Below, in pieces: positions 1 through 60,483 of a DNA stretch of 60,483 nucleotides (position 1 is the stretch's first letter; every line of letters starts with the position of its first letter). The DNA comes from a candidate division WWE3 bacterium (GTDB lineage Bacteria > Patescibacteriota > WWE3 > 2-01-FULL-39-13). The translations under genes and the position numbers were made by a program. The stretch is from the NCBI GenBank assembly GCA_027002375.1, contig JALWZX010000035.1, positions 1 through 60,483 on the forward strand. Direction: 5' to 3'. Below the pieces are notes generated by a model. It was not told the DNA's origin. It saw nothing but the letters and a program-made list of their open reading frames with translations, and searched no databases.

Positions 1-163
1 AAATGTGGGTTTTTGCTAATATAATTATATAACATTGGGTAATCGTTTCCTGTCCTAAACGATGGGGAACGATTTACTCTTTTAATTATATAATATTATT
101 TCGCAACAACTCTATTATATATACCACCGTACGATATATTAGGTGTAAAACTGTTATAGTTAA

Positions 164-189
164 GTGTCGCGCGCTTTAGCGCGCGACAC
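164..189 (+). other. Perfect 11-bp GC-rich stem-loop (GTGTCGCGCGC-TTTA-GCGCGCGACAC) 12 nt upstream of the ORF at 202
   Basis: Read directly from the sequence. It is unusually GC-rich for this AT-rich window, and its CTTTAG loop is the same as in the hairpins of the ~105 bp repeat family. Confidence 0.5.
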
Positions 190-201
190 ACACGCGAGAC
201 A

Positions 202-1185
202 ATGAAAAATAAACGAAAGAAAAAAATAATGAAAAAACATAAGAAACTATCAAAGTTAACAAACAAAAAGCAAGTTTCCCAAGCACTCAAAAGAAACAGC
301 GCAGGAAATGTGCGTAAAGTAAATACACATACTAATGCTAAAAATTCCAAACCAAATAAAAATCGCAAGCAAAAAAGCATGCAAAAAACGTTGTTCCTAC
401 TAATTGTCATAGTTTTTATTGGTGGAGGCATTATTTTATATTATTCAATTAGAAATGTTCAAACTCAAAACCTCGATCCGACAACAGCTGATTCAATAAA
501 TGAACAGCATAACAAAGATAATCAGATGAATAGAAGTGATAACAGCGTTGACGCTGACAACGATACAGACCAACCTGAAAATGACAACGGCTTATCTCAA
601 ACATACAACAATAAAAGTGCAGACAACATAACCATTCCTCAAAATGCGAATTATATAGATTACTTAGGATTAAATTTAGGTACTATACAAGTTGTATATT
701 TCGATGATAAGGCATTGTTACGAATTCCAAATGCACCAGAGAAAGAATATTTATTAACTATTGATGCAACTGACGCAAAAAAATCAACCAAAAGCAAAAC
801 AGATAAACAGATCACTCGTTATATGGTTATAAAACCACATCAAACAATTACCCTTATTAAAGAAGGTGATAGGGTTTCTGTACTATTTAATGGTGACACT
901 GTATTGAGGGGAATCGATAGTGGAAAGACCAAATTAAATGAATTTGTATCGAAAGCAAATGATTTTATCAAGAATTCAGATTGGTTTAAAAATAATTATC
1001 ATGATCTGATCTTAAAATCTATCAAAATAAATAATTCATGCAAAAATGAATGTTATCTGTTTTCGTATGAATATTTAGTACCAATAGAAAAAAACAATTC
1101 TCAAAGTGTAGAGAAATACAGGGTTATTTTATTTGTTAACGACAAGAAAATAAAAGTTTACAGAAAGCCGAAATTAATAGACTGA
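202..1185 (+). CDS. Hypothetical membrane-anchored protein (Lys-rich N-terminus, one TM helix, N/D/Q-rich linker, globular C-terminus)
   Basis: Long ORF with hydrophobic segment LFLLIVIVFIGGGIILYY. No family signature recognised. Confidence 0.5.
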   Translation: MKNKRKKKIMKKHKKLSKLTNKKQVSQALKRNSAGNVRKVNTHTNAKNSKPNKNRKQKSMQKTLFLLIVIVFIGGGIILYYSIRNVQTQNLDPTTADSINEQHNKDNQMNRSDNSVDADNDTDQPENDNGLSQTYNNKSADNITIPQNANYIDYLGLNLGTIQVVYFDDKALLRIPNAPEKEYLLTIDATDAKKSTKSKTDKQITRYMVIKPHQTITLIKEGDRVSVLFNGDTVLRGIDSGKTKLNEFVSKANDFIKNSDWFKNNYHDLILKSIKINNSCKNECYLFSYEYLVPIEKNNSQSVEKYRVILFVNDKKIKVYRKPKLID

Positions 1186-1230
1186 GACTTTTAGTGCCGA
1201 ACCCATGGGTTTCTCATCGATAATTATTAT
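1186..1230 (+). repeat. Possible degenerate half-copy of the ~105 bp double-hairpin repeat
   Basis: ACCCATGGGTTTCTCATCGATAATTATTAT aligns by eye with AGCCCGTGGTTTCTTATCGTCAATTACTAT of copy C (about 26/31 with one gap). It sits directly after a stop codon, like copies B and C. Confidence 0.3.
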
Positions 1231-1316
1231 ATGATTAACTCTATTTACGTTACGTATTAAGGTGCGTGTTTTGAGTTTTGCAATAAAGCAATAGAACCTA
1301 AACTGCCTAACAACAA

Positions 1317-1916
1317 TCACTGCCTTTGATATTTTCCCATGTATTCAGCAGTAGAAACTATGCTGTTTTGCATTTGTTTCTCAATTTCGCCACGTGTAGA
1401 CCCGTCTGGCAAATCCAAGGTTTTATCTAAGGCGTATAACCTGAAAAAATATCTATGAATTCCACCTGGAGGGCATGGACCGTTATACTGTACTTTGCCA
1501 AAGTCGTTCAATCCCTTTTTAGCTTCAGCTGGTACGCTATTTTCATTTATCCGAGTTGTTTCCGGACTTATATTAAATAATATCCAGTGTGTAAATGTTC
1601 CGACTGGTGCATCTGGGTCATCAACAATTAAGACCAAACTATTCGTTTCTTCTGGTACATTTTGAAATATTAGTTCTGGGTTCATATTCTCACCGTCGCA
1701 TGTATATTTAGGTGATATGAGTTCCCCGTAATTAAAATTAGGTGATGATATTGTCAATGCCATAGTTTTCTTATTAGAATTATCTAAACTATTATTTATT
1801 TGTTGGGAATTCACAGTACTATCTGTTGGCATTTTGCTATTTTGATAGTACTTCCAAATTACAAAAAGCACTAAAAGTATACTTAATGTTAAGAAAATTA
1901 ATTGATACAGTTTCAT
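1317..1916 (-). CDS. PEBP (YbhB/YbcL, Raf-kinase-inhibitor-like) family protein with N-terminal membrane anchor
   Basis: Signature DDPDAP...THW...GPCPPGG.HRY.F.LYALD. The N-terminal hydrophobic helix is LIFLTLSILLVLFVIW. Confidence 0.8.
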   Translation of the reverse strand: MKLYQLIFLTLSILLVLFVIWKYYQNSKMPTDSTVNSQQINNSLDNSNKKTMALTISSPNFNYGELISPKYTCDGENMNPELIFQNVPEETNSLVLIVDDPDAPVGTFTHWILFNISPETTRINENSVPAEAKKGLNDFGKVQYNGPCPPGGIHRYFFRLYALDKTLDLPDGSTRGEIEKQMQNSIVSTAEYMGKYQRQ

Positions 1917-1951
1917 TTAAGATATTATATGTATGCTATTTATACAGTGAT

Positions 1952-2536
1952 CTAGGCAAAGTGAAACAATCGGCTTAAATATGTTGTAATTTTGTCTAAG
2001 TATGTCTCATCTGGAGTGTCTATAATAGAAAGATATTGATTTACAACGTTTCTAATTTTATCTTTTAGTGTCTTATCTGGAAGTATAAGATACAAGCGAC
2101 CAGGAAATTTTTCTACTGTATCGAAGACAAGAAAATCCACGCCATCTCGTTTATAGAAAAAGAAATCTACAAGTTCGCTCCACTCGTATGTTCTTTCAGA
2201 TGCATACTTTACGCCGTTTGTCGTTATCTTGTGTGTAACAGTTCGTGGTGGAATCGATGTAAATACATACACAACAAAGAAGAATAGTCCCATAAATAGT
2301 ATTAACCAAAAGTCCTTAATGATTAAAAACAATAATGAGAAAAATATTAGAATAACTGCTACGCGTCTATAAAAATCTCTGGACTTTTTCTTAAATGGTC
2401 TATCTGGTGCATGCCATTCTATTAGTACCACAGAAGGCTTACGTATAATTGTACCCTTTACAGATTCTGATGATTTATTAGTTTCGGAATTCTGAGCGTT
2501 GTCTTTTGTTGGCAAAAGATATTCTTTTACATTCAT
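1952..2536 (-). CDS. Hypothetical membrane protein (two adjacent TM helices plus a soluble C-terminal domain)
   Basis: ORF with hydrophobic stretches VAVILIFFSLLFLII and LILFMGLFFFVVYVF. No family recognised. Confidence 0.5.
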   Translation of the reverse strand: MNVKEYLLPTKDNAQNSETNKSSESVKGTIIRKPSVVLIEWHAPDRPFKKKSRDFYRRVAVILIFFSLLFLIIKDFWLILFMGLFFFVVYVFTSIPPRTVTHKITTNGVKYASERTYEWSELVDFFFYKRDGVDFLVFDTVEKFPGRLYLILPDKTLKDKIRNVVNQYLSIIDTPDETYLDKITTYLSRLFHFA

Positions 2537-2634
2537 TGTATTTAGATTGTATCATAATCAATAAATATTGTGCATTTTTAAATTGTCGTTAATTACATTA
2601 GACTAACACAATACATTCATTCATCAGTACATAT

Positions 2635-3201
2635 TTAAATCTGCGATTTATAAAGTTGCGTATGAGCCGCGTCAGAAACAGCTATAATATATGCAAAGCC
2701 TGTAATATCATCGTAGTCAATTATATTTAAAGATGTGTTATGTATAACAAAGTGAGTAAACACATCGGGATCACCATCTGCAAGTATTTTTGTTAATAAA
2801 ACGCGTATCCAATTTCCGTGAGTAAATACAATTACCTCTTGGTTCGGATGCCTTTTACAAACTTTTGTAAATGTTTTATAGACATGTTCTGTTGCTCTAG
2901 AAAAATCTTTTAAAGTTGCATGTTGTGTAATTGTGCCGGGTTGTGGCCAGTTTTCATTACCCACTTCGTTAAAGGCTGAGCTATACACAACTGTGTTATG
3001 ATGGTAGTCATTTACAATTTGACATGTATCAATAGCGCGCTTTACTCTACTGCAATACATTGCATCAAAGGTATTGTCTTTCAACCTTTTTGCTAACTGT
3101 AATGCTTGAATTCTCCCGAAATTGTTGAGCGGGTAATTTTCTAGTTGTATTCCTTGTTCGTCGTAAGCATCACCATGCCTAACAAAATATAATCTAGTCA
3201 T
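2635..3201 (-). CDS. Histidine phosphatase (phosphoglycerate-mutase-like) family protein
   Basis: N-terminal LYFVRHGDA (catalytic RHG) and a later FTHGNWIR motif. Adjacent to pgk. Confidence 0.75.
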   Translation of the reverse strand: MTRLYFVRHGDAYDEQGIQLENYPLNNFGRIQALQLAKRLKDNTFDAMYCSRVKRAIDTCQIVNDYHHNTVVYSSAFNEVGNENWPQPGTITQHATLKDFSRATEHVYKTFTKVCKRHPNQEVIVFTHGNWIRVLLTKILADGDPDVFTHFVIHNTSLNIIDYDDITGFAYIIAVSDAAHTQLYKSQI

Positions 3202-3222
3202 AATACAATGTTATCATATTTC

Positions 3223-4281
3223 TTAATCATCTTTTATTAAGTATTTCATTACTGGTAATTCTTCTCCGCCTAAAAAATTTAAAGTTGCACCACCAGCCAA
3301 AGAAATAAAATCGAAACCGTTTTCTAATCCTAACTTATAAACAGCATCTGAAGTATCACCACCGCCTACGACCGTATAACCATCTTCAATGTTAGCTATT
3401 GCTTTGCCTATTTCTATTGTTCCTTTTGCACTGTCTAGATTTTCAAAATACCCCATTGGGCCAGCCCAAATGACAGTTCTTGCTTGTTGTAAAATACTCA
3501 CGAAAATTTCAATAGACTCATCACTAATGTCCAAGGTGTCATTTCTTAAAGTTGCGACTTTAACACTTTGTTCATGCTTAAAATTCTCGACAGATGGGTC
3601 TAACGGTAACTTTCCACCAACCAATATTGTATCTGCTTTTCCTAAAAATCTATCTATTATCTTAACCTTATCTTCAGCCTTCACGCCACCTACGACTAAA
3701 ACAAATGGGTGTTGCTTGCTATTTAACGCTTTTTCTAGTGATTCAACTTCTTTTTCAAAATACAACCCGGCGACAGATGGTAACGATCTCAACACACCAG
3801 TAGTAGATGCTTCATCTCTGTGTGCACCAGCAAAATTGTCGAATACAGCAATATCGTAGTACTTTGTTAGATCACTTATAAAATTCTCATCATTTTCTTT
3901 TTCTTCAGCATAAAATCTAGAATTTTCTAACATGATAATTTCCCCATTAGACATTTCTTTTACAGCATTCTCAACAGACACACCAATACAGTCAGAAACA
4001 TGTTTGACTTCCTTACCTAGTAATTTTGTCAATTCTTTTGCATGTGGAATTGTACGCCATTTTTCTACAATCTCACCATTTGGACGTTTGACCCACGTTA
4101 GAATTACTATTTTACAGTTTTGTTCTAATAAATATTTAATCGAAGGAACTGTTGCTCGTATTCTATAATTATCTTTTAGTACAATTCTGCCATCGATTTC
4201 CTTAGTATCAATATCGTAAGGAGCACAATACAAAACTGTTTTATTTTTTATGTTTGTGTCGTGAAGATTTTTAAATTCCAT
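3223..4281 (-). CDS. pgk: Phosphoglycerate kinase
   Basis: Motifs MLENSRFYAEEKEND, FDNFAGAHR and VVGGGDT. The track start at 4308 is TTG; the ATG at 4281 (MEFKNL...) gives a typical PGK N-terminus. Confidence 0.9.
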   Translation of the reverse strand: MEFKNLHDTNIKNKTVLYCAPYDIDTKEIDGRIVLKDNYRIRATVPSIKYLLEQNCKIVILTWVKRPNGEIVEKWRTIPHAKELTKLLGKEVKHVSDCIGVSVENAVKEMSNGEIIMLENSRFYAEEKENDENFISDLTKYYDIAVFDNFAGAHRDEASTTGVLRSLPSVAGLYFEKEVESLEKALNSKQHPFVLVVGGVKAEDKVKIIDRFLGKADTILVGGKLPLDPSVENFKHEQSVKVATLRNDTLDISDESIEIFVSILQQARTVIWAGPMGYFENLDSAKGTIEIGKAIANIEDGYTVVGGGDTSDAVYKLGLENGFDFISLAGGATLNFLGGEELPVMKYLIKDD

Positions 4282-4465
4282 ATATAAATAATAACACGAA
4301 ATCAACAATATTTTCTAATTTAGCATTGTATTTCGTTGCTTTCATTAGCATAAGTTTCTTTAGATTACAAAACCCATCGGTTGAACTAAAAAATGAAATA
4401 CTACGTTTTTATGTAGTTGAACGGTAAATTATCAATTCAGGGCAATTTATACTATAATTTACTTA

Positions 4466-5077
4466 ATGATAAATGAATCAATATTAAAAAAAGATTTTAC
4501 AGAAATAAAAGATTTCTTTAGTGAAGAAACCAAAAATCACGCACTAATACGATTCTTTCTGCTAATACTATTTGTAATTGCATATTTCTTGTTCGAAACA
4601 TATAAATTAGGGTTAGACAAAGGTTTTCTCGTTTCGCTTCTAACATGGGCGTTCTTTGTGTTATGTACACCGATTGCAGATGCAGGCTTTTTATTAGCAT
4701 TTCCAATAAGATTATTAATGGGAATTCGAATGGTCTATACGCAAATATTTGCATATATACTGGCTGTGATATTGGTAGCATATACGTTTATGTACAGTTC
4801 ACAAATGTTCAGCGAAACAGTGTTGCTAAAATTATTCAAGCAAATATTAACCACACCATATCCATATTGGGCAATACTAATAATCTCGTTTATTGGAACA
4901 ATCTTTTCAATTGTGTTTGGTGATGAATTAATAGATGTCAGTACACACAAAGAAAGAAAAAAGTATCACAAACACAAGAAAAAATACAGGATGATAGCAA
5001 CTATTTTTATGGTTGTAATGACAATCACACTGTATTACTTTTTAATAAATCAAATAGGTGTGCAATTATTCATTTAA
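4466..5077 (+). CDS. Hypothetical polytopic membrane protein
   Basis: About 5-6 hydrophobic helices and a Lys-rich loop (HKERKKYHKHKKKYR). No family recognised. Confidence 0.5.
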   Translation: MINESILKKDFTEIKDFFSEETKNHALIRFFLLILFVIAYFLFETYKLGLDKGFLVSLLTWAFFVLCTPIADAGFLLAFPIRLLMGIRMVYTQIFAYILAVILVAYTFMYSSQMFSETVLLKLFKQILTTPYPYWAILIISFIGTIFSIVFGDELIDVSTHKERKKYHKHKKKYRMIATIFMVVMTITLYYFLINQIGVQLFI

Positions 5078-5545
5078 AGAGATTTCGCTCTTAAGCTTTA
5101 CCGAATCGAACCCGGATCCATAATCACCGTATTTAATGCCGAATTGAAAATTCCAAGGATCTAAGGTTATATGCTTTCCATCTTTAAGTTTAATAACCAA
5201 ATATTGATGTGGAAAAACATACCACGTATTAGTTAATTTAAGCTGAATATCATCATCAGCAAACATACCACTCTTAACAGCCATGACACGTAGCAAATAA
5301 TTCATGGTTGTACAATGAAGATAACCTTTTGTATTTAAAATTTTAGCTATATCGGTTTCAAATAATCTGCTGAAATTTAAAAACAAAGACATTTTGTTTC
5401 CACCCCATCTCTTAACAATAAAGAAAAACGATTTTTTCAAAAATTCATTTTGATTTGCACCTTCTGAGAAATTTCTTATTGTTTTTTCGAATTGCACGGG
5501 TATATTGTCTGGTATTCTACTTTTTTTTAACAAGTTTGGAATCAT
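5066..5545 (-). CDS. Hypothetical protein, possibly transglutaminase-like cysteine protease fold
   Basis: Candidate Cys-His-Asp arrangement (GYLHCTT ... PHQYLVIKL ... TLDPW). Weak motif-level call. Confidence 0.4.
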   Translation of the reverse strand: MIPNLLKKSRIPDNIPVQFEKTIRNFSEGANQNEFLKKSFFFIVKRWGGNKMSLFLNFSRLFETDIAKILNTKGYLHCTTMNYLLRVMAVKSGMFADDDIQLKLTNTWYVFPHQYLVIKLKDGKHITLDPWNFQFGIKYGDYGSGFDSVKLKSEISLNE

Positions 5546-5588
5546 AATGATTATTCTACACTGTATTTACATAGGTATAAAACTATTT

Positions 5589-6221
5589 TTAGGGGTTGTT
5601 TGAATTATTTTTACTATAAAAACTTTTAATTTCTTGTGTATAGATATCTAACGGTTTAATATTCATAGCAGATCTTCTTTTATCAACGTTTCTTTTGTCC
5701 TTAATCGGTAGTGGTTCCATATCATCGTTATCTAAAAACCTAAATTGAGTTCCATATAATTGTTTCTTACCAAGAGTTACTAAAAGCTTATCTTCTAAAA
5801 ACGCTATATGCTGTATATCAATTTCTTTAGGGTTTTCCTTTTTTAATAGTTCTAAACATCGTTCTTGAAATTCAACATCATGAGTTGAATGTTGCGCAAT
5901 AAGCCATGCGGAGCGCTCCCCTTCAACACCAACTTTAGAAATGTTTGGCCAGCCTATGTCGTCAATTATCGCTCTTAGCGATTCTGTATTTGCTTTTAAT
6001 TGTTTCTTTATGAGGGAATTTAATCTCTTATCATCTCTTTTATTATCGCCGAACTTAAAACCACGCACTTTTAGTGCGGGGATGAAGTTAGCCAATATGG
6101 TAATTGGCGATAAGAAACCACGGGCTTTAGCCCGTGGAGTTTCATTATTCTTCTGCAATACAAGAAATTGGTCCTTCTTCGCCATTTCAATCAGTTGCTT
6201 AGAAATTTTTGGATATTTCAT
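5589..6221 (-). CDS. Conserved hypothetical (DUF6624-like: GWP...AWLIAQH...LYGTQF) carrying an in-frame copy of the ~105 bp repeat
   Basis: ORF is intact. Residues ETPRAKARGFLSPITILANFIPALKVRGFKFGDNK are encoded by repeat copy A. Confidence 0.55.
   Translation of the reverse strand: MKYPKISKQLIEMAKKDQFLVLQKNNETPRAKARGFLSPITILANFIPALKVRGFKFGDNKRDDKRLNSLIKKQLKANTESLRAIIDDIGWPNISKVGVEGERSAWLIAQHSTHDVEFQERCLELLKKENPKEIDIQHIAFLEDKLLVTLGKKQLYGTQFRFLDNDDMEPLPIKDKRNVDKRRSAMNIKPLDIYTQEIKSFYSKNNSNNP
6040..6145 (-). repeat. Double-hairpin ~105 bp repeat, copy A (inside the CDS 5589..6221, in frame)
   Basis: The reverse complement aligns nearly base-for-base with copy C. Hairpins: CCACGGGC-TTTA-GCCCGTGG (6118-6137) and CCACGCAC-TTTTA-GTGCGGGG (6061-6081). 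Confidence 0.85.
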
Positions 6222-6251
6222 TTCAATATTATTAAATGCACACTTTAGAAA

Positions 6252-6536
6252 TCATACCCCTCTATAATGCGATTCTAAAACGTCAAAGCAGAATACTGGC
6301 CACGGGTGATTTGCCTTTACATAATCGTAAAGCTCATCAACCTTATCTGATTCTACACGGCATCTTAAAATCACAACATCTGACCCCTCTACTGTTTCTT
6401 CTTTCCAGTATTGAAAGACGTCAGAGTAGACCCTAACAACAACAACTAGATCTTTTTCTAGCAGTTTCTTTGCCATAGTTTCTGCTTGTTTCTTATCTTC
6501 TAAGGGGAATTCCACAATTGATAATATGTTAGCCAT
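6252..6536 (-). CDS. CutA-like divalent-cation tolerance family protein (short)
   Basis: About 94 aa with a pattern resembling CutA1 (A..AK.L.E..LV..V...S.YWKE, then HPWP near the C-terminus). Moderate confidence. Confidence 0.45.
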   Translation of the reverse strand: MANILSIVEFPLEDKKQAETMAKKLLEKDLVVVVRVYSDVFQYWKEETVEGSDVVILRCRVESDKVDELYDYVKANHPWPVFCFDVLESHYRGV

Positions 6537-6730
6537 AGTAATTAAATTAACTAAATATACTGATTTAAATATAAGTTATCTTTGATTCATTGTCGGTATA
6601 CGTAATTGCTTGCACTGACTTTTACATTATCATTATTAAACTATTAACATAATTTATCAAGTGTAGGTGCATACACTAAATTATAACTATGGTTGTGACC
6701 AAACGTTATTACATACGTTGTAATAAGGTG

Positions 6731-7924
6731 ATGGGCTTTAAGTTTTCGAAAGATAAAAAAACAATAGCAATTTTATTTGGTGGAATTTCAACGGAACATG
6801 AAGTTTCAGTGATTACTGGGTTGCAAGTTTTAAATAATATTAATAGAGATAAATACAACGTAATTCCAATATATGTTTCTAAAAGCGGTGTCTGGCTTAC
6901 TGGTAATCATTTAGCAACTACCGAAACTTACGCGAACTTAGATGAAATTCCCCTTAAAAGTGCCAAAGTGAATTTTGATTTAAATCAACCCAAATACATT
7001 TCAGTTAAATCAGGTTTATTCAATAGAAATATTAAAATCGATACAGCTATTTTGTGTTTTCATGGTGGTAGTGGTGAAAACGGTTCAGTGCAAGGCATGC
7101 TTGAGTTGATGCAAATTCCCTATACAGGTGCTGGTGTTTTAGGGTCATCAATAGGTATAGATAAAGTTTTGATGAAAGAGATTCTCATACAAAATGATAT
7201 CTTTGTAGTTAAGCATTTATATTTTTATGATTATAAGTGGAATTCAAATCAGCAAGAGGTAATAAGAGAATGTGAAGCAGAATTACAATATCCAATGTTC
7301 GTTAAACCTGCGTCTTCTGGTTCGAGTATCGGAATTACAAAGGTTAAAAACGCAAAAGAACTAGTAAATGCAATTAATGTAGCTTTTCAGTTTGATGAGA
7401 AAATTATAATTGAGCAGGGTATTGAGGGTTATAAAGAAATAAACATATCTGTTTTTGAAGATGCCAACGGCAATTTAAAGGTTTCAGAAATTGAAGAAGT
7501 TTTTTCTTCTAACGAATTTCTAAATTATGATGACAAATACAAATCTAGTGGTACCAAATCTCAGGGAATGGCATCAACGAAAAGAGAGATTCCAGCACAG
7601 ATTTCCCCTAAAACAAAAAGCTTAATAGAAGACATAGGCAGAAAAACATTTAAAATCTTAAACGCAAACGGATTAGCTCGAATCGACTTTTTGGTAAATG
7701 AGAAATTAAATAAATATTATGTAATAGAAATAAATACAATCCCAGGAAGTCTAAGCTTTTATTTATGGAAGCCTAAAGGAGTATCGTTTACAAGTTTAAT
7801 CGATAAAATGGTTGAATCGGCAATTGCGAGATATGACAAACAATCCAAAAAGGTTAGTAGGTTTAACAGTAATATTTTGCAAAATTTTGATGCATCGCTA
7901 AAAGCGCCAAAAGTTGGTGGGTGA
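6731..7924 (+). CDS. ddl: D-alanine--D-alanine ligase
   Basis: KTIAILFGGISTEHEVSVITG, the ATP-grasp core and EINTIPG. Start set to ATG 6731 (MGFKFSKDKK...); the track start at 6689 adds 14 atypical residues. Confidence 0.9.
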   Translation: MGFKFSKDKKTIAILFGGISTEHEVSVITGLQVLNNINRDKYNVIPIYVSKSGVWLTGNHLATTETYANLDEIPLKSAKVNFDLNQPKYISVKSGLFNRNIKIDTAILCFHGGSGENGSVQGMLELMQIPYTGAGVLGSSIGIDKVLMKEILIQNDIFVVKHLYFYDYKWNSNQQEVIRECEAELQYPMFVKPASSGSSIGITKVKNAKELVNAINVAFQFDEKIIIEQGIEGYKEINISVFEDANGNLKVSEIEEVFSSNEFLNYDDKYKSSGTKSQGMASTKREIPAQISPKTKSLIEDIGRKTFKILNANGLARIDFLVNEKLNKYYVIEINTIPGSLSFYLWKPKGVSFTSLIDKMVESAIARYDKQSKKVSRFNSNILQNFDASLKAPKVGG

Positions 7925-7931
7925 TATGCTT

Positions 7932-9413
7932 TTAATAATTTTCTGGTAAATCGTTTTCGATCAAAATAACAGGATTTTTTAAGCCTAGTTTTTCTAGTGT
8001 TGAGTTTAAATTTTTAATGCTATTTATGTAATTTATTTTTTTACGATCTACCTTATTAGCTAGTGCATTTGTTTTCTCATTTTTACCAACTAAAATTACT
8101 ACATCACAAACTTTATTTACTAATTCACTAAGTTCTTTATGAATTTCAATGGTTCTGTTTCCTAATTCCACAATGCCAGGTGTAACAATTATTCTTGTAT
8201 TTTTGTTAAAAGACTTTAATAAATCTAGCGCAACTTTAAATCCAGATACATTACTGCTGTATGAATCATCTATCAAAACTTTATCTTTCAAGTATTTTAC
8301 TTCTAATCTGTGCGAAACTGGTTTTAGATTTTTAACCGCATCACGAATGTTTGCATAACTTACACCTAGCTTTTTAGCCATTATTGTACTGGCTAGCAAA
8401 TTCGAAACATTTCCTAAACCTGCGATTGTCAAATTTTGAAACGCAAATTTTTTACCGTCAACTATAAAATCTACTGATAATTTGCCATTTGAATATTTCA
8501 TATTTTCATAATAATTATATGTAAAATTCTGTGATGGGCGGTTGTTGTTTTGGTAAAGGCTTTTATCACTTTGAACATTTTCTTTAACATTTTTTGGTGG
8601 AATTCCACCGTATAATATCGCGTTATCGGTAAATTTTAAATAATTTTGCTTAACATTTTGGTTATCAATGTTTAGTAATTTAAGAGATTCTTTACAATTC
8701 TTATCAACAGCTTTAATCAATTCAAATTTAGCCCTTATGGTATTTTTGATTGAACCAAATCGTTCTAAATGTTGCTCATTAATGCCTGTTAAAATAGCAT
8801 GATCAGGTAAAACCACATCACACAACTCCTTTATCTCGCCCCGCTTATATGCACCCATCTCACATATAAATATGTCGTAAGAGTCAGATAACTCTAAATC
8901 AACAACCTTATAAATTCCAAACAAAGTATTATAACTGTCAGGCGTTTTTAAAACCTTAAATTCAGTTTTCAAAATTTTATACAAGAATTCTTTAGTAGTT
9001 GTTTTACCAAAAGACCCTGTAATTCCTATAACAATTAAACCTTTAGATTTCAGTCTTAGAATTTTTGCCTTAACATTTCTTTTAACCAACACCCTATTCA
9101 GATATTCATAAGGCATTCTTGTTACCAAACTCGTCAACAAAAATATATATGGTTGTGTAATAAGAAGTATCCAAACGATAAAACCGACAATGCTACCGAA
9201 GTAAAGTAAAAATAACAACGCCAAAACCATATATAAGATTGAAACACGCATTAAAAACTTAGCTTTTGACGTATAAACTAAGGGTTTCTTATTTTCAACA
9301 GATCTCACAAAATAATTTCTAAAAACCCACTTTATAAACCGTCTCGCTTTGTAACCTTCAAGTTGCAAAATATGTAAATGTAATTTTAACGGAACAAATT
9401 TTTCAAGCATCAT
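7932..9413 (-). CDS. murF: Mur ligase family protein, MurF-like (UDP-MurNAc-tripeptide--D-Ala-D-Ala ligase) with hydrophobic N-terminal extension
   Basis: P-loop GITGSFGKTTTKE, Mur-ligase middle and C-terminal layout, convergent neighbour of ddl. Residues ~52-100 are two predicted TM helices. Confidence 0.7.
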   Translation of the reverse strand: MMLEKFVPLKLHLHILQLEGYKARRFIKWVFRNYFVRSVENKKPLVYTSKAKFLMRVSILYMVLALLFLLYFGSIVGFIVWILLITQPYIFLLTSLVTRMPYEYLNRVLVKRNVKAKILRLKSKGLIVIGITGSFGKTTTKEFLYKILKTEFKVLKTPDSYNTLFGIYKVVDLELSDSYDIFICEMGAYKRGEIKELCDVVLPDHAILTGINEQHLERFGSIKNTIRAKFELIKAVDKNCKESLKLLNIDNQNVKQNYLKFTDNAILYGGIPPKNVKENVQSDKSLYQNNNRPSQNFTYNYYENMKYSNGKLSVDFIVDGKKFAFQNLTIAGLGNVSNLLASTIMAKKLGVSYANIRDAVKNLKPVSHRLEVKYLKDKVLIDDSYSSNVSGFKVALDLLKSFNKNTRIIVTPGIVELGNRTIEIHKELSELVNKVCDVVILVGKNEKTNALANKVDRKKINYINSIKNLNSTLEKLGLKNPVILIENDLPENY

Positions 9414-9432
9414 ATTATAACGTTACGTTGTT

Positions 9433-10166
9433 TTAACCACTTAAAAACTCTTGAACAATTTCTAAAAAATCATTTGGCCTATCTATGTGTGGGTGATGTT
9501 TTGCGCCCCAAACAATTCGCACATCACTATTTGGTATAAGGTTGTGAAAAACTTTGTCAGGTTCACATTTAGAATCTCGTCACGACTTCCCCATAAAATT
9601 AAAGTTCGGCAATTAATATTTGGTAGTAGAGTTTCAAAATTCTCGTTAACGACTTTAATAAATATATCTTTCATTGTGCTTGCGGTTTTAAAGTCAGAAC
9701 TCCCGATATGTTTACTTACAGCTCCTTTTACCATTTTAGGCGAAAAAGTTTTTAACGGTTTATACAATTTAACTAACGCCTTCTTATATTTTGATGTGGA
9801 ATTCACACCTGCACTATCAACTAAAATCAGATTCTCCACAATGTCATATTTAGATGCTAGCAAAATACTAATTCGCCCACCAAACGAATGCCCAATTACA
9901 TTAAAATTCTTAATGCCTAAGGAATTTGTAAAATCAATTACAAACCTTGCATAATCATAAGTGCCCCATGTTGTAACAGGTTGCGCGCTTTGTCCAAACC
10001 CAGGAAGATCTACCAAAACAATCTTATAATTCTTAGAAAGAGCAGTAGAAATATTACGCCAGTCGGCCAAAGAACATTTCCAACCATGAAGAATTACAAT
10101 AACAGACGAGTTATCTTCACCATAAAGTTCATAATTTATTAACAAGTCATTAATTGTTGTAAACAT
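9433..10166 (-). pseudogene. Alpha/beta hydrolase interrupted by a single frameshift (or assembly indel)
   Basis: Main frame has HGW, GHSFGG and ILWGSRDE, then ends in atypical sequence at 9483. An adjacent frame, open from 9579 to the TAA at 9433-9435, reads PDKVFHNLIPNSDVRIVWGAKHHPHIDRPNDFLEIVQEFLSG. That is a typical hydrolase C-terminus and includes the catalytic His. Confidence 0.6.
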
Positions 10167-10167
10167 A

Positions 10168-10259
10168 TATTCGTTTTTATGGCCAACACCAGTGCTTGCA
10201 TTAAGCTATAGTAGCGCTAAGTGTATTTGCCCAAATCACACTATCCATAAAAACGAATA
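10168..10259. repeat. 15-bp perfect inverted repeat (TATTCGTTTTTATGG / CCATAAAAACGAATA) around a 62-nt spacer
   Basis: Read directly. Lies between the fic stop (10437) and the hydrolase start (10166). Confidence 0.6.
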
Positions 10260-10436
10260 GTCATGCTTATTATCACAAAAGTTAGGTTGTACTTAACATA
10301 GTTATGGGAATATATAGTTAGTATTTGGTGTTAACCATTATTAAGTCAACTTTATAATAATTGACACCATTGTAAAGTTTAGTGTGTAATGTGGAATAAA
10401 GTTTCAGAAGCTTTATGCAAATTTCTTCAGTCAAAT

Positions 10437-11567
10437 TTAATCAATAAAAGCTTCGAAGTATTTTCGATAGATGTATTTCCTAGCATAATTTTTCTCATTT
10501 TTATAAATTTCTAATATTCCTAATATTATAAGTCTGTCAATAACCTTTTGAGCACCAGGTCGTGTAAAACCAGTTGCGCTCATAACACTTTTTGTATTTA
10601 CGATTGGATTAGAAAATAGAAAATGCAGTACTTTCATACTACTTTCTGACTCTCTTTTGGTTAACATTTGTATTTTCTCCATGTCTTGATCACGTATAGC
10701 ACGAATTTTTTTTGATACAACTATACTGTCTTGTGCTGTTTGTTCAACAGCATCTAAGAAAAATTCTAGCCATACAAAAACATTGCCATTATGATAGGCA
10801 TTAAGTCGATCGTAATAGAGTTGTCTATGCCTTTTAAAAAAGGATGACAAAAACAAAACTGGATTCTCTAATAATTCCTTTTTTAAAAAGAGAAAAGTGA
10901 TTAACAGGCGACCCGTTCTACCATTGCCGTCCAAAAATGGGTGAATAGTTTCAAATTGTGCGTGAGCATATGCTATGTGAATGAGTGGTGTCGTTATTGT
11001 ATCGTTATGCAAAAACTTTTCTAAATCATCAAGTGCCTTGTGCATATACATTGGCGGTGGTGGTACAAAGATTGCATTTTTAAGTGTTGCTGCACCAATC
11101 CAGTTTTGGGATTTACGAAATTCTCCAGGAGTAGATGGCTGTGTTTCTCTCGCTCCTTGCATTAACTCCTTGTGTAATTCTTTAATAAATCTTAAAGATA
11201 CAGGGAAGTTTTTTAGTCTTTCAATGCCATAGTTTAGCGCCTTAATATAAAAAATTATGTCATAAGCGTCACCACCTTTATTATCTCCCGCGGAAATTTC
11301 AAGTGCATCCGCCATGGTTGCTTGTGTTCCCTCGATTTGAGATGACGATGTAGCATCTTTAAATGCAAACATTTTAAGGAAAAATTCTATATCAGGTAGT
11401 GTTTGTGTTATTCCATCTAATTTCCCTATTAACCTTTCCGCGTTAGCTGCTTTATTCAGCAATCGTTGATCAACCAGGAACATTTCCTTCTGTGGAAATG
11501 ACTCTGGTAAAGAAGCAATATATCCTGATGGTTGTTTTACTTTTTTGCAAATTATAAATTTTTTCAT
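10437..11567 (-). CDS. Fic/DOC family protein (AMPylase-type) with Fic_N-like N-terminus and C-terminal winged-helix-like region
   Basis: Canonical motif HPFLDGNGRTGRLL and the upstream SSSQIEGT motif. Confidence 0.9.
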   Translation of the reverse strand: MKKFIICKKVKQPSGYIASLPESFPQKEMFLVDQRLLNKAANAERLIGKLDGITQTLPDIEFFLKMFAFKDATSSSQIEGTQATMADALEISAGDNKGGDAYDIIFYIKALNYGIERLKNFPVSLRFIKELHKELMQGARETQPSTPGEFRKSQNWIGAATLKNAIFVPPPPMYMHKALDDLEKFLHNDTITTPLIHIAYAHAQFETIHPFLDGNGRTGRLLITFLFLKKELLENPVLFLSSFFKRHRQLYYDRLNAYHNGNVFVWLEFFLDAVEQTAQDSIVVSKKIRAIRDQDMEKIQMLTKRESESSMKVLHFLFSNPIVNTKSVMSATGFTRPGAQKVIDRLIILGILEIYKNEKNYARKYIYRKYFEAFID

Positions 11568-11808
11568 TTTAGTTTACATCTACCCAACAGATATAAACTA
11601 TATTAGCCTTTAGTTTACATCTTGTCAAGAATGCAAACTAATTTCACTCAAATATTTCAATTTTGTAATGGATTCTAGCGTACGTACTACACGCTTTGAT
11701 TTTTATACTGGTGGTACCTTTTGGATGAAATCCGAACTTATTTTGAAGAAAATTCTGAATAGGAAGCGGAATGCTTCAAATTCAGCCGAAAATGCAAAAA
11801 TCGCAAAA

Positions 11809-11896
11809 TGGCGGAGGGGGTGGGATTCGAACCCACGTGGCCCGAAGGCCGCAAGCTTTTCGAGAGCTGCCAGTTAAACCACTCCTGCACCCCTCC
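11809..11896 (-). tRNA. tRNA-Ser (anticodon CGA), class II with long variable arm, CCA encoded
   Basis: The reverse complement folds as acceptor GGAGGGG/CCCCTCC, anticodon loop CTCGAAA, variable arm GGCC-TTCG-GGCC and T-arm GTGGG-TTCGAAT-CCCAC. Confidence 0.85.
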
Positions 11897-12126
11897 TCCA
11901 CAGACCATACTTGATTATATCCTGAACAACACATAATGTGAATAATTGTAAAGAGGTCTTATTTCTACTTTGCGTTTAATGCAAACACTGGATTTTAAAA
12001 GATTAACGCGTGTATTTAATACGGTATTTTTCTAAATCGTATCATCGTCAAGATTTCAATACTTCTCGATCATAATTTTATGCTACTATTAAACCGATTA
12101 TCAGTTATGCTTTTTGAGTTCAAGAG

Positions 12127-12963
12127 ATGTCTATAAAGAATACAAACCTAACAATTGAAGACATATTAGAAGCACTGTCATTACCAACCAATCAATTTAA
12201 TGCTTTTTTAAAATCATTTGAAGAATCATATACAGATGCAAGAGTCGCCAAAAAACATGAGAAACATATTTATAATGACATGGACATGATTTTTGAAGTT
12301 TTATATAGCTTTTATGTTGATAGGTTAGGTGACAGAGCGTTTGGTAATTTTATTCAAGAGCTTAACTTAATTTCTTTAGATGCCAAAACAACTCAAGCCT
12401 TATATAATTTGCTTAGATTGTTGAAAAAGATGTTATGGATATCAGATGTTCACTTATTATATCGATATGTACAAGAACTAATGATTATATATTCTTCGAG
12501 TATATTTTTTTCTAACGGAAACTTAAAGATGGCAGGATATCGCTTATTATCAGAAATGATATTTGCATTAACCATTTTGGAGTGGAGACTCCGCAGTAAG
12601 CGTGGTAAACAAGAGACTATAAAATATCTAGGTATAGATAACGCGGACAAGCTCGTTAATATTGTTGATGAAGTGGAGTTTGCGTTTATAGCGTTGTATG
12701 AATATCTAATGGATGTTGAATATGCATATACTGAAACTCATACAGCTCAGTTAGAACATAACAGAGATTTGCATGGATATAAGTATAGAAAGAATTCAAC
12801 CGAAACTCATGATAAGTTTTTAAAACATGTTAGACGGGGCATAGAATTATTTTTTTCTGGATATTGGTTTGATAATATTTTAGATAAACACGGTATGCTT
12901 AAAGAACTTCGTAGTGCGGTGAGAGAGCGTAAGTATCGTAAAATAAAAGATGCGAGACGGTAA
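12127..12963 (+). CDS. Hypothetical protein (all-helical, no recognised family)
   Basis: 278-aa ORF lying between two tRNA genes. Confidence 0.45.
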   Translation: MSIKNTNLTIEDILEALSLPTNQFNAFLKSFEESYTDARVAKKHEKHIYNDMDMIFEVLYSFYVDRLGDRAFGNFIQELNLISLDAKTTQALYNLLRLLKKMLWISDVHLLYRYVQELMIIYSSSIFFSNGNLKMAGYRLLSEMIFALTILEWRLRSKRGKQETIKYLGIDNADKLVNIVDEVEFAFIALYEYLMDVEYAYTETHTAQLEHNRDLHGYKYRKNSTETHDKFLKHVRRGIELFFSGYWFDNILDKHGMLKELRSAVRERKYRKIKDARR

Positions 12964-12990
12964 GCTAGCTTTATGAGTATTAGAGATCGT

Positions 12991-13067
12991 GCACCCATAG
13001 CTCAGCTGGATAGAGCGCAACTTTGCGGAAGTTGAGGTCGCAGGTTCGAATCCTGCTGGGTGCGCCA
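12991..13067 (+). tRNA. tRNA-Arg (anticodon GCG), CCA encoded
   Basis: Acceptor GCACCCA/TGGGTGC, D-arm GCTC-AGCTGGATA-GAGC, anticodon stem CAACT/AGTTG with loop TTGCGGA, and T-arm GCAGG-TTCGAAT-CCTGC. Confidence 0.85.
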
Positions 13068-13094
13068 GAATATAAATGTACTATAATAAGTATA

Positions 13095-13907
13095 ATGATA
13101 AGAATTCTACATAAATTACATACGCCAAACAAATTAAAAAAACAGAGACTTACGAAATATGCGACATTGTTAATAGTTCTTGGTAGCCTTTTGTTTACAA
13201 CGCAGCAAACAGCCAATGCCCAAGACGCTTGCAAAGATTATCTAAGACAGCATATATCAGTTAATGGTCAAGACAATACAAAATCGCAAAATCAACAAGC
13301 ACCAGTTCCACCGCCAAGTCAACCAGGTGCTGTAAAAACGGTCGACATAAATGATCAACTAGGTAAACCTGTTAACATCCATTTTTTCACATCTCAAAAT
13401 TGCAAGGTTTGCCCAGAAATGCGAGACAATTTATATGAGTTTGATGCCATGAATCAAAAGGTAACACTTAAAGAATATGAGTTAACGCAAATTGATGCGA
13501 CCTATTTGCTTAAGAACGCAGAAAAAGTGCTCGATATTGATCTTAAAAGTGCGCCAATTATTTTTGTGGGAACTTACCCGGTTGTTGGTGCATGTAATAT
13601 TTACAATGAAGTTCCATACCTTTTGCAGTCGCTCATAAATGTTTCTAACGGCAACTCAAAATCTTTGATTGATGACTTAATTAGTTTAGGTGGAAATCAA
13701 AAGATTCTCACAGACAAAGAGATTGATACATTAAAAGAAGATTATAATATTGTTGAGAAAACAAGTGATCAAGATGATAACGCCAAATCTCAAGACAAAG
13801 AAGTTACCCCAACTCCACAACAAAATAATCAACAAACACAACGCGCACAAGTATCATTTTTTGAAAGATTAATATTGCTCATAAAACATTTATTGGGAAT
13901 TCAATAG
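13095..13907 (+). CDS. Secreted/anchored hypothetical protein with CxxC (thioredoxin-like?) motif
   Basis: Start moved to ATG 13095 because the track start at 13023 lies inside tRNA-Arg. Signal-like LLIVLGSLLFTTQQTANA; FFTSQNCKVCPEM contains a CxxC. Confidence 0.55.
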   Translation: MIRILHKLHTPNKLKKQRLTKYATLLIVLGSLLFTTQQTANAQDACKDYLRQHISVNGQDNTKSQNQQAPVPPPSQPGAVKTVDINDQLGKPVNIHFFTSQNCKVCPEMRDNLYEFDAMNQKVTLKEYELTQIDATYLLKNAEKVLDIDLKSAPIIFVGTYPVVGACNIYNEVPYLLQSLINVSNGNSKSLIDDLISLGGNQKILTDKEIDTLKEDYNIVEKTSDQDDNAKSQDKEVTPTPQQNNQQTQRAQVSFFERLILLIKHLLGIQ

Positions 13908-13912
13908 TATAT

Positions 13913-13993
13913 ATGAAACGCCACTGGCTAAAGTCCGCGGGTTCTTATGATGATAAGTTCCAAAGTGTGTGGTTTTAAGTTTGGCGATAATAA
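13913..13993 (+). repeat. Double-hairpin repeat, copy B (shorter, diverged, internal deletion)
   Basis: Shares the ATGAAAC start, the CCAC.GGCTAAAG.CCG.GG hairpin and the GGTTTTAAGTTTGGCGATAATAA end with copies A and C. Begins 6 nt after a stop codon. Confidence 0.7.
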
Positions 13994-14147
13994 GTATGTT
14001 TGGCTAACAAGAAGAATTAGGCTTAAACACACTTAGATAATTAAGAAATCCAGCAGGTTAATTAAGGTTGATGAATCTTGTATTTTCTACCAAACCAAAC
14101 CCGGACATACTTCTCGACCGCACCATTTTTCGTGCTACAATCAACAC

Positions 14148-16016
14148 ATGAACAATATTGATCGAGTAAAAGAAAAAATTGACATCGTAGATTTGGTAAG
14201 TACATATGTTCCTTTAAAAAGATCAGGTAGAAACTACAAAGGTTTATGCCCTTTTCACAATGAAAAAACGCCATCTTTCATGGTTTCCCCGGAACTTCAG
14301 ATTTTCAAGTGTTTTGGTTGTGGCAAAGGGGGCGATATTTTTAAATTTATAATGGAAATCGAAGGTGTTGATTTTCCCGAAGCGCTCAAGATATTAGCCG
14401 ACAAGGCGGGTGTAACACTAGATTATGAATCATCCGAAAAGTATAAAAAAGAAAAAAGTATTAAACAAAAAATTATAGAAATAAATACAATAACTGAAAG
14501 ATACTATCATCTACTTCTCACAAAACATAAATACGGTAAAAAAGCTAGAGATTATCTTAAAAACAGAAATGTAACAGAAGAAATGATAAAAGAGTTTGAA
14601 TTAGGATACGCTCCTAATTCATGGTCTGCCCTTACAAAGTTTTTGCAAAAAAAGGGTTATTCCAAAGATGATATAGTTCTTGCTGGACTTGCAAAATATA
14701 AAAATAATAAAAAAGATACATATGATGTTTTCAGAGCAAGGTTAATGTTTCCTCTTAAAGACCATTTAGATAGGGTTGTGGGTTTTTCTGCTAGGGCACT
14801 TCTGTCAAACCAAGAACCTAAATATATAAATTCTCCTGAAACGCCAGTTTTTCATAAAGATCAATTTTTGTATGGGCTAAACCTAGCAAAAACTCATATC
14901 AAACAAGAAAAGAAGGCAATCATTGTAGAAGGGCAATTTGATATGATTTCCCCCTATCAAAAAGGTGTCAAAAACATAGTTGCTTCAATGGGTACTGCCC
15001 TAACCACAAGACAAGCAGGTTTAATAAAACGTTATGCCGACACGGTAATCTTGATGCTAGATAGCGACACTGCCGGTGTTACCGCAGCACTGCGAGGTAT
15101 TGAAGCTATAAAAATGCAGGAGTTAAACATTTTTGTTGTGCAGTTGCCTAAAAAATATAAAGATCCAGATGAATTGGCACAAGAGAGTATTAGCAAACTC
15201 AAAGACTTGATAACTGACGCCATGCCAATTTGGGATTTTTACTTTAAGTATGCATCAGAGATGTATAATTTTGACGATGTTTACCAAAGGCAAAAAGCAT
15301 CAATCTTTTTGCTACAAAAGATAAAACAAATTGATGATAAGGTTATGCAAGCAGAATACATTAAAAAGTTTGCTGAACTCTTTGATGTAGACGAAGAAAC
15401 TGTGATTTCCCAATTACAAAAGGTAAAAAACACACCTACTAAAATCGATCCAAACGCTAAAATACTAAATGATGATGTGGAAGTCAAAATTGATGCAATA
15501 GTTAAAGAATCTGGTATTAAAAACGCCGATATATCTGAAGTTTATCTATTAGTTCTATTGTTACAATTAGAGCCAAATGATATTAAGTTGGTTATAACAC
15601 AAGTTGAGCCAAAATATTTTGAAACAGAAGAACTAAAACAATTGTTCACGTTATTACAAGATTCAGTTAAAACAGAAGAAAACCTTGATGTTAAAGAGTT
15701 TTATGATAAACTACAGGATAACTATCCAGAAGTACATAAAGTTTTTGAAAACATTTATTTATCAGATGTATGGGAATTACGGCTGAGTTCCCCATCATCA
15801 CAGTCTAATAATTTAAATTCGTCGTCTTTTGAATATATTGAGAAAGATATTGTTTCAACAATACGAAGGCTTAAAAGGAACTTTCACGAGCGAAAGTTAA
15901 ACGAAATCGCAAAAGCACAAAAAAAAGCTGAAGCAATGTCTGATGAAAACAAATTGCAGAAATTGAAAAAACAAGCTCGATATCACGCAAAAGAAAAGTC
16001 GAATTTATCATCATAA
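14148..16016 (+). CDS. dnaG: DNA primase
   Basis: CHC2 zinc finger (CPFHNEKTPSF...CFGCGKGGD) and a TOPRIM region (IVEGQFDM...DSDTAG). Directly upstream of rpoD. Confidence 0.9.
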   Translation: MNNIDRVKEKIDIVDLVSTYVPLKRSGRNYKGLCPFHNEKTPSFMVSPELQIFKCFGCGKGGDIFKFIMEIEGVDFPEALKILADKAGVTLDYESSEKYKKEKSIKQKIIEINTITERYYHLLLTKHKYGKKARDYLKNRNVTEEMIKEFELGYAPNSWSALTKFLQKKGYSKDDIVLAGLAKYKNNKKDTYDVFRARLMFPLKDHLDRVVGFSARALLSNQEPKYINSPETPVFHKDQFLYGLNLAKTHIKQEKKAIIVEGQFDMISPYQKGVKNIVASMGTALTTRQAGLIKRYADTVILMLDSDTAGVTAALRGIEAIKMQELNIFVVQLPKKYKDPDELAQESISKLKDLITDAMPIWDFYFKYASEMYNFDDVYQRQKASIFLLQKIKQIDDKVMQAEYIKKFAELFDVDEETVISQLQKVKNTPTKIDPNAKILNDDVEVKIDAIVKESGIKNADISEVYLLVLLLQLEPNDIKLVITQVEPKYFETEELKQLFTLLQDSVKTEENLDVKEFYDKLQDNYPEVHKVFENIYLSDVWELRLSSPSSQSNNLNSSSFEYIEKDIVSTIRRLKRNFHERKLNEIAKAQKKAEAMSDENKLQKLKKQARYHAKEKSNLSS

Positions 16017-16019
16017 TAT

Positions 16020-17537
16020 ATGGCAACAGCGAAAGCTAAACCCAACAAAAAAGATTCTGCCAAAACGTCAAAAGAAGCAAAAGCTTTAAAAAGTAAGAAA
16101 AATGCACCAAAGAAGCAGATGAAAAAAGATAAAAAAGAAACTAAAGCTACGAAAGATAGTGTTTCTAAGAGTAAAACCGATACTAAAGTAAAGGTTAAAG
16201 CAAGCAAAACAAAAGAGCCAACAACAAAAGACACAGGCAAAAAAGATACAGAAAAATCACAGGGGCAACCGAATCTTCGTGATAACCCGAGAATAAAAAA
16301 TTTAGTAAATAAAGGTAGAAGCAAAGGTTTTGTTACGTACGATGAACTATTACGTGTAATTCCAGAAGCTGAAGAAAACATAGAGTTACTAGATGAACTA
16401 TACTCAATTTTCATTGAAGAAAAAATTGATGTAATGGAAGATCTGTCTGAAGTTGAATCTGTAAAAGATTTAGATCTCTCAGCATTAGAAAAAGAATTAA
16501 AAGAAACAACATTAGAAAGTACGTTAGCAAGAGATGTAACAGCTGACCCAGTAAGAATGTATTTAAGGGAAATCGGACGTGAAAACTTATTAACGGCAGA
16601 ACAAGAAGTAGAACTCGCCCAAATGGTAGAGGCACATGACTATGAACTAGCAGTTCAAAAACTCATAAAAGAAGGTGCAAAAAAACCAAGAATAGATAAA
16701 ATCGCAGCGATAATGATAGAAAACTATGAAGGCAAAAAAAGACAAATAAAAAGAGCACAAGAAGCAAAAGAACAATACGAAAGATTTAAAGCAGAAGGAA
16801 AATTATTTAAAATGAGAAAAGCACGAAAAAGATTAATAAACGCAAACTTAAGACTTGTTGTTTCAATTGCAAAAAGATATATGAACAGAGGTTTAACATT
16901 CTCTGACTTAATTCAAGAGGGAAATATAGGTTTAATGAGAGCGGTAGACAAATTTGACTGGCGAAGAGGATTTAAATTCTCAACTTATGCGACATGGTGG
17001 ATACGACAGGCAATAACAAGAGCAATCGCTGATCAAGCAAGAACCATAAGAATTCCCGTGCATATGATAGAAACAATAAACAAACTAAAAAGAGTTCAAA
17101 GAGAACTAGAGCAAAAATATGAAAGAGAGCCAACAGCAGAAGAAATAGCAAAAGTAATGGACATAGAACCAGAAAAAGTTGAGGAAATACTGAAGATTTC
17201 CCAAGAACCAAACAGTCTACAAACCAAAATAGGGCCAGAAGGTGACACAGAATTATCAGAATTTATAAGTGATGACAATACAACAGGACCAGAAGATTTA
17301 GCATCAGAAGAATTATTGAAAGGCCATATAGGTGAAATCTTAGACACATTAAACGAAAGAGAACGAAAAGTTTTAGAATTAAGATTTGGTTTAGTAGACA
17401 ACAAGCCAAGAACATTAGAAGAAGTAGGAAAAGTTTTTGGCGTTACAAGAGAGAGAATAAGACAAATAGAAGCAAAAGCTTTAAGAAAATTGAGACACCC
17501 ATCAAGAAGCAGACAACTAAAAGATTATTTGGCGTAG
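16020..17537 (+). CDS. rpoD: RNA polymerase sigma-70 factor RpoD with ~90 aa Lys-rich N-terminal extension
   Basis: Region 2 ([32 protein letters not shown]), region 3, and region 4 ([20 protein letters not shown]). Confidence 0.95.
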
Positions 17538-17539
17538 AT

Positions 17540-17700
17540 GTATAATGAGTTTGGGGAATTCTAACGATTTCTTTCTTAGGAACTCGGTGGTGAAATCAGT
17601 TTGGGGTTAGCAGTTTCTGTGTGAGAAACTTGCTTGTGGAATCGGTCGGTGGGGGGGGTAGCAGTTTGTCTGCACGAAATTCGTGGGTGAAATTGGTTAG
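17540..17700 (+). repeat. G-rich imperfect tandem repeats (~45-50 nt period, 3-4 units), including a G8 run at 17651-17658
   Basis: Recurrent blocks TAGCAGTTT..., GTGG(T)GAAAT.GGT and AGTTTGGGG (17549 and 17599). Conspicuously G-rich compared with its surroundings. Confidence 0.5.
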
Positions 17701-17707
17701 ATTCAAA

Positions 17708-17737
17708 TGAGGCGGGGCGTAAAAACGCCCCGCCTCA
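17708..17737 (+). terminator. Intrinsic-terminator-like hairpin after rpoD
   Basis: 12-bp GC-rich stem TGAGGCGGGGCG / CGCCCCGCCTCA with loop TAAAAA. The downstream T-tract is weak (AATTTTC). Confidence 0.6.
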
Positions 17738-17858
17738 CATCTAAATTTTCAATATAGAAATTTACAATTAAATTCGGTAAAATAACCGATGTACATTGAC
17801 AGACACAGTTAATCAACTACAATATTCGAATAGTCATTGTTTGATATTCATATACTAT

Positions 17859-17933
17859 TCCGCGGTAGCTCAATGGTGGAGCAGGAAGCTGTTAACTTCA
17901 AGGTTGCTGGTTCGAGTCCAGCCCGCGGAGCCA
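17859..17933 (+). tRNA. tRNA-Asn (anticodon GTT), CCA encoded
   Basis: Acceptor TCCGCGG/CCGCGGA, D-arm GCTC-AATGGTG-GAGC, anticodon loop CTGTTAA and T-arm GCTGG-TTCGAGT-CCAGC. Confidence 0.9.
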
Positions 17934-19409
17934 TTTATTAGTTTTTTGTGTTTCATAGATAACATCAAACGGCTTATTTAGTGTAAACACAACATTTTCT
18001 TTACTTATTTCTAAGTTCGCAAACACTAATTTCAGTAGTTCATTCTTTTTTTCTGTGTTTGCCTTGTTATATATATCATAAGCTCTTTTTGAAAGCGATA
18101 ATATTGTACTGGCGACAAAATAATAGTCTCTATTCATCTCTGATAGTTTGGTTATACGTTGTTCGATTTCTTTCAATCTATGTTGTTTTTTATCTACAAA
18201 ATTATCAAACATTTCCTTTGTAATACTATCGTTAATGAATTTTGCCATTGCTTTGTCCATTTCGTCTGTTATTTTATTCTTTTCTGTTTGCAACCTTCTA
18301 ACTTGTGTGTTGTAATAAATCGTTTTTTCCTTGTGACTTTGCTTTAACCTTTCTATTACATCATTTATCATTTCTTCTGGTAGAGAAAGGTGTTCTAAAA
18401 CATCCTTTACAGCGTTGTCTTCTATAAAATTTTCCCTTACATGTGGATGCGATTCACAAATTCCTTTATAATTTGTACAACGTCCGTACACATGCCCTTT
18501 CTGTGTATAAAAACTTATACTACAACCACACTCAGCACATCTTGCCAATCCTTTGAATATGAATGGCTTTGACATGTTTTTATAAGGATTTGTGGTTTTC
18601 TTATGTTTTATTTGTTGAACCCTATCAAACAGTTCCTTGCTAATTAGTGGGTAATAGTTATGTTTATATAGATTATTTTTAACTCGCATATAACCATAGT
18701 AGAAAGGGTTGTTTAACATATAGGCGATTTGACTTCTTGATAAAGGTTTTCCCGATTTTCTATTTCTCAGTCCTTCTGTTTTAGCAAGTTTCCTTAGTTT
18801 AGATAATGAATATCTATTTGTCGCATACTCTTTAAATAACTTAATAACTATTTCAGCATATTCGGGGTCGGGTACTATCCATTTTGTCCCATCCTCTTTT
18901 TTAGTATTTTTATATCCTATTGGGGCTTTAGTTATCCATCGCCCTGTTGAATACATATTCTCAAATGCCCTCTTAACATTATCTGATATCGCATCAGAAT
19001 AATATTTTGCTAAGTTAAGACTTATACCGTATTGAAACTTTTGTGACGCAGGAGAATCACGATTTATGACTGTGTTATCCGATACAAAATGCAACTCAAT
19101 CCTTTCTGTATCTACTAATTGGCTGAGTTTTGCTATTCTTTTGTCAAAAACATTTCTTGTTAATCGGTCAACTTTATCTAAACAAACAACAATGGTTTCA
19201 TACTGGCTAATTTCCTCTATTTTTTCGATAATTTTGTCAAAAGTTTTCCGCTTTGTTTTATAGGCACTTTCATCAATTGAATATTCAGCTACTATGTCTA
19301 AATTGTTGTGTTTACAATATGTTTTCAGTCTCTTCAATTGAGCTGGTAAAGAATTATTCGCCTCTTTTTGTTCAGGGGTTGAAACTCTTGCAATGATTAA
19401 AGCTTTCAT
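17898..19409 (-). CDS. Large serine recombinase (serine integrase)
   Basis: N-terminal resolvase motif MKALIIARVSTPEQ, a recombinase domain, a Cys-rich zinc ribbon (CAECGCSISF...GRCTNYKGIC) and a coiled-coil tail. The last 12 codons are antisense to tRNA-Asn. Confidence 0.9.
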   Translation of the reverse strand: MKALIIARVSTPEQKEANNSLPAQLKRLKTYCKHNNLDIVAEYSIDESAYKTKRKTFDKIIEKIEEISQYETIVVCLDKVDRLTRNVFDKRIAKLSQLVDTERIELHFVSDNTVINRDSPASQKFQYGISLNLAKYYSDAISDNVKRAFENMYSTGRWITKAPIGYKNTKKEDGTKWIVPDPEYAEIVIKLFKEYATNRYSLSKLRKLAKTEGLRNRKSGKPLSRSQIAYMLNNPFYYGYMRVKNNLYKHNYYPLISKELFDRVQQIKHKKTTNPYKNMSKPFIFKGLARCAECGCSISFYTQKGHVYGRCTNYKGICESHPHVRENFIEDNAVKDVLEHLSLPEEMINDVIERLKQSHKEKTIYYNTQVRRLQTEKNKITDEMDKAMAKFINDSITKEMFDNFVDKKQHRLKEIEQRITKLSEMNRDYYFVASTILSLSKRAYDIYNKANTEKKNELLKLVFANLEISKENVVFTLNKPFDVIYETQKTNKWLRGLDSNQQP

Positions 19410-19425
19410 TTTTATAAGATTTTTG

Positions 19426-19454
19426 CTTGTAATAATTAAAGGTATTATTACAAG
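19426..19454. promoter_or_regulatory. 11-bp perfect inverted repeat (CTTGTAATAAT-N7-ATTATTACAAG) between the divergent integrase and XRE genes
   Basis: Read directly. Position is typical of a repressor operator in a divergent switch region. Confidence 0.4.
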
Positions 19455-19520
19455 TTAAACTAAAGATATGTTACTTATAGTCCGTAGACTAATAGTACAC
19501 TAATCGCAATACTTTAGTAA

Positions 19521-19751
19521 ATGACTAAAGCTTATAGCGACGATAAAATTAAAAAACAATTTGGAAATCGAGTTCGTTTATTGAGAAAAAAACTTAACCT
19601 GTCTCAAGAAGAACTTGGTTTCCAAACAGGATTAGATAGAACTTATATATCAGGCATTGAAAGAGGGTTTAGAAATCCATCTTTAGTTAATATTAACAAG
19701 CTTGCTAAGGCACTAAAGGTGGATTTAAAAACCTTATTTGACTTTAACTAA
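19521..19751 (+). CDS. XRE-family helix-turn-helix transcriptional regulator
   Basis: LRKKLNLSQEELGFQTGLDRTYISGIERGFRNPSLVNINKLAKAL is a classic Cro/CI-type HTH. Confidence 0.85.
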   Translation: MTKAYSDDKIKKQFGNRVRLLRKKLNLSQEELGFQTGLDRTYISGIERGFRNPSLVNINKLAKALKVDLKTLFDFN

Positions 19752-20911
19752 CCAGACTCATCACTGCTTATTACATCTGATAACTTTATGGGTTCATAGC
19801 TATATAAACTTCGGGATATCTTATAAACGAATGGTTGATGGGTTAATTCTTGTGATTGTATTCTATTAATCTCTTTAATTGATGCATCGATGTAGGAGTC
19901 AATATGTGTTTCTGTGTAATAACTGGATAATATGTTCTTTAAGTTTCTGATTCCAAACTGATTCATATGATAGTTTAGGTAAGCTAAAGCTAATAATTTC
20001 TGTAGTCTATAAGTTTTTTTTGTAATCTCTGATGATACCGTTAATATATGAACTATATCTAGTGGTGTTTGACTGTATATGAGTGGATTGTTTTCTAAAA
20101 TATATTTGTCCCATACTAAATTAAGAATTTTCATTGAAACAGATTCATTAAAAACATCTTTGAAGTGTACTTCTGTTTGTTCATATCCTATTTTGCTAAA
20201 GAAATTAGTAATTTTCTTTCTATTTGTTAATCTTACTTCAAATCTAAGCAAATTTATTTTATTTCCTTTAAACAGGGGTAGTTGATGATATTGTAGTTGC
20301 TCTTTGTCAACAGATGCCCTCTTGTTTTTATAGTAGTCCTTTATTTTGTCGTAAAAGACAATTTGCCAGGAGCCGTTATCGAAATATAGTGCATGTCCAT
20401 CATTTTTAAATAATTTAGTTGTTTTATGCAGGTGTTTTGTTACATTGGATTTGTTAATGGTTTCTAAAATTTTGTTTGTATTACTATTAACTTGAATGTT
20501 TTTACCATAATGTACAATAATTACTTTTGATTTTACTAAAGTATCTCTATCTACATTTACACCCATTGCGAAAATCTTTTTTTGTAGGGTGTGTATTACT
20601 TCTGAAAACTGATTTTCTGACAATTCGTCGATATTGTTCCCATATAGTAGTTTAGGGCACGAGAATTCTATAGTTAAGTTAAATTCTCTTTCTTTTTTAT
20701 GTGAATTCCATCTATAAATTAATGTTAGTCTAGGAAAATATTTATCAGATTTTTTAGCATTATAGGGGAATTTTTTAAACCTATACGGTTTAAGCCCAGT
20801 CTTATAATATTTGTAATCATCATTTGTAATCCCAAAATTATTTGGATTTGTAATTTTATATTGAGTTTTAGTTAATTCTAGCTTTACAGTATCAATCATA
20901 ATTGTTGCCAT
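19748..20911 (-). CDS. Putative rolling-circle-type replication initiation protein (phage/plasmid gene II / Rep_trans-like)
   Basis: N-terminal MIDTVKLEL and LRFEVRLTNRKK resemble remembered features of phage CRI/gene II-type Rep proteins. This is motif-level only. Confidence 0.45.
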   Translation of the reverse strand: MATIMIDTVKLELTKTQYKITNPNNFGITNDDYKYYKTGLKPYRFKKFPYNAKKSDKYFPRLTLIYRWNSHKKEREFNLTIEFSCPKLLYGNNIDELSENQFSEVIHTLQKKIFAMGVNVDRDTLVKSKVIIVHYGKNIQVNSNTNKILETINKSNVTKHLHKTTKLFKNDGHALYFDNGSWQIVFYDKIKDYYKNKRASVDKEQLQYHQLPLFKGNKINLLRFEVRLTNRKKITNFFSKIGYEQTEVHFKDVFNESVSMKILNLVWDKYILENNPLIYSQTPLDIVHILTVSSEITKKTYRLQKLLALAYLNYHMNQFGIRNLKNILSSYYTETHIDSYIDASIKEINRIQSQELTHQPFVYKISRSLYSYEPIKLSDVISSDESG

Positions 20912-21011
20912 CTAACTCAATTAATAATTCAATATAAGCAATAAGGATATCGCTAACCTTAGGTTTCAAGTTCCCATTATGTTTGCCTAATTTGTACGCC
21001 TTTTTATTCAT
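20892..21011 (-). CDS. Possible 39-aa small ORF overlapping the Rep start
   Basis: ATG at 21011 reads MNKKAYKLGKHNGNLKPKVSDILIAYIELLIELDGNNYD. Its TGA overlaps the first Rep codons. No other support. Confidence 0.2.
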   Translation of the reverse strand: MNKKAYKLGKHNGNLKPKVSDILIAYIELLIELDGNNYD

Positions 21012-21105
21012 ATGTGAATTTTAACCGAAAGGATTGTGGTGGCAGTTGAGTTTCAATGGGTTTCAGTTTGTTGACAAGGATGTTTTACAAAAAGTTTGTA
21101 TTTGG

Positions 21106-22101
21106 TTATTTCTTCCAGTGCGTATATCTTCCTATTCTTCGTTGTTCTTTGATGTATCGTTTTTTATATTCCTTTTGGCATTCCTTATCGCCGCAGGTTT
21201 TGTTATTAATCCTTTTAGGTACATATGTATTTTTGCATATCGGGCATACATACCTTTTATGTAAGTTTAGTAATTTGGTTTGTATCGTGTGTTGTATTTT
21301 TAGCCCGTTCAACCTATTTAAATGAAATAAACCCCAACTAGCCAAAAAGTACATGTAATCTGCTTTAGTTAGAACTTCGTTGTTTATGCACTTTACATAC
21401 GCCCATTTAAACTTTGTATCTAAATTAGCTAGTGAGCCAAACCCCAATAAAGTATAAAATACACTTTCTAGTTCATCTTTTGTTAGATTACATTTATTCA
21501 ATAATTCTTCAGATTTGGACTTACTGAAATATAAGTTCCGTAGTGAATAGTATTCTTTTGAGAATTCCGTTTCATATGGATAATCATCATCCGAGTTACT
21601 TAAATTCAACATATCGTTTCTTTCTGCCTCTACTTTGTCGGTAAATTTTTGTATTAACATTTTTGTTTTATAATAGATTAATACGAATTTAGTATATTTA
21701 GTCAAAAATTCGCTGTAAACATTCCTTTTACTTTTTAGCACATTTATATTCTGTCCTTCTTGTACTTTTTCAATATTTTCAATGTTCATATGCATCAACT
21801 TATGTAAATTTGGATATATTTTTAATAACTGAAATACAATTGTAATTTGTGGTCTTGAGTAATAAAAAACCGAGCCACTATCGGTTTGTGCTTTCATTAT
21901 GTAATCGTTGGGAACAAATGTATCTGTCTTTACACAAGGGTTCAGTAGACCTTCCTGCCTTAGTTGATGAAGGAATTCTTGGTTTATCTTCTGATGTATT
22001 CTCTCTTGGAGGTACATGTTGCATAAATCAATAAACCGACTTTCATTTGTTAAATCGGTTGGTGTAAAAGGAAATCCATTCTTTGTATAGTATATCTTCA
22101 T
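21106..22101 (-). CDS. Hypothetical protein with C-terminal zinc-ribbon and basic tail
   Basis: CPICKNTYVPKRINNKTCGDKECQKEYKKRY. Lies upstream of, and co-oriented with, the Rep-like gene. Confidence 0.5.
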   Translation of the reverse strand: MKIYYTKNGFPFTPTDLTNESRFIDLCNMYLQERIHQKINQEFLHQLRQEGLLNPCVKTDTFVPNDYIMKAQTDSGSVFYYSRPQITIVFQLLKIYPNLHKLMHMNIENIEKVQEGQNINVLKSKRNVYSEFLTKYTKFVLIYYKTKMLIQKFTDKVEAERNDMLNLSNSDDDYPYETEFSKEYYSLRNLYFSKSKSEELLNKCNLTKDELESVFYTLLGFGSLANLDTKFKWAYVKCINNEVLTKADYMYFLASWGLFHLNRLNGLKIQHTIQTKLLNLHKRYVCPICKNTYVPKRINNKTCGDKECQKEYKKRYIKEQRRIGRYTHWKK

Positions 22102-22249
22102 TACTTCATTGGTATTCTCTTTTGTATGAAATGTTAAGGTTTATATGGGTTTTGTTTGATAGGTTTACTTATAGTCTACACTTTGTTATATTTTATGTAA
22201 ATTGTAAGCAATATTATTAGTGTAAATATCGAAAAGGAGGTGAATATCA

Positions 22250-22780
22250 ATGAACAAATTTTTAAAATGGGGTGGGATAGTATTCGCTGTTCTTTTCGTG
22301 TTTGCAGTAATTGGTGCTGCTATGAGCGATGAATCATCGACAACCAGTAGTACACAAGATAATCCAGCGAAAACATCAGAAAAGAAAGAAAACACAACTC
22401 AACCCGTGAATACTGACGACAAGAACCAACAGGAAGTAAAAAAAGAAGAACCAAAAAAAGAAGTATTAGAAGTAAATGCTAGAACATTTGTGGGAGAGTT
22501 TGATAAGAATCAATTAGCTGCTGAAGAAAAATACAAAGGAAAAATTATAAAAACATCTGCGTATATAGATAACATATCGGAAGATATTTTAGGAAATCCG
22601 TTTCTATCATTGAATCCTTCTAGTGATAAATATTATGTAGGAACCAGTATGCAATGCTATTTTGACAACAAAAGTGAATTGACAGATTTAGAAAACGGAC
22701 AAAAGGTTACTGTTATTGGTAAGGTAGATGAACAAAGCTTAGGTATTATTTCAATAAAGGATTGTAAGGTTGTTGAATAA
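22250..22780 (+). CDS. Membrane-anchored OB-fold (tRNA_anti-like family) protein
   Basis: Strong SD AAGGAGGTG and N-terminal TM GIVFAVLFVFAVIGAA. The C-terminal pattern ARTFVGEFDKNQLAAEEKYKGKIIKTSAYI...VTVIGKV is typical of tRNA_anti-like OB proteins. Confidence 0.6.
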   Translation: MNKFLKWGGIVFAVLFVFAVIGAAMSDESSTTSSTQDNPAKTSEKKENTTQPVNTDDKNQQEVKKEEPKKEVLEVNARTFVGEFDKNQLAAEEKYKGKIIKTSAYIDNISEDILGNPFLSLNPSSDKYYVGTSMQCYFDNKSELTDLENGQKVTVIGKVDEQSLGIISIKDCKVVE

Positions 22781-22785
22781 TTTAT

Positions 22786-22820
22786 TCTGGCGGGTGAGAA
22801 ATTTGTTCTTACCTGCCAGA
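22786..22820 (+). terminator. Intrinsic-terminator-like hairpin after the OB-fold gene
   Basis: 13-bp stem TCTGGCGGGTGAG / CTTACCTGCCAGA. It has two G-U pairs that form only in plus-strand RNA; loop is AAATTTGTT. Confidence 0.5.
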
Positions 22821-22895
22821 TATAAATCATTTATTACTAAGATAGCGATTGTTTGTGTTTACACATAATGTATAGTACCCTATATTTTAAGTTGT

Positions 22896-24041
22896 ATGAA
22901 CGAACGCCACATTATAAATAGAATCCGACAGATTGTTGAAAGCTTTTTGAATGAAAATAGGGCTATTGAGGACCTAACCTTTAGTACTCTGCTTGAATAT
23001 TTTCATCTTGAGGAATCGAATATTTCAGATGAAGTTTTACGAAATTTAATATCTGATATCATCTTAATTGAAACACAAACGAATGCAGATAGTAGCGTAG
23101 TGGCAAAAAAGATACTTAATGTATTGAAAAACATGCCAACAGAATATGAATTTGTGTTTAGGTTACCTCAGAACAATAAATTACACAAGGTAGTTAGCAT
23201 ATGCGATAAAATCGCTTTACATAAGGTAGATAGGAGAAATGCAAAAGTTTATACAGCACCATTTAGTACATACGAGCATTATCTAAAGAAGATGATATTT
23301 GGATATAGTCTGATTAGCGTTGGGGATTGTGTATTAACCGTTAAGTGCAATGGGTATGTAGATAAAATGGGTTATTCGCACCTAATAGATATTATCAATC
23401 CAGAATTTGTTCGTGATGTGATAGTAGGGATATATATTGCATTAGGTGTTCTTAAACCTAGAAACACATTGCCAGCCATATTGAGTTCTAATAACATATA
23501 TAGTATTTATGACAATAATGGTGAATTAGTACGCTACAATAACGAAACAGATGAATATGATGCGATTCTTAATAAATATGAATTTGCTGATGTAGATAAC
23601 AATATTTTTGAGCTCGGAAATAATGTAGTAACCAATTTGTTTTGTGCAACACAACATGAAGATAATAAATCCAATCGGATGATAAAAAATGGTGTGTTCT
23701 GGTTTGTCCGTAGCATAGGAAATAAAGATAATCATCTTAAAGCAGTCTTTACTGTAGCTGCATTTGAGTATTTAACTGGATTGCCAAGGAATACTAAGAA
23801 AGAGGAATTTAGAGATGTAGTATCTAAAGCTATAGGCGATGAAGTTTGTGGTATTAATGTTAGTGATACTCTTAAAAGCCTCTACTTATTTAGAAATGAC
23901 ATTGTCCATGGGGATGAAGACATTATTGCCTCGAACTATTATAATGTTTCTGGTAGTATAGATAAATCTGTACTTGTATACAACAGCATTCGCCTTTTGG
24001 AACGATTTATTGCTAGTCAAATCTTTGATTCTTACCGTTAG
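22896..24041 (+). CDS. Hypothetical protein with C-terminal HEPN-like Rx4H motif (ApeA/Abi-like)
   Basis: LYLFRNDIVHG (R333-H338, nt 23892-23909) matches the RNxxxH HEPN RNase motif and lies in a helical C-terminal region. Confidence 0.5.
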   Translation: MNERHIINRIRQIVESFLNENRAIEDLTFSTLLEYFHLEESNISDEVLRNLISDIILIETQTNADSSVVAKKILNVLKNMPTEYEFVFRLPQNNKLHKVVSICDKIALHKVDRRNAKVYTAPFSTYEHYLKKMIFGYSLISVGDCVLTVKCNGYVDKMGYSHLIDIINPEFVRDVIVGIYIALGVLKPRNTLPAILSSNNIYSIYDNNGELVRYNNETDEYDAILNKYEFADVDNNIFELGNNVVTNLFCATQHEDNKSNRMIKNGVFWFVRSIGNKDNHLKAVFTVAAFEYLTGLPRNTKKEEFRDVVSKAIGDEVCGINVSDTLKSLYLFRNDIVHGDEDIIASNYYNVSGSIDKSVLVYNSIRLLERFIASQIFDSYR

Positions 24042-24156
24042 ATTCAAAAGGTTATGGTGGATTAATAATAAGTTGTCTATTAACTTTCCAGTAGGTTAAA
24101 GATTTGTTACTCATTGCCATACAAATTAATAAGTTATATAGTCTAATTAATATATT

Positions 24157-24579
24157 ATGGGAAAAAAGAAGCAATCAAAAGATTGGTACATAGCGGTAAC
24201 ACACTTGTTAACGAGTGGCTTTCTTATATTCATACTTAATTTGGTTGTAATATTTTTAGCTATTTTCCTATTTCGTATAAATTTGAAAAATAATACTACA
24301 GTTTTTGTAATTATTACATCAGTTATTTGGATTTTAAGCATTTGGCCTGCGGTTATGTATTCTGCTAGATATATAAACAAAGCGTATATTGTGCAAGATA
24401 GTGAAAATATAGCAAAATTATCAACGATGTATTTCGGAATTTTAGGGGGCGTCTTCAGGTTAATAGTTTTGTTTACAGAAACAGCTCTTCTTATATCGAT
24501 TATGAAGTTAGCTTTTTTTGCGATTGGTGTTAGTGTATTTTACACATTAAGTAAGATGTATATTAAAAATGTTACGTAA
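24157..24579 (+). CDS. Small 4-TM membrane protein (possible distant paralog of 25782..26198)
   Basis: 140 aa with four hydrophobic helices. The central loop SARYINKAYIVQDSENIAK resembles SATRFFFKLYTVENPERMK in the other protein. Confidence 0.55.
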   Translation: MGKKKQSKDWYIAVTHLLTSGFLIFILNLVVIFLAIFLFRINLKNNTTVFVIITSVIWILSIWPAVMYSARYINKAYIVQDSENIAKLSTMYFGILGGVFRLIVLFTETALLISIMKLAFFAIGVSVFYTLSKMYIKNVT

Positions 24580-24925
24580 GATTAATTGTGGTAATAAATT
24601 TCTAAAAATTATGAAACAAGAGTCATTGATTATATTCTAAAGTACAGTAACGCAAATTCAAGATGGTACAAGTAATGTTTTCCAGGTGGATATATTGTTA
24701 CATTTATGAAACTGTTTTTCATAAATCAAGAGTAAGTGATAGTTTATATAGATATGTTAGGAACGGTTGCTCTGGTTGGTTTTGGCTACCATAAGCAATT
24801 CTTTTATAAGTTTTTATTGATTAGATAGTTGTATAATTTTGAATCTAGATGTGACGATAGCTATTTCGGTTATACTTGAATATTTGTTTTTCGGGTATCG
24901 TATATGATAATATTTATGAAAACTT

Positions 24926-25732
24926 ATGAAAATTATTCAATTTGACGAATCGGATAAGGAATTTTCACGCGCACTTGCCAAGGAGAGATTAATACTACCA
25001 TTTTTTGCATTCCCTAGTTACAGAGATTTTTCATATTTCATGTGGGATTATGCAATTACATTATTTATTGGTGGAATACTAGACAGAGACCAAGCGGATA
25101 AAATATTCTTGGTAGGACCATCTGAGGCATATCGAGAAAGAAAACCCCCTTGGAAAAGATATAAATGGGATACAAACAAAAAGATAGAGACCATACAGAA
25201 GGCGAAAGTATTATCTTTATATATCATAGAAAATTTACTAAGATTAGATGCTTTTGAGTTGCCGTATCATTGCAGGAAAGCCTTAGGTTTCGGGTTTATT
25301 GAGAATACCAAACTAGAACTACATAAGATTACAATTGAGTGGGTGCTAGTTTATTTAACAGAGACGATATTAGTATTAAACAGAAAATCAGAAATCAAAT
25401 TGCCCTACGCTACTATGTTTTTAAACTATGTTGTTAACGAATTGTTAGAATACGTTGAATACAGCGCAGAGGAAAATTCTGAGAAAGTTAGTGAGGTATT
25501 TGTAAACGCAACTCGCAAGTACTTAGATTGTGCAGATGAGGTAAATAGTTGCAATATTTACTCTAAAATATCCGACGAGATTGCTAATGCGCTTAACACA
25601 GAAGAGTATGTCATCAAAGACTGTGTGAAGAATTACTTTTTGAACGATTTGTTTCTAAAAATGGATATTGAGGGGATAGCAAAATTTACAAAGCGTGGGT
25701 TGTTAATTAGCTTTCTGAAAAGTGGTTTCTAA
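24926..25732 (+). CDS. Hypothetical soluble helical protein
   Basis: 268-aa ORF with no recognised motif. Flanked by the two small 4-TM genes. Confidence 0.5.
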   Translation: MKIIQFDESDKEFSRALAKERLILPFFAFPSYRDFSYFMWDYAITLFIGGILDRDQADKIFLVGPSEAYRERKPPWKRYKWDTNKKIETIQKAKVLSLYIIENLLRLDAFELPYHCRKALGFGFIENTKLELHKITIEWVLVYLTETILVLNRKSEIKLPYATMFLNYVVNELLEYVEYSAEENSEKVSEVFVNATRKYLDCADEVNSCNIYSKISDEIANALNTEEYVIKDCVKNYFLNDLFLKMDIEGIAKFTKRGLLISFLKSGF

Positions 25733-25781
25733 CTTCTGGTGTAGTATTGTGTTTATTCTTTATTGATGATATATATAATAT

Positions 25782-26198
25782 ATGCGAGTGAAGAAGGTTA
25801 AAAACACAAATGCAGGTGCACTGTTGTTCATGCTATTCTTCTTAGCCAACTTCTTTCTATATAATATTATATTTCTTATCATTTCTATTACTCTTTTTGG
25901 GTTCATTTTGAACGATTTTTATTTATCATGGACAATTGGAAATATTGTAACAATAGGGATTATTTACTTGTCTATACGTTCAGCCACTCGATTCTTTTTT
26001 AAATTGTATACTGTTGAGAATCCAGAAAGGATGAAGTCTATAACAGCTTTTTTGTTTTTCGTATTCAGTTTAATCAGTTTGGTTTTTTATTATACAATTG
26101 AGTATGCACTTTTCGGTTTGTTGGGAATTATTATAGATGTTCCTATATTTTATATTATTCTAAATAATCAAGTTGACGCATACAATAAAGTTGATTAG
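25782..26198 (+). CDS. Small 4-TM membrane protein (possible distant paralog of 24157..24579)
   Basis: 138 aa with the same topology and loop motif as the 140-aa protein. Confidence 0.55.
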   Translation: MRVKKVKNTNAGALLFMLFFLANFFLYNIIFLIISITLFGFILNDFYLSWTIGNIVTIGIIYLSIRSATRFFFKLYTVENPERMKSITAFLFFVFSLISLVFYYTIEYALFGLLGIIIDVPIFYIILNNQVDAYNKVD

Positions 26199-26667
26199 GA
26201 GGGGTTAATATGTTAGTACCAGTATTGAAAACATGCTCGTGGTAAATACAAAAATAGCAGATATTTGCTTTTATTGATATAAATATTTATTTGATGATTT
26301 ATCTATAATTGTTTGGTCATTAATTGGTGAGAAAATGTACAACTAAAATAAAAGAAGTTCTCAACACGTAGCAAATAGGTCTGTAAGGGGGGGCGTAATG
26401 CAGAAGTAATATGAAATAAGGTAATCCGTAATAAATTGGTAATTTGTGTGCATGTGATATGTATTACTATTAATTAGTGGTTGTATGAGATATGATTCAG
26501 TTGTATGTGAACCAATGAAGGTATGTTTGCCCGCAACTACAAATGACTAGGTATTATATATGTGAAATTAGATAGACAGATGTTTATCTAGTAAGATGAA
26601 ATATTGATTGCGGGCTTGATTAATATAGTTATTTTTGTACGTATAGAATAAGCTTAATAGACATATT

Positions 26668-27096
26668 CTAATAGGATGGGACATATCCATGCCTGCAATC
26701 GTAATTTCCCTTTATGTATCCATTATAGAATTTGCCATAAGAATTAGCCATTTTAAACTTATACCACACGGATTTAGGAAGACCACAGTAATGATAGTAT
26801 GTTGATTTTAGCTTTATAATCATATATCTGTTCTGTGCGTCATACCAAGCTCCTCTAATGAACGAACTTCTATATGTATCCAGATATTCAAATCTGCCAT
26901 TATTTATATTTACTGGTGTATCCCTGTATTTTATCCATATATAATTATTATTGTATGTGTATTTTGAATTGTATTGTGGGCTTGCATTCGTGGTTTTTGA
27001 AGTGTTTGCAACCGTAAACAGTAGTGAAATGATAATGACAGTGCTTGATAAGAGTAGTGTAATTGTTAATATGCATCCCTTTAATAATTTAGTCAT
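26668..27096 (-). CDS. Membrane-anchored KTSC-domain protein
   Basis: AWYDAQNRYMIIKLKSTYYHYCGLPKSVWYKFKMANSYGKFYNGYIKGNY fits the KTSC pattern. Start moved to ATG 27096 because the track start at 27123 is TTG. Confidence 0.6.
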   Translation of the reverse strand: MTKLLKGCILTITLLLSSTVIIISLLFTVANTSKTTNASPQYNSKYTYNNNYIWIKYRDTPVNINNGRFEYLDTYRSSFIRGAWYDAQNRYMIIKLKSTYYHYCGLPKSVWYKFKMANSYGKFYNGYIKGNYDCRHGYVPSY

Positions 27097-27174
27097 TCTG
27101 ATATTATATGTAATATAACACAAGAATATCGGTAGTATAAATTCTTTTTATGTTAGTTATATGGTATACAGTAG

Positions 27175-27963
27175 ATGAGTACATTCACTCAAAGAAATAA
27201 AACATCGAAAGAATTCTCTGGTCCAGAAGAAGCCTCTCCCCTTTTAAGGATGAGAATAATCAGAATATATGAAAAATATACTAAATCGGTAGTTATGGAT
27301 GCATATAACGATGATTATATAAATGATAGTATGTTTTATGACGACTTGTGTATACATTTTGGTGTGAAGCCGTTTTACTACGACAGTTTAACTGATGAGG
27401 ATAGATTTGAGTATGGTGATGTGTTTGATTTTGTTGAATTGTTATATAAAAGAGCTGTTGATGAATTGAGCCACGAAAGAAGAAAGGGTGTTTTGCGTGA
27501 TATACAATACGCGTTCGAACTTTCTGGGTCTGTTTACACCTTTAGCGAAGATGGCCATGTAATACTTAATTCTGATGATTTTTTTGCAGAATTGATTGAT
27601 GATGTATATGAAACCGCTATATTAGATGATTTAGATGATTTATACAAAGATAATATAAATGGTTTAATAAACAGAACGAAGCATCCACAAAATATAATTG
27701 TTGATATGGCACAGATGTTAGAGGGGTTTTTACAAGAACATTATGATATTCAGGACAGTGGTGATGTAGATAAACTTAGAAATTATAGTGTACATCCAAC
27801 ACATATTAAGATTATAAAGAAATTATACGGTTTTCGTGGCAGTACATCAGCACATTTCAAAAAACAAAGACCAGGTGAAGCTGATGCACTTTGGTTTGTA
27901 ACAGCAGTTCTAAATGAGATTAGATATTTGAATAGCAAAAGACATGAACCTAATGTACAATAG
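27175..27963 (+). CDS. AbiJ-like protein (AbiJ-NTD-like N-terminus plus HEPN-like Rx4H C-terminus)
   Basis: N-terminus MSTFTQRNK...LLRMRIIRIY resembles the FSxRNG...LRNxLWN start of AbiJ N-terminal domains. LRNYSVH (nt 27778-27795) is an RNxxxH motif. Confidence 0.45.
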   Translation: MSTFTQRNKTSKEFSGPEEASPLLRMRIIRIYEKYTKSVVMDAYNDDYINDSMFYDDLCIHFGVKPFYYDSLTDEDRFEYGDVFDFVELLYKRAVDELSHERRKGVLRDIQYAFELSGSVYTFSEDGHVILNSDDFFAELIDDVYETAILDDLDDLYKDNINGLINRTKHPQNIIVDMAQMLEGFLQEHYDIQDSGDVDKLRNYSVHPTHIKIIKKLYGFRGSTSAHFKKQRPGEADALWFVTAVLNEIRYLNSKRHEPNVQ

Positions 27964-28083
27964 TTACAAACTCCTTAGCGAGTTCAAAAACTGTCTCATC
28001 TACAGTTCGTAACTCGTCAACTAACTGGAGCCATTTTTATAAATAGCATAATTTAATGAAGAGTATATATATAGAATTTATAC

Positions 28084-29517
28084 ATGTTATCGTGCGAACC
28101 TATCGATATTAATGACTCTGGATTTTTAAACTATCCGATTGAATCCAAGTCAATAGAATATAAAACATCTTTTGCATGGCCTGAAAAGAAAGATTTTCTT
28201 CCAGATAATCAAAAAGCACAAGAAGTTATAAGAACTATTCTTGCATTATCAAATACACGAGATGGTGGCAAAATAATTATAGGAGTGGATCAGGACAGAG
28301 AACATAAGAAACTGACCCCTGCTGGTGTATCAGAAGAGATTTTAAAAACTTATGATCATGACAGTATTTTTGAGATGGTTAGATATTTTGGAAATCCACA
28401 ACCAGAGTTCGAAACCAAGTGTCACAAATGGAAAGATATGAAGTTTATTATTTTTCATGTAGAAGGTTTTAAACAAGGCCCTGTTATAAGTAAGACAAAC
28501 ATAAAAAAGAATATAGAACAAATAAAATCTTCTGCAATATATATCCGAACTCACAAACCAGAGACAAAAGTGTTAGATAAACCCGAGGAATTATATAATT
28601 TAATGAAGTTAACTACTGAAAAGAATGCCAGATGGGTACAGGACTTATGTGTCAGTAAAAATAATAAGACTGCAAGTAAAGGATTTAAGGACAAGAAATC
28701 GCAGAAAAAAACAGCTGTAAGGACTAATGAGCAGAAACTATTTGGACAAAAGAAATCCCGTCAACCGTGTAGCACATCGTTGTTGTCGGATTTGAATGAA
28801 GACTCTGAGATTCTTGTTAATACCATTAAATCTAAAGGATATTGGATGGTTAGTGTTTACCCAATTAGTAATCATAAAAAATTGATACCCTCGAATAAGC
28901 TAGTAGATATAGTTGATAACGCTCAAGTATCGCTTCGTGGTTGGTATTATCCACACATTACTAGAAAAGAAAGTATGCCTTATAAAATTGTTGAAGGTAT
29001 TGAACATCGAACTAACTCAGGTGAATATAAGGAATTCTGGCGTATGAATACAAATGGTAACTTCTCTATCATTAAATCTTTGAAAGAAGATTGGATGTCA
29101 GATGATGTTATACAATCCTATATATTAGCCAAAGATATTAAATTGGATGGGAAATGGCTCGGTATTGTGAATGCTTTATATTCAATTACTGAGTTTTTTG
29201 AATTCGCTAGACGACTATCAATGCTTGAATTTTATGTGGCAGGGATTGTTGTTTGCATAGAATTATATGATATATACAAGAGATACCTTGTTGCCGATTC
29301 CTACAAAAAAATGCCATTTTATCCAACAAAAAAATATGTTTGTCAAGAGCAAAGGCCTTTTAGGTTTAGTTACACTTTCGAAAACAATGCTACAGACGAT
29401 TTTAGAAATAAAGCATTTGATGCATTTTTGGAGCTATTAGATTTGTTCAATTGGAAGAATATTCCTGTTGAGAATTTACGGGATGATCAAGTACAGTTCC
29501 TTGAAGGTAAGTCTTAA
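28084..29517 (+). CDS. AlbA_2 (Schlafen-like) domain protein
   Basis: ESKSIEYKTSF...VIRTILALSNTRDGGKIIIGVDQD matches the AlbA_2 signature (ES..EfK ... AfaNt.GG.l.iGv.d). The C-terminal half is unassigned. Confidence 0.55.
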   Translation: MLSCEPIDINDSGFLNYPIESKSIEYKTSFAWPEKKDFLPDNQKAQEVIRTILALSNTRDGGKIIIGVDQDREHKKLTPAGVSEEILKTYDHDSIFEMVRYFGNPQPEFETKCHKWKDMKFIIFHVEGFKQGPVISKTNIKKNIEQIKSSAIYIRTHKPETKVLDKPEELYNLMKLTTEKNARWVQDLCVSKNNKTASKGFKDKKSQKKTAVRTNEQKLFGQKKSRQPCSTSLLSDLNEDSEILVNTIKSKGYWMVSVYPISNHKKLIPSNKLVDIVDNAQVSLRGWYYPHITRKESMPYKIVEGIEHRTNSGEYKEFWRMNTNGNFSIIKSLKEDWMSDDVIQSYILAKDIKLDGKWLGIVNALYSITEFFEFARRLSMLEFYVAGIVVCIELYDIYKRYLVADSYKKMPFYPTKKYVCQEQRPFRFSYTFENNATDDFRNKAFDAFLELLDLFNWKNIPVENLRDDQVQFLEGKS

Positions 29518-29616
29518 AGTGTGTAGATTTAATCCTATCTATGGTTTGCATCTTTGTTAATTTTAGGTTTTTATTAGTTTGATATTTAGTTATGATAGTG
29601 CTATAACATACCTATA

Positions 29617-30264
29617 ATGAATCAATCTCTTACAATCTTTCTAGCAATAATATTTGGTTCTATTATAATTGCAGGTGGAATTTATTTTGGTCTTACTAGT
29701 CTTGGCAATAAAACTGTGATTTCCACCGAAGAAGAAAAAATACTAGAAAGTAGAAACTCAAGTAAAAATTTACCACCACAAGACATACCTGATTATGATA
29801 AATATGGCACGAAAAAACCTACTTCCCAAAATTCGGCAGATAGCCAGACACAAGAAAATGCAAATAAGAATGATATGGGGAATTCACAAGTTGACGTTCA
29901 GCAAGAGTCTGACCAACAGCAACCAGATGACTCTAATCAATCAGATCAGACTAAAGACATAACTTTTACTAAGACAGAATTGATAAAAGCACTAAGTGAC
30001 CAAACAGGTATAGATGAAGACAAAATAGAGTTTTCGATAGGTGATCAAGTAAAAAAAGATGACAAAATTCTTTTACAAGGAACCGTTAAAGAAAGTGGTT
30101 ACGAAGGTGGTGGCGGATTCTTTGCTGTCGTTGATGAAAACGGGGTAAAGGTTACATACTCAGGCCAAGGTGTTCCAGAATGTAAAGATATAGATCCGTA
30201 TGGGTATCCTAAAAGTTGGGCTGATTACTGTTTAGATGCAAATGGTAATCCTGTTGAAAGATAA
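29617..30264 (+). CDS. Membrane-anchored hypothetical extracytoplasmic protein
   Basis: N-terminal TM IFLAIIFGSIIIAGGIYFGL, a Q/D/S-rich linker and a small Cys-containing C-terminal domain. Confidence 0.5.
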   Translation: MNQSLTIFLAIIFGSIIIAGGIYFGLTSLGNKTVISTEEEKILESRNSSKNLPPQDIPDYDKYGTKKPTSQNSADSQTQENANKNDMGNSQVDVQQESDQQQPDDSNQSDQTKDITFTKTELIKALSDQTGIDEDKIEFSIGDQVKKDDKILLQGTVKESGYEGGGGFFAVVDENGVKVTYSGQGVPECKDIDPYGYPKSWADYCLDANGNPVER

Positions 30265-30320
30265 GCCACTTAAAGAAATCCTTAACAACCAGTACATTTA
30301 GACTGATAAAATATTTGATC

Positions 30321-30347
30321 GGTTTGCGTTTTTTTAAAACGCAAACC
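30321..30347. terminator. Bidirectional terminator-like hairpin between convergent genes
   Basis: GGTTTGCGTTTT-TTT-AAAACGCAAACC (12-bp stem). It overlaps the last codons of the ATPase gene. Confidence 0.55.
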
Positions 30348-31473
30348 TCTTCAAGTTATCCTTATTTATAACTTCAAAATCAACATTTCCATATTCTAGC
30401 CATTTTTTAGGTGGTTTTACATTTTCACCAGCTTTATATTTAATTTCATACCCAAAAAGTTTCCCCTCTCTATCTTCGACCAAATCAATTTCACTACCGT
30501 CATAAGTTCGCCAAAAATATTGTGTTGCATAAATCCTATGATATTCTCTATATTTCATTCTTTCCGAAATGACAAAATTTTCCCAAAGATGACCAAGGTC
30601 TTGCCTTTTATCAAAAGTATTAAAATTATCAATAAGTGCGTTTCTTATACCAACATCATAAAAGAAGATTTTTTTGTTTTTTGAGATTTCCCTTCGTCTA
30701 TTCTTTGAAAAAGGTGATAGCCTAAATACCACAAAACTCTTTTCTAACAAATTTATATAACGCTCCACAGTTTTCATATCAATTCCAAGCAAGCTCGATA
30801 ATTCTGTATATGAAACTTCTGATCCAATTTGAAGTGCCAACGCTTTTAACAAATCATTTAATATCTGAGGATTTCTTACTTCTTGAAACTCAAGAATATC
30901 TTTAAAAAGGTAACTAGAAGTTAATTCTTGCAACAAACGTGTTTTTTCTTCTATTGGTTTTGTTTCTAATATCTCTGGATACATACCAAATCGTAAGAAA
31001 TTCTCAATCTGCTTCATGGTTTCCAGTTGACTGGTATGCTGCAGAAATTCCTCAATACTTATTGGGTATAAATGGTAAGTAAATTTTCTGCCAGTTAACG
31101 GTTCAGATGTTGATTGTAGTAAATTTATAGTTGAAGAACCTGTTACAACTATTTGTTTAGTCTTTTTATAATTATCTACTAGCAGTTTAATTGTTATTCC
31201 TATATTGGGAATTCTTTGTGCCTCATCAATAAAAACAATTTCGTTATCACCAACGATTTGATCTAACATATTAAAGTCTTTTTTTCGCAACAGATCTGCT
31301 TCAGTCGGATTATCCGCATTTATTTTAAGGATTTTTTTATCTTTAAAATTTGCTGATATTTGGTTAAATAATGTTGTTTTTCCAACTTGTCTCGCTCCTA
31401 CTATTATAATAGCTTTTCCTTTGAAAAAATCTTTTAATATAAGTGGTTCTAAGGTTCTTGTGATAATTTTCAT
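30334..31473 (-). CDS. AAA+ ATPase of the AAA_14/DUF4143 family
   Basis: Walker A GARQVGKTTL, Walker B VFIDEAQRIPN and a C-terminal DUF4143-like region (WENFVISE...). Confidence 0.75.
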   Translation of the reverse strand: MKIITRTLEPLILKDFFKGKAIIIVGARQVGKTTLFNQISANFKDKKILKINADNPTEADLLRKKDFNMLDQIVGDNEIVFIDEAQRIPNIGITIKLLVDNYKKTKQIVVTGSSTINLLQSTSEPLTGRKFTYHLYPISIEEFLQHTSQLETMKQIENFLRFGMYPEILETKPIEEKTRLLQELTSSYLFKDILEFQEVRNPQILNDLLKALALQIGSEVSYTELSSLLGIDMKTVERYINLLEKSFVVFRLSPFSKNRRREISKNKKIFFYDVGIRNALIDNFNTFDKRQDLGHLWENFVISERMKYREYHRIYATQYFWRTYDGSEIDLVEDREGKLFGYEIKYKAGENVKPPKKWLEYGNVDFEVINKDNLKRFAF

Positions 31474-31498
31474 TAGCTGAATTATACCACAGATTTTC

Positions 31499-31562
31499 CG
31501 TAAATCAAGGATCGTACTCCGTAAATTACGCGTAAATCAAGGAGCGTATTCCTGAAATTACG
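31499..31562. repeat. Two tandem 32-bp repeats (28/32 identical) upstream of the ATPase gene
   Basis: CGTAAATCAAGGATCGTACTCCGTAAATTACG / CGTAAATCAAGGAGCGTATTCCTGAAATTACG, read directly. Confidence 0.7.
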
Positions 31563-31623
31563 CCAATTCTCGGTAGGTCTTGTTGTAATTTTCACGAAGC
31601 GTATATTAAAACTAGACAAACTT

Positions 31624-32358
31624 ATGTTTAATCAATCAAAAGCGCCAATTATATTAACAATTTTAACTGTGGCATTTGTTGGCGCGCTAGTGTTGTATGT
31701 AAATGAAAATCCAAAATCATTTTCAGTCAAACCTGCTAAAAACACAACTAATAGCATCAACCTTGATAAAAATGAAAATCAGAAAGCTGACAAACAATCT
31801 ATAAATTCCAAAGAAACGTCAAAAACAAATAATGAAAATATAGAACAATCGTCAAATCAAAAAGAAACACAAAGTGATAATGAAAAAGAATTGAATTCCA
31901 CCAAAAATAATTCGGGGGAATTCAATCAAAACACCACTGAAAAAGTATTAGTTACGCGAGTAGTAGATGGCGATACAATCGTTGTAAATTTGCATGGTGA
32001 AGATGCTAAAGTTAGACTAATTGGTATAGATACACCTGAAATACATCACCCTAAAAGGCCAGTACAATGTTTTGGATACGAGGCAAAAGATTTTTTAGAA
32101 AAGCTAATAGACCAAAAAGAAGTTAGGTTAGAAAAAGATGTTAATGACAAAGATGTATATGGAAGGTACTTAAGGTATGTTTGGTTAGATGATAACTTTA
32201 TAAACGAAACGCTTGTAAAAGAGGGATATGCTTTTGCAAAATCTTACCCACCTGACATTAAGTATCAAGAAAAGTTTAAAGAAGCTGAGCAATATGCAAG
32301 AACAAATCAAGAAGGTTTGTGGAGTTCAGAAACTTGCAATGGTAATGTTGAGAAATGA
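31624..32358 (+). CDS. Membrane-anchored thermonuclease (staphylococcal nuclease, SNase family)
   Basis: VTRVVDGDTIVV...VRLIGIDTPE...YGRYLRYVW...LVKEGYA. Has an N-terminal TM. Confidence 0.85.
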   Translation: MFNQSKAPIILTILTVAFVGALVLYVNENPKSFSVKPAKNTTNSINLDKNENQKADKQSINSKETSKTNNENIEQSSNQKETQSDNEKELNSTKNNSGEFNQNTTEKVLVTRVVDGDTIVVNLHGEDAKVRLIGIDTPEIHHPKRPVQCFGYEAKDFLEKLIDQKEVRLEKDVNDKDVYGRYLRYVWLDDNFINETLVKEGYAFAKSYPPDIKYQEKFKEAEQYARTNQEGLWSSETCNGNVEK

Positions 32359-32430
32359 AAAAATAACACAGCTATTGAATGCACCAATAAAACTATTGTG
32401 GATCATGCAAAAATATGCTGATATATAAAA

Positions 32431-33129
32431 ATGATTATAGAAACTGACGATTTCTCAAATATAAAATTCATAGTGAAACGAGAATACCCAAAGCTATCGC
32501 CAAAAATTCAAAAAGAAGTTGATAAACATTGGACCACCCTTACTAAAAAGAACAGGTATGTCTTTAATGGAAATTTATTTGGTGTTCACAACATTTACAA
32601 AACAAGCAAAAGTGAATCTAATAAATATGAAATTACATTGTGTAAAACAGACTATAAACTAGCAAGTTACATTGAAGCCACAGGTAACAACATTATTGGT
32701 GGTTTGATGGTTGGAATTACAGCAATGATTTATGAAAAGTCATCAGACACTTATGTATTTTTCAAAAGATCATCAAAAATTGTTTATTGCCCGAATAAAA
32801 TTGGCATGGTTGGAGGCGGATTTGATTATACCGATAAAAACAACATACCAGAAGAGATGCAAAAAATAATAAAAAAAGAAATTTCAGAAGAAATTATAAT
32901 AAAAGAAAATGTTAAAGATACTAATTTACGACCACGTCTAATATGGATAGATAACAAAACGTTGTCAACGGTAGTTGTATTTACGATGACAGCAGAAGTA
33001 TTAAATGTGGCAAATTGGGAAAACAGTGAAGTCGTTAGAATTCCAAAAAAGAATTTTAGTGAATATATTAAAGCTAACAAAGAAGACTTTTTTATGAAAA
33101 CCATAGAAGACATTAGTTATTTATTTTAA
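32431..33129 (+). CDS. Hypothetical protein, possibly divergent Nudix hydrolase
   Basis: EEMQKIIKKEISEEIII approximates the Nudix box E-x7-REUxEExGU, with RE changed to KE and G to I. Weak. Confidence 0.3.
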   Translation: MIIETDDFSNIKFIVKREYPKLSPKIQKEVDKHWTTLTKKNRYVFNGNLFGVHNIYKTSKSESNKYEITLCKTDYKLASYIEATGNNIIGGLMVGITAMIYEKSSDTYVFFKRSSKIVYCPNKIGMVGGGFDYTDKNNIPEEMQKIIKKEISEEIIIKENVKDTNLRPRLIWIDNKTLSTVVVFTMTAEVLNVANWENSEVVRIPKKNFSEYIKANKEDFFMKTIEDISYLF

Positions 33130-33143
33130 TTAGGGTAAATAAC

Positions 33144-33743
33144 ATGAGATCAAGAAAGCTTTTCGAAATTCCAAATAACATCACAACAATAGCATTAGAT
33201 CTTGGTGGTGTTTTATTTGAAGAACTTACACTTAATTTTGCATTTAAGCGTATCGAGCGTGACTTCGGTATTAAAGAACATGATTTAGAAAATTTGCTAA
33301 AACCTAAATATAATTCATTTTACGTAAGCGATATTACTGAAAATCAGTTTTGGTCCGATGTAGTTGAAACATATCAATTGCCTTTATCAGTTTTCAAACA
33401 GTATTATCGTGAAACAGTAGCAATCGTTCCGTTTGTTTATGTGGAAATCAAAAGTTTGTCAAAACAATTCAAGGTAATATCGTTAAACAACGAACCAAAA
33501 GAATGGATGGATTTTCGAATAAAACAATTCAACTTAAATTCTATTTTCGACTCTTATGTATGTTCTGGATATTTAGGGTACCAAAAACCAGAAGACAAAA
33601 TATTCACAAAATTTATAGAGGTGGCAGACGAAATCCCACAAAACATATATTATATTGATAATAGCGAAAACAACTTAATGGTAGCAGAAAAATTTGGGTT
33701 TAACACACATTTGTTCCAGACAATTTATCCACCACTAGATTAA
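33144..33743 (+). CDS. HAD-superfamily hydrolase
   Basis: N-terminal motif I IALDLGGVLF, a later SLNNE, and a C-terminal YIDNSENN region. Confidence 0.55.
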   Translation: MRSRKLFEIPNNITTIALDLGGVLFEELTLNFAFKRIERDFGIKEHDLENLLKPKYNSFYVSDITENQFWSDVVETYQLPLSVFKQYYRETVAIVPFVYVEIKSLSKQFKVISLNNEPKEWMDFRIKQFNLNSIFDSYVCSGYLGYQKPEDKIFTKFIEVADEIPQNIYYIDNSENNLMVAEKFGFNTHLFQTIYPPLD

Positions 33744-33760
33744 TATATTTTCAAAACCCA

Positions 33761-33821
33761 TTGACATATTATCAGTCCTTGTTAAACTACATCAATACAA
33801 ATTGATATAGTTTGCATTGAT
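33761..33821 (+). promoter_or_regulatory. Candidate sigma-70 promoter plus ArsR-type operator
   Basis: TTGACA (33761-66), 16-nt spacer, TAAACT (33783-88). This is followed by the dyad ATCAATACAAA-N9-TTTGCATTGAT (33791-33821, one mismatch) ending 6 nt before the arsR-like ATG. Confidence 0.45.
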
Positions 33822-33827
33822 ATAAGT

Positions 33828-34148
33828 ATGAAATGTTTTCGAAAAGATAACAAAAAAACATCACAATTTTTTAAAGCAGGTGCACAATTAAAGGCAGTCT
33901 CTGATGAAAATCGTTTAAAGATTATTTGTATATTAAAAGACAAAGAAGAGTGTGTATGTAATATGGCAGAATATCTAAAACTACCACAGAACTTAGTGTC
34001 ACATCATTTAAAAGTTTTAAAAGAACACAATATTGTAAGTGCGAAGAAAAAGGGTTTGATGGTTTTTTATTCACTCAATAAAAAGGAATTAGATAATATT
34101 ATTCAGTTTTTTAGTTCAATAACAAACGATGAAAAATCTAAACATTAA
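33828..34148 (+). CDS. ArsR/SmtB-family metalloregulator-type transcriptional repressor
   Basis: LKAVSDENRLKIICILKDKEECVCNMAEYLKLPQNLVSHHLKVLKEHNIV. Confidence 0.85.
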   Translation: MKCFRKDNKKTSQFFKAGAQLKAVSDENRLKIICILKDKEECVCNMAEYLKLPQNLVSHHLKVLKEHNIVSAKKKGLMVFYSLNKKELDNIIQFFSSITNDEKSKH

Positions 34149-34380
34149 GGTCTTAGGGTCTGGATGTCCAACATGCCAAGCTCTATATAACCGTGTATCA
34201 AAGGTCATTAAAGAAATTGATCCAATGCAAGATGTCGAATATATTACAGATGTAACTAAGATAGTAGAGCTTGGCATAATGAGTAGCCCAGTATTAATCA
34301 TTGATGGTCAAGTAATATCAGCGAGCAAAAAGTTAAGCGAAGATGAAATAAGAGAAGCAATTCAGTCAAAGATTGCATAA
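34129..34380 (+). CDS. Thioredoxin-fold redox-active disulfide protein 2 (TM0996/MTH895 family)
   Basis: NIKVLGSGCPTCQALYNRV...SSPVLIIDGQV. Overlaps the arsR-like gene by 20 nt. Confidence 0.8.
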   Translation: MKNLNIKVLGSGCPTCQALYNRVSKVIKEIDPMQDVEYITDVTKIVELGIMSSPVLIIDGQVISASKKLSEDEIREAIQSKIA

Positions 34381-34568
34381 ACTATATAAATAGTTCAATC
34401 ACAAGTTCAACTTAGAAAGCACGAATGTTTTCGTAGCTTTAACATATAGATCTAGCAAAAATTAGTTAAATAGTCAGTACAAGCAATTCATCAAGTATAA
34501 GTAGCATGGTAATTTAAAGCTCCTTAAGAGCAAGACTATACTGCTTAAACTTACAAAAACAACAAATT

Positions 34569-35363
34569 ATGTTATTACAATTTTTAATAGTTATACTTGT
34601 GGTAGGGTTCGTTACACCAGGGTTAACTATCAGATTTGACAGATTTTTCACCATTTTACTTTTACTTTTTGCCTTTGGTTTTGATATCAAAAGCTCCATA
34701 GACATTTTTCTTTGGGTAATCATGGTTGGTGCATTAATGGTTATTTTAAATAACAGAGAAAAATTATTGAAACTTCCGAAACAAATGAAAGTAAAATTAT
34801 TTGTTTTAATTCCTATTTTTACATTTATTGCGTCATTTTTTGGTAGTCTGCTTTTTGCAAAGGCAACCAATAATGCCTTAATTATTTTATTGGGAATTCT
34901 GGCGATTTTGTATGGTTTAAGACTTATGTTTATACACTTCCAAGAGCATGAATTAGAGTTTGAAAAAGGACACCCAATAATCACCAAAATATGTGGACTT
35001 CTAGGCCCATGGATAAGTGGGTTCTTCATAGGTTTAGTCGGAACTTCGTTAAAACCATTAAAAATTCCATTTGCAGTAAAAATTGGAAAAATGAATATGA
35101 GGCAGGTTTACTTAGGAAACACAATAACTACATTTTTTGCAGCCATGTTTTCTATAGTTTGGCATTATGTTTTGGTAGATACGCAGAATTCCACAAAATT
35201 TTATCAAGAAATGTTGCTAGGCTTAGCACTATGGACGGGCATACATTATGTTTATGAACTTACAGAGATGGTATTTCCACCAAAATACAAAAAATCATTT
35301 CAAGTTCTAATTGGAATAATTTTAGTAATAGTATCAGCAAAAATATTTCTTTTAGTAGCATAA
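34569..35363 (+). CDS. Polytopic membrane protein (possibly TauE/SafE-like anion exporter)
   Basis: 264 aa with about 7-8 hydrophobic helices. The family call is weak and rests on size and topology only. Confidence 0.35.
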   Translation: MLLQFLIVILVVGFVTPGLTIRFDRFFTILLLLFAFGFDIKSSIDIFLWVIMVGALMVILNNREKLLKLPKQMKVKLFVLIPIFTFIASFFGSLLFAKATNNALIILLGILAILYGLRLMFIHFQEHELEFEKGHPIITKICGLLGPWISGFFIGLVGTSLKPLKIPFAVKIGKMNMRQVYLGNTITTFFAAMFSIVWHYVLVDTQNSTKFYQEMLLGLALWTGIHYVYELTEMVFPPKYKKSFQVLIGIILVIVSAKIFLLVA

Positions 35364-35468
35364 ATGAAACACCACGGGCTAAAGCCCGTGGTTTCTTATC
35401 GTCAATTACTATTGTTGACCAACTTCATCCACGCACTAAAGTGCATGGTTTAAGTTTGGCGATAATAA
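35364..35468 (+). repeat. Double-hairpin ~105 bp repeat, copy C
   Basis: ATGAAAC-CCACGGGC-TAAA-GCCCGTGG...CCACGCAC-TAAA-GTGCATGG...GGCGATAATAA. Starts immediately after a TAA stop and ends 5 nt before the next ATG. Confidence 0.85.
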
Positions 35469-35473
35469 ATTCT

Positions 35474-36451
35474 ATGGACATATTTTACGGCTTCGAATTA
35501 CTAGCCAATTACGTTACTTATAACTTGTTATCACTTGATGCTGGTACACAAATTGCTGACTCAGTTCAATTCTTTATTTACGACACATTAAAGATTCTTA
35601 CATTACTTTTAGTGGTGACGCATTTTATGAGTTTGCTTCGCTACTACTTGCCTATCGAAAAGATTCGCGATTTCTTAGCAAGTCATAAATTTTATGGTTT
35701 AGATTATTTCTTTGCTACAGTATTTGGTGCAATCACCCCATTTTGTTCTTGTTCATCAATACCACTTTTCATTGGTTTTATTGAGGCTGGAATTCCACTT
35801 GGTGTCACATTTGCGTTTTTAATAACATCGCCACTTATTAACGAGATCGCATTAGCACTATTTGTTGGAATGTTCGGGATAAAAATTACAACAATTTATG
35901 TTGTGGCTGGTATAACAATTGGTATGGTAGGTGGTTTTATTATTCAAAAGCTTCACTTAGAAAAATATGTAGAAGATTTTGTCTGGAAAGTTAAAAGCCA
36001 AGATCAGGAAGTAGAAATTGAAGGTTACAAAATTTCATTTGGTAAAGTATTAAAACTAATTTCAAAAGAAGCATTCGATATAACTAAAAAGATTACCCCG
36101 TATGTATTGGTTGGTATTGCAATCGGAGCATTAATTCATGGTTTTGTTCCAGAAAATTTCTTTGGCCATTATTTACAAAAAGCAGGTTGGTTAGGTGTGC
36201 CATTGGCAGTTCTGTTAGCGGTGCCGTTATATTCAAATGCTAGCGGTGTAATTCCCATAATAGAATCTTTAGTAAGTAAAGGTGTACCAATTGGAACTGC
36301 CTTAGCATTCATGATGGCTGTTGTTGGTTTATCATTACCTGAAGCATTAATTCTAAAAAAGGTTATGAAATGGCAACTTCTAGCAATATTTTTTGGCATT
36401 GTAACATCAGGAATAATAATAATTGGTTATATTTTCAATATAATTTTGTAA
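35474..36451 (+). CDS. Permease of the ArsP/YraQ (DUF318) type
   Basis: ITPFCSCSSIPLF motif with two repeats of about 4 TM each. Start moved to ATG 35474 because the track GTG at 35441 lies inside repeat copy C. Confidence 0.7.
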   Translation: MDIFYGFELLANYVTYNLLSLDAGTQIADSVQFFIYDTLKILTLLLVVTHFMSLLRYYLPIEKIRDFLASHKFYGLDYFFATVFGAITPFCSCSSIPLFIGFIEAGIPLGVTFAFLITSPLINEIALALFVGMFGIKITTIYVVAGITIGMVGGFIIQKLHLEKYVEDFVWKVKSQDQEVEIEGYKISFGKVLKLISKEAFDITKKITPYVLVGIAIGALIHGFVPENFFGHYLQKAGWLGVPLAVLLAVPLYSNASGVIPIIESLVSKGVPIGTALAFMMAVVGLSLPEALILKKVMKWQLLAIFFGIVTSGIIIIGYIFNIIL

Positions 36452-36649
36452 TGAAACGAGACATATCAAAGATGCCTGTAAGTTAAAGCTTATGTTATAC
36501 TTATGCTAGTAATTTCTGCCAAAGTATCATAGATAAAATGACAGAAGAATATCCGTTTGAATCTAAATTAACAGAAGAGCAAATTGAATCGGTGCTAGAG
36601 TTACTACTCACTAGTAGAACCAAACGAAATAATAACCAGTAGATCCCCG

Positions 36650-37108
36650 TTGGAATTAGAAAACGGTTGGAAATTTATTAGCTTTGGTGGCGATCATGCT
36701 AAATTGCTTACAGCAAATCCAGAGAAAGGGATTTTTGTAAAACTTTATTTGGAGGATGGGCTGGCTAGTGCTGTAATTAAAGATTACAGAGAAATATATA
36801 GGATTCTTAAAGAAACAGCTAATATTTTATATCCAATAGCTAGAGTTGGAAATGCACTTGTGTATCCATACATTGCTTATACATATGAAAATAAGATTTA
36901 TGTTGGTAACACACAAGAGTTAGATGAAATTGCTAGTATAATTAACGACCGTCTTCTTTTGGGTACAGCAGGTAGTGTGATGAAACTCACTGAAGATGGT
37001 AGATACTTTTTCGTTGATTTTGTTGACGACTCTTCGGGGAATTGGGCTCGTCATAAAGACTTTTTCTCTCAAAGTCAAAATACAACCGATGAGATAGAAT
37101 ATTTATAG
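36650..37108 (+). CDS. Hypothetical protein (start uncertain; possibly split by a frameshift from a 34-codon ORF at 36538)
   Basis: The track start is TTG and there is no in-frame ATG upstream. An ATG ORF at 36538-36642 sits in an adjacent frame and overlaps the open part of this frame. Confidence 0.35.
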   Translation: MELENGWKFISFGGDHAKLLTANPEKGIFVKLYLEDGLASAVIKDYREIYRILKETANILYPIARVGNALVYPYIAYTYENKIYVGNTQELDEIASIINDRLLLGTAGSVMKLTEDGRYFFVDFVDDSSGNWARHKDFFSQSQNTTDEIEYL

Positions 37109-37241
37109 GTGTGTGTATTCTTTGATTTTATCAAAGCGATAGAATATAAAATTCCCTAATTAGTGATGCAATCCAATTTAGCAAAAATTACGCAATATTA
37201 AACAAAATCTACTATCACCCATGTAGTCTTACCCAACTCTA

Positions 37242-37270
37242 TTGTCAACAGTGTCGCACTGTTATATCAT
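37242..37270 (+). promoter_or_regulatory. Near-consensus promoter with palindromic spacer; predicts a leaderless transcript
   Basis: TTGTCA, a 17-nt spacer and TATCAT. The spacer contains AACAGTG-TCG-CACTGTT. The -10 ends 6 nt before the ATG at 37277. Confidence 0.4.
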
Positions 37271-37276
37271 TAACAT

Positions 37277-38242
37277 ATGTCAGACCAAAAATACGACAGA
37301 AATCAAGAAATCTACAACAAATACATGCAAGGTAACACGTCTTACAACAAACTTGCGCGTGAATATAATCTTACACCTCAACGAATTCAGGTAATTGTTT
37401 CTGATTTTCGCAATCAAAAAACAAAAGATAACCTAAAACCTAATGATCCACAGGAAAAACGAGAAGAATACAAAAACTTAGCAATAGAAGTTAGAGAAAG
37501 TGCGAGATACAAAAAAGCGATAAGTATGTTTAAAGAAGTTTTAGCTTGGGACGTGGCGAATAAAAATCACACAGGTTATGTTGATGTGTTGGGGCATACC
37601 AAAATTGCATACGTAAAACTAGCCGAGAATTCCAAAAATAAAAAAGATCAAGAATATTATTACACCAAAGCTACAGAATCTTTAGATGAAGCTGTTAAAA
37701 CAATAAAAGAATACGACCTTGGCGAAGGTAGAATGGCGATTATGAAAGTACACAAAACTGGAATTATGATAAAACTTGCGAATTCCCAATCAAAAACGAA
37801 AAAAGAAAAAACGTTAAAGTTGGCTTTAAAAACAATAAATTCAGCGATCAAAAGTTTGCCAGGCTCAGAAGCGCACAAGGCATGGGCTATGATTAAAAAA
37901 GCACAAATATTACATTTGATGGGGAATTCACAAGATGCACTAAATGTAGCCCACGATGCTGAAACCAACCTTTTCTTAGGGTACGATCAAGAGCTTGATG
38001 TTAAATACAACCAAAAAACAGGAAGAAAAGTAATTGGTGGTGACCAAGGAATAATAAAACTTAGGGTTTGGTTATCAATGATTTTTATAACAATCGCACA
38101 AATTTACAAAGACACACAGAAATATGTTTTGGCACAATATTATGTAGAATCTGTTTTATCAATAAACGACCCAGAAAAAGTTCTAAAATCTATAAAACAA
38201 GACGCAAAAAAATTGCAGAAAGAAATTGATAATAGTTATTAA
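37277..38242 (+). CDS. Hypothetical protein with N-terminal HTH-like segment and helical-repeat (TPR-like) body
   Basis: NTSYNKLAREYNLTPQRIQVIV looks like a sigma-r4/HTH unit. The remainder is helical repeats. Confidence 0.45.
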   Translation: MSDQKYDRNQEIYNKYMQGNTSYNKLAREYNLTPQRIQVIVSDFRNQKTKDNLKPNDPQEKREEYKNLAIEVRESARYKKAISMFKEVLAWDVANKNHTGYVDVLGHTKIAYVKLAENSKNKKDQEYYYTKATESLDEAVKTIKEYDLGEGRMAIMKVHKTGIMIKLANSQSKTKKEKTLKLALKTINSAIKSLPGSEAHKAWAMIKKAQILHLMGNSQDALNVAHDAETNLFLGYDQELDVKYNQKTGRKVIGGDQGIIKLRVWLSMIFITIAQIYKDTQKYVLAQYYVESVLSINDPEKVLKSIKQDAKKLQKEIDNSY

Positions 38243-38251
38243 CAATATTAA

Positions 38252-38872
38252 ATGGATGTGAAAAAAGTTACAATACAAAATTATAATAAAATCGCAAGTC
38301 AGTATAATACTACTAACCACGATCACTTTTGGATAAATGAGTTTGAGTTTTTTAGAGAAAATTTAAAAGGAACGAATGTTATAGATTTAGGTTGTGGAGC
38401 AGGAAGAGATGCTGAGGTTTTCATAAGAAACAATTTTGATTATATTGGAATAGATTTATCTGAAGGTATGCTTAAAGTTGCTAAAAAAAGAAATCCAGAG
38501 GGAAAGTTTTTGCAAATGGATTTTAACAATTTAAAATTCGGCGATAAAAGCTTTGATGGTTTTTGGGCCGCAGCGAGCTTTTTACATGTTCCTAGAAAGG
38601 AAATGTTGGATGTACTATTAGAAGCTAAAAGAACATTAAAAGATAATGGTTTAGGTTTTGTTTCAATCAAGAGAAAATTGAATTTTGAAGAAGGTATTAT
38701 TACACAAAACAAATATGTCGGGAAAATTGAGAGATTTTTCTCGTTTTACTCTAAGAATGAATTCACTGGATATTTACGAAAAGCCGGATTTAAAATCATA
38801 AATTTTATGACTGAAATTGAAAACGATGAACGTAAAACTGAATGGTTATGTTTTTTTGTTAAGAAACAATAA
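38252..38872 (+). CDS. Class I SAM-dependent methyltransferase
   Basis: Motif I VIDLGCGAGRDA, with motif post-I IGIDLSEGML. Confidence 0.8.
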   Translation: MDVKKVTIQNYNKIASQYNTTNHDHFWINEFEFFRENLKGTNVIDLGCGAGRDAEVFIRNNFDYIGIDLSEGMLKVAKKRNPEGKFLQMDFNNLKFGDKSFDGFWAAASFLHVPRKEMLDVLLEAKRTLKDNGLGFVSIKRKLNFEEGIITQNKYVGKIERFFSFYSKNEFTGYLRKAGFKIINFMTEIENDERKTEWLCFFVKKQ

Positions 38873-38891
38873 CTACAGATATTTATGTAAT

Positions 38892-39836
38892 TCAACCGGC
38901 AACACGCGATTTTTTATCTTTCTCATGCTTCCTAATAATATAATTTATACTCGCCAAAGCTAAAAGCGAAATCACAAATCCTAAAATTCCCAACAATTGA
39001 CTTTCTAAAAATGTATAAAATTGTAAAACAAAAAGTGATACGTAAGTTGCGTATCTAAAATAATGATAAGCACGGTAATGCGATTTTCTAATGTACAGAT
39101 ATACACCTATTAGAACTAAAATGTTATAAGCTATGGTACCAAGAACTTCTGGCATATGGGTTTTGGGAAGTAACTCAGCTAAATCTTTTTCAGGTATAAA
39201 TAAAGCCCAAAACATAGCAATGCCGTCAAATAATGCCGTGAGAAAGAAATATGACACCAATAAAATCTCAAACCACCTAGATTTAACTATTTTGTCAATA
39301 TAAGTTTGTGCTTTGCTACTAAATTTTATATACATCGCAGGAAAAAACGCATTGCTATCTCTATCAGATATCTTTTTGATTTCCTCATTAGCTTTTATTT
39401 CTTCTTTTGTATAAACTGTATGTTCTTGCAAAAACTGTAATGTAAAAAATATTACCAAAAAAATACCATACATTATTGCGAAAGTAGGCTTAAAAAAATA
39501 ATTGTTGTCTGAAGTTAAAAATTTACCTAGTTCGTCTATAAATAATCCAAATCCAATACCTGCTAGAAGTGATGCAAACCACTTCAGTTGAATGTTTACA
39601 TATGTTAAGAGAATCATTATAGAAATTAGCATAAACATACCACCCCAAAGCATATGTGCAATATGTAATGTTTCGTTTCCAACCTGCGGATATCCTGTTA
39701 AATGTAAAAACGTTCTTGTGGCAATAATTGTCGTAACTGATGTAACAAGAAAAACCTCACCATAATTTGGTCCATCGGTGTCTCTAATTAAATTGTGGTA
39801 TTTACGATGTTTTTTTTGTTTTTGATTCTTTTGCAT
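38892..39836 (-). CDS. Hypothetical polytopic membrane protein
   Basis: 314 aa with about 8 hydrophobic helices. No family recognised. Confidence 0.5.
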   Translation of the reverse strand: MQKNQKQKKHRKYHNLIRDTDGPNYGEVFLVTSVTTIIATRTFLHLTGYPQVGNETLHIAHMLWGGMFMLISIMILLTYVNIQLKWFASLLAGIGFGLFIDELGKFLTSDNNYFFKPTFAIMYGIFLVIFFTLQFLQEHTVYTKEEIKANEEIKKISDRDSNAFFPAMYIKFSSKAQTYIDKIVKSRWFEILLVSYFFLTALFDGIAMFWALFIPEKDLAELLPKTHMPEVLGTIAYNILVLIGVYLYIRKSHYRAYHYFRYATYVSLFVLQFYTFLESQLLGILGFVISLLALASINYIIRKHEKDKKSRVAG

Positions 39837-39909
39837 CTTATGTTTTAAAACTTAATTTTAATTGTATGTACCATTAAAATGCTCACCAACTATTTTTAGC
39901 TCTGCAACC

Positions 39910-40278
39910 TTAGGTTTGTGGCTGTTTTCTGACTTTCTTCGCCCGTTTTCCAGCCCTTTCAACTCTACGTTTCATTATATATTTATTCATACCTGTTATA
40001 AGACTCGTCATAATACCAATGCCTGTTAAAATAAATATCGGCGTAATAAATTTGCCTATAGACGTGTGTGGGGTTATATCACCATACCCAACAGTTGTTA
40101 ATGTTATTACAATAAAATACCACGAGTCCAACAAAGACAAGCCTTCGTATGTATGGTAGAACATCATGCCAATTAGAATGACCAATATTGCTGAAATTAC
40201 GGTTACACCAATTTGAAGTTTTGCTTCTTGGTGCATTTTGTCGTCTAAATCTTTATTATCTGTTCCATCATATTTCAT
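39910..40278 (-). CDS. Minimal two-TM potassium channel
   Basis: Selectivity filter TTVGYGD between two TM helices; basic C-terminal tail. Confidence 0.8.
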   Translation of the reverse strand: MKYDGTDNKDLDDKMHQEAKLQIGVTVISAILVILIGMMFYHTYEGLSLLDSWYFIVITLTTVGYGDITPHTSIGKFITPIFILTGIGIMTSLITGMNKYIMKRRVERAGKRAKKVRKQPQT

Positions 40279-40362
40279 ATTCTAGAATATACCATAACTA
40301 CTATATTTGCTCTACATTTGTGAGTGCACAAATTTAATAAAAATCGTATAATATAGCTTATC

Positions 40363-40626
40363 ATGAACAAAATAGCAAAATATTTTTTAGTCGCATTAGT
40401 ATTAATTTATATAATATCACCAGTAGATTTTCTACCCGGCCCTGTTGACGATTTCATCGCGTTAATAATACTTCTTTATAAGTTATTTGACACCGCTTCG
40501 GTTCCAACAAAAGAGAAAATTGAGAAAACGATTAGGCCAAAAGAAAAAATAAACGAAGAACTGCACAAAGGTAAAATTCCAACAGAAAAATCAAAAGAAA
40601 TCATTGATGCTGAAGTTGAAAATTGA
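40363..40626 (+). CDS. DUF1232 (YkvA-like) membrane protein
   Basis: ISPVDFLPGPVDDFIALIIL matches the DUF1232 pattern. Confidence 0.6.
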   Translation: MNKIAKYFLVALVLIYIISPVDFLPGPVDDFIALIILLYKLFDTASVPTKEKIEKTIRPKEKINEELHKGKIPTEKSKEIIDAEVEN

Positions 40627-40703
40627 GCTAAATAATCTTTATGTGGAAATCTGCCTATAAATATATTAAAATCAAACAGTTATTTAAATTTGCAACATAA
40701 ACT

Positions 40704-42986
40704 ATGGACAAAAAATACGATCATAAAAAATACGAAGAACAAATTTCAAAAATGTGGCTAGAAGGTGACTACTTCAAAGCTGATGCAAAATCTGATAAGG
40801 AACCATATTGCATTGTACTGCCACCACCAAATGCCTCAGGCAAAATGCATACAGGTAATGTTTTAATGATAGCAATTGAAGATTTATTAATAAGATATAA
40901 AAGAATGAAGGGTTATGAGGTTTTGTGGGTTCCGGGTACAGACCACGCGGGTTTTGAAACACAAACCACATTTGAAAGAAAATTAAAAAAAGAGGGTAAA
41001 TCTCGTTTTGATTTCGACAGAAAAACCCTTTACGACACGATAATGAAATTTGTTCTAGAAAACAAAAGTGCTATAGAAGAACAAATCAGGCAAATGGGGG
41101 CAAGTGTTGATTGGTCTAGATATCGTTTTGCATTAGATAAAGAATCGATCGACACAGTTGTAAATACTTTTGAAAAGTTAGAAAAAGACGGCAAAATCTA
41201 TCGTGACAATTATCTTGTTAACTATTCATTCAAATGGGGTACGACATTTAGTGATGCAGAAATTACCTATAAAGATAGTAAAACCAAGTTAGTCTATGTT
41301 AGATACAAAGTTGTTGACCCAGAAGATAACCAACCAGAATATATTATAGTTGCGACGACTCGCCCTGAAACAATACCTGTAGATACGCATTTAGCGATTA
41401 ATCCAAAAGATGAAAGCAAGAAGTGGCTTTTGAATAAAAAAGTTTTGAACCCGTTAACAGATAAAGAAATGTCATTTATAGAAGACAATTATGTTGATGT
41501 GGAATTCGGTACGGGTATTGTAAAAATAACCCCTGCACATGACAAGGCCGACTTTGAAGTTGGTAAAAAGCATAAACTTCCCATAATAAATTTAATAACA
41601 TTAGAGGGTAAACTAAATGAAAAAGGTGGCGAACTTTCAGACTTATCTATTTTAGAAGCACGCAAAAAGGCAATAGAGATATTACAGCAAAAAGACCTAA
41701 TAGAAAAAATAAACGAAGAATATGAAAATGTTGTGCCTGTAGATTACCGATCAGGCGATTATGTAGAGCAACTTGTAATACCAAACTGGTTCGTAAAAGT
41801 AGATGAAATGCGAGATATGGCTCTAAATGTTTTCGAAAAAGGTGACCTAAAGATTTACCCTAAATGGCGAGAAATTACATATAAAAGGTGGGTAGAAAAC
41901 ATGCATGACTGGGCAATCTCAAGACAGGTTGTATGGGGAATTCAAATACCTGCTTGGTATAACGTAGACGAAAACCCTGAAATCAAAGTGAGTTATCTAG
42001 ACCCATCAGGTAATCTGCAAAATGAAACAATAAAAGAAGCTCTGGAAAAGTATTCACTAAAAGAAGTAGAAGAAGGAATTCAATCATTAATCGCACCTGC
42101 TGGTGCAACATATGTAATAAATACAGAAAAACCGGGTGAAAGATATATACAAGAAACAGACACATTTGATACATGGTTTAGCAGTGGGCAATGGCCTTTA
42201 ATAACATTAGGTTACCCAGATTCAGATGATTTCAAAAAGTTTTATCCAACATCAGTATTAGAAACAGGTTGGGAAATCATAACAAGGTGGGTGTCGCGAA
42301 TGGTAATGTTTGGAATGTATTTAACCGGTGAAGTTCCCTTTAAAGATGTTTATTTGCATGGAATTGTTCGTGCAATAGATGGTAGAAAAATGAGCAAAAG
42401 CTTAGGCAATGTAATAAACCCAGAAGAATATATCGAAGAATTTGGTGTAGATGCATTACGAATGGGGCTAATAAGTGGTACCGCAAACGGAAAAGACTTT
42501 AATTTCCCAAGAGACAAAATAATAGGATATCGAAAATTCACAAATAAAATTTGGAACATGGCAAGATTTATGTTAATGATGATTGAACGAGAAGGTTATG
42601 ATGAGAAAAACCCACTACCTTTTTGGTCTAAAGATTACAAAGAGAAAGCTGAAAGTGAAATGATTGAACAAGATGATGAAATTCTGAATAAATTAGTGGA
42701 AACAATAAAAGAAGTAGAGAACAAAATAGATCAATACAGATTTGCTGATGCGTGTGATGCAATCTACCATTTTATGTGGAACGAAATAGCAGACAAATAT
42801 ATAGAAGATGTAAAGTCGCGCGATGGAAAAAGCAAAGAAATAGGTTTAGTCATCTTGCGATACGTGTACTTGAACAGTCTAAAAATGCTACATCCCTTTA
42901 TGCCATTTATAACTGAAGTAATTTGGGGTGAAATGCCACGAAAATGTGACAACCCATTAGTTATTAGTAATTGGCCTGATAAATAG
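40704..42986 (+). CDS. valS: Valine--tRNA ligase (short form, no C-terminal coiled coil)
   Basis: PPPNASGKMHTGN (HIGH region), TTRPETIPVD, GTGIVKITPAHD (editing domain) and KMSKS. Confidence 0.9.
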   Translation: MDKKYDHKKYEEQISKMWLEGDYFKADAKSDKEPYCIVLPPPNASGKMHTGNVLMIAIEDLLIRYKRMKGYEVLWVPGTDHAGFETQTTFERKLKKEGKSRFDFDRKTLYDTIMKFVLENKSAIEEQIRQMGASVDWSRYRFALDKESIDTVVNTFEKLEKDGKIYRDNYLVNYSFKWGTTFSDAEITYKDSKTKLVYVRYKVVDPEDNQPEYIIVATTRPETIPVDTHLAINPKDESKKWLLNKKVLNPLTDKEMSFIEDNYVDVEFGTGIVKITPAHDKADFEVGKKHKLPIINLITLEGKLNEKGGELSDLSILEARKKAIEILQQKDLIEKINEEYENVVPVDYRSGDYVEQLVIPNWFVKVDEMRDMALNVFEKGDLKIYPKWREITYKRWVENMHDWAISRQVVWGIQIPAWYNVDENPEIKVSYLDPSGNLQNETIKEALEKYSLKEVEEGIQSLIAPAGATYVINTEKPGERYIQETDTFDTWFSSGQWPLITLGYPDSDDFKKFYPTSVLETGWEIITRWVSRMVMFGMYLTGEVPFKDVYLHGIVRAIDGRKMSKSLGNVINPEEYIEEFGVDALRMGLISGTANGKDFNFPRDKIIGYRKFTNKIWNMARFMLMMIEREGYDEKNPLPFWSKDYKEKAESEMIEQDDEILNKLVETIKEVENKIDQYRFADACDAIYHFMWNEIADKYIEDVKSRDGKSKEIGLVILRYVYLNSLKMLHPFMPFITEVIWGEMPRKCDNPLVISNWPDK

Positions 42987-43015
42987 AAAAACATTTCTTA
43001 GATTCACACGCGAAC

Positions 43016-43783
43016 TTAAGTAGAAGTTTCTTCGCGAGATTCATTGTTAGCCTTATTATCACTTTTACCTTCTTCGCCTACGTCCTCTCTCTCACTAGTA
43101 ACCTCGATGTCTTCAACAGACATTGGTTCTTCTTCCTCAACCTCTAATTGTTCTGCGTAATCTATTTTTAGCAACACGTCTTCAGAATCGTGTTTAATTT
43201 CAATCTTTTCAGGATCAACCTTTATTGCTTCTCCAACTGTTAAAACATCATTAACTTCCTTTAAACCGCTAATGTCCACTTCAAAGTTTTGTGGTAAATC
43301 TTGAGGTAGACACTCTACTTCAATTTCATCCAATTGTACTAGAATCATACCCTCACCAGATTGTATAGGTTCGCAGTTTTCTTCACCAACAATTTCCACA
43401 GGAATTTTAGCTGTAATCTTTTCACTCATATCTACTTCATAAAATGATGCATGTATAATATCTAATGTTACAGGATTTTTTTGAATATCTGTAATAAGGA
43501 TTTTTCTTTTGTCTAAAGAGTTTTTGTCAACATCTTCTGAGATTCTTATTCTGTCATTACTAGTTTTATCGTAATCACCATCTATATATAATGTTACAAG
43601 TGTTGATTCTCCAGCATCTTTATATACTTTTATAAAATCTTTTAGATTTACTGTCAAGTTCTCAGAATCCTCGCCTTTTTGCGATTTCTTTTTTGAAAAT
43701 AAAACTACAGGAAGTAATCCATTTTCTCTTAAACTTTTTACTTTCGAACCTTTGGTTTGTCGTTTTTTTGCAAAAATTTCCAT
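43016..43783 (-). CDS. rplY: 50S ribosomal protein L25/Ctc-type with acidic C-terminal tail
   Basis: KKRQTKGSKVKSLRENGLLPVVLF at the N-terminus and two beta-barrel-like halves. Confidence 0.75.
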   Translation of the reverse strand: MEIFAKKRQTKGSKVKSLRENGLLPVVLFSKKKSQKGEDSENLTVNLKDFIKVYKDAGESTLVTLYIDGDYDKTSNDRIRISEDVDKNSLDKRKILITDIQKNPVTLDIIHASFYEVDMSEKITAKIPVEIVGEENCEPIQSGEGMILVQLDEIEVECLPQDLPQNFEVDISGLKEVNDVLTVGEAIKVDPEKIEIKHDSEDVLLKIDYAEQLEVEEEEPMSVEDIEVTSEREDVGEEGKSDNKANNESREETST

Positions 43784-44021
43784 AATACTTGTGGGTCAGA
43801 TTTTAAAATCCTTTTTACTGAAACTATTTCACTAAACTCTATATTGTTTTTTAAATCTAGATTTTTATTGTTTTTAGTTACAACAGAGCTTTTGCGTATT
43901 TCTTTTTTAATGCTTTTTCTATTCATAATTTACTACCGCAATAGTTTAACATTTTATAGAAAAATATCAACATAATTACAAGATGTATTGCTTATAGATG
44001 TTACCATTTCTGCATGAAAAT

Positions 44022-47000
44022 TTAAAGTGCAATATTGTATTCCCTATCAAGTTTTAAGTTATCTCGTTTAGTAATGTGATTACCATCTATTGTGAATCCT
44101 GGTGTATTATTTCTATTACTTTTGCCAAAAGGAAACACCATTTGTAAATCCAGTGGGGTTGCTAGTGTGCCTGGTTGCTTTTGAACATATATGTTTAACA
44201 TATTGTTATCAAAATACCTTTCAGCCGATTCATATTCTAGTTTCAACACTACGGTTTTTCCTACAGGTACCAAAATGTCAGTTTCGTACAAAGCTTTGTT
44301 TTTATATGGTGAGACTATTACTTTACGTGTTATGTTTTTTTCAATTCCATCTTCAGTTAATTTGGCGGAATTTAAAAATGAATCTTTGGGTACAAGAATT
44401 CTTATATGATTAGTGTAATCGCCTAACGGCCAGGAATCATCTTCTGCGCTGTTGCTGTAAGTTAGTGTTAATTCTCGCTTGAATATATTAGCGCCACCGG
44501 GTTTATACCCCTTATATTCTATATTTCGATTTATGAAATTATCAACCTTATTATTTGAAATATTTGAGTCGATCACATATAAATAGTCATCTCTGCTAGA
44601 ATGTATTGTACCTGCCCAATTATTTTGATTTAGTACCTGTTGAATTTTACCGTTTTCAGAATACATGAGCATGTGCTTTGTTTCCAAATTGTTATACAAA
44701 GTTTGATATAATCTTTGCTTATAATTATCACCATATTTTTGCCAATTGGTTTTGTTTAATGCATTAGTTAATATTCTTGTGTACAGTTCACTATAAAAAT
44801 TAGCAGTTTCGTGGTCCTTAGACCTGTGTAACAATAATTGTTCGCTGAAATTGTCCATTGATATTGTTGTTTGATATGAAGGCATACTTACGCTTTCCGT
44901 TATCTGCAATAAATCCCCCAATGTATTCGTGTCTATTGTTATAACACCATCTATATCTTTATCATCAACATAACCATAAATTTTTGATATAACCTTAGCC
45001 GTGTTTTCATAGTCAAGATTCCACGTGGCATCGGTAAAGTTGAGTTGTTTGTATTTAAAGGCGTTTCTCAAAGGCAAAGGGGGTGCTTGTACTATCTCGC
45101 TATTTTTCAACGTATCGTTTATTTGATAAGGGTTTTCTATTTGCTTTAAATACAAATCGCCATTTGATATATTTAAGACTCCATACCCGTCTATGACACC
45201 ACCACCTGCACGTAATTCATTATTATCTACAACAACAATAAGGTATTTTGATGGGGAATTTATGCCCATTAATGCATTCCAAGCAGAACTTAAGCGATAT
45301 AATTTATTCAGTTTTTCTGAGTCTACCGAATCAACGTCGAATACTGTAAAAAAATATTTTGATAAAAATCCATTGTTTTGTATTGATCCAAGATCTTTTT
45401 TAATAAGGTTCAATTTTTCTATAGACTGCTCTAAATTCTCATCTTTGTTTATTATTGTTGTTGCACCAAGTACGTTACTATTATCGCTATTACTAGAAAG
45501 GTAAGACAGGTATTCACTATCAGATAAATTCTGTATTATCGAAGCCTTAGTTTTGGCGAGAGTTATTATAGTTTGAAGTGTTTTTTGATCTATTTTTGTA
45601 AACGGTTTCGTATAATTTACAGCTTTAGGAATGTAGTTTACCTTTTCAAAATATCCTAACGATTCAATGCTTTCCTCTTTTGCAGTGTTTAGGTCAAAAT
45701 CATTGAACGCAGTATAGGAGTTTTCTAGGTGTTGAAATCCTTTATAAGTATTCCATCCAACAATTATACTTGGTATTGCCAACAAGATAGCCAATATAAG
45801 TGATAAAAACATGATTATATGTTTCGCCTTAAATGTTGGTATGAATCTATCTATAAATGACTGATTCTCTGTATTTCCAGCAGAACTCATACTAGGGGTA
45901 TAATCATTATAGACATCAGCAGCATAATCGACATCGTTTATTTCTAGATTGTCATAAGTCTCATTATTCCACAAACTATTAGCTTGTGCGCTTGGTGTGT
46001 TGTCACGTTTATATTTGTCATTATCATCAAAACGGGGTTTGTGTGATTCACTTTCTACAGCTTGTGAGTATCGGTTTGGATGTGCAGATTCTCCACTTTT
46101 TGTGTTTGTAGCCTGATTAACCTTAGAGTATAGGTCTAAGTATGAATAATCTGTTTTGTTGTTATAATCACGCGTCGGTTGAATTGGTTTTGCTTCAATT
46201 GGTTGTACATGTGTTTTGTGGCCTCTTGTGCTAAGTATTTGTATGCCCCTAGTACCATTATGCGTACTATTATCCCTTAAATCAGAAGCTGAGTTAGAGT
46301 AAAGTTTTTCCGTTTGAGACCGAGTATTTTCTATATTGGTATCACGTGAAGTTTGATGACCGCCTACTAATCCCGCGCCCAAAGGGTATAGAATTTTATT
46401 ATCGGTATCGCGATGTTGTGCCTTTGCTCCAAGCTCGTCATTAGTTATCAACGAATCTTGCTGAATTCCTTTGCTTAGCCATATACTTGCATTTTTATCA
46501 TCATTAGGTTTTTGTACATTGCTCAATGTAATATCATTTAACTGTTTTTTTTCATAAAGTGACTGGTGTTTACCCGATTCGGTCTCATTTTTTGTGTTGT
46601 GTAATTGCTTTTGTAGCAACTTTTCGTACTTTCTTTTGTTATCCTCAAGCTGTTTTTGCAAAATCTTTTGCATTCTAAGTAGTTCTTCGGTCTTTTGCAG
46701 GGTATTCGCATCAGTATATTTATTGTTTTGCTTGTTTGTGGAATTCAGTAACGGAATTTTATATTCAGCTAATATTTCAGATATTCCTTCTTTTAAATTA
46801 ACCTTCGGTTGCCAATTTTTGGGATAAAAAACTGGCATTTCAGTAGAAAGAAGTATTTTAGAATAATCATTTTTTGTGTATGTTATTTTTGTATCTAAAG
46901 ATGTGAGCGATTTTATAAAGTGTACATATTCTATATAAGTAATTGGTAACTCACTAGTTAAAGAATATTTTGTTAACAGCCCATGTGACTTAGATTCCTG

Positions 47001-47525
47001 CACTATTTCTAACAACCCCTCAATAAAATCGCCGATATGTATTGGTCTTAATAGTAAGCCGTCATCATGTATGAGTATTTCTTGACCCTTAGTTAAACTA
47101 TATAAGGTTTCACGTAAAATGTCGTCTAACAAAACATCTTTTCCATATATGTTTCCAACTTCTATAAAAGATGCTGTGAGATTAGACAACTGCTTATATT
47201 TGTTTATTATTTCTATTGCTATATTAACGGAATGATCTTTACTTTGCGTACATTCCCAACGATACAGAAAGAGATATGGTGCCTTATGATCTCGTGTCAC
47301 TTCCAAAACCTTTGCAAGATCTGTTGTATTATGTTTTAACAGTCGAAGATCATCATCATCGTATATGATATTATTGAAATCTATTACTGCTACAACATTT
47401 TGAAAATGATGTAAATTTAAGTCGTTAGTGTCATTTAAAATAAATATCTCAAAGCCCAAATCTTTAGCTACTTTTGTAAAGTTTTCTGTTATTTCGTTTT
47501 GACCTGTTATGATAATTTCTTGCAT
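44022..47525 (-). CDS. Giant envelope protein: degenerate epimerase-like N-domain, disordered linker, one TM, and C-terminal DUF4012 domain
   Basis: YLIVVVDNNELRAGGGVIDGYGVL is the DUF4012 signature. TM is IIMFLSLILAILLAIPSIIVGW. The N-terminus IIITGQNEI shows a Rossmann-like layout without GxxGxxG. Confidence 0.7.
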   Translation of the reverse strand: MQEIIITGQNEITENFTKVAKDLGFEIFILNDTNDLNLHHFQNVVAVIDFNNIIYDDDDLRLLKHNTTDLAKVLEVTRDHKAPYLFLYRWECTQSKDHSVNIAIEIINKYKQLSNLTASFIEVGNIYGKDVLLDDILRETLYSLTKGQEILIHDDGLLLRPIHIGDFIEGLLEIVQESKSHGLLTKYSLTSELPITYIEYVHFIKSLTSLDTKITYTKNDYSKILLSTEMPVFYPKNWQPKVNLKEGISEILAEYKIPLLNSTNKQNNKYTDANTLQKTEELLRMQKILQKQLEDNKRKYEKLLQKQLHNTKNETESGKHQSLYEKKQLNDITLSNVQKPNDDKNASIWLSKGIQQDSLITNDELGAKAQHRDTDNKILYPLGAGLVGGHQTSRDTNIENTRSQTEKLYSNSASDLRDNSTHNGTRGIQILSTRGHKTHVQPIEAKPIQPTRDYNNKTDYSYLDLYSKVNQATNTKSGESAHPNRYSQAVESESHKPRFDDNDKYKRDNTPSAQANSLWNNETYDNLEINDVDYAADVYNDYTPSMSSAGNTENQSFIDRFIPTFKAKHIIMFLSLILAILLAIPSIIVGWNTYKGFQHLENSYTAFNDFDLNTAKEESIESLGYFEKVNYIPKAVNYTKPFTKIDQKTLQTIITLAKTKASIIQNLSDSEYLSYLSSNSDNSNVLGATTIINKDENLEQSIEKLNLIKKDLGSIQNNGFLSKYFFTVFDVDSVDSEKLNKLYRLSSAWNALMGINSPSKYLIVVVDNNELRAGGGVIDGYGVLNISNGDLYLKQIENPYQINDTLKNSEIVQAPPLPLRNAFKYKQLNFTDATWNLDYENTAKVISKIYGYVDDKDIDGVITIDTNTLGDLLQITESVSMPSYQTTISMDNFSEQLLLHRSKDHETANFYSELYTRILTNALNKTNWQKYGDNYKQRLYQTLYNNLETKHMLMYSENGKIQQVLNQNNWAGTIHSSRDDYLYVIDSNISNNKVDNFINRNIEYKGYKPGGANIFKRELTLTYSNSAEDDSWPLGDYTNHIRILVPKDSFLNSAKLTEDGIEKNITRKVIVSPYKNKALYETDILVPVGKTVVLKLEYESAERYFDNNMLNIYVQKQPGTLATPLDLQMVFPFGKSNRNNTPGFTIDGNHITKRDNLKLDREYNIAL

Positions 47526-47708
47526 GGCAGTATTAGTTATGTCTATTTTAATTCTATTGTATACACAAATTGAAAAGATTAAAGTATGTATTTGCTAATG
47601 TTCGAAAACATTGTGTAGTATTTTTGGTTACCTCTCAATATATTAACTAAACCTTTAGATATCATTTTAATTTTCTAAAATTTAGTTCCATTAAACGGTT
47701 TAAAACAG

Positions 47709-47737
47709 TTGTCAATTTATAGATTTTTCTGTATTAT
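47709..47737 (+). promoter_or_regulatory. Candidate sigma-70 promoter upstream of rnhA
   Basis: TTGTCA, a 17-nt spacer and TATTAT. A second TATTAT at 47741-46 ends 6 nt before the ATG. Confidence 0.3.
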
Positions 47738-47752
47738 CGGTATTATATTAAC

Positions 47753-48160
47753 ATGACTAAAACTTATTCTTTATATACAGACGGTGGCGCACGAGGAAAT
47801 CCTGGGTTAGCAGCCGTCGGTGCGGTCTTGCGTGATGAAAATGATAATTTAATAGATACGTATAGTGCATTTATAGGAATTTCAACGAATAATATCGCAG
47901 AATATACGGCCTTAATACAAGGTTTAAGATTGGCTAGATTAAATAATGTCGATAATTTGACATGTTATCTTGATAGTGAGTTAGTTGTAAAACAAATTAA
48001 TGGTATATACAAGGTACGAGACGATAATCTGAAAATTTTAAAACAAAAAGTTGACGATTGGTCAACACATTTTAATACAATTGAATTTGTACATGTTCCG
48101 AGAATCAAAAACAAAAATGCAGACACATTAGTTAATGAAGCCTTAGACGAAGCTTTTTAA
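47753..48160 (+). CDS. rnhA: Ribonuclease HI family protein
   Basis: YTDGGARGNPGLAAVGAVL, NNIAEYTAL, YLDSELV and KNADTL supply the DEDD catalytic residues. Confidence 0.8.
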   Translation: MTKTYSLYTDGGARGNPGLAAVGAVLRDENDNLIDTYSAFIGISTNNIAEYTALIQGLRLARLNNVDNLTCYLDSELVVKQINGIYKVRDDNLKILKQKVDDWSTHFNTIEFVHVPRIKNKNADTLVNEALDEAF

Positions 48161-48180
48161 CATTTTCACTTTATCCTTTT

Positions 48181-48870
48181 ATGAAAGATAATATAGACAT
48201 TCTTCAAAAAGCAATAGTAGATACTCTAAGTAATAAAGATCTTAATTTAGACATAATTACACTTGATGAGTTAAAAGACATACTATTAATTCCACATGTA
48301 ATAGAAATAACTGATAATATATATTGGAACTCAATAAGCAAATTACAATCAGACAAAAAGATCTATTTAGACGATGGTTTTGTTTCGTTGAAACATGATG
48401 ATTTCACGGGTAGAAAGCAACAATACATTAAAAACAAAAAAACGCTTAACAAAGATATACAAATTATCAAAAAAGACTTTTCATTTGTATTCGATAAACT
48501 AGATGTGTTGTCTATATGTATAGATTTATTTTCATATCTGAATAATTTTGAACAGTCTTCTGGTACGAGAATTGTCAATCTCTATGTATTAGAAGATGAG
48601 AGGGCCAAACCTGCGTATTTCAAGGCATATAAGGCCTTTTTAAGGGTAAAAAGAAGAAGTGTTAAGTATAATATACGGAGTTCTAATAATGTAAAAGAGT
48701 TGATTACTGTAAAAAACAAAAATCTAAAATCAGCTTTTCATATATTGAATGTAAAACCAGTATTTAATAGAAATAGCTCGTATGAGAAATTTATATACAA
48801 TCAGATGTGGGTATTCGATATTTTTAAAAATTATCCGATGAGAAAGATAAGTATGGGTTATAAGATTTAA
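48181..48870 (+). CDS. Hypothetical protein
   Basis: 229-aa ORF with no recognised motif. Confidence 0.45.
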   Translation: MKDNIDILQKAIVDTLSNKDLNLDIITLDELKDILLIPHVIEITDNIYWNSISKLQSDKKIYLDDGFVSLKHDDFTGRKQQYIKNKKTLNKDIQIIKKDFSFVFDKLDVLSICIDLFSYLNNFEQSSGTRIVNLYVLEDERAKPAYFKAYKAFLRVKRRSVKYNIRSSNNVKELITVKNKNLKSAFHILNVKPVFNRNSSYEKFIYNQMWVFDIFKNYPMRKISMGYKI

Positions 48871-49036
48871 GGTTTACCAACCGTCAAGAACTAATCAATT
48901 AAGCGCAAAAATTGGTAGATAATTGATTGCATACAATTCGTGTATAAAAAATTTTCTAATTTTAACCGGGCTTTAATCGGGAAATTTCTGTTTGCGATTG
49001 TGATAATAATGCAAAGTAGATCTTTTTAATCTACTT

Positions 49037-52000
49037 TTAGTCTACTTTCTTCACTAATAAAAGGCCATCATATTTACCGACAGTTACCTCACCGTTTACA
49101 TCTTCTCCAGTATTTCCCCTAGATGCTGTGCCTTTTATGCGTTTATACCCATCATTGATTTTTATCGTTTTTGTGGAATTCGTAGCGTTTACAATAGCCA
49201 TGCCATAATCAAAATACCTAACCCACGCATGAGAATCGACGCTTTGCCAGTCTTTGTCTTTTAGAAAGGAGCTCATTGTTGTGTTAGTAATGTTCCCATT
49301 TGAATCAACCATAAATGCTTTAGAGGTCGGTTTACCTAACCAATGTCTGTAGCCCATTATGTCGTTTTTAGTATTAACTGCGTTTCCTTCAGAGTCTACC
49401 GAGTATTCCTCTTTCCAAGTTGTTATGTGAAGTGCAGGTTGAAAAGACATGTATCCATTGTTTAACATTAACGATGTTGACAATAGTAGCCTGAAGAAGT
49501 CAACATTATTACTCTTTTCATCTCCGTATACAAGGTAAGAAATGTTTGGATCTTTTTGTTGTGCAACATAAATTAAAGTCATCATTTTACCAAAAGACCC
49601 TGGAGTATATCCATCTTCGCTAGTTACGTTGAATCCGTTGGGATGTGGCTCACTGTCGTATTCAAATATTAGTGTATCAACACCATGAAGATTTGACGTA
49701 AAGGATGTTTTTGTTGATGGTTCAGCAGAACCATTACCCATGATTATCCAATTAGGGTGATCTTGCTTGACTCTATAATTCATTTCTGTCATTTTTTGAG
49801 CGTAAGTTAAATTGGTTTCAGTTCTATTAGGTGTTCGTGGTGTAAAGTGCCACCAAACGTTTGAAGAATAATCACCTTCTATTCCATCCCAATTTGGATT
49901 CTTCATATTAGTTTTCACGTAATTTACAAACCAGTCAGTATATTTTGTTTTATTATCAAGAGTTGAAATAGCTGCAACATTTGTTACAGGTAGATCTACT
50001 GGATATTTCCATTCGACTTGAGTACCGTTTACCTTTAAATAATATCCATTCTTTTCAACCTCGTACGCTTGTCTGTTTCTAAATGTGTCAGGTCTCTCTG
50101 CATTCCCGAATGTAAACCACATCGGCATATAAGCAACTTGTAATTGACTTGGGTTTAAATTTTGTAGATATGTAACCAAATCTTTTCCGTCATATATTTC
50201 CCATCTAGCTTTCTGTGAGTCGTCGACTTCGCCCCCAAACTCTGGTTCAAGAATCACAACATCGAAAAATTCTAGTGAGTTTAAAACATAATCATATATA
50301 GCGTTGGGCCCTTGTGCCCCTAACATCGCAGCAAGTGTTTTTGGATACCCAATTCTGTTATGTGGATTTGTTGCTGGTGGCAGGTTTGGTGTACCATCAC
50401 CATTATTGTTTCCGTTATCGCCAGTGTTATCATCGTCATTGGCTGGTTGTGTATGCCCACTTCCATTGTTGTTTGTATTGTTAACATCAGCTACCTGACA
50501 AAGTTCTTGAAAGGAATCATCAGGTATTTTGAATCCATTTTCTTCAGGCAAATAAAGGGTTTTATAGCGTTCGCAAAATTTTCTAGCTTGTAATAAGTGG
50601 TCTGTATACTGTACGTACATATATCTTACCGGGTATCCAATCACCGTAAAATCCTTTAATATATCTGGATTTTGATCTAGTTCCAAATAGATTTTAGCTT
50701 TAGTAGGTTTTGGTTCGAATACTTCATCGTTAATTCCTGGTATATGCGATATAGCGTCATTTAAGTCCATGTCATGGGTTCTATATTGATTTAGATCAGC
50801 TTCAAATCCACCAACTGGCGCGACGTAAAAGTCAAATTTTGTGTTTTCGGAAAAACATTTCATAATTTTAGATATCACATTGCCCCCTTCAGGATAATCT
50901 TTTTCACTTTCACCTCCGTTTATAGCTTTCCATATACAACTTGCATTTGATTTTTGTACCTCAGATATACATTTACCCTTGGGACATCTTGGTTCTTGAA
51001 TTAGTTCTTTTGCTATTATTTCATTACACAAACTTTTGTCATCCACCCATGTTTCGCACTTATCACATTCTACTGGAGGAGGTGGTGGAGGTGGTGCAAT
51101 TTTACAATTTGAGTCTGTTACGTATCCTGCTCCATCGGGATTTTTAATAGATTTAATAGTGCATTTTATAGCTGGATAATTCTGTGGGCATGGCCCTGGA
51201 CATCCGTCTCTTGGCGACTTAGCTGAGCCATGAGTTATTTGAGCCGTAACGATTACAGGTGTAGACGGAGTTAATTTGGGTAATCCAGGAGAAGTCCCAT
51301 ATCCTGGTTTCAAATAATAGTTTCCTGCAGCTTGACAAGTGTCAAATCCATAACCACCTTGTGTTAGTATTCCACTATCTACACCGTTTATAGTGACACT
51401 AAAGTCTCCAATTGGACAACCAGTACATTTAAAGCTGACTTGGTAGCTTACATCAAAAGTGCCTGTCGCATTTGGTTCTTCGCTTGTAGTAAAAAGCCCA
51501 AGTGCAAGAGGATTTTCGGTACAATTGTTGAGTTCTTCCGGTTGATCTGTGGCTAGAGCCCTATTCGGTGTTGTTATGTTTTGTATGTTTACAATATCGT
51601 TATTATGATAAGTTTTATTTCCCATTGCATAATCGATTGAATCATCTAACCTAGCATAATCTCTCCCTTGTTTATTATAAATATTGCTTGGATTATAGAC
51701 TAAATCTGGTTTTGTAAATCTGTACGACGCGTGACAAAAGCCATTTACGCAAGGTGGTGCGACTAACGATCGTGTAGTATCCGCATCAGCTATTTCCAAA
51801 GTTTCAATGTCAGGTGGTGTAATGAACTCCATTTTTCCGTCAATATAAAACTTTATCCCTGTTGGTGCATTTTTTGCTTGCAGACATGCTACAAATCTTT
51901 TCGTTTCCGTAGTTGCCTTTGTGCCTAATTCATCACTACTCCCAGTAAAAACTCTTTCATACGTTTCGGACCATTTTTCACCAGTTTCAGAATCGGGAGC

Positions 52001-53500
52001 TGTATATTGTTTGGGCGAATTATACATCGCGGCTCTATATATTTTTGGAATAGCAGTTCTGGTAAAAGGTGGTGTCGCCAGTGGATATACGTCCATTTGT
52101 TTATCTATAAATGTATCAGATTCAGGATCTATATTTCCTATGTCAAAAGATCTAAAAACATCAAATCTATCATGGTCATAAGCACCACTTGCTTTTAATA
52201 CAAATTGACCAGATAATTTGGCTGATCCAGTTGTCCCTTCACCCGGGCCACTTATTTGGTTTCCGTTTCCGTCAAATTCAGCTTTTTCAGATGGTGAAAC
52301 TGCTTTTCCTTTCAGTTGCCATGGTCTATCACTGTTTATTCCTATTACAGAACCACGATAATAAACATGTTCAGCGTCTAAGGGTCCATCACATGAATTA
52401 GCCTTGTTTGTTGATCTGCAATAAGTTTTTCCGCTTGGCTCCACATAAGTTATACAGCATTCTATCTTTTTGTATTTTTTACTTTCTAATTTAGGTGGTA
52501 GTGTATTTTTTCTATAATTGTCTTCATCATAAGATTTGTCTGCAGGTGGGTTTGGGCCATATTGTTGTGCTAGATTAGAGAACAGTGCTGCAGTTTGGGT
52601 GTGCGCGTATATGTTCCATGGGTCGTTATGTACCACAGGATTGTATGAAAATACAGCAGCCATCTTTACTTGCCTTGACCACTTGTTATGCGCCAACTCA
52701 AAGAATGGTTTGAGTTGATGATCTCTGTACATTACGTATCGATCGTTTTGTCCGTTTTGGTCTTTTCCAACTACACCTGATTCGACGCCGTATATCGGCA
52801 TACCAGACAGCCCGACTTCATTAAGCAATGCTTCTGGATTGCCAGCACCAAGAAATGGATCAGGATTACATAAAGGAGTTGTGCAACTTTGTTCATCATC
52901 GTATAAGTTCAAAGTAACACCATCAAATTGTCTAAAATATGATGGTCCAAGTTCCATAAAATGCTGTTTAGCAATACCATTTGCATTTCCTCCATATGAT
53001 TTATTAACCATTGGTGATAATAGTATTACCTTTGTATGTCTAACGCCTAATTTGTTTAGTTCATCTACTAGCGTTGCTGTATAAGTTTTTACTTCATCAA
53101 TAGGAACTTTTTCTGTCCAAGGCTCATTTACTGGATAAAAATATACTTTTTTACCGCCAGTATCCATATTCGCCAATGTGTTTGCCCATGTTTTTGCTAA
53201 TCCAGGTGTTAGTTGTGTATTAGGGTAATGTCCTCTTATTATGAAGTTAATACTGGGATATTCTTTAAAGAATTTTGGTATAAGGGTTTTACAATCACCA
53301 GGCTGTGCCATTACTACTATCCATCCCCCAGGACCCACAATTCCAGCAGCGCTATCGACTTCTTCAAAGTGATCTCCGATATTTATACCGACACGGTTAG
53401 GTATACTCCCATCCACAGCATATATAGGTTCCGTACTTATAATAAGACTAAAGAATGAAAATAATATTGATGTAATGACTATGCTATATAGCTTTTTCAT
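49037..53500 (-). CDS. Giant secreted multidomain protein with glycoside-hydrolase-like TIM-barrel motifs, Cys-rich middle region and poly-Pro linker
   Basis: Signal peptide ending IYA/VDG. FYPVNEPW and IYGVESGV, about 115 aa apart, resemble the clan GH-A acid/base and nucleophile motifs. There is a PPPPPPP run and an N/G/D-rich linker. The C-terminal VAYMPMWFTFGNAERPD is reminiscent of GH114-like folds. Confidence 0.55.
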   Translation of the reverse strand: MKKLYSIVITSILFSFFSLIISTEPIYAVDGSIPNRVGINIGDHFEEVDSAAGIVGPGGWIVVMAQPGDCKTLIPKFFKEYPSINFIIRGHYPNTQLTPGLAKTWANTLANMDTGGKKVYFYPVNEPWTEKVPIDEVKTYTATLVDELNKLGVRHTKVILLSPMVNKSYGGNANGIAKQHFMELGPSYFRQFDGVTLNLYDDEQSCTTPLCNPDPFLGAGNPEALLNEVGLSGMPIYGVESGVVGKDQNGQNDRYVMYRDHQLKPFFELAHNKWSRQVKMAAVFSYNPVVHNDPWNIYAHTQTAALFSNLAQQYGPNPPADKSYDEDNYRKNTLPPKLESKKYKKIECCITYVEPSGKTYCRSTNKANSCDGPLDAEHVYYRGSVIGINSDRPWQLKGKAVSPSEKAEFDGNGNQISGPGEGTTGSAKLSGQFVLKASGAYDHDRFDVFRSFDIGNIDPESDTFIDKQMDVYPLATPPFTRTAIPKIYRAAMYNSPKQYTAPDSETGEKWSETYERVFTGSSDELGTKATTETKRFVACLQAKNAPTGIKFYIDGKMEFITPPDIETLEIADADTTRSLVAPPCVNGFCHASYRFTKPDLVYNPSNIYNKQGRDYARLDDSIDYAMGNKTYHNNDIVNIQNITTPNRALATDQPEELNNCTENPLALGLFTTSEEPNATGTFDVSYQVSFKCTGCPIGDFSVTINGVDSGILTQGGYGFDTCQAAGNYYLKPGYGTSPGLPKLTPSTPVIVTAQITHGSAKSPRDGCPGPCPQNYPAIKCTIKSIKNPDGAGYVTDSNCKIAPPPPPPPVECDKCETWVDDKSLCNEIIAKELIQEPRCPKGKCISEVQKSNASCIWKAINGGESEKDYPEGGNVISKIMKCFSENTKFDFYVAPVGGFEADLNQYRTHDMDLNDAISHIPGINDEVFEPKPTKAKIYLELDQNPDILKDFTVIGYPVRYMYVQYTDHLLQARKFCERYKTLYLPEENGFKIPDDSFQELCQVADVNNTNNNGSGHTQPANDDDNTGDNGNNNGDGTPNLPPATNPHNRIGYPKTLAAMLGAQGPNAIYDYVLNSLEFFDVVILEPEFGGEVDDSQKARWEIYDGKDLVTYLQNLNPSQLQVAYMPMWFTFGNAERPDTFRNRQAYEVEKNGYYLKVNGTQVEWKYPVDLPVTNVAAISTLDNKTKYTDWFVNYVKTNMKNPNWDGIEGDYSSNVWWHFTPRTPNRTETNLTYAQKMTEMNYRVKQDHPNWIIMGNGSAEPSTKTSFTSNLHGVDTLIFEYDSEPHPNGFNVTSEDGYTPGSFGKMMTLIYVAQQKDPNISYLVYGDEKSNNVDFFRLLLSTSLMLNNGYMSFQPALHITTWKEEYSVDSEGNAVNTKNDIMGYRHWLGKPTSKAFMVDSNGNITNTTMSSFLKDKDWQSVDSHAWVRYFDYGMAIVNATNSTKTIKINDGYKRIKGTASRGNTGEDVNGEVTVGKYDGLLLVKKVD

Positions 53501-53505
53501 GATAA

Positions 53506-54540
53506 TTATTTTTGCTTTTCGCTGAATGTTTTTATTGCATTTTCAACGACATAGCCTGTCCCAGTATTATGTTCTTTCGTAGTTGTCTTACCTGTTAGAA
53601 CATAAACTGGTATTATCATACCATTATTAGCATAATACGAAACCGTTCCTTTTTCTAGATACGTTGTTAATATGTCTTCTGCTGGGGGAAACGTACCGTT
53701 CATTAATTTCCCCTCACCATTTTTAATGTCGTCAACCACAGTCTGTGTATCTTTTAGATAAAAAGTCTTTTTAATATCTTTATCTATCGTACCAACCGGT
53801 TGAACTATTACCTTAGAAATATCTCCATTTGATGTAATAAAAACCCTTATTGAGTTAGGTGTAATATTACCTTTCTTGTCAATGATTGGAATTCCTTCAT
53901 AATCTGCATTGTAAATATATTCTATCGTATTTGCGTCACCTATGTTATTAACTTCTACACTCTCAAACGGGACATCTTTGTAATATACATATGAGTCAAA
54001 TTTGTACATGTTTGTTGGAATTTCTAGTTTGCGTGGAATCTCTAGGGTTTTGTCTAAATAATTTTGGTATGAATCTGTTGCAGAGAAATTTTCTTCAGAA
54101 ACTATATATTTATTAGGGTAATACAAAATATAATTATCTGACACGTAAAAAGTCAATGTAATATCCTGATTTGCTGTATCTATCATTATATTGTTCTTAT
54201 CACGCGTTTCGCTTGTTGGCTTTGTATTGAAGATTTTAGTCATTCTATCAATATATGAATCTGACATACAGAATTTCTCGTAACCATATCCGTTAAGCTC
54301 TTTTAAATTAGTATCTAATTTAAAAGTTGCATATGTTTTTATTATCCCAGTATCCACACCAGCCAATTCTACTGAATTATCAAATATATCATACGATATA
54401 ATAGGCTTAGCTGTTGGATAATCAGGATTCCGTTTTTGATTATTTGATTGTGTAAAAATAATATATACAACGATTAATATCGCAATAATTATTAATATTA
54501 TTAAATATTTATTTTTTTTAATGCTATTTTTGTTAATCAT
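53506..54540 (-). CDS. Membrane-anchored hypothetical extracytoplasmic protein
   Basis: N-terminal TM YLIILIIIAILIVVYIIF. Its ATG overlaps the upstream stop (TAATG), and its stop is 5 nt from the next ATG. Confidence 0.55.
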   Translation of the reverse strand: MINKNSIKKNKYLIILIIIAILIVVYIIFTQSNNQKRNPDYPTAKPIISYDIFDNSVELAGVDTGIIKTYATFKLDTNLKELNGYGYEKFCMSDSYIDRMTKIFNTKPTSETRDKNNIMIDTANQDITLTFYVSDNYILYYPNKYIVSEENFSATDSYQNYLDKTLEIPRKLEIPTNMYKFDSYVYYKDVPFESVEVNNIGDANTIEYIYNADYEGIPIIDKKGNITPNSIRVFITSNGDISKVIVQPVGTIDKDIKKTFYLKDTQTVVDDIKNGEGKLMNGTFPPAEDILTTYLEKGTVSYYANNGMIIPVYVLTGKTTTKEHNTGTGYVVENAIKTFSEKQK

Positions 54541-57500
54541 TATGGACCTGTATAATTACATTGACTAACTTCAAAACACCCTTCGATATCGTGATCGACT
54601 GGTATATAACTGCCAGGATACATTGAATTGTTTAAATTTACCATTCTAAGTTTTTCGCCTGGTATACACTCAACAAGTGGTTTTTTGAACTCGTAATGAA
54701 GGTGTACTCCCCTAGAACCACCTGTGTTTCCAACATATCCGAGTACCGCCCCTTTGTTAACTTGTACAGGTGTCCCGTATTTACCGTCTGGTTTCAGATT
54801 TGAAGATATATCTTTCATATGCGCATAAAGCGTTTTTACGCCTGGATTTGTATTAGAAGTTACCACAACGAAATTTCCATAGTCATTACGTTGAGCAGAT
54901 ACAGCTGTACCAGCATGAGTGGCGAATATAGGTACCCCACTATTGGCGGCAAGGTCAACAGCTTCTTCTTTGTATGTTGTATGAGCCTGATGACCGTCTC
55001 TATAAGGGCCTTGAGTCATCACAAAATGGTCGTGTAATGGCCATCCTGACGGGCATTTCATGCAGCCCCCGTTATTAATGTTTGTTGCAACAGAATCAAA
55101 CGCAGATCTTGTAGAATCTTCTTTTGCTGCAACTTCTACCGAGTTTGAGTATGTGGAATTCACAGAATTAATGTCAAGAGAACTTGGTAATGTAAGCGTT
55201 AACTCACTTTCAATACTTTTTTCAGGCTCAATTGTTCTGTTTAAAAATTCTAGCATTAAATCTCTTGTTGGTTTATCTAATGTGCCTGTAAACCCATTGG
55301 GATTATTGTCATCATAGGTTTGGGTTGTTCCAGCGCCACAGTCTGGTATATAAGATAAAGTATCTTTAAATTTTCCAATTGTAATTGGTTGTTGATCTAC
55401 ATCACCTGATTCCCCAGTTATATTTGTCACTTTAATTTTATATTTTATTGTTCTATGAGATATATCTGGTGTTGCTGTTTTATCAACCTCAATATATTTT
55501 GATTCTGCGGTGTCTGTATATCCACCCCCCCCAGTATTCGTATAAGAGGTTAACATTGAAGGTATTATTACTAGAGGAATTATAAGTATACATCCACAAC
55601 AACCCAAAAGTGGATATAAAACAACCTTTATAAATACTTTAGCAGTACCTTTGAACGATTCTTCTGCGGCATGTAAGGCTGTGTCAAGTCCTTTATGCAA
55701 ATTTTTTACAAATTGCCAAGCAACATCACCCAGTGACGTAATTAACCACGAAATTCCGCCTGACACTATACCAGCAGCCCCACTTAGTAAAAAGCCTATG
55801 CTTTTTGCTAATGCAGCCCCGCCGAATTTAGACAAAAATAATACGGCAGCTTTTGTGCCAAATTTACTCTCAAAAAATTCTATAAAAGCTTTACTTTTAA
55901 GCCAATCACCACTGTTAACAAGCCATTTTATGCCTGGCCATTGTGCAACTGCACCAGAAATTCCTAATTCTGATGTCATGCCGAATTTTTCTAGCACGCT
56001 TCGAAGTGGGGCTGATGTTTTGATCAGACCGAGAAGAAGTCTACTGTTACCGCTATATTGCCCAAGTATAATTTGTTTGTAAAAGAAGGATCTTACATAA
56101 TTAGCATACCTATTATACATATTAAGGTATCCTGCATATTTACCAGCCAATTGTGAAACCTTTCCGGTACTGTAAAAATTGTTTAAAATGTTCCAAATTT
56201 CATCATTAGGTACGTTCCCGTTTATAACCATACCCTCTAAAAGGTGCTTGCCATGATTATCGAACAAATTAAGATTTTGCAAAAATAACTGAAAATTTTT
56301 ATATTCTCCATCTACGATTTCATCTAACTTTAATGTTTTCACCAAATTGGCGAGTCCCGCATCCGTGATTTTTTGCCCACTTATGATCAGTTCTGTTTGA
56401 TCTTTTAAATCATGTAAAAATTCACTTAATAAATCTGGATTAGCGAATAAGTCTTTCGGTTTATACTTAGAATATTTAAGACTTTTCTCTAGATCAATAC
56501 CAACGTCACCGTTTCCCCATGATGATTTAACAACGTCAAATGCAGAGTAGTTAGTAGAAAACAGTTCCTTTTTCTTTTTCGGATCGTATATTGTAAAGCC
56601 GAATAACCCTAGTGCGTCTTCTGAATTTATCCAGGATTGGTAAGCAAATGTTTGTGTCCCCACATCTCTAGACCATTCTATCGCAACATTATTTTGCATT
56701 CCTAATCCCATAAATTTTGAGCCAGATTGGAAATTTAGTCCAGTGTATTTACCAATTGCATTTTTAGCCTCGTTTATTTTCAGAGTCTTAATAGCAGTCT
56801 GTATTATCGGATCCATTATATGTGCCACATAATAATTTCCCGGTACAAATGGGATTTCAAGAAATGGTAAGGTTCCAGCAAATTTACTTGTTATTAGTAA
56901 AATACTTACGTAATCCTCATTTTCAATAGCCATTAATAGATTTTTTGCGGTACCGGCGAAATATAAATTGTGAGTTGCCATTAAAGCTTTTTGTGCAGAA
57001 GTCATTCTATCTACAGCTAAACTAGCAGCTTCCTTAGCGTTTTGTCGCAGCATTTTTATTTCACTTGGTAATAATTTGCTGTTTGGTGGTCTTCCTTGCT
57101 TTCTTAGATATTCTTTATGCAACAAATCAAACGCGGTTGCTTCCTGTTGTTGATATATACGTTGCATTATTTTTTTAGAATTTTCTTGTATGGCAAATTG
57201 TGCTTCTAGTATAGCTTTTGTCTGCTCATTTTCCCTTTTAAAAACTTTGAGTTGATCTTTTTCAGCCAAGCCCGTTGGAATTGGAACACTTATATCCATA
57301 CCTAGAACTTTTCTATTTAATACATGTGATTTCTCGGTATATTTTGGTGACCAAAGCTTAAAATGCTGGTCTATATTATTTATATAATATTCAGCCCTTA
57401 CTATTTGGCTTAGCGTTTCAATCTCTTCATTAGACCAAAGCGTAATTGGAATCCCTAGCGTGGTTTCCAACCTATCAGCTAGTTTACCGTCATTTGCTAA

Positions 57501-58376
57501 GAACTTATCAATGTCGCCACCATAGGGTTTTAATGCATCTATCAACGTTCCTGTACTAGTCTGCTTCCCCGTAACAGTTGGTAATACCTTATCTAAGTCT
57601 ATGCCCAATTCTGTTAACGTTATTCTATTAAAATCTGTTATGCTTTGATTTCTAAATAGCTCTCTCGCCGATTGTGTATCTGAATATGCAGCCAGACCCT
57701 CCATGGAAGAAGACATATGTGCATATGGTCTATACTGTTTTGCCAATATGTGCTTATCGCCATAGAGTTCACTTTCTTCTAGTAGCTTTCTATCGTCCGT
57801 TTGTCTATCTTTATCTTTTATAGCGAATTTATATGTGCCACGTAATAACATTTTAGAAACTTTTTTCTTTTTTCCGGTTTTGGGATCGATAGTCTCTTCG
57901 ATGTATGGGGACATGTCATAGAAGCCACCGCCACTTGTTTTGTTAAGTATGCTAATTGGTCCGGATGGTGGACTAGACAAGTCTCGACCAGTAAGCCCTT
58001 TGGTTTTTCCTTTTGTCAAGTTAGCTATTTCTGTTGATCTTCTTTGAGAACTGATCTCTGAAGCATCAAGTATGTCCTGTACAGTACTTTTTCCTATCGC
58101 TGTAAATGTTTTTAATGGGTTAGTTAATACATCTTTTATGTTAACTACTGTAGTTACCCCTTTAAGTTGAAACAACTCTTCGTCGCTCATCGCAAGAAGA
58201 TTCACTACGTCAGCATCAGACATTATCGATTTTGTTTGGCTTGATGTAAATTTCCAAGCCTGTAAGTTCTTTTTCTGCCCGTTGAAATAGAAAGCGATTG
58301 TTTTCTTTGGATATTCTATGGGAAGATCCGCAATGTCTTCTATCCAACCAACAAATGTTAAATCTCCTTTTGGCAT
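54540..58376 (-). CDS. Giant polytopic protein with C-terminal M23 (LytM-type) metallopeptidase domain
   Basis: C-terminus reads HTTYKEEAVD...PIFATHAGTA...TLYAHM...GYVGNTGGSRGVHLHYEF. Gly-rich hydrophobic segments lie around aa 830-930. The ~830 aa N-terminal region is unassigned. Confidence 0.7.
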   Translation of the reverse strand: MPKGDLTFVGWIEDIADLPIEYPKKTIAFYFNGQKKNLQAWKFTSSQTKSIMSDADVVNLLAMSDEELFQLKGVTTVVNIKDVLTNPLKTFTAIGKSTVQDILDASEISSQRRSTEIANLTKGKTKGLTGRDLSSPPSGPISILNKTSGGGFYDMSPYIEETIDPKTGKKKKVSKMLLRGTYKFAIKDKDRQTDDRKLLEESELYGDKHILAKQYRPYAHMSSSMEGLAAYSDTQSARELFRNQSITDFNRITLTELGIDLDKVLPTVTGKQTSTGTLIDALKPYGGDIDKFLANDGKLADRLETTLGIPITLWSNEEIETLSQIVRAEYYINNIDQHFKLWSPKYTEKSHVLNRKVLGMDISVPIPTGLAEKDQLKVFKRENEQTKAILEAQFAIQENSKKIMQRIYQQQEATAFDLLHKEYLRKQGRPPNSKLLPSEIKMLRQNAKEAASLAVDRMTSAQKALMATHNLYFAGTAKNLLMAIENEDYVSILLITSKFAGTLPFLEIPFVPGNYYVAHIMDPIIQTAIKTLKINEAKNAIGKYTGLNFQSGSKFMGLGMQNNVAIEWSRDVGTQTFAYQSWINSEDALGLFGFTIYDPKKKKELFSTNYSAFDVVKSSWGNGDVGIDLEKSLKYSKYKPKDLFANPDLLSEFLHDLKDQTELIISGQKITDAGLANLVKTLKLDEIVDGEYKNFQLFLQNLNLFDNHGKHLLEGMVINGNVPNDEIWNILNNFYSTGKVSQLAGKYAGYLNMYNRYANYVRSFFYKQIILGQYSGNSRLLLGLIKTSAPLRSVLEKFGMTSELGISGAVAQWPGIKWLVNSGDWLKSKAFIEFFESKFGTKAAVLFLSKFGGAALAKSIGFLLSGAAGIVSGGISWLITSLGDVAWQFVKNLHKGLDTALHAAEESFKGTAKVFIKVVLYPLLGCCGCILIIPLVIIPSMLTSYTNTGGGGYTDTAESKYIEVDKTATPDISHRTIKYKIKVTNITGESGDVDQQPITIGKFKDTLSYIPDCGAGTTQTYDDNNPNGFTGTLDKPTRDLMLEFLNRTIEPEKSIESELTLTLPSSLDINSVNSTYSNSVEVAAKEDSTRSAFDSVATNINNGGCMKCPSGWPLHDHFVMTQGPYRDGHQAHTTYKEEAVDLAANSGVPIFATHAGTAVSAQRNDYGNFVVVTSNTNPGVKTLYAHMKDISSNLKPDGKYGTPVQVNKGAVLGYVGNTGGSRGVHLHYEFKKPLVECIPGEKLRMVNLNNSMYPGSYIPVDHDIEGCFEVSQCNYTGP

Positions 58377-58580
58377 AATTAGATTTTATCAGAAAACAAG
58401 CTTCAAACAAGAAAGTATAGATTAATTATTTAAATGTTGAAATTTAGCCAACAATATAGTATTGAAAGAATAACGACATAATGTAAAATTATGTTGTATG
58501 AGTATATTTATTAATATACCTAATTTGAAAAATATCTTTGTGAAGAATTCAAAGTTTTTTTTCATAATTATAATCTAACC

Positions 58581-59975
58581 ATGCCTAACATGAAGAGATC
58601 CGTAAAGATAGTTGTTATTAGTTTTGTTATTATAACAGTTGTATTATCTAGTGCGTTCAAGACATATTCATACGCTAGTAATCAAGACGCAACTTATGAA
58701 TATGATAACAACCCAAGTTTAACAAGCCCCGATGCGGTAAACGCGGCAGGTATCCCGGATTCTGTAAAGGCTATAGGACTAAATGCCTTGGGAACCTTTG
58801 CGAAATTAGCTGTATGTCATGGCGATGATTGTGAAGTAAATAGTGAGGGGTATACGCAATATCTGCTAGTTCAAATGCCAGCTAACGGTGTTGCGATGGT
58901 TGTATGTGATCCGGATCGAAATAGATTCGATGACGTTACCATACATGGTGCAGATACGCCATGTACCGATCCGAATACGTTTGCTGCTAATGCTGAAGAA
59001 ATGCTAAGTAAAGGTAAACTACCAGGTGGTGGCGCAGCTTTGTTGGCTAGTGCATACAACTACGCTGGTACAGATATGTCTATCCCGACTGATTTAGCCT
59101 TATATTTTAAAGATACAATGTCTGACACAATATTTGGAACACCAGCATATGCAGCTGATCCTTTAGACAATACAATGTTCAAAGGAGTTGTCTTAGGCAT
59201 GTGGAAGATAACGCGCAATTTGGCATTAGCTTTACTTGGTGTGATTACAGCTGCCGCTGCATTAATGATTATTTTTAGGAAAAAAATATCTGCCCAAGCT
59301 GTTGTAACTGTTTATAATATTCTACCTAGAATCCCGATTGCTATCCTTTTTATATTATTGTCTTATCCAATTGCCGCACTTTTAATCTCATTAGTTCAAC
59401 CACTAATGGGGCTTGCTATTAATCTTGGTCTAGAAATTATGAAAGGAAGCACAACCACTGAAAATGCTGTATACTATTATATTAGTATGGCCATTAATAG
59501 CATATTTGCGATTGTTGTCGCTATGGGTGCTTTAAATGTTGGAGCAATTGTTATAATTGTGGTGTTTGTTGTTATTATTGTAGTTATACTCGCAGTCATT
59601 TTGATTCATATAATTAGTGCTTATGTTGATATGATTATTAATACTGTTTTTGCGCCTATTATTGGTGTTATGAGTATATTACCTGGTCAAGAACGTGGAA
59701 TAGTGAATTTAGTTTTTAGAATGATTGTAGACATACTAACAGTTCCACTAATTATATTTGTCATACTTATGGGGTTAGCAGTTATTATTATTCCTGTTGA
59801 AGAGTTCGGTATGACGTTAGCACCACCAATGGCATTTTTTGCAATGTTTTGGATTTTTATACTAAAGACTATTATGGGGTTAATGATTATGTGGCAAGCT
59901 ACTAAAGTTAAGAAAATGTTAAAGGGAGCTTTTAGTGTTACAGGATTGTTTGAAACTGGTCAACAAAAGAGGTAA
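58581..59975 (+). CDS. Polytopic membrane protein, VirB6/TrbL-like topology (signal peptide, ~200 aa exposed domain, then ~6 TM)
   Basis: Call rests on topology and on adjacency to a pilin-like gene and a cell-wall hydrolase. No strict motif. Confidence 0.35.
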   Translation: MPNMKRSVKIVVISFVIITVVLSSAFKTYSYASNQDATYEYDNNPSLTSPDAVNAAGIPDSVKAIGLNALGTFAKLAVCHGDDCEVNSEGYTQYLLVQMPANGVAMVVCDPDRNRFDDVTIHGADTPCTDPNTFAANAEEMLSKGKLPGGGAALLASAYNYAGTDMSIPTDLALYFKDTMSDTIFGTPAYAADPLDNTMFKGVVLGMWKITRNLALALLGVITAAAALMIIFRKKISAQAVVTVYNILPRIPIAILFILLSYPIAALLISLVQPLMGLAINLGLEIMKGSTTTENAVYYYISMAINSIFAIVVAMGALNVGAIVIIVVFVVIIVVILAVILIHIISAYVDMIINTVFAPIIGVMSILPGQERGIVNLVFRMIVDILTVPLIIFVILMGLAVIIIPVEEFGMTLAPPMAFFAMFWIFILKTIMGLMIMWQATKVKKMLKGAFSVTGLFETGQQKR

Positions 59976-60205
59976 AAGTAAATGTATTTATAATGATAAG
60001 ACAAAGCTAGATTGTAAACTTCGTGTGAAAACTATGGATTCGCAGTGTGTATAGTCATTAAAAGTAATTACAACACACTGCGGATAGTTGTTATATTGAA
60101 GTATGACATTATTAATTCGGTTTCGTGTTATTTGGATATATAGTTGATTTATAGTTCCAAAGATTTACAGTGTAAAAACTGGCAGTTTTTATTTTTATAT
60201 AATAT

Positions 60206-60483
60206 ATGGAATCAATCAATTGTAGTTCATTTGGCGAGTGTGTAAAAGGTACTGGATCACCATTACCAGCGGGCTCGCCAGCTGAAAAAAATATTACAAG
60301 CGTTCAATTACTTGTATACTTCTTTATAAATTTTGCAATATATGTAATATATGCAGTTTTACTAGTTTTTGTATTTTATAATCTTGCGATTGGTATTTAC
60401 AAAATAGTATTTGGAGAAGATTCGAATGCTTCTAAAATAGCAAAGGAATCTATAACTAAGTCTGTGTTAGGAGTGATCGGACT
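60206..60483 (+). CDS. T4SS pilin-like (VirB2/TrbC-type) small protein, 3' partial at window end
   Basis: Not in the ORF track because the window ends before any stop. ATG 60206 reads MESINCSSFGECVKG...SVQLLVYFFINFAIYVIYAVLLVFVFYNLAIGIYKIVFGEDSNASKIAKESITKSVLGVIG. This gives two hydrophobic helices joined by a G-x-D/S-x-x-K-x-x-AK loop, as in T4SS pilins. Confidence 0.5.
   Translation, partial: MESINCSSFGECVKGTGSPLPAGSPAEKNITSVQLLVYFFINFAIYVIYAVLLVFVFYNLAIGIYKIVFGEDSNASKIAKESITKSVLGVIG

Follow-up and report, generated by a model that had tools for sequence, protein, structure and literature searches.

A large serine recombinase gene that ends within tRNA-Asn in a candidate division WWE3 bacterium and appears to span its own attachment site

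Introduction

Serine integrases have found wide use in genome engineering, and most of their natural targets are believed to lie in protein-coding or intergenic sequence. RNA targets are preferred by tyrosine rather than serine integrases (PMC13626063), in agreement with an earlier note on the locus described here, which held that large serine recombinases (LSRs) normally avoid tRNA genes.

To our knowledge, recombinase genes that span their own attP are documented only for tyrosine recombinases (Mx8 and SSV1). Mx8 has attB sites in tRNA-Asp genes, and the swap on integration replaces about 100 residues, against about 25 in the LSR considered here. The SSV1-type archaeal integrase gene spans attP and is partitioned on integration into a tRNA gene. 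More generally, the duplicated tRNA segment with tyrosine integrases is typically tens of nucleotides long. The account of Mx8 IntP/IntX in PMC6070905 (citing Tojo 1996 and Magrini 1999) places attP in the int coding sequence, and states that integration makes a new int 3′ end and yields a prophage-specific integrase variant.

We analysed a 60,483-nucleotide contig of a candidate division WWE3 bacterium (the window), in which an LSR gene runs into a tRNA-Asn gene. The window LSR has in common with Mx8 an attP within the integrase gene and a protein altered by integration, but Mx8 Int belongs to the tyrosine recombinases and has a long core, and the window enzyme is a serine recombinase. The SSV1-type enzymes are likewise tyrosine recombinases, from archaea; much of the enzyme is lost when they split, unlike in the window LSR, and their crossover lies in the tRNA body with a long duplicated segment, whereas in the window it is placed at the tRNA tip with a short repeat. 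Islands inserted in tRNA genes by tyrosine integrases (the sublocation classes of Williams 2002; Islander/TIGER) resemble the window element in restoring the cut tRNA and in leaving a displaced tRNA fragment at the distal end, and, as in the window family, tRNA loci are hotspots with tandem arrays. They use another recombinase family, however, and the window family duplicates only 5–10 nt of tRNA. Finally, the tycheposons of Prochlorococcus are small cargo elements beside tRNA genes, 27 of 937 with a large serine recombinase (bioRxiv 10.1101/2020.12.28.424599); unlike the window element, these are described with neither att anatomy nor an ORF/tRNA overlap.

Compared with characterised LSRs, the window LSR differs in having attP inside the integrase frame, and its family targets the extreme tRNA 3′ end instead of an ORF or intergenic site. 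Short identity between att sites is shared by both.

Results

An LSR gene that ends inside tRNA-Asn

The LSR gene in its integrated-state form occupies 17898–19409 on the minus strand and encodes 503 aa, starting MKALIIARVST. The protein matched Pfam families Resolvase (PF00239, 2e-19), Recombinase (PF07508, 2e-13) and Zn_ribbon_recom (PF13408, 5.8e-8) and the PHROG integrase family phrog_95 (1.5e-77), and the R8, S10 and Cys291/294/311 columns were invariant in an alignment of 46 homologues. These matches, the ARVST start and the invariant catalytic and zinc-binding residues bear out the earlier identification of the ORF as a large serine integrase. No tyrosine integrase was found among the genes of the window element, the chemistry being that of a serine recombinase. 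An AlphaFold2 model of a homologue (P0012, 44% identical) contains a catalytic domain, helix E, a recombinase domain, a zinc ribbon and a coiled coil. The coiled coil, also anticipated earlier, is predicted in this homologue as two helices of antiparallel length (343–391 and 397–448, within 343–448; pLDDT 78–95) that sit between strands of the zinc ribbon. The LSRs A118/LI Int, phiC31, Bxb1, TP901-1 and SPbeta SprA have the same domain order, with the coiled coil embedded in the zinc ribbon, and the window LSR matches the TP901-1 and A118 chains only distantly (E ~5e-4).

The tRNA-Asn(GTT) gene called by ARAGORN lies on the plus strand at 17859–17933 and overlaps the LSR gene by 36 nt (17898–17933). 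The last 12 LSR codons (TGG CTC CGC GGG CTG GAC TCG AAC CAG CAA CCT TGA) correspond to tRNA nt 40–75 in reverse complement, exactly as had been claimed, and the tail Trp codon TGG is the antisense of the tRNA-encoded CCA. The LSR can be divided into a body (residues 1–492) and a tail (residues 493–503, WLRGLDSNQQP) read from the tRNA antisense. Both element junctions are spanned by Logan contigs of public runs X1 and X2 (separate assemblies, of which X1 may be the source sample, itself from a hydrothermal vent).

This tRNA-Asn is the only copy in the 811-kb assembly (ARAGORN, whole genome), and the order dnaG–rpoD–tRNA-Asn is kept in relatives despite unrelated DNA downstream. A consensus scan placed a promoter-like site for the tRNA at 17796–17823 on the plus strand (TTGACA, 16-nt spacer, TACAAT; 11 of 12 consensus matches), in sequence partly kept in a genome of the same genus (G001). 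Transcription from this site would head towards the LSR 3′ end.

The overlap across the LSR family

Homologous loci (n = 80; Patescibacteria and Dependentiae) came from an alignment-based scan; a locus scan with the single LSR protein as query gave no matches. At 65 of the 80 loci a tRNA lay within 3 nt of a near-fixed offset from the LSR end. It was called by ARAGORN at 54 and present as an uncalled tRNA-like T-arm at 11 more, most of these being tRNA-Asn genes truncated at a contig end or interrupted by a group I intron. Homologue tails ending ...PIDYTYPxVS, first taken as attP, turned out to be tRNA-Asn genes with a group I intron (Rfam RF00028) dividing them. Measured from the KxPFD motif, the offset of the tRNA start was identical for 33 of the 52 called tRNAs and deviated by no more than 3 nt for 50 of them; the spacing from the motif to the tRNA end was fixed at 45 nt across the family. 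The partners were tRNAs for Asn, Gln, Asp, Glu, Arg, Tyr and His. As judged by sequence comparison, the near-fixed offset across the 80 loci confirms that the LSR/tRNA overlap is not due to chance.

Element ends and attachment sites

The attL core, GGAGCCA (tRNA nt 70–76), lies at 17927–17933, and a direct repeat at 28027–28033 provides the attR core, a displaced tRNA 3′ tip on the B′ side. The repeat is 7 nt long, or 10 nt counting the following TTT, and the minus-strand TGGCTCC at 28033–28027 is the sole other copy on that strand of the window. The target tRNA-Asn is intact, with the displaced fragment at the distal end beside the P arm. Between the cores lies an integrated body of about 10.1 kb (17934–28026; about 17927–28033 with the cores). 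No longer repeat of the tRNA 3′ half (34 nt or 17 nt, up to 3 mismatches) was present in the window, nor were inverted copies of either attP arm (allowing 7 mismatches for P and 10 for P′) or inverted repeats involving the att regions. A possible degenerate T-arm remnant at about 29521–29548 was set aside, since local alignment across the whole window gave it no distinction over other sequence.

The attP P′ arm (17934–17975, minus strand) lies within the LSR coding sequence and provides the codons for PFDVIYETQKTNK. The P arm, with the displaced native LSR tail, lies at 27950–28026 on the minus strand and, in frame with TGGCTCC, reads WLQLVDELRTVDETVFELAKEFVTIVH-stop. Beyond the attR core the LSR frame is open for 27 codons, encoding a tail that begins WLQLVDELRTVDE and fits the consensus of homologues without a tRNA at their end. 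Joining the LSR body to this arm converts WL-RGLDSNQQP to WL-QLVDELRTVDETVFELAKEFVTIVH, which agrees with the conserved non-tRNA tail of homologues; the arm also fits the family tail pattern W-L-x-x-L/V-D-x-F/L-R-T. The reconstructed attP ORF is 519 aa long, against 503 aa in the integrated state. The predicted circle junction contains ACTAATAAATGGCTCCAGTTAGTTGAC and the predicted empty site contains CCGCGGAGCCATTTTTATAAATAGC.

With a search pattern consisting of a 5-nt core followed by [FLIMV]R[TNS] at codons 8–10, attR sites were found upstream in 11 of the 21 family members for which longer flanks were available. There were 18 forward matches to the pattern; the reverse-complement control yielded 2 and shuffles 0.65. 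Implied element sizes were mostly 7.6–12.4 kb, and sites 14–18 kb away lay in multi-site loci. Identity between attL and attR extended over 5–10 nt per element, and the block common to all was positions 1–5 from the T of TGG, an extent that a 2-bp crossover would fit. Comparing the identity blocks of 11 elements in this way limits where the crossover can lie; in the window it probably falls within 17928–17932, i.e. tRNA nt 71–75. The finding of attR, together with the match of the tail to homologues, argues for an element of about 10.1 kb with its crossover at these nucleotides.

The arms carry a displaced motif. The T-loop motif TCGAAC begins at +18 in 49 of 50 tRNA-side B arms, and every one of the 22 P arms has a related motif beginning at +23 (the search pattern detected 20 of these, and the other 2 were read by eye), the outer motif being 5 bp nearer the centre in attB than in attP. 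The window P arm has GTTGAC at +12 and ACGAAC at +23, the latter among the two motifs read by eye. An attP arm motif 5 bp further from the centre than that of attB is also a feature of characterised LSRs, and a 5-bp shift of the zinc-ribbon domain motif is described for LI/A118 integrase (PMC3783163), an arrangement proposed to let serine integrases distinguish attP from attB. By analogy, the zinc-ribbon domain may bind the +18/+23 motif. The GTTCT/GTCAAC motifs present in some relatives are absent from the window P′ arm. A dyad scan for the crossover centre of the reconstructed sites gave weak symmetry in attP (0.29–0.32 complementary at axis 3.5–5.5, against a background of about 0.25) and none in attB. 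The host-flank half-site (B′) varies across family elements and is not conserved, which is unusual among characterised LSRs.

It is therefore very probable that about 17927–28033 is an integrated, non-phage mobile element of 10.1 kb, formed by LSR recombination of an ORF-spanning attP with an attB at the tRNA-Asn 3′ end. What the DNA itself shows is the anatomy of the element with its attL and attR, attP and attB as reconstructed, and a geometry conserved throughout the family. The earlier note had offered a tRNA-directed att site and a junction-made C-terminus as alternatives; with attR at 28027–28033 and the family at tRNA 3′ ends, both appear to hold together. It had also counted shared C-terminal residues among homologues against this reading. 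Homologues do share them, but these shared C-termini support a junction origin because the homologues concerned also end inside tRNA genes.

Besides the LSR gene the element contains genes for an XRE-type HTH regulator (19521–19751, plus strand), a conserved 387-aa family protein (19748–20911, minus), a 331-aa ORF (21106–22101, minus), an OB-fold/Sie-like protein (22250–22780, plus), orphan ORFs (22896–26198), a KTSC-domain protein (26668–27123, minus) and an AbiJ_NTD4 protein (27175–27963, plus). Another family element, in locus L132, encodes a protein with 34% identity (E 2e-39) to the 387-aa protein. No capsid or terminase genes were found in the 10.1-kb element.

The C-terminal tail in the two states

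The residues that follow WL in the present protein come from tRNA antisense, which supports an LSR C-terminus that is peculiar to the integrated state. At attR, 10.1 kb away, the native tail of about 25 aa is still in frame and open. Across the family, the LSR frame of attR P arms is open for a median of 29 codons, compared with 3.5–4 in the other frames, and the tails have FRTxxWxxIxxDL in common.

There is perhaps one chance in three that this anatomy is correct and that the tail swap nevertheless has no function, the working C-terminus ending at about residue 492 and the rest being tolerated read-through; the native tail would in that case look conserved solely because of constraints on the P arm as DNA. 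Integrated tails do range from 3 aa (WRG) to at least 13 aa, set only by the stop in the tRNA antisense, and the tail of the P0012 model has low to moderate pLDDT (54–74). At one locus (L112) the P-arm tail reaches a stop after 3 codons, and the tail is perhaps dispensable because of this. The best-conserved tail residues, F-R-T, moreover overlie the +23 DNA motif. Against a functionless swap, the frame is kept open at attR, where it is currently untranslated. The Arg codons vary synonymously (AGA, CGA, AGG, CGG) with Arg retained, and the conserved W and I..DL reach 35–60 nt beyond the crossover, past the P-arm motifs identified. The usual LSR half-site footprint ends short of that distance.

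Presence in relatives and evidence for excision

Neither G001 nor most family-level relatives have the element downstream of tRNA-Asn, which bears out variable presence, one part of a check proposed earlier. The other part, a clean empty site with the same flank, was not found: none of 10 relatives has an empty site sharing the far flank of the window, because the flank downstream of tRNA-Asn differs in all 10. Searches for circular-junction and empty-site sequences, also suggested in the earlier note, gave no sign of current excision. Logan contigs of four runs contained integrated junctions only, apart from one weak joint of 17935 to 28113 (shorter side 24 nt) that was not reproduced. Neither public metagenome contigs nor viral contigs contained the exact attP string, and public metagenome contigs also lacked the exact empty-attB string.

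A fixed relic, integrated as proposed and now unable to excise, would account for these results, and we regard it as possible but rather unlikely. Excision and empty-site sequences were absent from all data searched, no recombination directionality factor was identified, and the LSR lies on a long branch of the tree (length 0.87) with at most 47% identity to any homologue. The absence of excision junctions is nonetheless weak evidence, because assembled contigs drop rare variants, and the LSR ORF is uninterrupted and retains every invariant catalytic and zinc-binding residue; attL, attR and the 27-codon tail frame are intact as well.

Alternative boundaries and ownership of the tRNA

We consider it improbable that the element instead extends over 11.6 kb from just after the CCA, bounded by an 11-bp direct repeat, TTTATTAGTTT (17934–17944 and 29570–29580). 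The repeat does exist, and nucleotide similarity to G001 resumes at about 29590, just past it. However, the same 11-mer also occurs at 2474 (within a 12-mer at 2473), and the repeat is at chance level: the window is AT-rich, and 95% of 90-nt segments drawn from it at random are directly repeated elsewhere over at least 11 nt. If the LSR is fused to what follows 29570, the resulting tail resembles that of no family member, and the family P arm sits at the 28033 site; nor is 11-bp site identity necessary for an LSR. The interval 28034–29580, containing an AlbA_2/Schlafen gene, may be a separate, older islet.

The suggestion that the tRNA belongs to the element, LSR and tRNA-Asn forming a co-inherited convergent module, draws on the near-universal pairing in the family but is highly improbable, given that this is the sole tRNA-Asn of the genome and part of the host synteny described above, that a displaced tRNA tip marks the far element end, and that closely related LSRs sit at different tRNAs, with at least 11 partner changes on the LSR tree.

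Discussion

Under the preferred reading, integration at the tRNA-Asn 3′ end, an attP lying across the 3′ end of the LSR's own frame would recombine with an attB formed by the end of the tRNA gene. The crossover would take place within tRNA nt 71–75, a stretch made up of the acceptor-stem end, the discriminator base and CCA. The host would supply nearly the whole tRNA and the element would restore only the last 1–5 nt, and the cell's single tRNA-Asn would therefore stay intact. We infer DNA-recognition roles for the arm motifs. The B arm recognised would be the acceptor 3′ strand and T-arm, with the near-universal T-loop TCGAAC 18 nt from the 3′ end; the P arm would bear a look-alike motif 5 bp further out, and repositioning of the zinc ribbon would tell attP from attB.

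The excised element would encode a 519-aa LSR whose tail of about 25 aa is predicted to be helical in a homologue, and the integrated element a 503-aa LSR with its last 9 residues from tRNA antisense. The swap may have a regulatory effect; the integrated-state enzyme is possibly less active or differently active, as has been reported of the Mx8 integrase.

In the literature searched we found no LSR reported to act at the 3′ end of a tRNA and none said to have an ORF that spans attP, nor a published description of a tRNA-end-targeting LSR whose frame spans attP, as this one appears to do. We suggest, quite tentatively and as a reading that is probably too bold, that the family represents an LSR clade specialised on the last nucleotides of tRNAs, with the T-loop as outer attB motif and a C-terminus rewritten by its own reaction. 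Such enzymes would carry a state-reporting switch, in which only the excised circle makes the full-length enzyme with the conserved helical tail, and the integrated copy makes a truncated isoform with altered directionality or activity. If the tail swap does alter activity, control of directionality or stability would be built into a serine integrase.

A large natural clade aimed at tRNA 3′ ends would widen the known target range of serine integrases. Its members switch among tRNA species, of which there are at least seven, and recognition appears to involve the near-universal T-loop; the clade would offer related enzymes with conserved, predictable target sites as possible tools. In addition, the family is a major class of mobile elements with cargo of a defence-like kind in Patescibacteria and Dependentiae; little is known of the mobile DNA in these groups.

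On the same tentative reading, attL would stay a target because the host-flank half-site is unneeded, and new elements and LSR-less cassettes could accumulate at the tRNA in integron-like arrays. Candidate arrays are present in the family: locus L132 contains two LSR elements in tandem, and loci L120 and L130 have 2 and 5 repeated P-arm sites, respectively, flanking toxin–antitoxin-like cassettes.

The recombinase gene ends within a host tRNA-Asn

The 503-aa ORF at 17898-19409 (−), which the earlier note had taken for a large serine recombinase (LSR), contains Resolvase, Recombinase and Zn_ribbon_recom domains and strongly matches the PHROG integrase family phrog_95. ARAGORN placed tRNA-Asn(GTT) at 17859-17933 (+), confirming the reported overlap of 36 nt. 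When codons and tRNA were compared, the end of the LSR (TGG CTC CGC GGG CTG GAC TCG AAC CAG CAA CCT TGA) was indeed the reverse complement of tRNA nucleotides 40-75, with the tryptophan that starts this tail being the antisense of the tRNA-encoded CCA. The assembly (811 kb, 77 contigs) contains no other tRNA-Asn, and the tRNA lies downstream of dnaG and rpoD, a linkage retained in many relatives. These two observations indicate that it is host DNA. A near-consensus promoter-like site is present upstream of it at 17796-17823 (+). Just beyond the tRNA, on the LSR strand, a small hairpin whose tail is T-rich (17774-17789, −) could serve as a terminator for LSR transcripts that cross the tRNA antisense.

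LSR-tRNA geometry is conserved across the family

Homologues of the window LSR are only 41-47% identical to it and come mostly from Patescibacteria. Their C-termini recurrently read ...[WLM]L[RP][GRDE], followed by a stop or by xDSNxxP, the latter being T-loop antisense. One genome per species was scanned with an alignment, which gave 80 homologous loci. ARAGORN called an opposite-strand tRNA at a near-constant offset in 54 of these, the distance from the K of a conserved KxPFD motif to the tRNA 3′ end being 45-49 nt. The partners were tRNA-Asn (26), Gln (9), Asp (7), Glu (6), Arg (4), Tyr (1) and His (1). In a 74-member tree of the family, LSRs were clustered by tRNA partner, yet the partner had changed at least 11 times.

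Eleven further loci of the 80 have a tRNA-like T-arm missed by ARAGORN; most are tRNA-Asn genes truncated by a contig end or carrying a group I intron in the anticodon loop. Rfam RF00028 detected the intron at L004 (7531-7768), L009 (4552-4802) and L024 (7516-7788), with 74-93 bits over the three loci, and six more tRNA-Asn genes were judged by sequence to be interrupted (L007, L036, L046, L047, L055 and L067); the interrupted genes come from several Patescibacteria. At intron-split loci the LSR tail continues into the intron as ...PIDYTYPxVS. The L009 contig, from a Parcubacteria genome, also carries a LOOT RNA (964-1087; RF03000, 96.5 bits) about 2 kb upstream of an LSR gene.

The possibility that the same C-terminal residues occur in unrelated contexts held for the residues but not for the context. 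In the family-level relative G003 a distinct 543-aa LSR (locus L104, 1509-3140), 24% identical to the window LSR, has the same WLRGLDSNQQP-stop ending, again within that genome's own tRNA-Asn.

The far end of the element

The tail W-L-[PRQ]-x-[LWV]-D-x-[FL]-R-T-x-x-W is common to about ten homologues without a tRNA. Scanning the window's LSR strand for the initial bases of the tRNA antisense gave a single additional match, TGGCTCC at 28033-28027, followed by AGTTAGTTGACGAGTTACGAACTGTAGATGAG. Translated in the LSR frame this site reads WLQLVDELRTVDETVFELAKEFVTIVH-stop, in agreement with the tail of the tRNA-less homologues, and we therefore assign it as attR, consisting of the displaced tRNA tip and the P arm (an attP half-site). 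The element spans approximately 17927-28033 (10.1 kb), and its excised form would encode an LSR of 519 aa. The reconstructed attB is the whole tRNA-Asn followed by TTTTTATAAATAGC....

The overlap had been taken to imply either a tRNA-directed att site or a C-terminus specific to the integrated state. Both were borne out, the first by attR with its tRNA tip and by the family-wide geometry, the second by the 503-aa tail derived from tRNA antisense as against the 519-aa reconstructed form. The 11-bp repeat TTTATTAGTTT (17934 and 29570) was rejected as a boundary: it has a third copy at 2474 and is at chance level, 95% of random 90-nt window segments having a direct repeat of at least 11 nt elsewhere.

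Crossover site and recognition motifs

Up to 18 kb of upstream sequence was taken for 20 other family members, and sites were called from local tRNA antisense positions 1-5 (the T of TGG being 0) together with [FLIMV]R[TNS] at codons 8-10. Such sites lay upstream of 11 of 21 LSRs, with 18 forward matches; the reverse complement gave 2 and shuffles 0.65. Implied element sizes are mostly 7.6-12.4 kb, with an equivalent site in L012 at 7.4 kb; sites at 14-18 kb belong to multi-site loci. Between attL (the tRNA/LSR junction) and attR, position 0 is mismatched in 4 of the 11 elements and position 6 in 2. The block common to all 11 is positions 1-5, and crossover in the window is therefore placed within 17928-17932 (tRNA nucleotides 71-75). 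The element restores just the tRNA tip. A dyad-symmetry scan gave only a weak, broad peak in reconstructed attP sites (axis 3.5-5.5) and none in attB. Host-flank half-sites show no conservation, and many resemble terminator hairpins.

Of 50 loci, 49 have TCGAAC beginning at +18 in the tRNA arm. P arms carry a similar motif, T/A/G-x-G-R-A-A/C, that begins at +23 (20 of 22 by search pattern); the remaining two, ACGAAC in the window and GAGAAC in L062, match by eye. The same 5-bp outward shift was described by Rutherford et al. for LI/A118 integrase, whose zinc-ribbon domain motif lies 5 bp further out in attP than in attB; the authors proposed that attP and attB are told apart on this basis (PMC3783163). 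By analogy, the T-loop may be read by the zinc-ribbon domain of the LSR.

An LSR tail exchanged on integration

P arms at attR sites belong to no current LSR ORF. The LSR frame is open there for a median of 29 codons, as against 3.5-4 in the other two frames. The pattern FRTxxWxxIxxDL recurs in these tails, and in L112 the frame stops early. In an AlphaFold2 model (mean pLDDT 86), P0012, a homologue with a native tail, has the standard LSR domains, among them a coiled coil at 343-448, and a tail of three short helices (pLDDT 54-74). A documented precedent for an integrase tail made by integration is phage Mx8, in which attP lies inside int and integration creates a new int 3′ end and a modified enzyme (PMC6070905); the Mx8 enzyme is tyrosine-type, whereas that of the window is serine-type. 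The tail swap may alter the activity of the LSR.

A literature search found no account of LSRs that target the 3′ ends of tRNAs, nor of an LSR with an ORF running across attP. RNA genes are favoured as targets by tyrosine and not serine integrases in a 2026 survey (PMC13626063), and the tycheposons include a few LSR-bearing elements adjoining tRNAs, without att detail (bioRxiv 10.1101/2020.12.28.424599). The anatomy, in which the LSR targets the tip of the tRNA and its ORF spans attP, is well supported here; what follows from it functionally is presumptive.

Mobility and element contents

The same-genus genome G001 has tRNA-Asn without the element, and the first 80 nt after tRNA-Asn differ in all ten relatives (L102-L111, from genomes within G001-G014), but none of the ten provides a clean empty site. 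The flank in G006 codes for another LSR tail of the same family (...ETEDTKNEIWLRG). The tRNA-Asn locus is a hotspot for insertion across the bacterial family. The search for circular (attP) and empty (attB) junctions recovered only the integrated form: Logan contigs from four public sequencing runs cover both integrated junctions (X1, X2), a single weak joint was not reproduced, the exact attP string was not found in metagenome or viral contigs, nor the exact empty-attB string in metagenome contigs. On these grounds current activity is rated unproven. The LSR ORF, att sites and tail frame are all intact.

Divergently from the LSR, the element encodes an XRE-type regulator; it also carries OB-fold/Sie-like, KTSC and AbiJ_NTD4 proteins and several orphan ORFs, and has no capsid or terminase genes and no spare inverted attP. 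Its 387-aa protein (19748-20911, −) matches nothing in Pfam, PHROG or NCBIfam, but the L132 element encodes a protein 34% identical to it (3810-4934; E 2e-39). Outside attR, an AlbA_2/Schlafen-like gene (28084-29517) precedes ~29590, where similarity to G001 restarts; 28034-29590 is possibly an older islet of this hotspot. A string resembling a T-arm (~29521-29548) was statistically indistinguishable from background.

Tandem arrays

LSRs with non-tRNA tails form no clade of their own, each being sister to a tRNA-linked LSR. At L132, LSRs at 10001-11536 and 16246-17742 belong to different elements in tandem at one tRNA-Asn. The LSR with the non-tRNA tail lies 4.7 kb upstream of the second (33% identical), which ends in tRNA-Asn; the non-tRNA tail is therefore read as an internal junction of the array. 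The distal LSR runs on into the proximal element's P arm and so retains a native-type tail. At two Dependentiae/TM6 loci with the LSR at tRNA-Asp, near-identical P-arm sites TGGCGGCCCCTAGTTGACACGTTTAGGAAC occur upstream, 0.7-1.5 kb apart, five in L130 (1346, 2889, 3688, 4530 and 5242) and two in L120 (339 and 1297). The cassettes that they border are small and toxin-antitoxin-like, and the attR/attP-type sites together form an integron-like array. The arrangements at L132 and at L120/L130 suggest recurrent insertion beside the tRNA.

Follow-up and report, generated by a model that had tools for sequence, protein, structure and literature searches.

Organisation of the locus

Towards one end of the window, by which we mean the whole stretch of 60,483 nucleotides that was analysed, we identified three closely packed genes on the minus strand, here named A, B and C, which face away from the gene of a polytopic membrane protein and from a pilin-like gene. 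The features of the locus are as follows.

49037..53500 (-): gene C, an open reading frame of 1487 aa encoding a modular protein with a Sec signal
53506..54540 (-): gene B, an open reading frame of 344 aa encoding a bitopic protein
54540..58376 (-): gene A, an open reading frame of 1278 aa encoding a large membrane-anchored protein, a predicted M23 endopeptidase
58377..58580 (no strand): divergent intergenic region of 204 nt between A and the polytopic-protein gene, in which both promoters are presumed to lie
58581..59975 (+): polytopic membrane protein of 464 aa, with a signal/TM segment, an ectodomain of about 190 aa and then at least six TM helices
60206..60483 (+): start of a VirB2-type pilin-like gene of 123 aa, which is cut off by the end of the window

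The junction of A and B reads ...TCCA TAATG ATT..., where the stop codon ends on the A that begins the following ATG, and that of B and C reads TAA-TTATC-ATG, with a gap of 5 nt. The reading-frame coordinates and junction letters bear out an earlier note on this DNA, made from the sequence alone, which had described three minus-strand genes with a TAATG overlap and a 5-nt gap, divergent from VirB6-like and pilin-like genes. Close packing is retained in relatives at 25–45% identity, for example as 4-nt overlaps in L011 and L012, and A, B and C form one tightly packed unit for translation. A promoter scan of the 204-nt intergenic region performed no better than chance, and this sequence showed no conservation in relatives.

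The same contig in L002 continues past the window end with pilin-like genes of 154 aa, 385 aa (an ectodomain–pilin fusion) and 88 aa, and just beyond the pilin genes lies a gene for a SpoIID-type lytic transglycosylase that is conserved in this vicinity. The orthologue of the fusion protein in L007 matches PF18895 significantly (5e-7, 30.1 bits against a cut-off of 26.6). The polytopic protein itself is a conjugation-type, “VirB6-like” component that lacks a significant match to a VirB6 or TrbL model: it has at least five TM helices and its gene adjoins VirB2-type pilins, whereas no match to TrbL, VirB6 or PrgH was found in Pfam, NCBIfam or the PDB. Homologues of it (hhalign probability 98.4–98.8) are encoded beside the pilin arrays of L018, L019 and L022, and the one in L019 has sub-threshold matches to conjugal TM families of Mycoplasma integrative and conjugative elements (ICEs). 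A similar adjacent pair of a small pilin-like and a polytopic protein is seen in Mbov_0395 (pilin-like) and Mbov_0396 (TM) and in MMCAP2_0565-0566 (NCBIfam), which belong to conjugation in monoderm cells. Both Mbov_0395 and Mbov_0396 were matched below threshold, at 18–22 bits against curated values of 40–90, the queries being the L019 and L007 homologues of the neighbouring proteins rather than the window proteins.

Gene A encodes a membrane-anchored protein with a C-terminal M23 domain

The product of gene A is divided into four regions.

54681..54968 (-): residues 1137–1232, M23 (LytM-type) metallopeptidase domain, from Pfam, PDB and motif alignment
55077..55499 (-): residues 960–1100, modelled extracytoplasmic beta-sandwich (Ig/PapD-like) domain
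55557..55844 (-): residues 845–940, two weak glycine-rich hydrophobic helices and one strong TM helix
55857..58376 (-): residues 1–840, mostly alpha-helical and predicted to be cytoplasmic

The M23 domain was identified both by Pfam (PF01551, E=9.4e-17, 61.4 bits against a cut-off of 28.7) and by solved structures, with 21 PDB chains matching the C-terminus at E<=1 (3slu_A, E=3.8e-8). The motifs SH..EAxD, YAH[LM] and HLHYEF are kept across the family alignment, which shows the predicted catalytic motifs to be intact, with an H-to-D spacing in the first motif that is longer than the usual HxxxD. The top NCBIfam matches of this domain were division and elongation enzymes of the DipM, MepM and ShyA type, all sub-threshold. 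The gene A family comprises about 30 clusters among 1.84 billion representatives, and Peptidase_M23 is present in 21 of 23 members.

The M23 end of A had been anticipated in the earlier note, which also called the protein polytopic; this latter description did not hold, because hydropathy analysis identified one strong TM helix (residues 920–938) and a weak glycine-rich pair (about 845–890), preceded by about 840 residues that lack a signal peptide. The AF2 model of A (pLDDT 72, pTM 0.62) shows helices at residues 842–943, and an N-in/C-out topology fits the charges flanking the membrane helices. Residues 960–1100 were modelled with pLDDT 84–93 and gave Foldseek local matches to Ig-like and PapD-like folds (probability 1.0); one member of the gene A family has a DUF11 match. 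For the N-terminal region, which is also free of cysteine, no structural relative outside its own family was found by Foldseek against the PDB and BFVD (E<=1e-3), nor any sequence relative outside the family, and tblastn against plasmids and phages gave no match.

Gene B encodes a bitopic protein with a YycI/YycH-like model

As had been proposed, B is anchored at its N-terminus, where we identified its single TM helix (residues 12–30). The ectodomain is modelled by AF2 as repeated helix-plus-sheet units, with moderate confidence (pLDDT 65, pTM 0.53; one of five models reached pLDDT 65). The best Foldseek matches of this model were YycI and YycH (2o3o_G, E=5.5e-5; 9a5d_B, E=2.6e-4; both probability 1.0), with TM-scores of 0.27–0.37 from a model of pLDDT 65. 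YycH and YycI are accessory proteins of the WalRK system in Bacillota and regulators of autolysin expression (PMC7355866). They resemble B in their single N-terminal TM helix, in their repeated extracytoplasmic alpha+beta domains (known for B from the moderate-confidence model) and in context, which in both cases is that of wall hydrolases and, for YycH and YycI, of their control. In contrast to these proteins, B has no match to Pfam YycI or YycH even at E<=10, no histidine kinase of the WalK type is present in the locus, and the TM-scores are low. A profile search of B against PDB sequences returned nothing. We also considered a VirB8-like (NTF2-like) identity for B and rejected it, since TcpC, TraM and PrgL were all absent from the Foldseek PDB top 50.

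Gene C encodes a modular, probably secreted protein

A signal-like hydrophobic segment (Sec signal) at the N-terminus of C is followed by three regions.

52511..53413 (-): residues 30–330, conserved domain with NEP and ESG motifs
50501..52402 (-): residues 367–1000, central core rich in cysteine, in which PPPPPPP forms a linker at residue 803
49040..50380 (-): residues 1041–1487, C-terminal domain lacking a detectable relative

Within the N-terminal domain, N125 (of NEP) and E240 (of ESG) are invariant, whereas E126 is replaced by aspartate in 2 of 13 sequences. Enzymes of glycosidase clan GH-A are (beta/alpha)8 barrels that carry their acid/base glutamate in NEP and their nucleophile glutamate about 100–120 residues further on. 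The two motifs of C lie about 115 residues apart, which is the pattern of this clan. The domain matched GH5 weakly (E=0.24) and had no significant family match. When it was compared by hhalign with the Glyco_hydro_cc-type N-terminus of the L012 orthologue, both motifs aligned, at a probability of only 5%. Based on these motifs, we regard the N-terminal domain as GH-A-like and as a probable glycan cleaver. In other CPR lineages it is also present in large proteins encoded after T4SS pilin arrays.

The central core is the only part of C kept in all orthologues of the window's clade. The C-terminal domain is missing from the closest orthologue, other modules stand in its place in the remaining ones, and it had no match in Pfam, NCBIfam, the PDB or any relative. 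Among orthologues the end modules vary by lineage (GH-A-like, Glyco_hydro_cc, none, a 447-aa domain lacking an assignment, or SLT-like/SLT_3), and some of them appear to end in a module that resembles a lytic transglycosylase. SLT_3 was found only in relatives P0007 and P0010; C itself has no SLT, CHAP or NlpC match in Pfam or NCBIfam. C had been described as a signal-peptide protein with two glycosidase-like regions. The signal-like segment stands and the first region survives in part, on its conserved motifs and weak GH5 match, whereas the second, residues 1041–1487, shows no glycosidase similarity.

Conservation of the locus and linkage to T4SS genes

The gene order SpoIID, pilins, pilin fusion and polytopic protein, divergent from A, B and C, is kept in six CPR lineages at 22–45% identity, so that A-B-C recurs beside the polytopic protein and PF18895 pilins. 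The proteins encoded by A, B, C and the polytopic-protein gene share 33–45% identity with those of the closest relative, whereas the flanking RNase H and L25 share 78–82%. This is consistent with rapidly evolving surface proteins, A, B and C changing at about twice the rate of their housekeeping neighbours. A and B are confined to one clade. Because the clade-wide synteny extends to the housekeeping genes among which the locus sits (L25, LeuRS, RNase H), synteny within the clade is by itself no proof of functional coupling.

Outside this clade, proteins with the N-terminal domain of C follow T4SS_pilin arrays in five of six contexts. In L018, L019, L020 and L023 they come directly after 6–10 PF18895 pilin genes, and in L022 a C-like protein stands beside pilins in a cluster that also contains a polytopic protein and VirB4 (P-loop_TraG/DUF87/AAA_10). 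The flanks of these clusters differ: L019, L020 and L023 have genes of the mevalonate pathway and for an ECF sigma factor, and L022 has dnaN. C-like proteins and homologues of the polytopic neighbour are thus repeatedly encoded beside VirB2-type pilin arrays in different CPR lineages. L018 also encodes a 1291-aa M23 protein with the same layout as A, to which its profile match is weak (probability 39%), and L022 carries a fusion of GH5_mannosidase with a pilin, suggesting display of an enzyme on the pilus.

We found no VirB4, VirD4, PrgI or TrsD in the window's other 58 kb or within 10 kb of the locus in any member of the window's clade (L004, L007, L009–L011, L021), whereas VirB4 accompanies a C-like protein in L022. 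The tie to a working T4SS therefore rests on the pilins, the polytopic protein and the other lineages.

Comparison with known wall hydrolases of T4SSs

The VirB1-type hydrolases of Gram-positive conjugative T4SSs include PrgK (pCF10), TraG (pIP501), CwlT (ICEBs1), TrsG and CD419. The products of A-B-C resemble these membrane-associated enzymes, whose glycan- and peptide-cutting modules pierce a thick wall locally to let a conjugation-type channel through. In the VirB1-type hydrolases, both activities usually reside on one N-terminally anchored protein of 300–900 aa with CHAP or NlpC/P60 as the peptide cutter, whereas in A-B-C each predicted activity has a very large protein of its own, A carries in addition an N-terminal domain of 840 aa that the VirB1-type enzymes lack, and a YycI-like protein is encoded in the operon as well. 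The combination of SLT or lysozyme with CHAP or NlpC/P60 on one anchored protein was not found, A carrying M23 only, and no virB4 was found in the window or within 10 kb in the clade that would give the locus the VirB1-type location inside a T4SS cluster, its adjacent components being pilins and the polytopic protein alone. Peptidase_M23 has been described on some Patescibacterial VirB1 homologues (PMC12102498).

The T4SS of Southlakia epibionticum ML1 (SEML1_0006-0019; Saccharibacteria; Wang et al. 2023, PMC10633639) is likewise chromosomal in a monoderm CPR epibiont, and in both organisms an array of PF18895 VirB2-type pilins adjoins a polytopic VirB6-type protein (464 aa in the window, 1088 aa in S. 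epibionticum). Downstream of virB4 lie genes for a lysozyme/CHAP protein and for a protein of 1113 aa that ends in a DD-peptidase fold, both essential (PMC10633639 Tables S1, S2), and the genes of the cluster are essential for epibiotic growth (PMC10633639). SEML1_0007 resembles A in layout: it exceeds 1100 aa, and only its C-terminal wall metallopeptidase fold is recognisable. SEML1_0006 is a multi-domain glycan hydrolase, comparable with C. The enzymes differ in type, however, with M23 in A against a Hedgehog/DD-peptidase fold and a GH-A-like domain in C against lysozyme plus CHAP, and the S. epibionticum hydrolases lie directly downstream of virB4 together with PrgI and an NTF2-like VirB8, none of which is present near A-B-C.

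Proposed role of the locus and alternative readings

We consider it moderately probable that A-B-C is a lineage-specific wall-hydrolase module of the Patescibacterial type IV secretion/pilus apparatus, which is conjugation-derived and MPF-FATA-like. The core idea of the earlier note holds: the products of this envelope operon pair an enzyme for peptide bonds with a probable one for glycans, and the operon is tied to a pilus or conduit of the T4SS-like kind. Its suggestion of an undescribed system was too strong, because the literature already describes the T4SS of Patescibacteria, with its pilin arrays and, alongside, essential genes for a peptidase and a lysozyme (PMC10633639, PMC12102498).

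As part of such a module, A would sit in the membrane with its helical domain of 840 residues on the cytoplasmic side; its Ig-like and M23 domains would face outwards, and there the M23 domain would cleave peptide cross-links of peptidoglycan. B may bind A by way of its membrane helix or its ectodomain and position or restrain the hydrolases, in the manner in which YycH and YycI act on WalK, a regulator of wall hydrolases. C would be exported by Sec and its GH-A-like domain would cleave glycan strands. Together with the SpoIID-type lytic transglycosylase, A and C could locally perforate the wall of the epibiont itself, and perhaps also that of the host where the two cells touch, giving passage to a pilus or channel; the module would then fill the role of the “missing VirB1” of many Patescibacteria. 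The organism makes peptidoglycan, with Ddl and a Mur ligase encoded in the window.

Unlikely, although the best supported of the alternatives, is a housekeeping complex of wall growth or division unrelated to secretion. A would then be a membrane-tethered M23 enzyme under cytoplasmic control, comparable with FtsEX–EnvC/PcsB or of the DipM type, B a YycI-like regulator, and C and SpoIID general glycan-strand cleavers comparable with the SpoIID/M/P engulfment machine. This fits the sub-threshold matches of the M23 domain to DipM, MepM and ShyA-type enzymes, the resemblance of B to regulators of autolysin expression (PMC7355866), the position among L25, LeuRS and RNase H with clade-wide synteny, the nearby conserved SpoIID and the absence of a T4SS ATPase in the vicinity. 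It does not account for the co-localisation of the N-terminal domain of C and the polytopic protein with T4SS pilin arrays amid quite different flanks, including VirB4 in L022, or for the roughly twofold faster evolution of A, B and C. The catalytic modules of C are moreover swapped between close relatives, which would be unexpected if the enzyme acted solely on the cell's own invariant wall.

Rather improbable is a second alternative, in which C and the ectodomain of A are Sec-dependent enzymes of host attack or nutrient harvesting that digest the host wall at the attachment site independently of a T4SS, the pilins serving adhesion only. C has its own Sec signal peptide and need not be a T4SS substrate, the exchange of N- and C-terminal modules between lineages is the pattern expected of adaptation to different host walls, and the GH5_mannosidase–pilin fusion of L022 is in keeping with this. 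A, however, is membrane-anchored with a short ectodomain, and its reach would be the epibiont's own wall unless the two envelopes are tightly apposed. No feature separates the host wall from the own wall as substrate, and this alternative overlaps with, and is compatible with, the wall-hydrolase module that we favour.

A bolder proposal, which we hold doubtful to a similar degree, is that the SpoIID-like protein, pilins, polytopic protein, A, B and C constitute, in this clade, a self-contained envelope apparatus that functions without VirB4. In this apparatus the 840-residue cytoplasmic domain of A would serve as a platform and gate both the cleavage of the wall outside the cell and the passage of the pilus, and the exchangeable catalytic modules of C would choose which host walls are breached; if so, C would be a host-range determinant of CPR epibionts.

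The remnant of a phage tail module, with A as a tape-measure-like protein and C as a tail-associated depolymerase, is effectively refuted: the M23 domain of A does match PHROG tape-measure/endolysin families (phrog_10030, 3.6e-13; phrog_6700, 2.4e-13), and its long helical region, hydrophobic segments and C-terminal M23 domain resemble some siphovirus tape measures, but these matches are limited to M23, with none for B, C or the neighbours, tblastn against 50,697 phage genomes and against plasmids, and a comparison with IMG/VR, gave no match, Foldseek against viral structures gave TM-scores <=0.09 for long alignments, the check for capsid, terminase and tail genes that the earlier note had proposed was negative in the window and in more than 12 related loci, and the chromosomal position of the locus is stable across lineages.

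Organisation of the A-B-C operon

Three minus-strand genes, A, B and C, form a locus that is best seen as the wall-hydrolase arm, in a novel form, of the known Patescibacterial T4SS/pilus system; in the window's own clade, the link to the secretion ATPase is a putative one. ORF calling returned exactly the coordinates claimed earlier for these genes.

Genes of the operon
54540..58376, minus strand: A, 1278 aa
53506..54540, minus strand: B, 344 aa
49037..53500, minus strand: C, 1487 aa

The A/B junction (TAATG) has a single base common to both genes and the B/C junction reads TAA-TTATC-ATG, in agreement with the 1-nt overlap and 5-nt gap described in the earlier note. The window is bacterial chromosome of low GC (about 32%) and encodes Ddl, a Mur ligase, DnaG, RpoD, LeuRS, L25, a DUF4012 protein and three tRNAs. 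G+C content is 0.35–0.38 across the operon (window 50001–58000) versus 0.29–0.35 in the remainder.

Divergent from A lies the gene for a 464-aa polytopic protein (58581..59975, plus strand), followed by pilin-like genes, the first of which begins at 60206 and runs off the end of the window. On L002, a copy of this contig that reaches further, pilin-like genes of 154, 385 and 88 aa follow; the longest copy found stops 2 kb beyond the window. Promoter and terminator scans gave scores not above those of shuffled sequence, and the intergenic region between A and the polytopic protein showed no conservation in relatives. The 17-nt sequence TAWAATCTAAYYATGCC spans the start codons of both divergent genes (58372–58388, minus strand, for A; 58569–58585, plus strand, for the polytopic protein), and both N-termini are Met-Pro. 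The window contains no further occurrence of the pattern (chance expectation 0.23; two sites reached in 2 of 100 shuffles). It is not kept in the related locus L004, and may be due to chance or a recent feature.

Conserved gene order in the window's clade

One gene order is common to six lineages: that of the window and those of the related loci L004/L010, L007, L009/L011/L015, L012 and L021. In sequence, a PMT_2 glycosyltransferase and pilins precede a SpoIID-type lytic transglycosylase with coiled coils, after which come an ectodomain-pilin fusion, a small pilin-like gene and the polytopic protein; these are followed on the opposite strand by A, B and C, and then by a 204–247-aa gene, RNase H, DUF4012 and L25. 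The A/B/C junctions overlap or almost abut in the relatives. In the window, a 1167-aa DUF4012 protein (44022–47525, minus strand) and an uncharacterised 229-aa protein (48181–48870, plus strand) flank the operon at positions kept in most relatives; in L021, an HSP20 gene occupies the place of the latter. The A orthologue of L012 is divided into two ORFs (7–2661, 884 aa; 2761–3909, 382 aa), reflecting either a frameshift/pseudogene or an assembly error.

Identity to the nearest relative is 33–45% for A, B, C and the polytopic protein, versus 78–82% for the RNase H and L25 flanks, a pattern typical of surface proteins. The earlier observation holds for the most part, and its interpretation as a wall-opening machine for a T4SS-like conduit was partly supported, by linkage to pilins and the polytopic protein but not by VirB4 or VirD4, neither of which was found anywhere in the window or, in the loci of the six lineages, within 10 kb.

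The nearest relatives are metagenome-assembled genomes (MAGs) labelled Candidatus Saccharibacteria, WWE3 or Levybacteria, i.e., CPR/Patescibacteria. Close copies of the locus (L009/P0048, P0050 and L006 among them) come from MAGs that between them bear all three labels, and the more distant L018 lies in a Pseudomonadales-labelled one; public taxonomic labels here are therefore inconsistent or mis-binned.

Pilin arrays and VirB4 in other CPR lineages

Relatives of the C N-terminal domain (35–47% identity) directly follow arrays of 6–10 T4SS_pilin genes at four loci of other CPR lineages (L018, L019, L020 and L023); a further relative, on the single short contig L024, has zero pilins on that contig. 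These other-lineage loci also carry SpoIID and homologues of the polytopic protein (hhalign probability 98.4–98.8). L018 encodes a 1291-aa M23 protein with the same layout as A, for which common descent with A is unproven (the only match spans 66 columns where the post-TM part meets the beta-sandwich, with a probability of 39%). At L022, a pilin gene, a GH5_mannosidase-pilin fusion, a C-like gene and a polytopic-protein homologue lie no more than 6 kb from VirB4 (P-loop_TraG/DUF87/AAA_10). This VirB4 cluster adjoins dnaN, and such an origin-proximal position has been described for Patescibacterial T4SSs (PMC12102498). Linkage to pilin arrays and VirB4 recurs in lineages whose flanking genes are unrelated, and this speaks against a housekeeping hydrolase complex of division or elongation, a reading we consider unlikely.

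Sub-threshold NCBIfam matches connect the polytopic protein to Mbov_0396 and the pilin fusion to Mbov_0395, which are adjacent Mycoplasma ICE genes. The L022 fusion (545–1957, plus strand; 470 aa) has a GH5_mannosidase domain and, at its C-terminus, a T4SS_pilin domain; it appears to be a glycosidase fused to a VirB2-type pilin and lies beside the C-like gene, not far from VirB4. A recurrent pilin fusion joins a 300–450-aa Cys-containing ectodomain without a known fold to a C-terminal PF18895 pilin domain and keeps its position in each lineage; the L007 copy exceeds the PF18895 threshold. In addition, a 575–620-aa protein in which a SpoIID lytic-transglycosylase domain comes after two long coiled-coil segments is found with T4SS pilin arrays in all CPR lineages examined.

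Pilin fusions
L002 3857–5014 (just beyond the window end)
L007 6945–8042
L011 6540–8075
L018 3420–4571

Coiled-coil SpoIID proteins
L007 4993–6828
L010 2374–4230
L011 4491–6326
L018 1263–2990
L021 213–2075

Protein C

C is modular and carries a Sec-type signal peptide. The domain at residues 30–330 is conserved; its NEP motif has an invariant Asn and its ESG motif, ~115 residues further on, an invariant Glu, as is typical of glycosidase clan GH-A, to which the domain is tentatively assigned. Statistical support is limited to a weak match to GH5 (E = 0.24) and an hhalign probability of 5%, with both motifs aligned, to the N-terminus (Glyco_hydro_cc-type) of the L012 orthologue. What all orthologues have in common is confined to the Cys-rich central core (about 367–1000). 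Two glycosidase-like regions had been proposed in C; the N-terminal one retains its GH-A-like motifs, and the second is unsupported because the C-terminal 447 residues gave no match in any search run, are missing from the closest orthologue and are replaced by other modules elsewhere. We also rejected residues 1041–1487 as a diverged copy of the C N-terminal domain or of the C-terminus of the related protein P0006, with no similarity found. In the L007, L011 and L012 orthologues, the C-terminus resembles SLT at motif level alone (E...S...ATGPxQIT); the PDB profile search was negative and hhalign to the related protein P0008 gave a probability of 8.5%. Module swapping in C lends support to a Sec-dependent attack by this protein on the host wall, which is compatible with a wall-hydrolase arm of the T4SS/pilus and which we judge quite improbable; the swapped catalytic modules could mark host specificity.

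Protein A

The M23 peptidase at residues 1137–1232 of A (Pfam, E = 9.4e-17) also matches solved M23 structures, and the catalytic motifs SH..EAxD, YAH[LM] and HLHYEF are kept throughout the family. A had been described as a polytopic protein ending in M23; its ending is as described, but it does not have the build of a classic polytopic protein, its membrane region consisting of two weak glycine-rich hydrophobic helices and then one strong TM helix (residues 845–940). A lacks a signal peptide, and its first ~840 residues contain zero cysteines. C-terminal to the TM region are a beta-sandwich and then M23, and this outer part holds six cysteines. Charges flanking the TM region fit a predicted N-in/C-out topology. 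An AlphaFold model of residues 1–1100, built on an alignment of 26 family members (pLDDT 72, pTM 0.62), is largely helical; an Ig-like sandwich is confidently modelled at residues 960–1100. The sandwich is the sole part matching known folds in Foldseek; the N-terminal domain had zero matches at E ≤ 1e-3 in PDB and viral models (BFVD). This domain is also without the Walker A motif typical of ATPases, containing one chance-like ANLTKGKT.

Word-based homologue search gave almost nothing for A and B, and exhaustive HMMER was needed to identify 31 relatives of A in 1.84 billion representatives, nearly all of 1260–1360 aa; M23 is present in 21 of 23 family members. The phage-tail alternative named in the earlier note, like a tape-measure origin, is effectively excluded by the viral-fold search, by PHROG matches limited to the M23 domain and by zero relatives in phage genomes, plasmids and IMG/VR. 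A plasmid/ICE origin was likewise rejected, as tblastn of A, C and the polytopic protein against 72,556 plasmids gave zero matches.

Protein B

B has a single, N-terminal TM helix and zero family matches in Pfam and NCBIfam. As word-based search found zero relatives, its orthologues (22–33% identical) were read from related loci and then retrieved by exact match. The predicted model (pLDDT 65, pTM 0.53; one of five clearly best) consists of repeated helix-plus-sheet units, and its only significant PDB matches in Foldseek were YycI (2o3o, E = 5.5e-5) and YycH (9a5d, E = 2.6e-4). Because of these matches, and because the VirB8-like structures TcpC, TraM and PrgL were all absent from the PDB top 50, the modelled B fits the description of a YycI-like accessory protein better than that of a VirB8. 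YycH and YycI are extracytoplasmic, N-terminally anchored partners of the WalK kinase, a governor of autolysins (PMC7355866).

Comparison with known systems

Epibiotic growth requires the Patescibacterial T4SS, yet in most genomes its wall-breaching component, VirB1, is reported to be either missing or not recognised (PMC12102498). A 2025 survey found VirB1 homologues to be rare near virB4 in Patescibacteria; some carry M23, and other glycosidases may substitute (PMC12102498). In S. epibionticum, the essential T4SS cluster SEML1_0006-0019 comprises a pilin array, VirB6, VirB4 and PrgI, with a 1113-aa protein bearing a C-terminal DD-peptidase fold and a lysozyme/CHAP protein directly downstream of virB4 (PMC10633639). 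The A-B-C operon fits the reported VirB1 gap. It differs from formal VirB1 and falls outside that group, having neither a nearby virB4 nor SLT plus CHAP on one protein. The 840-aa N-terminal domain of A and the YycI-like B have no described counterpart. The candidates for the VirB1 role are a family of large secreted proteins with a shared GH-A-like N-terminal domain, directly downstream of T4SS pilin arrays in several CPR lineages, and, in one clade, an operon adding a giant membrane-tethered M23 peptidase and its YycI-like partner. If confirmed, they would be targets for studying how a pilus or channel of ultra-small epibionts crosses their own wall and possibly enters that of the host.

Other features of the window

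A large serine recombinase gene (17898–19409, minus strand) overlaps, with its 3' end, a tRNA-Asn gene (17859–17933, plus strand). Downstream are ORFs without a family match, a Schlafen/AlbA_2 protein (28084–29517) and an AAA_14/DUF4143 ATPase (30334–31473). The region 17859–19409, which may reach as far as about 31500, has the look of an element integrated at a tRNA. Between a tRNA-Ser gene and the Mur ligase and Ddl genes lies a gene (10437–11567, minus strand) for a Fic/DOC-family protein that contains a Fic_N domain.
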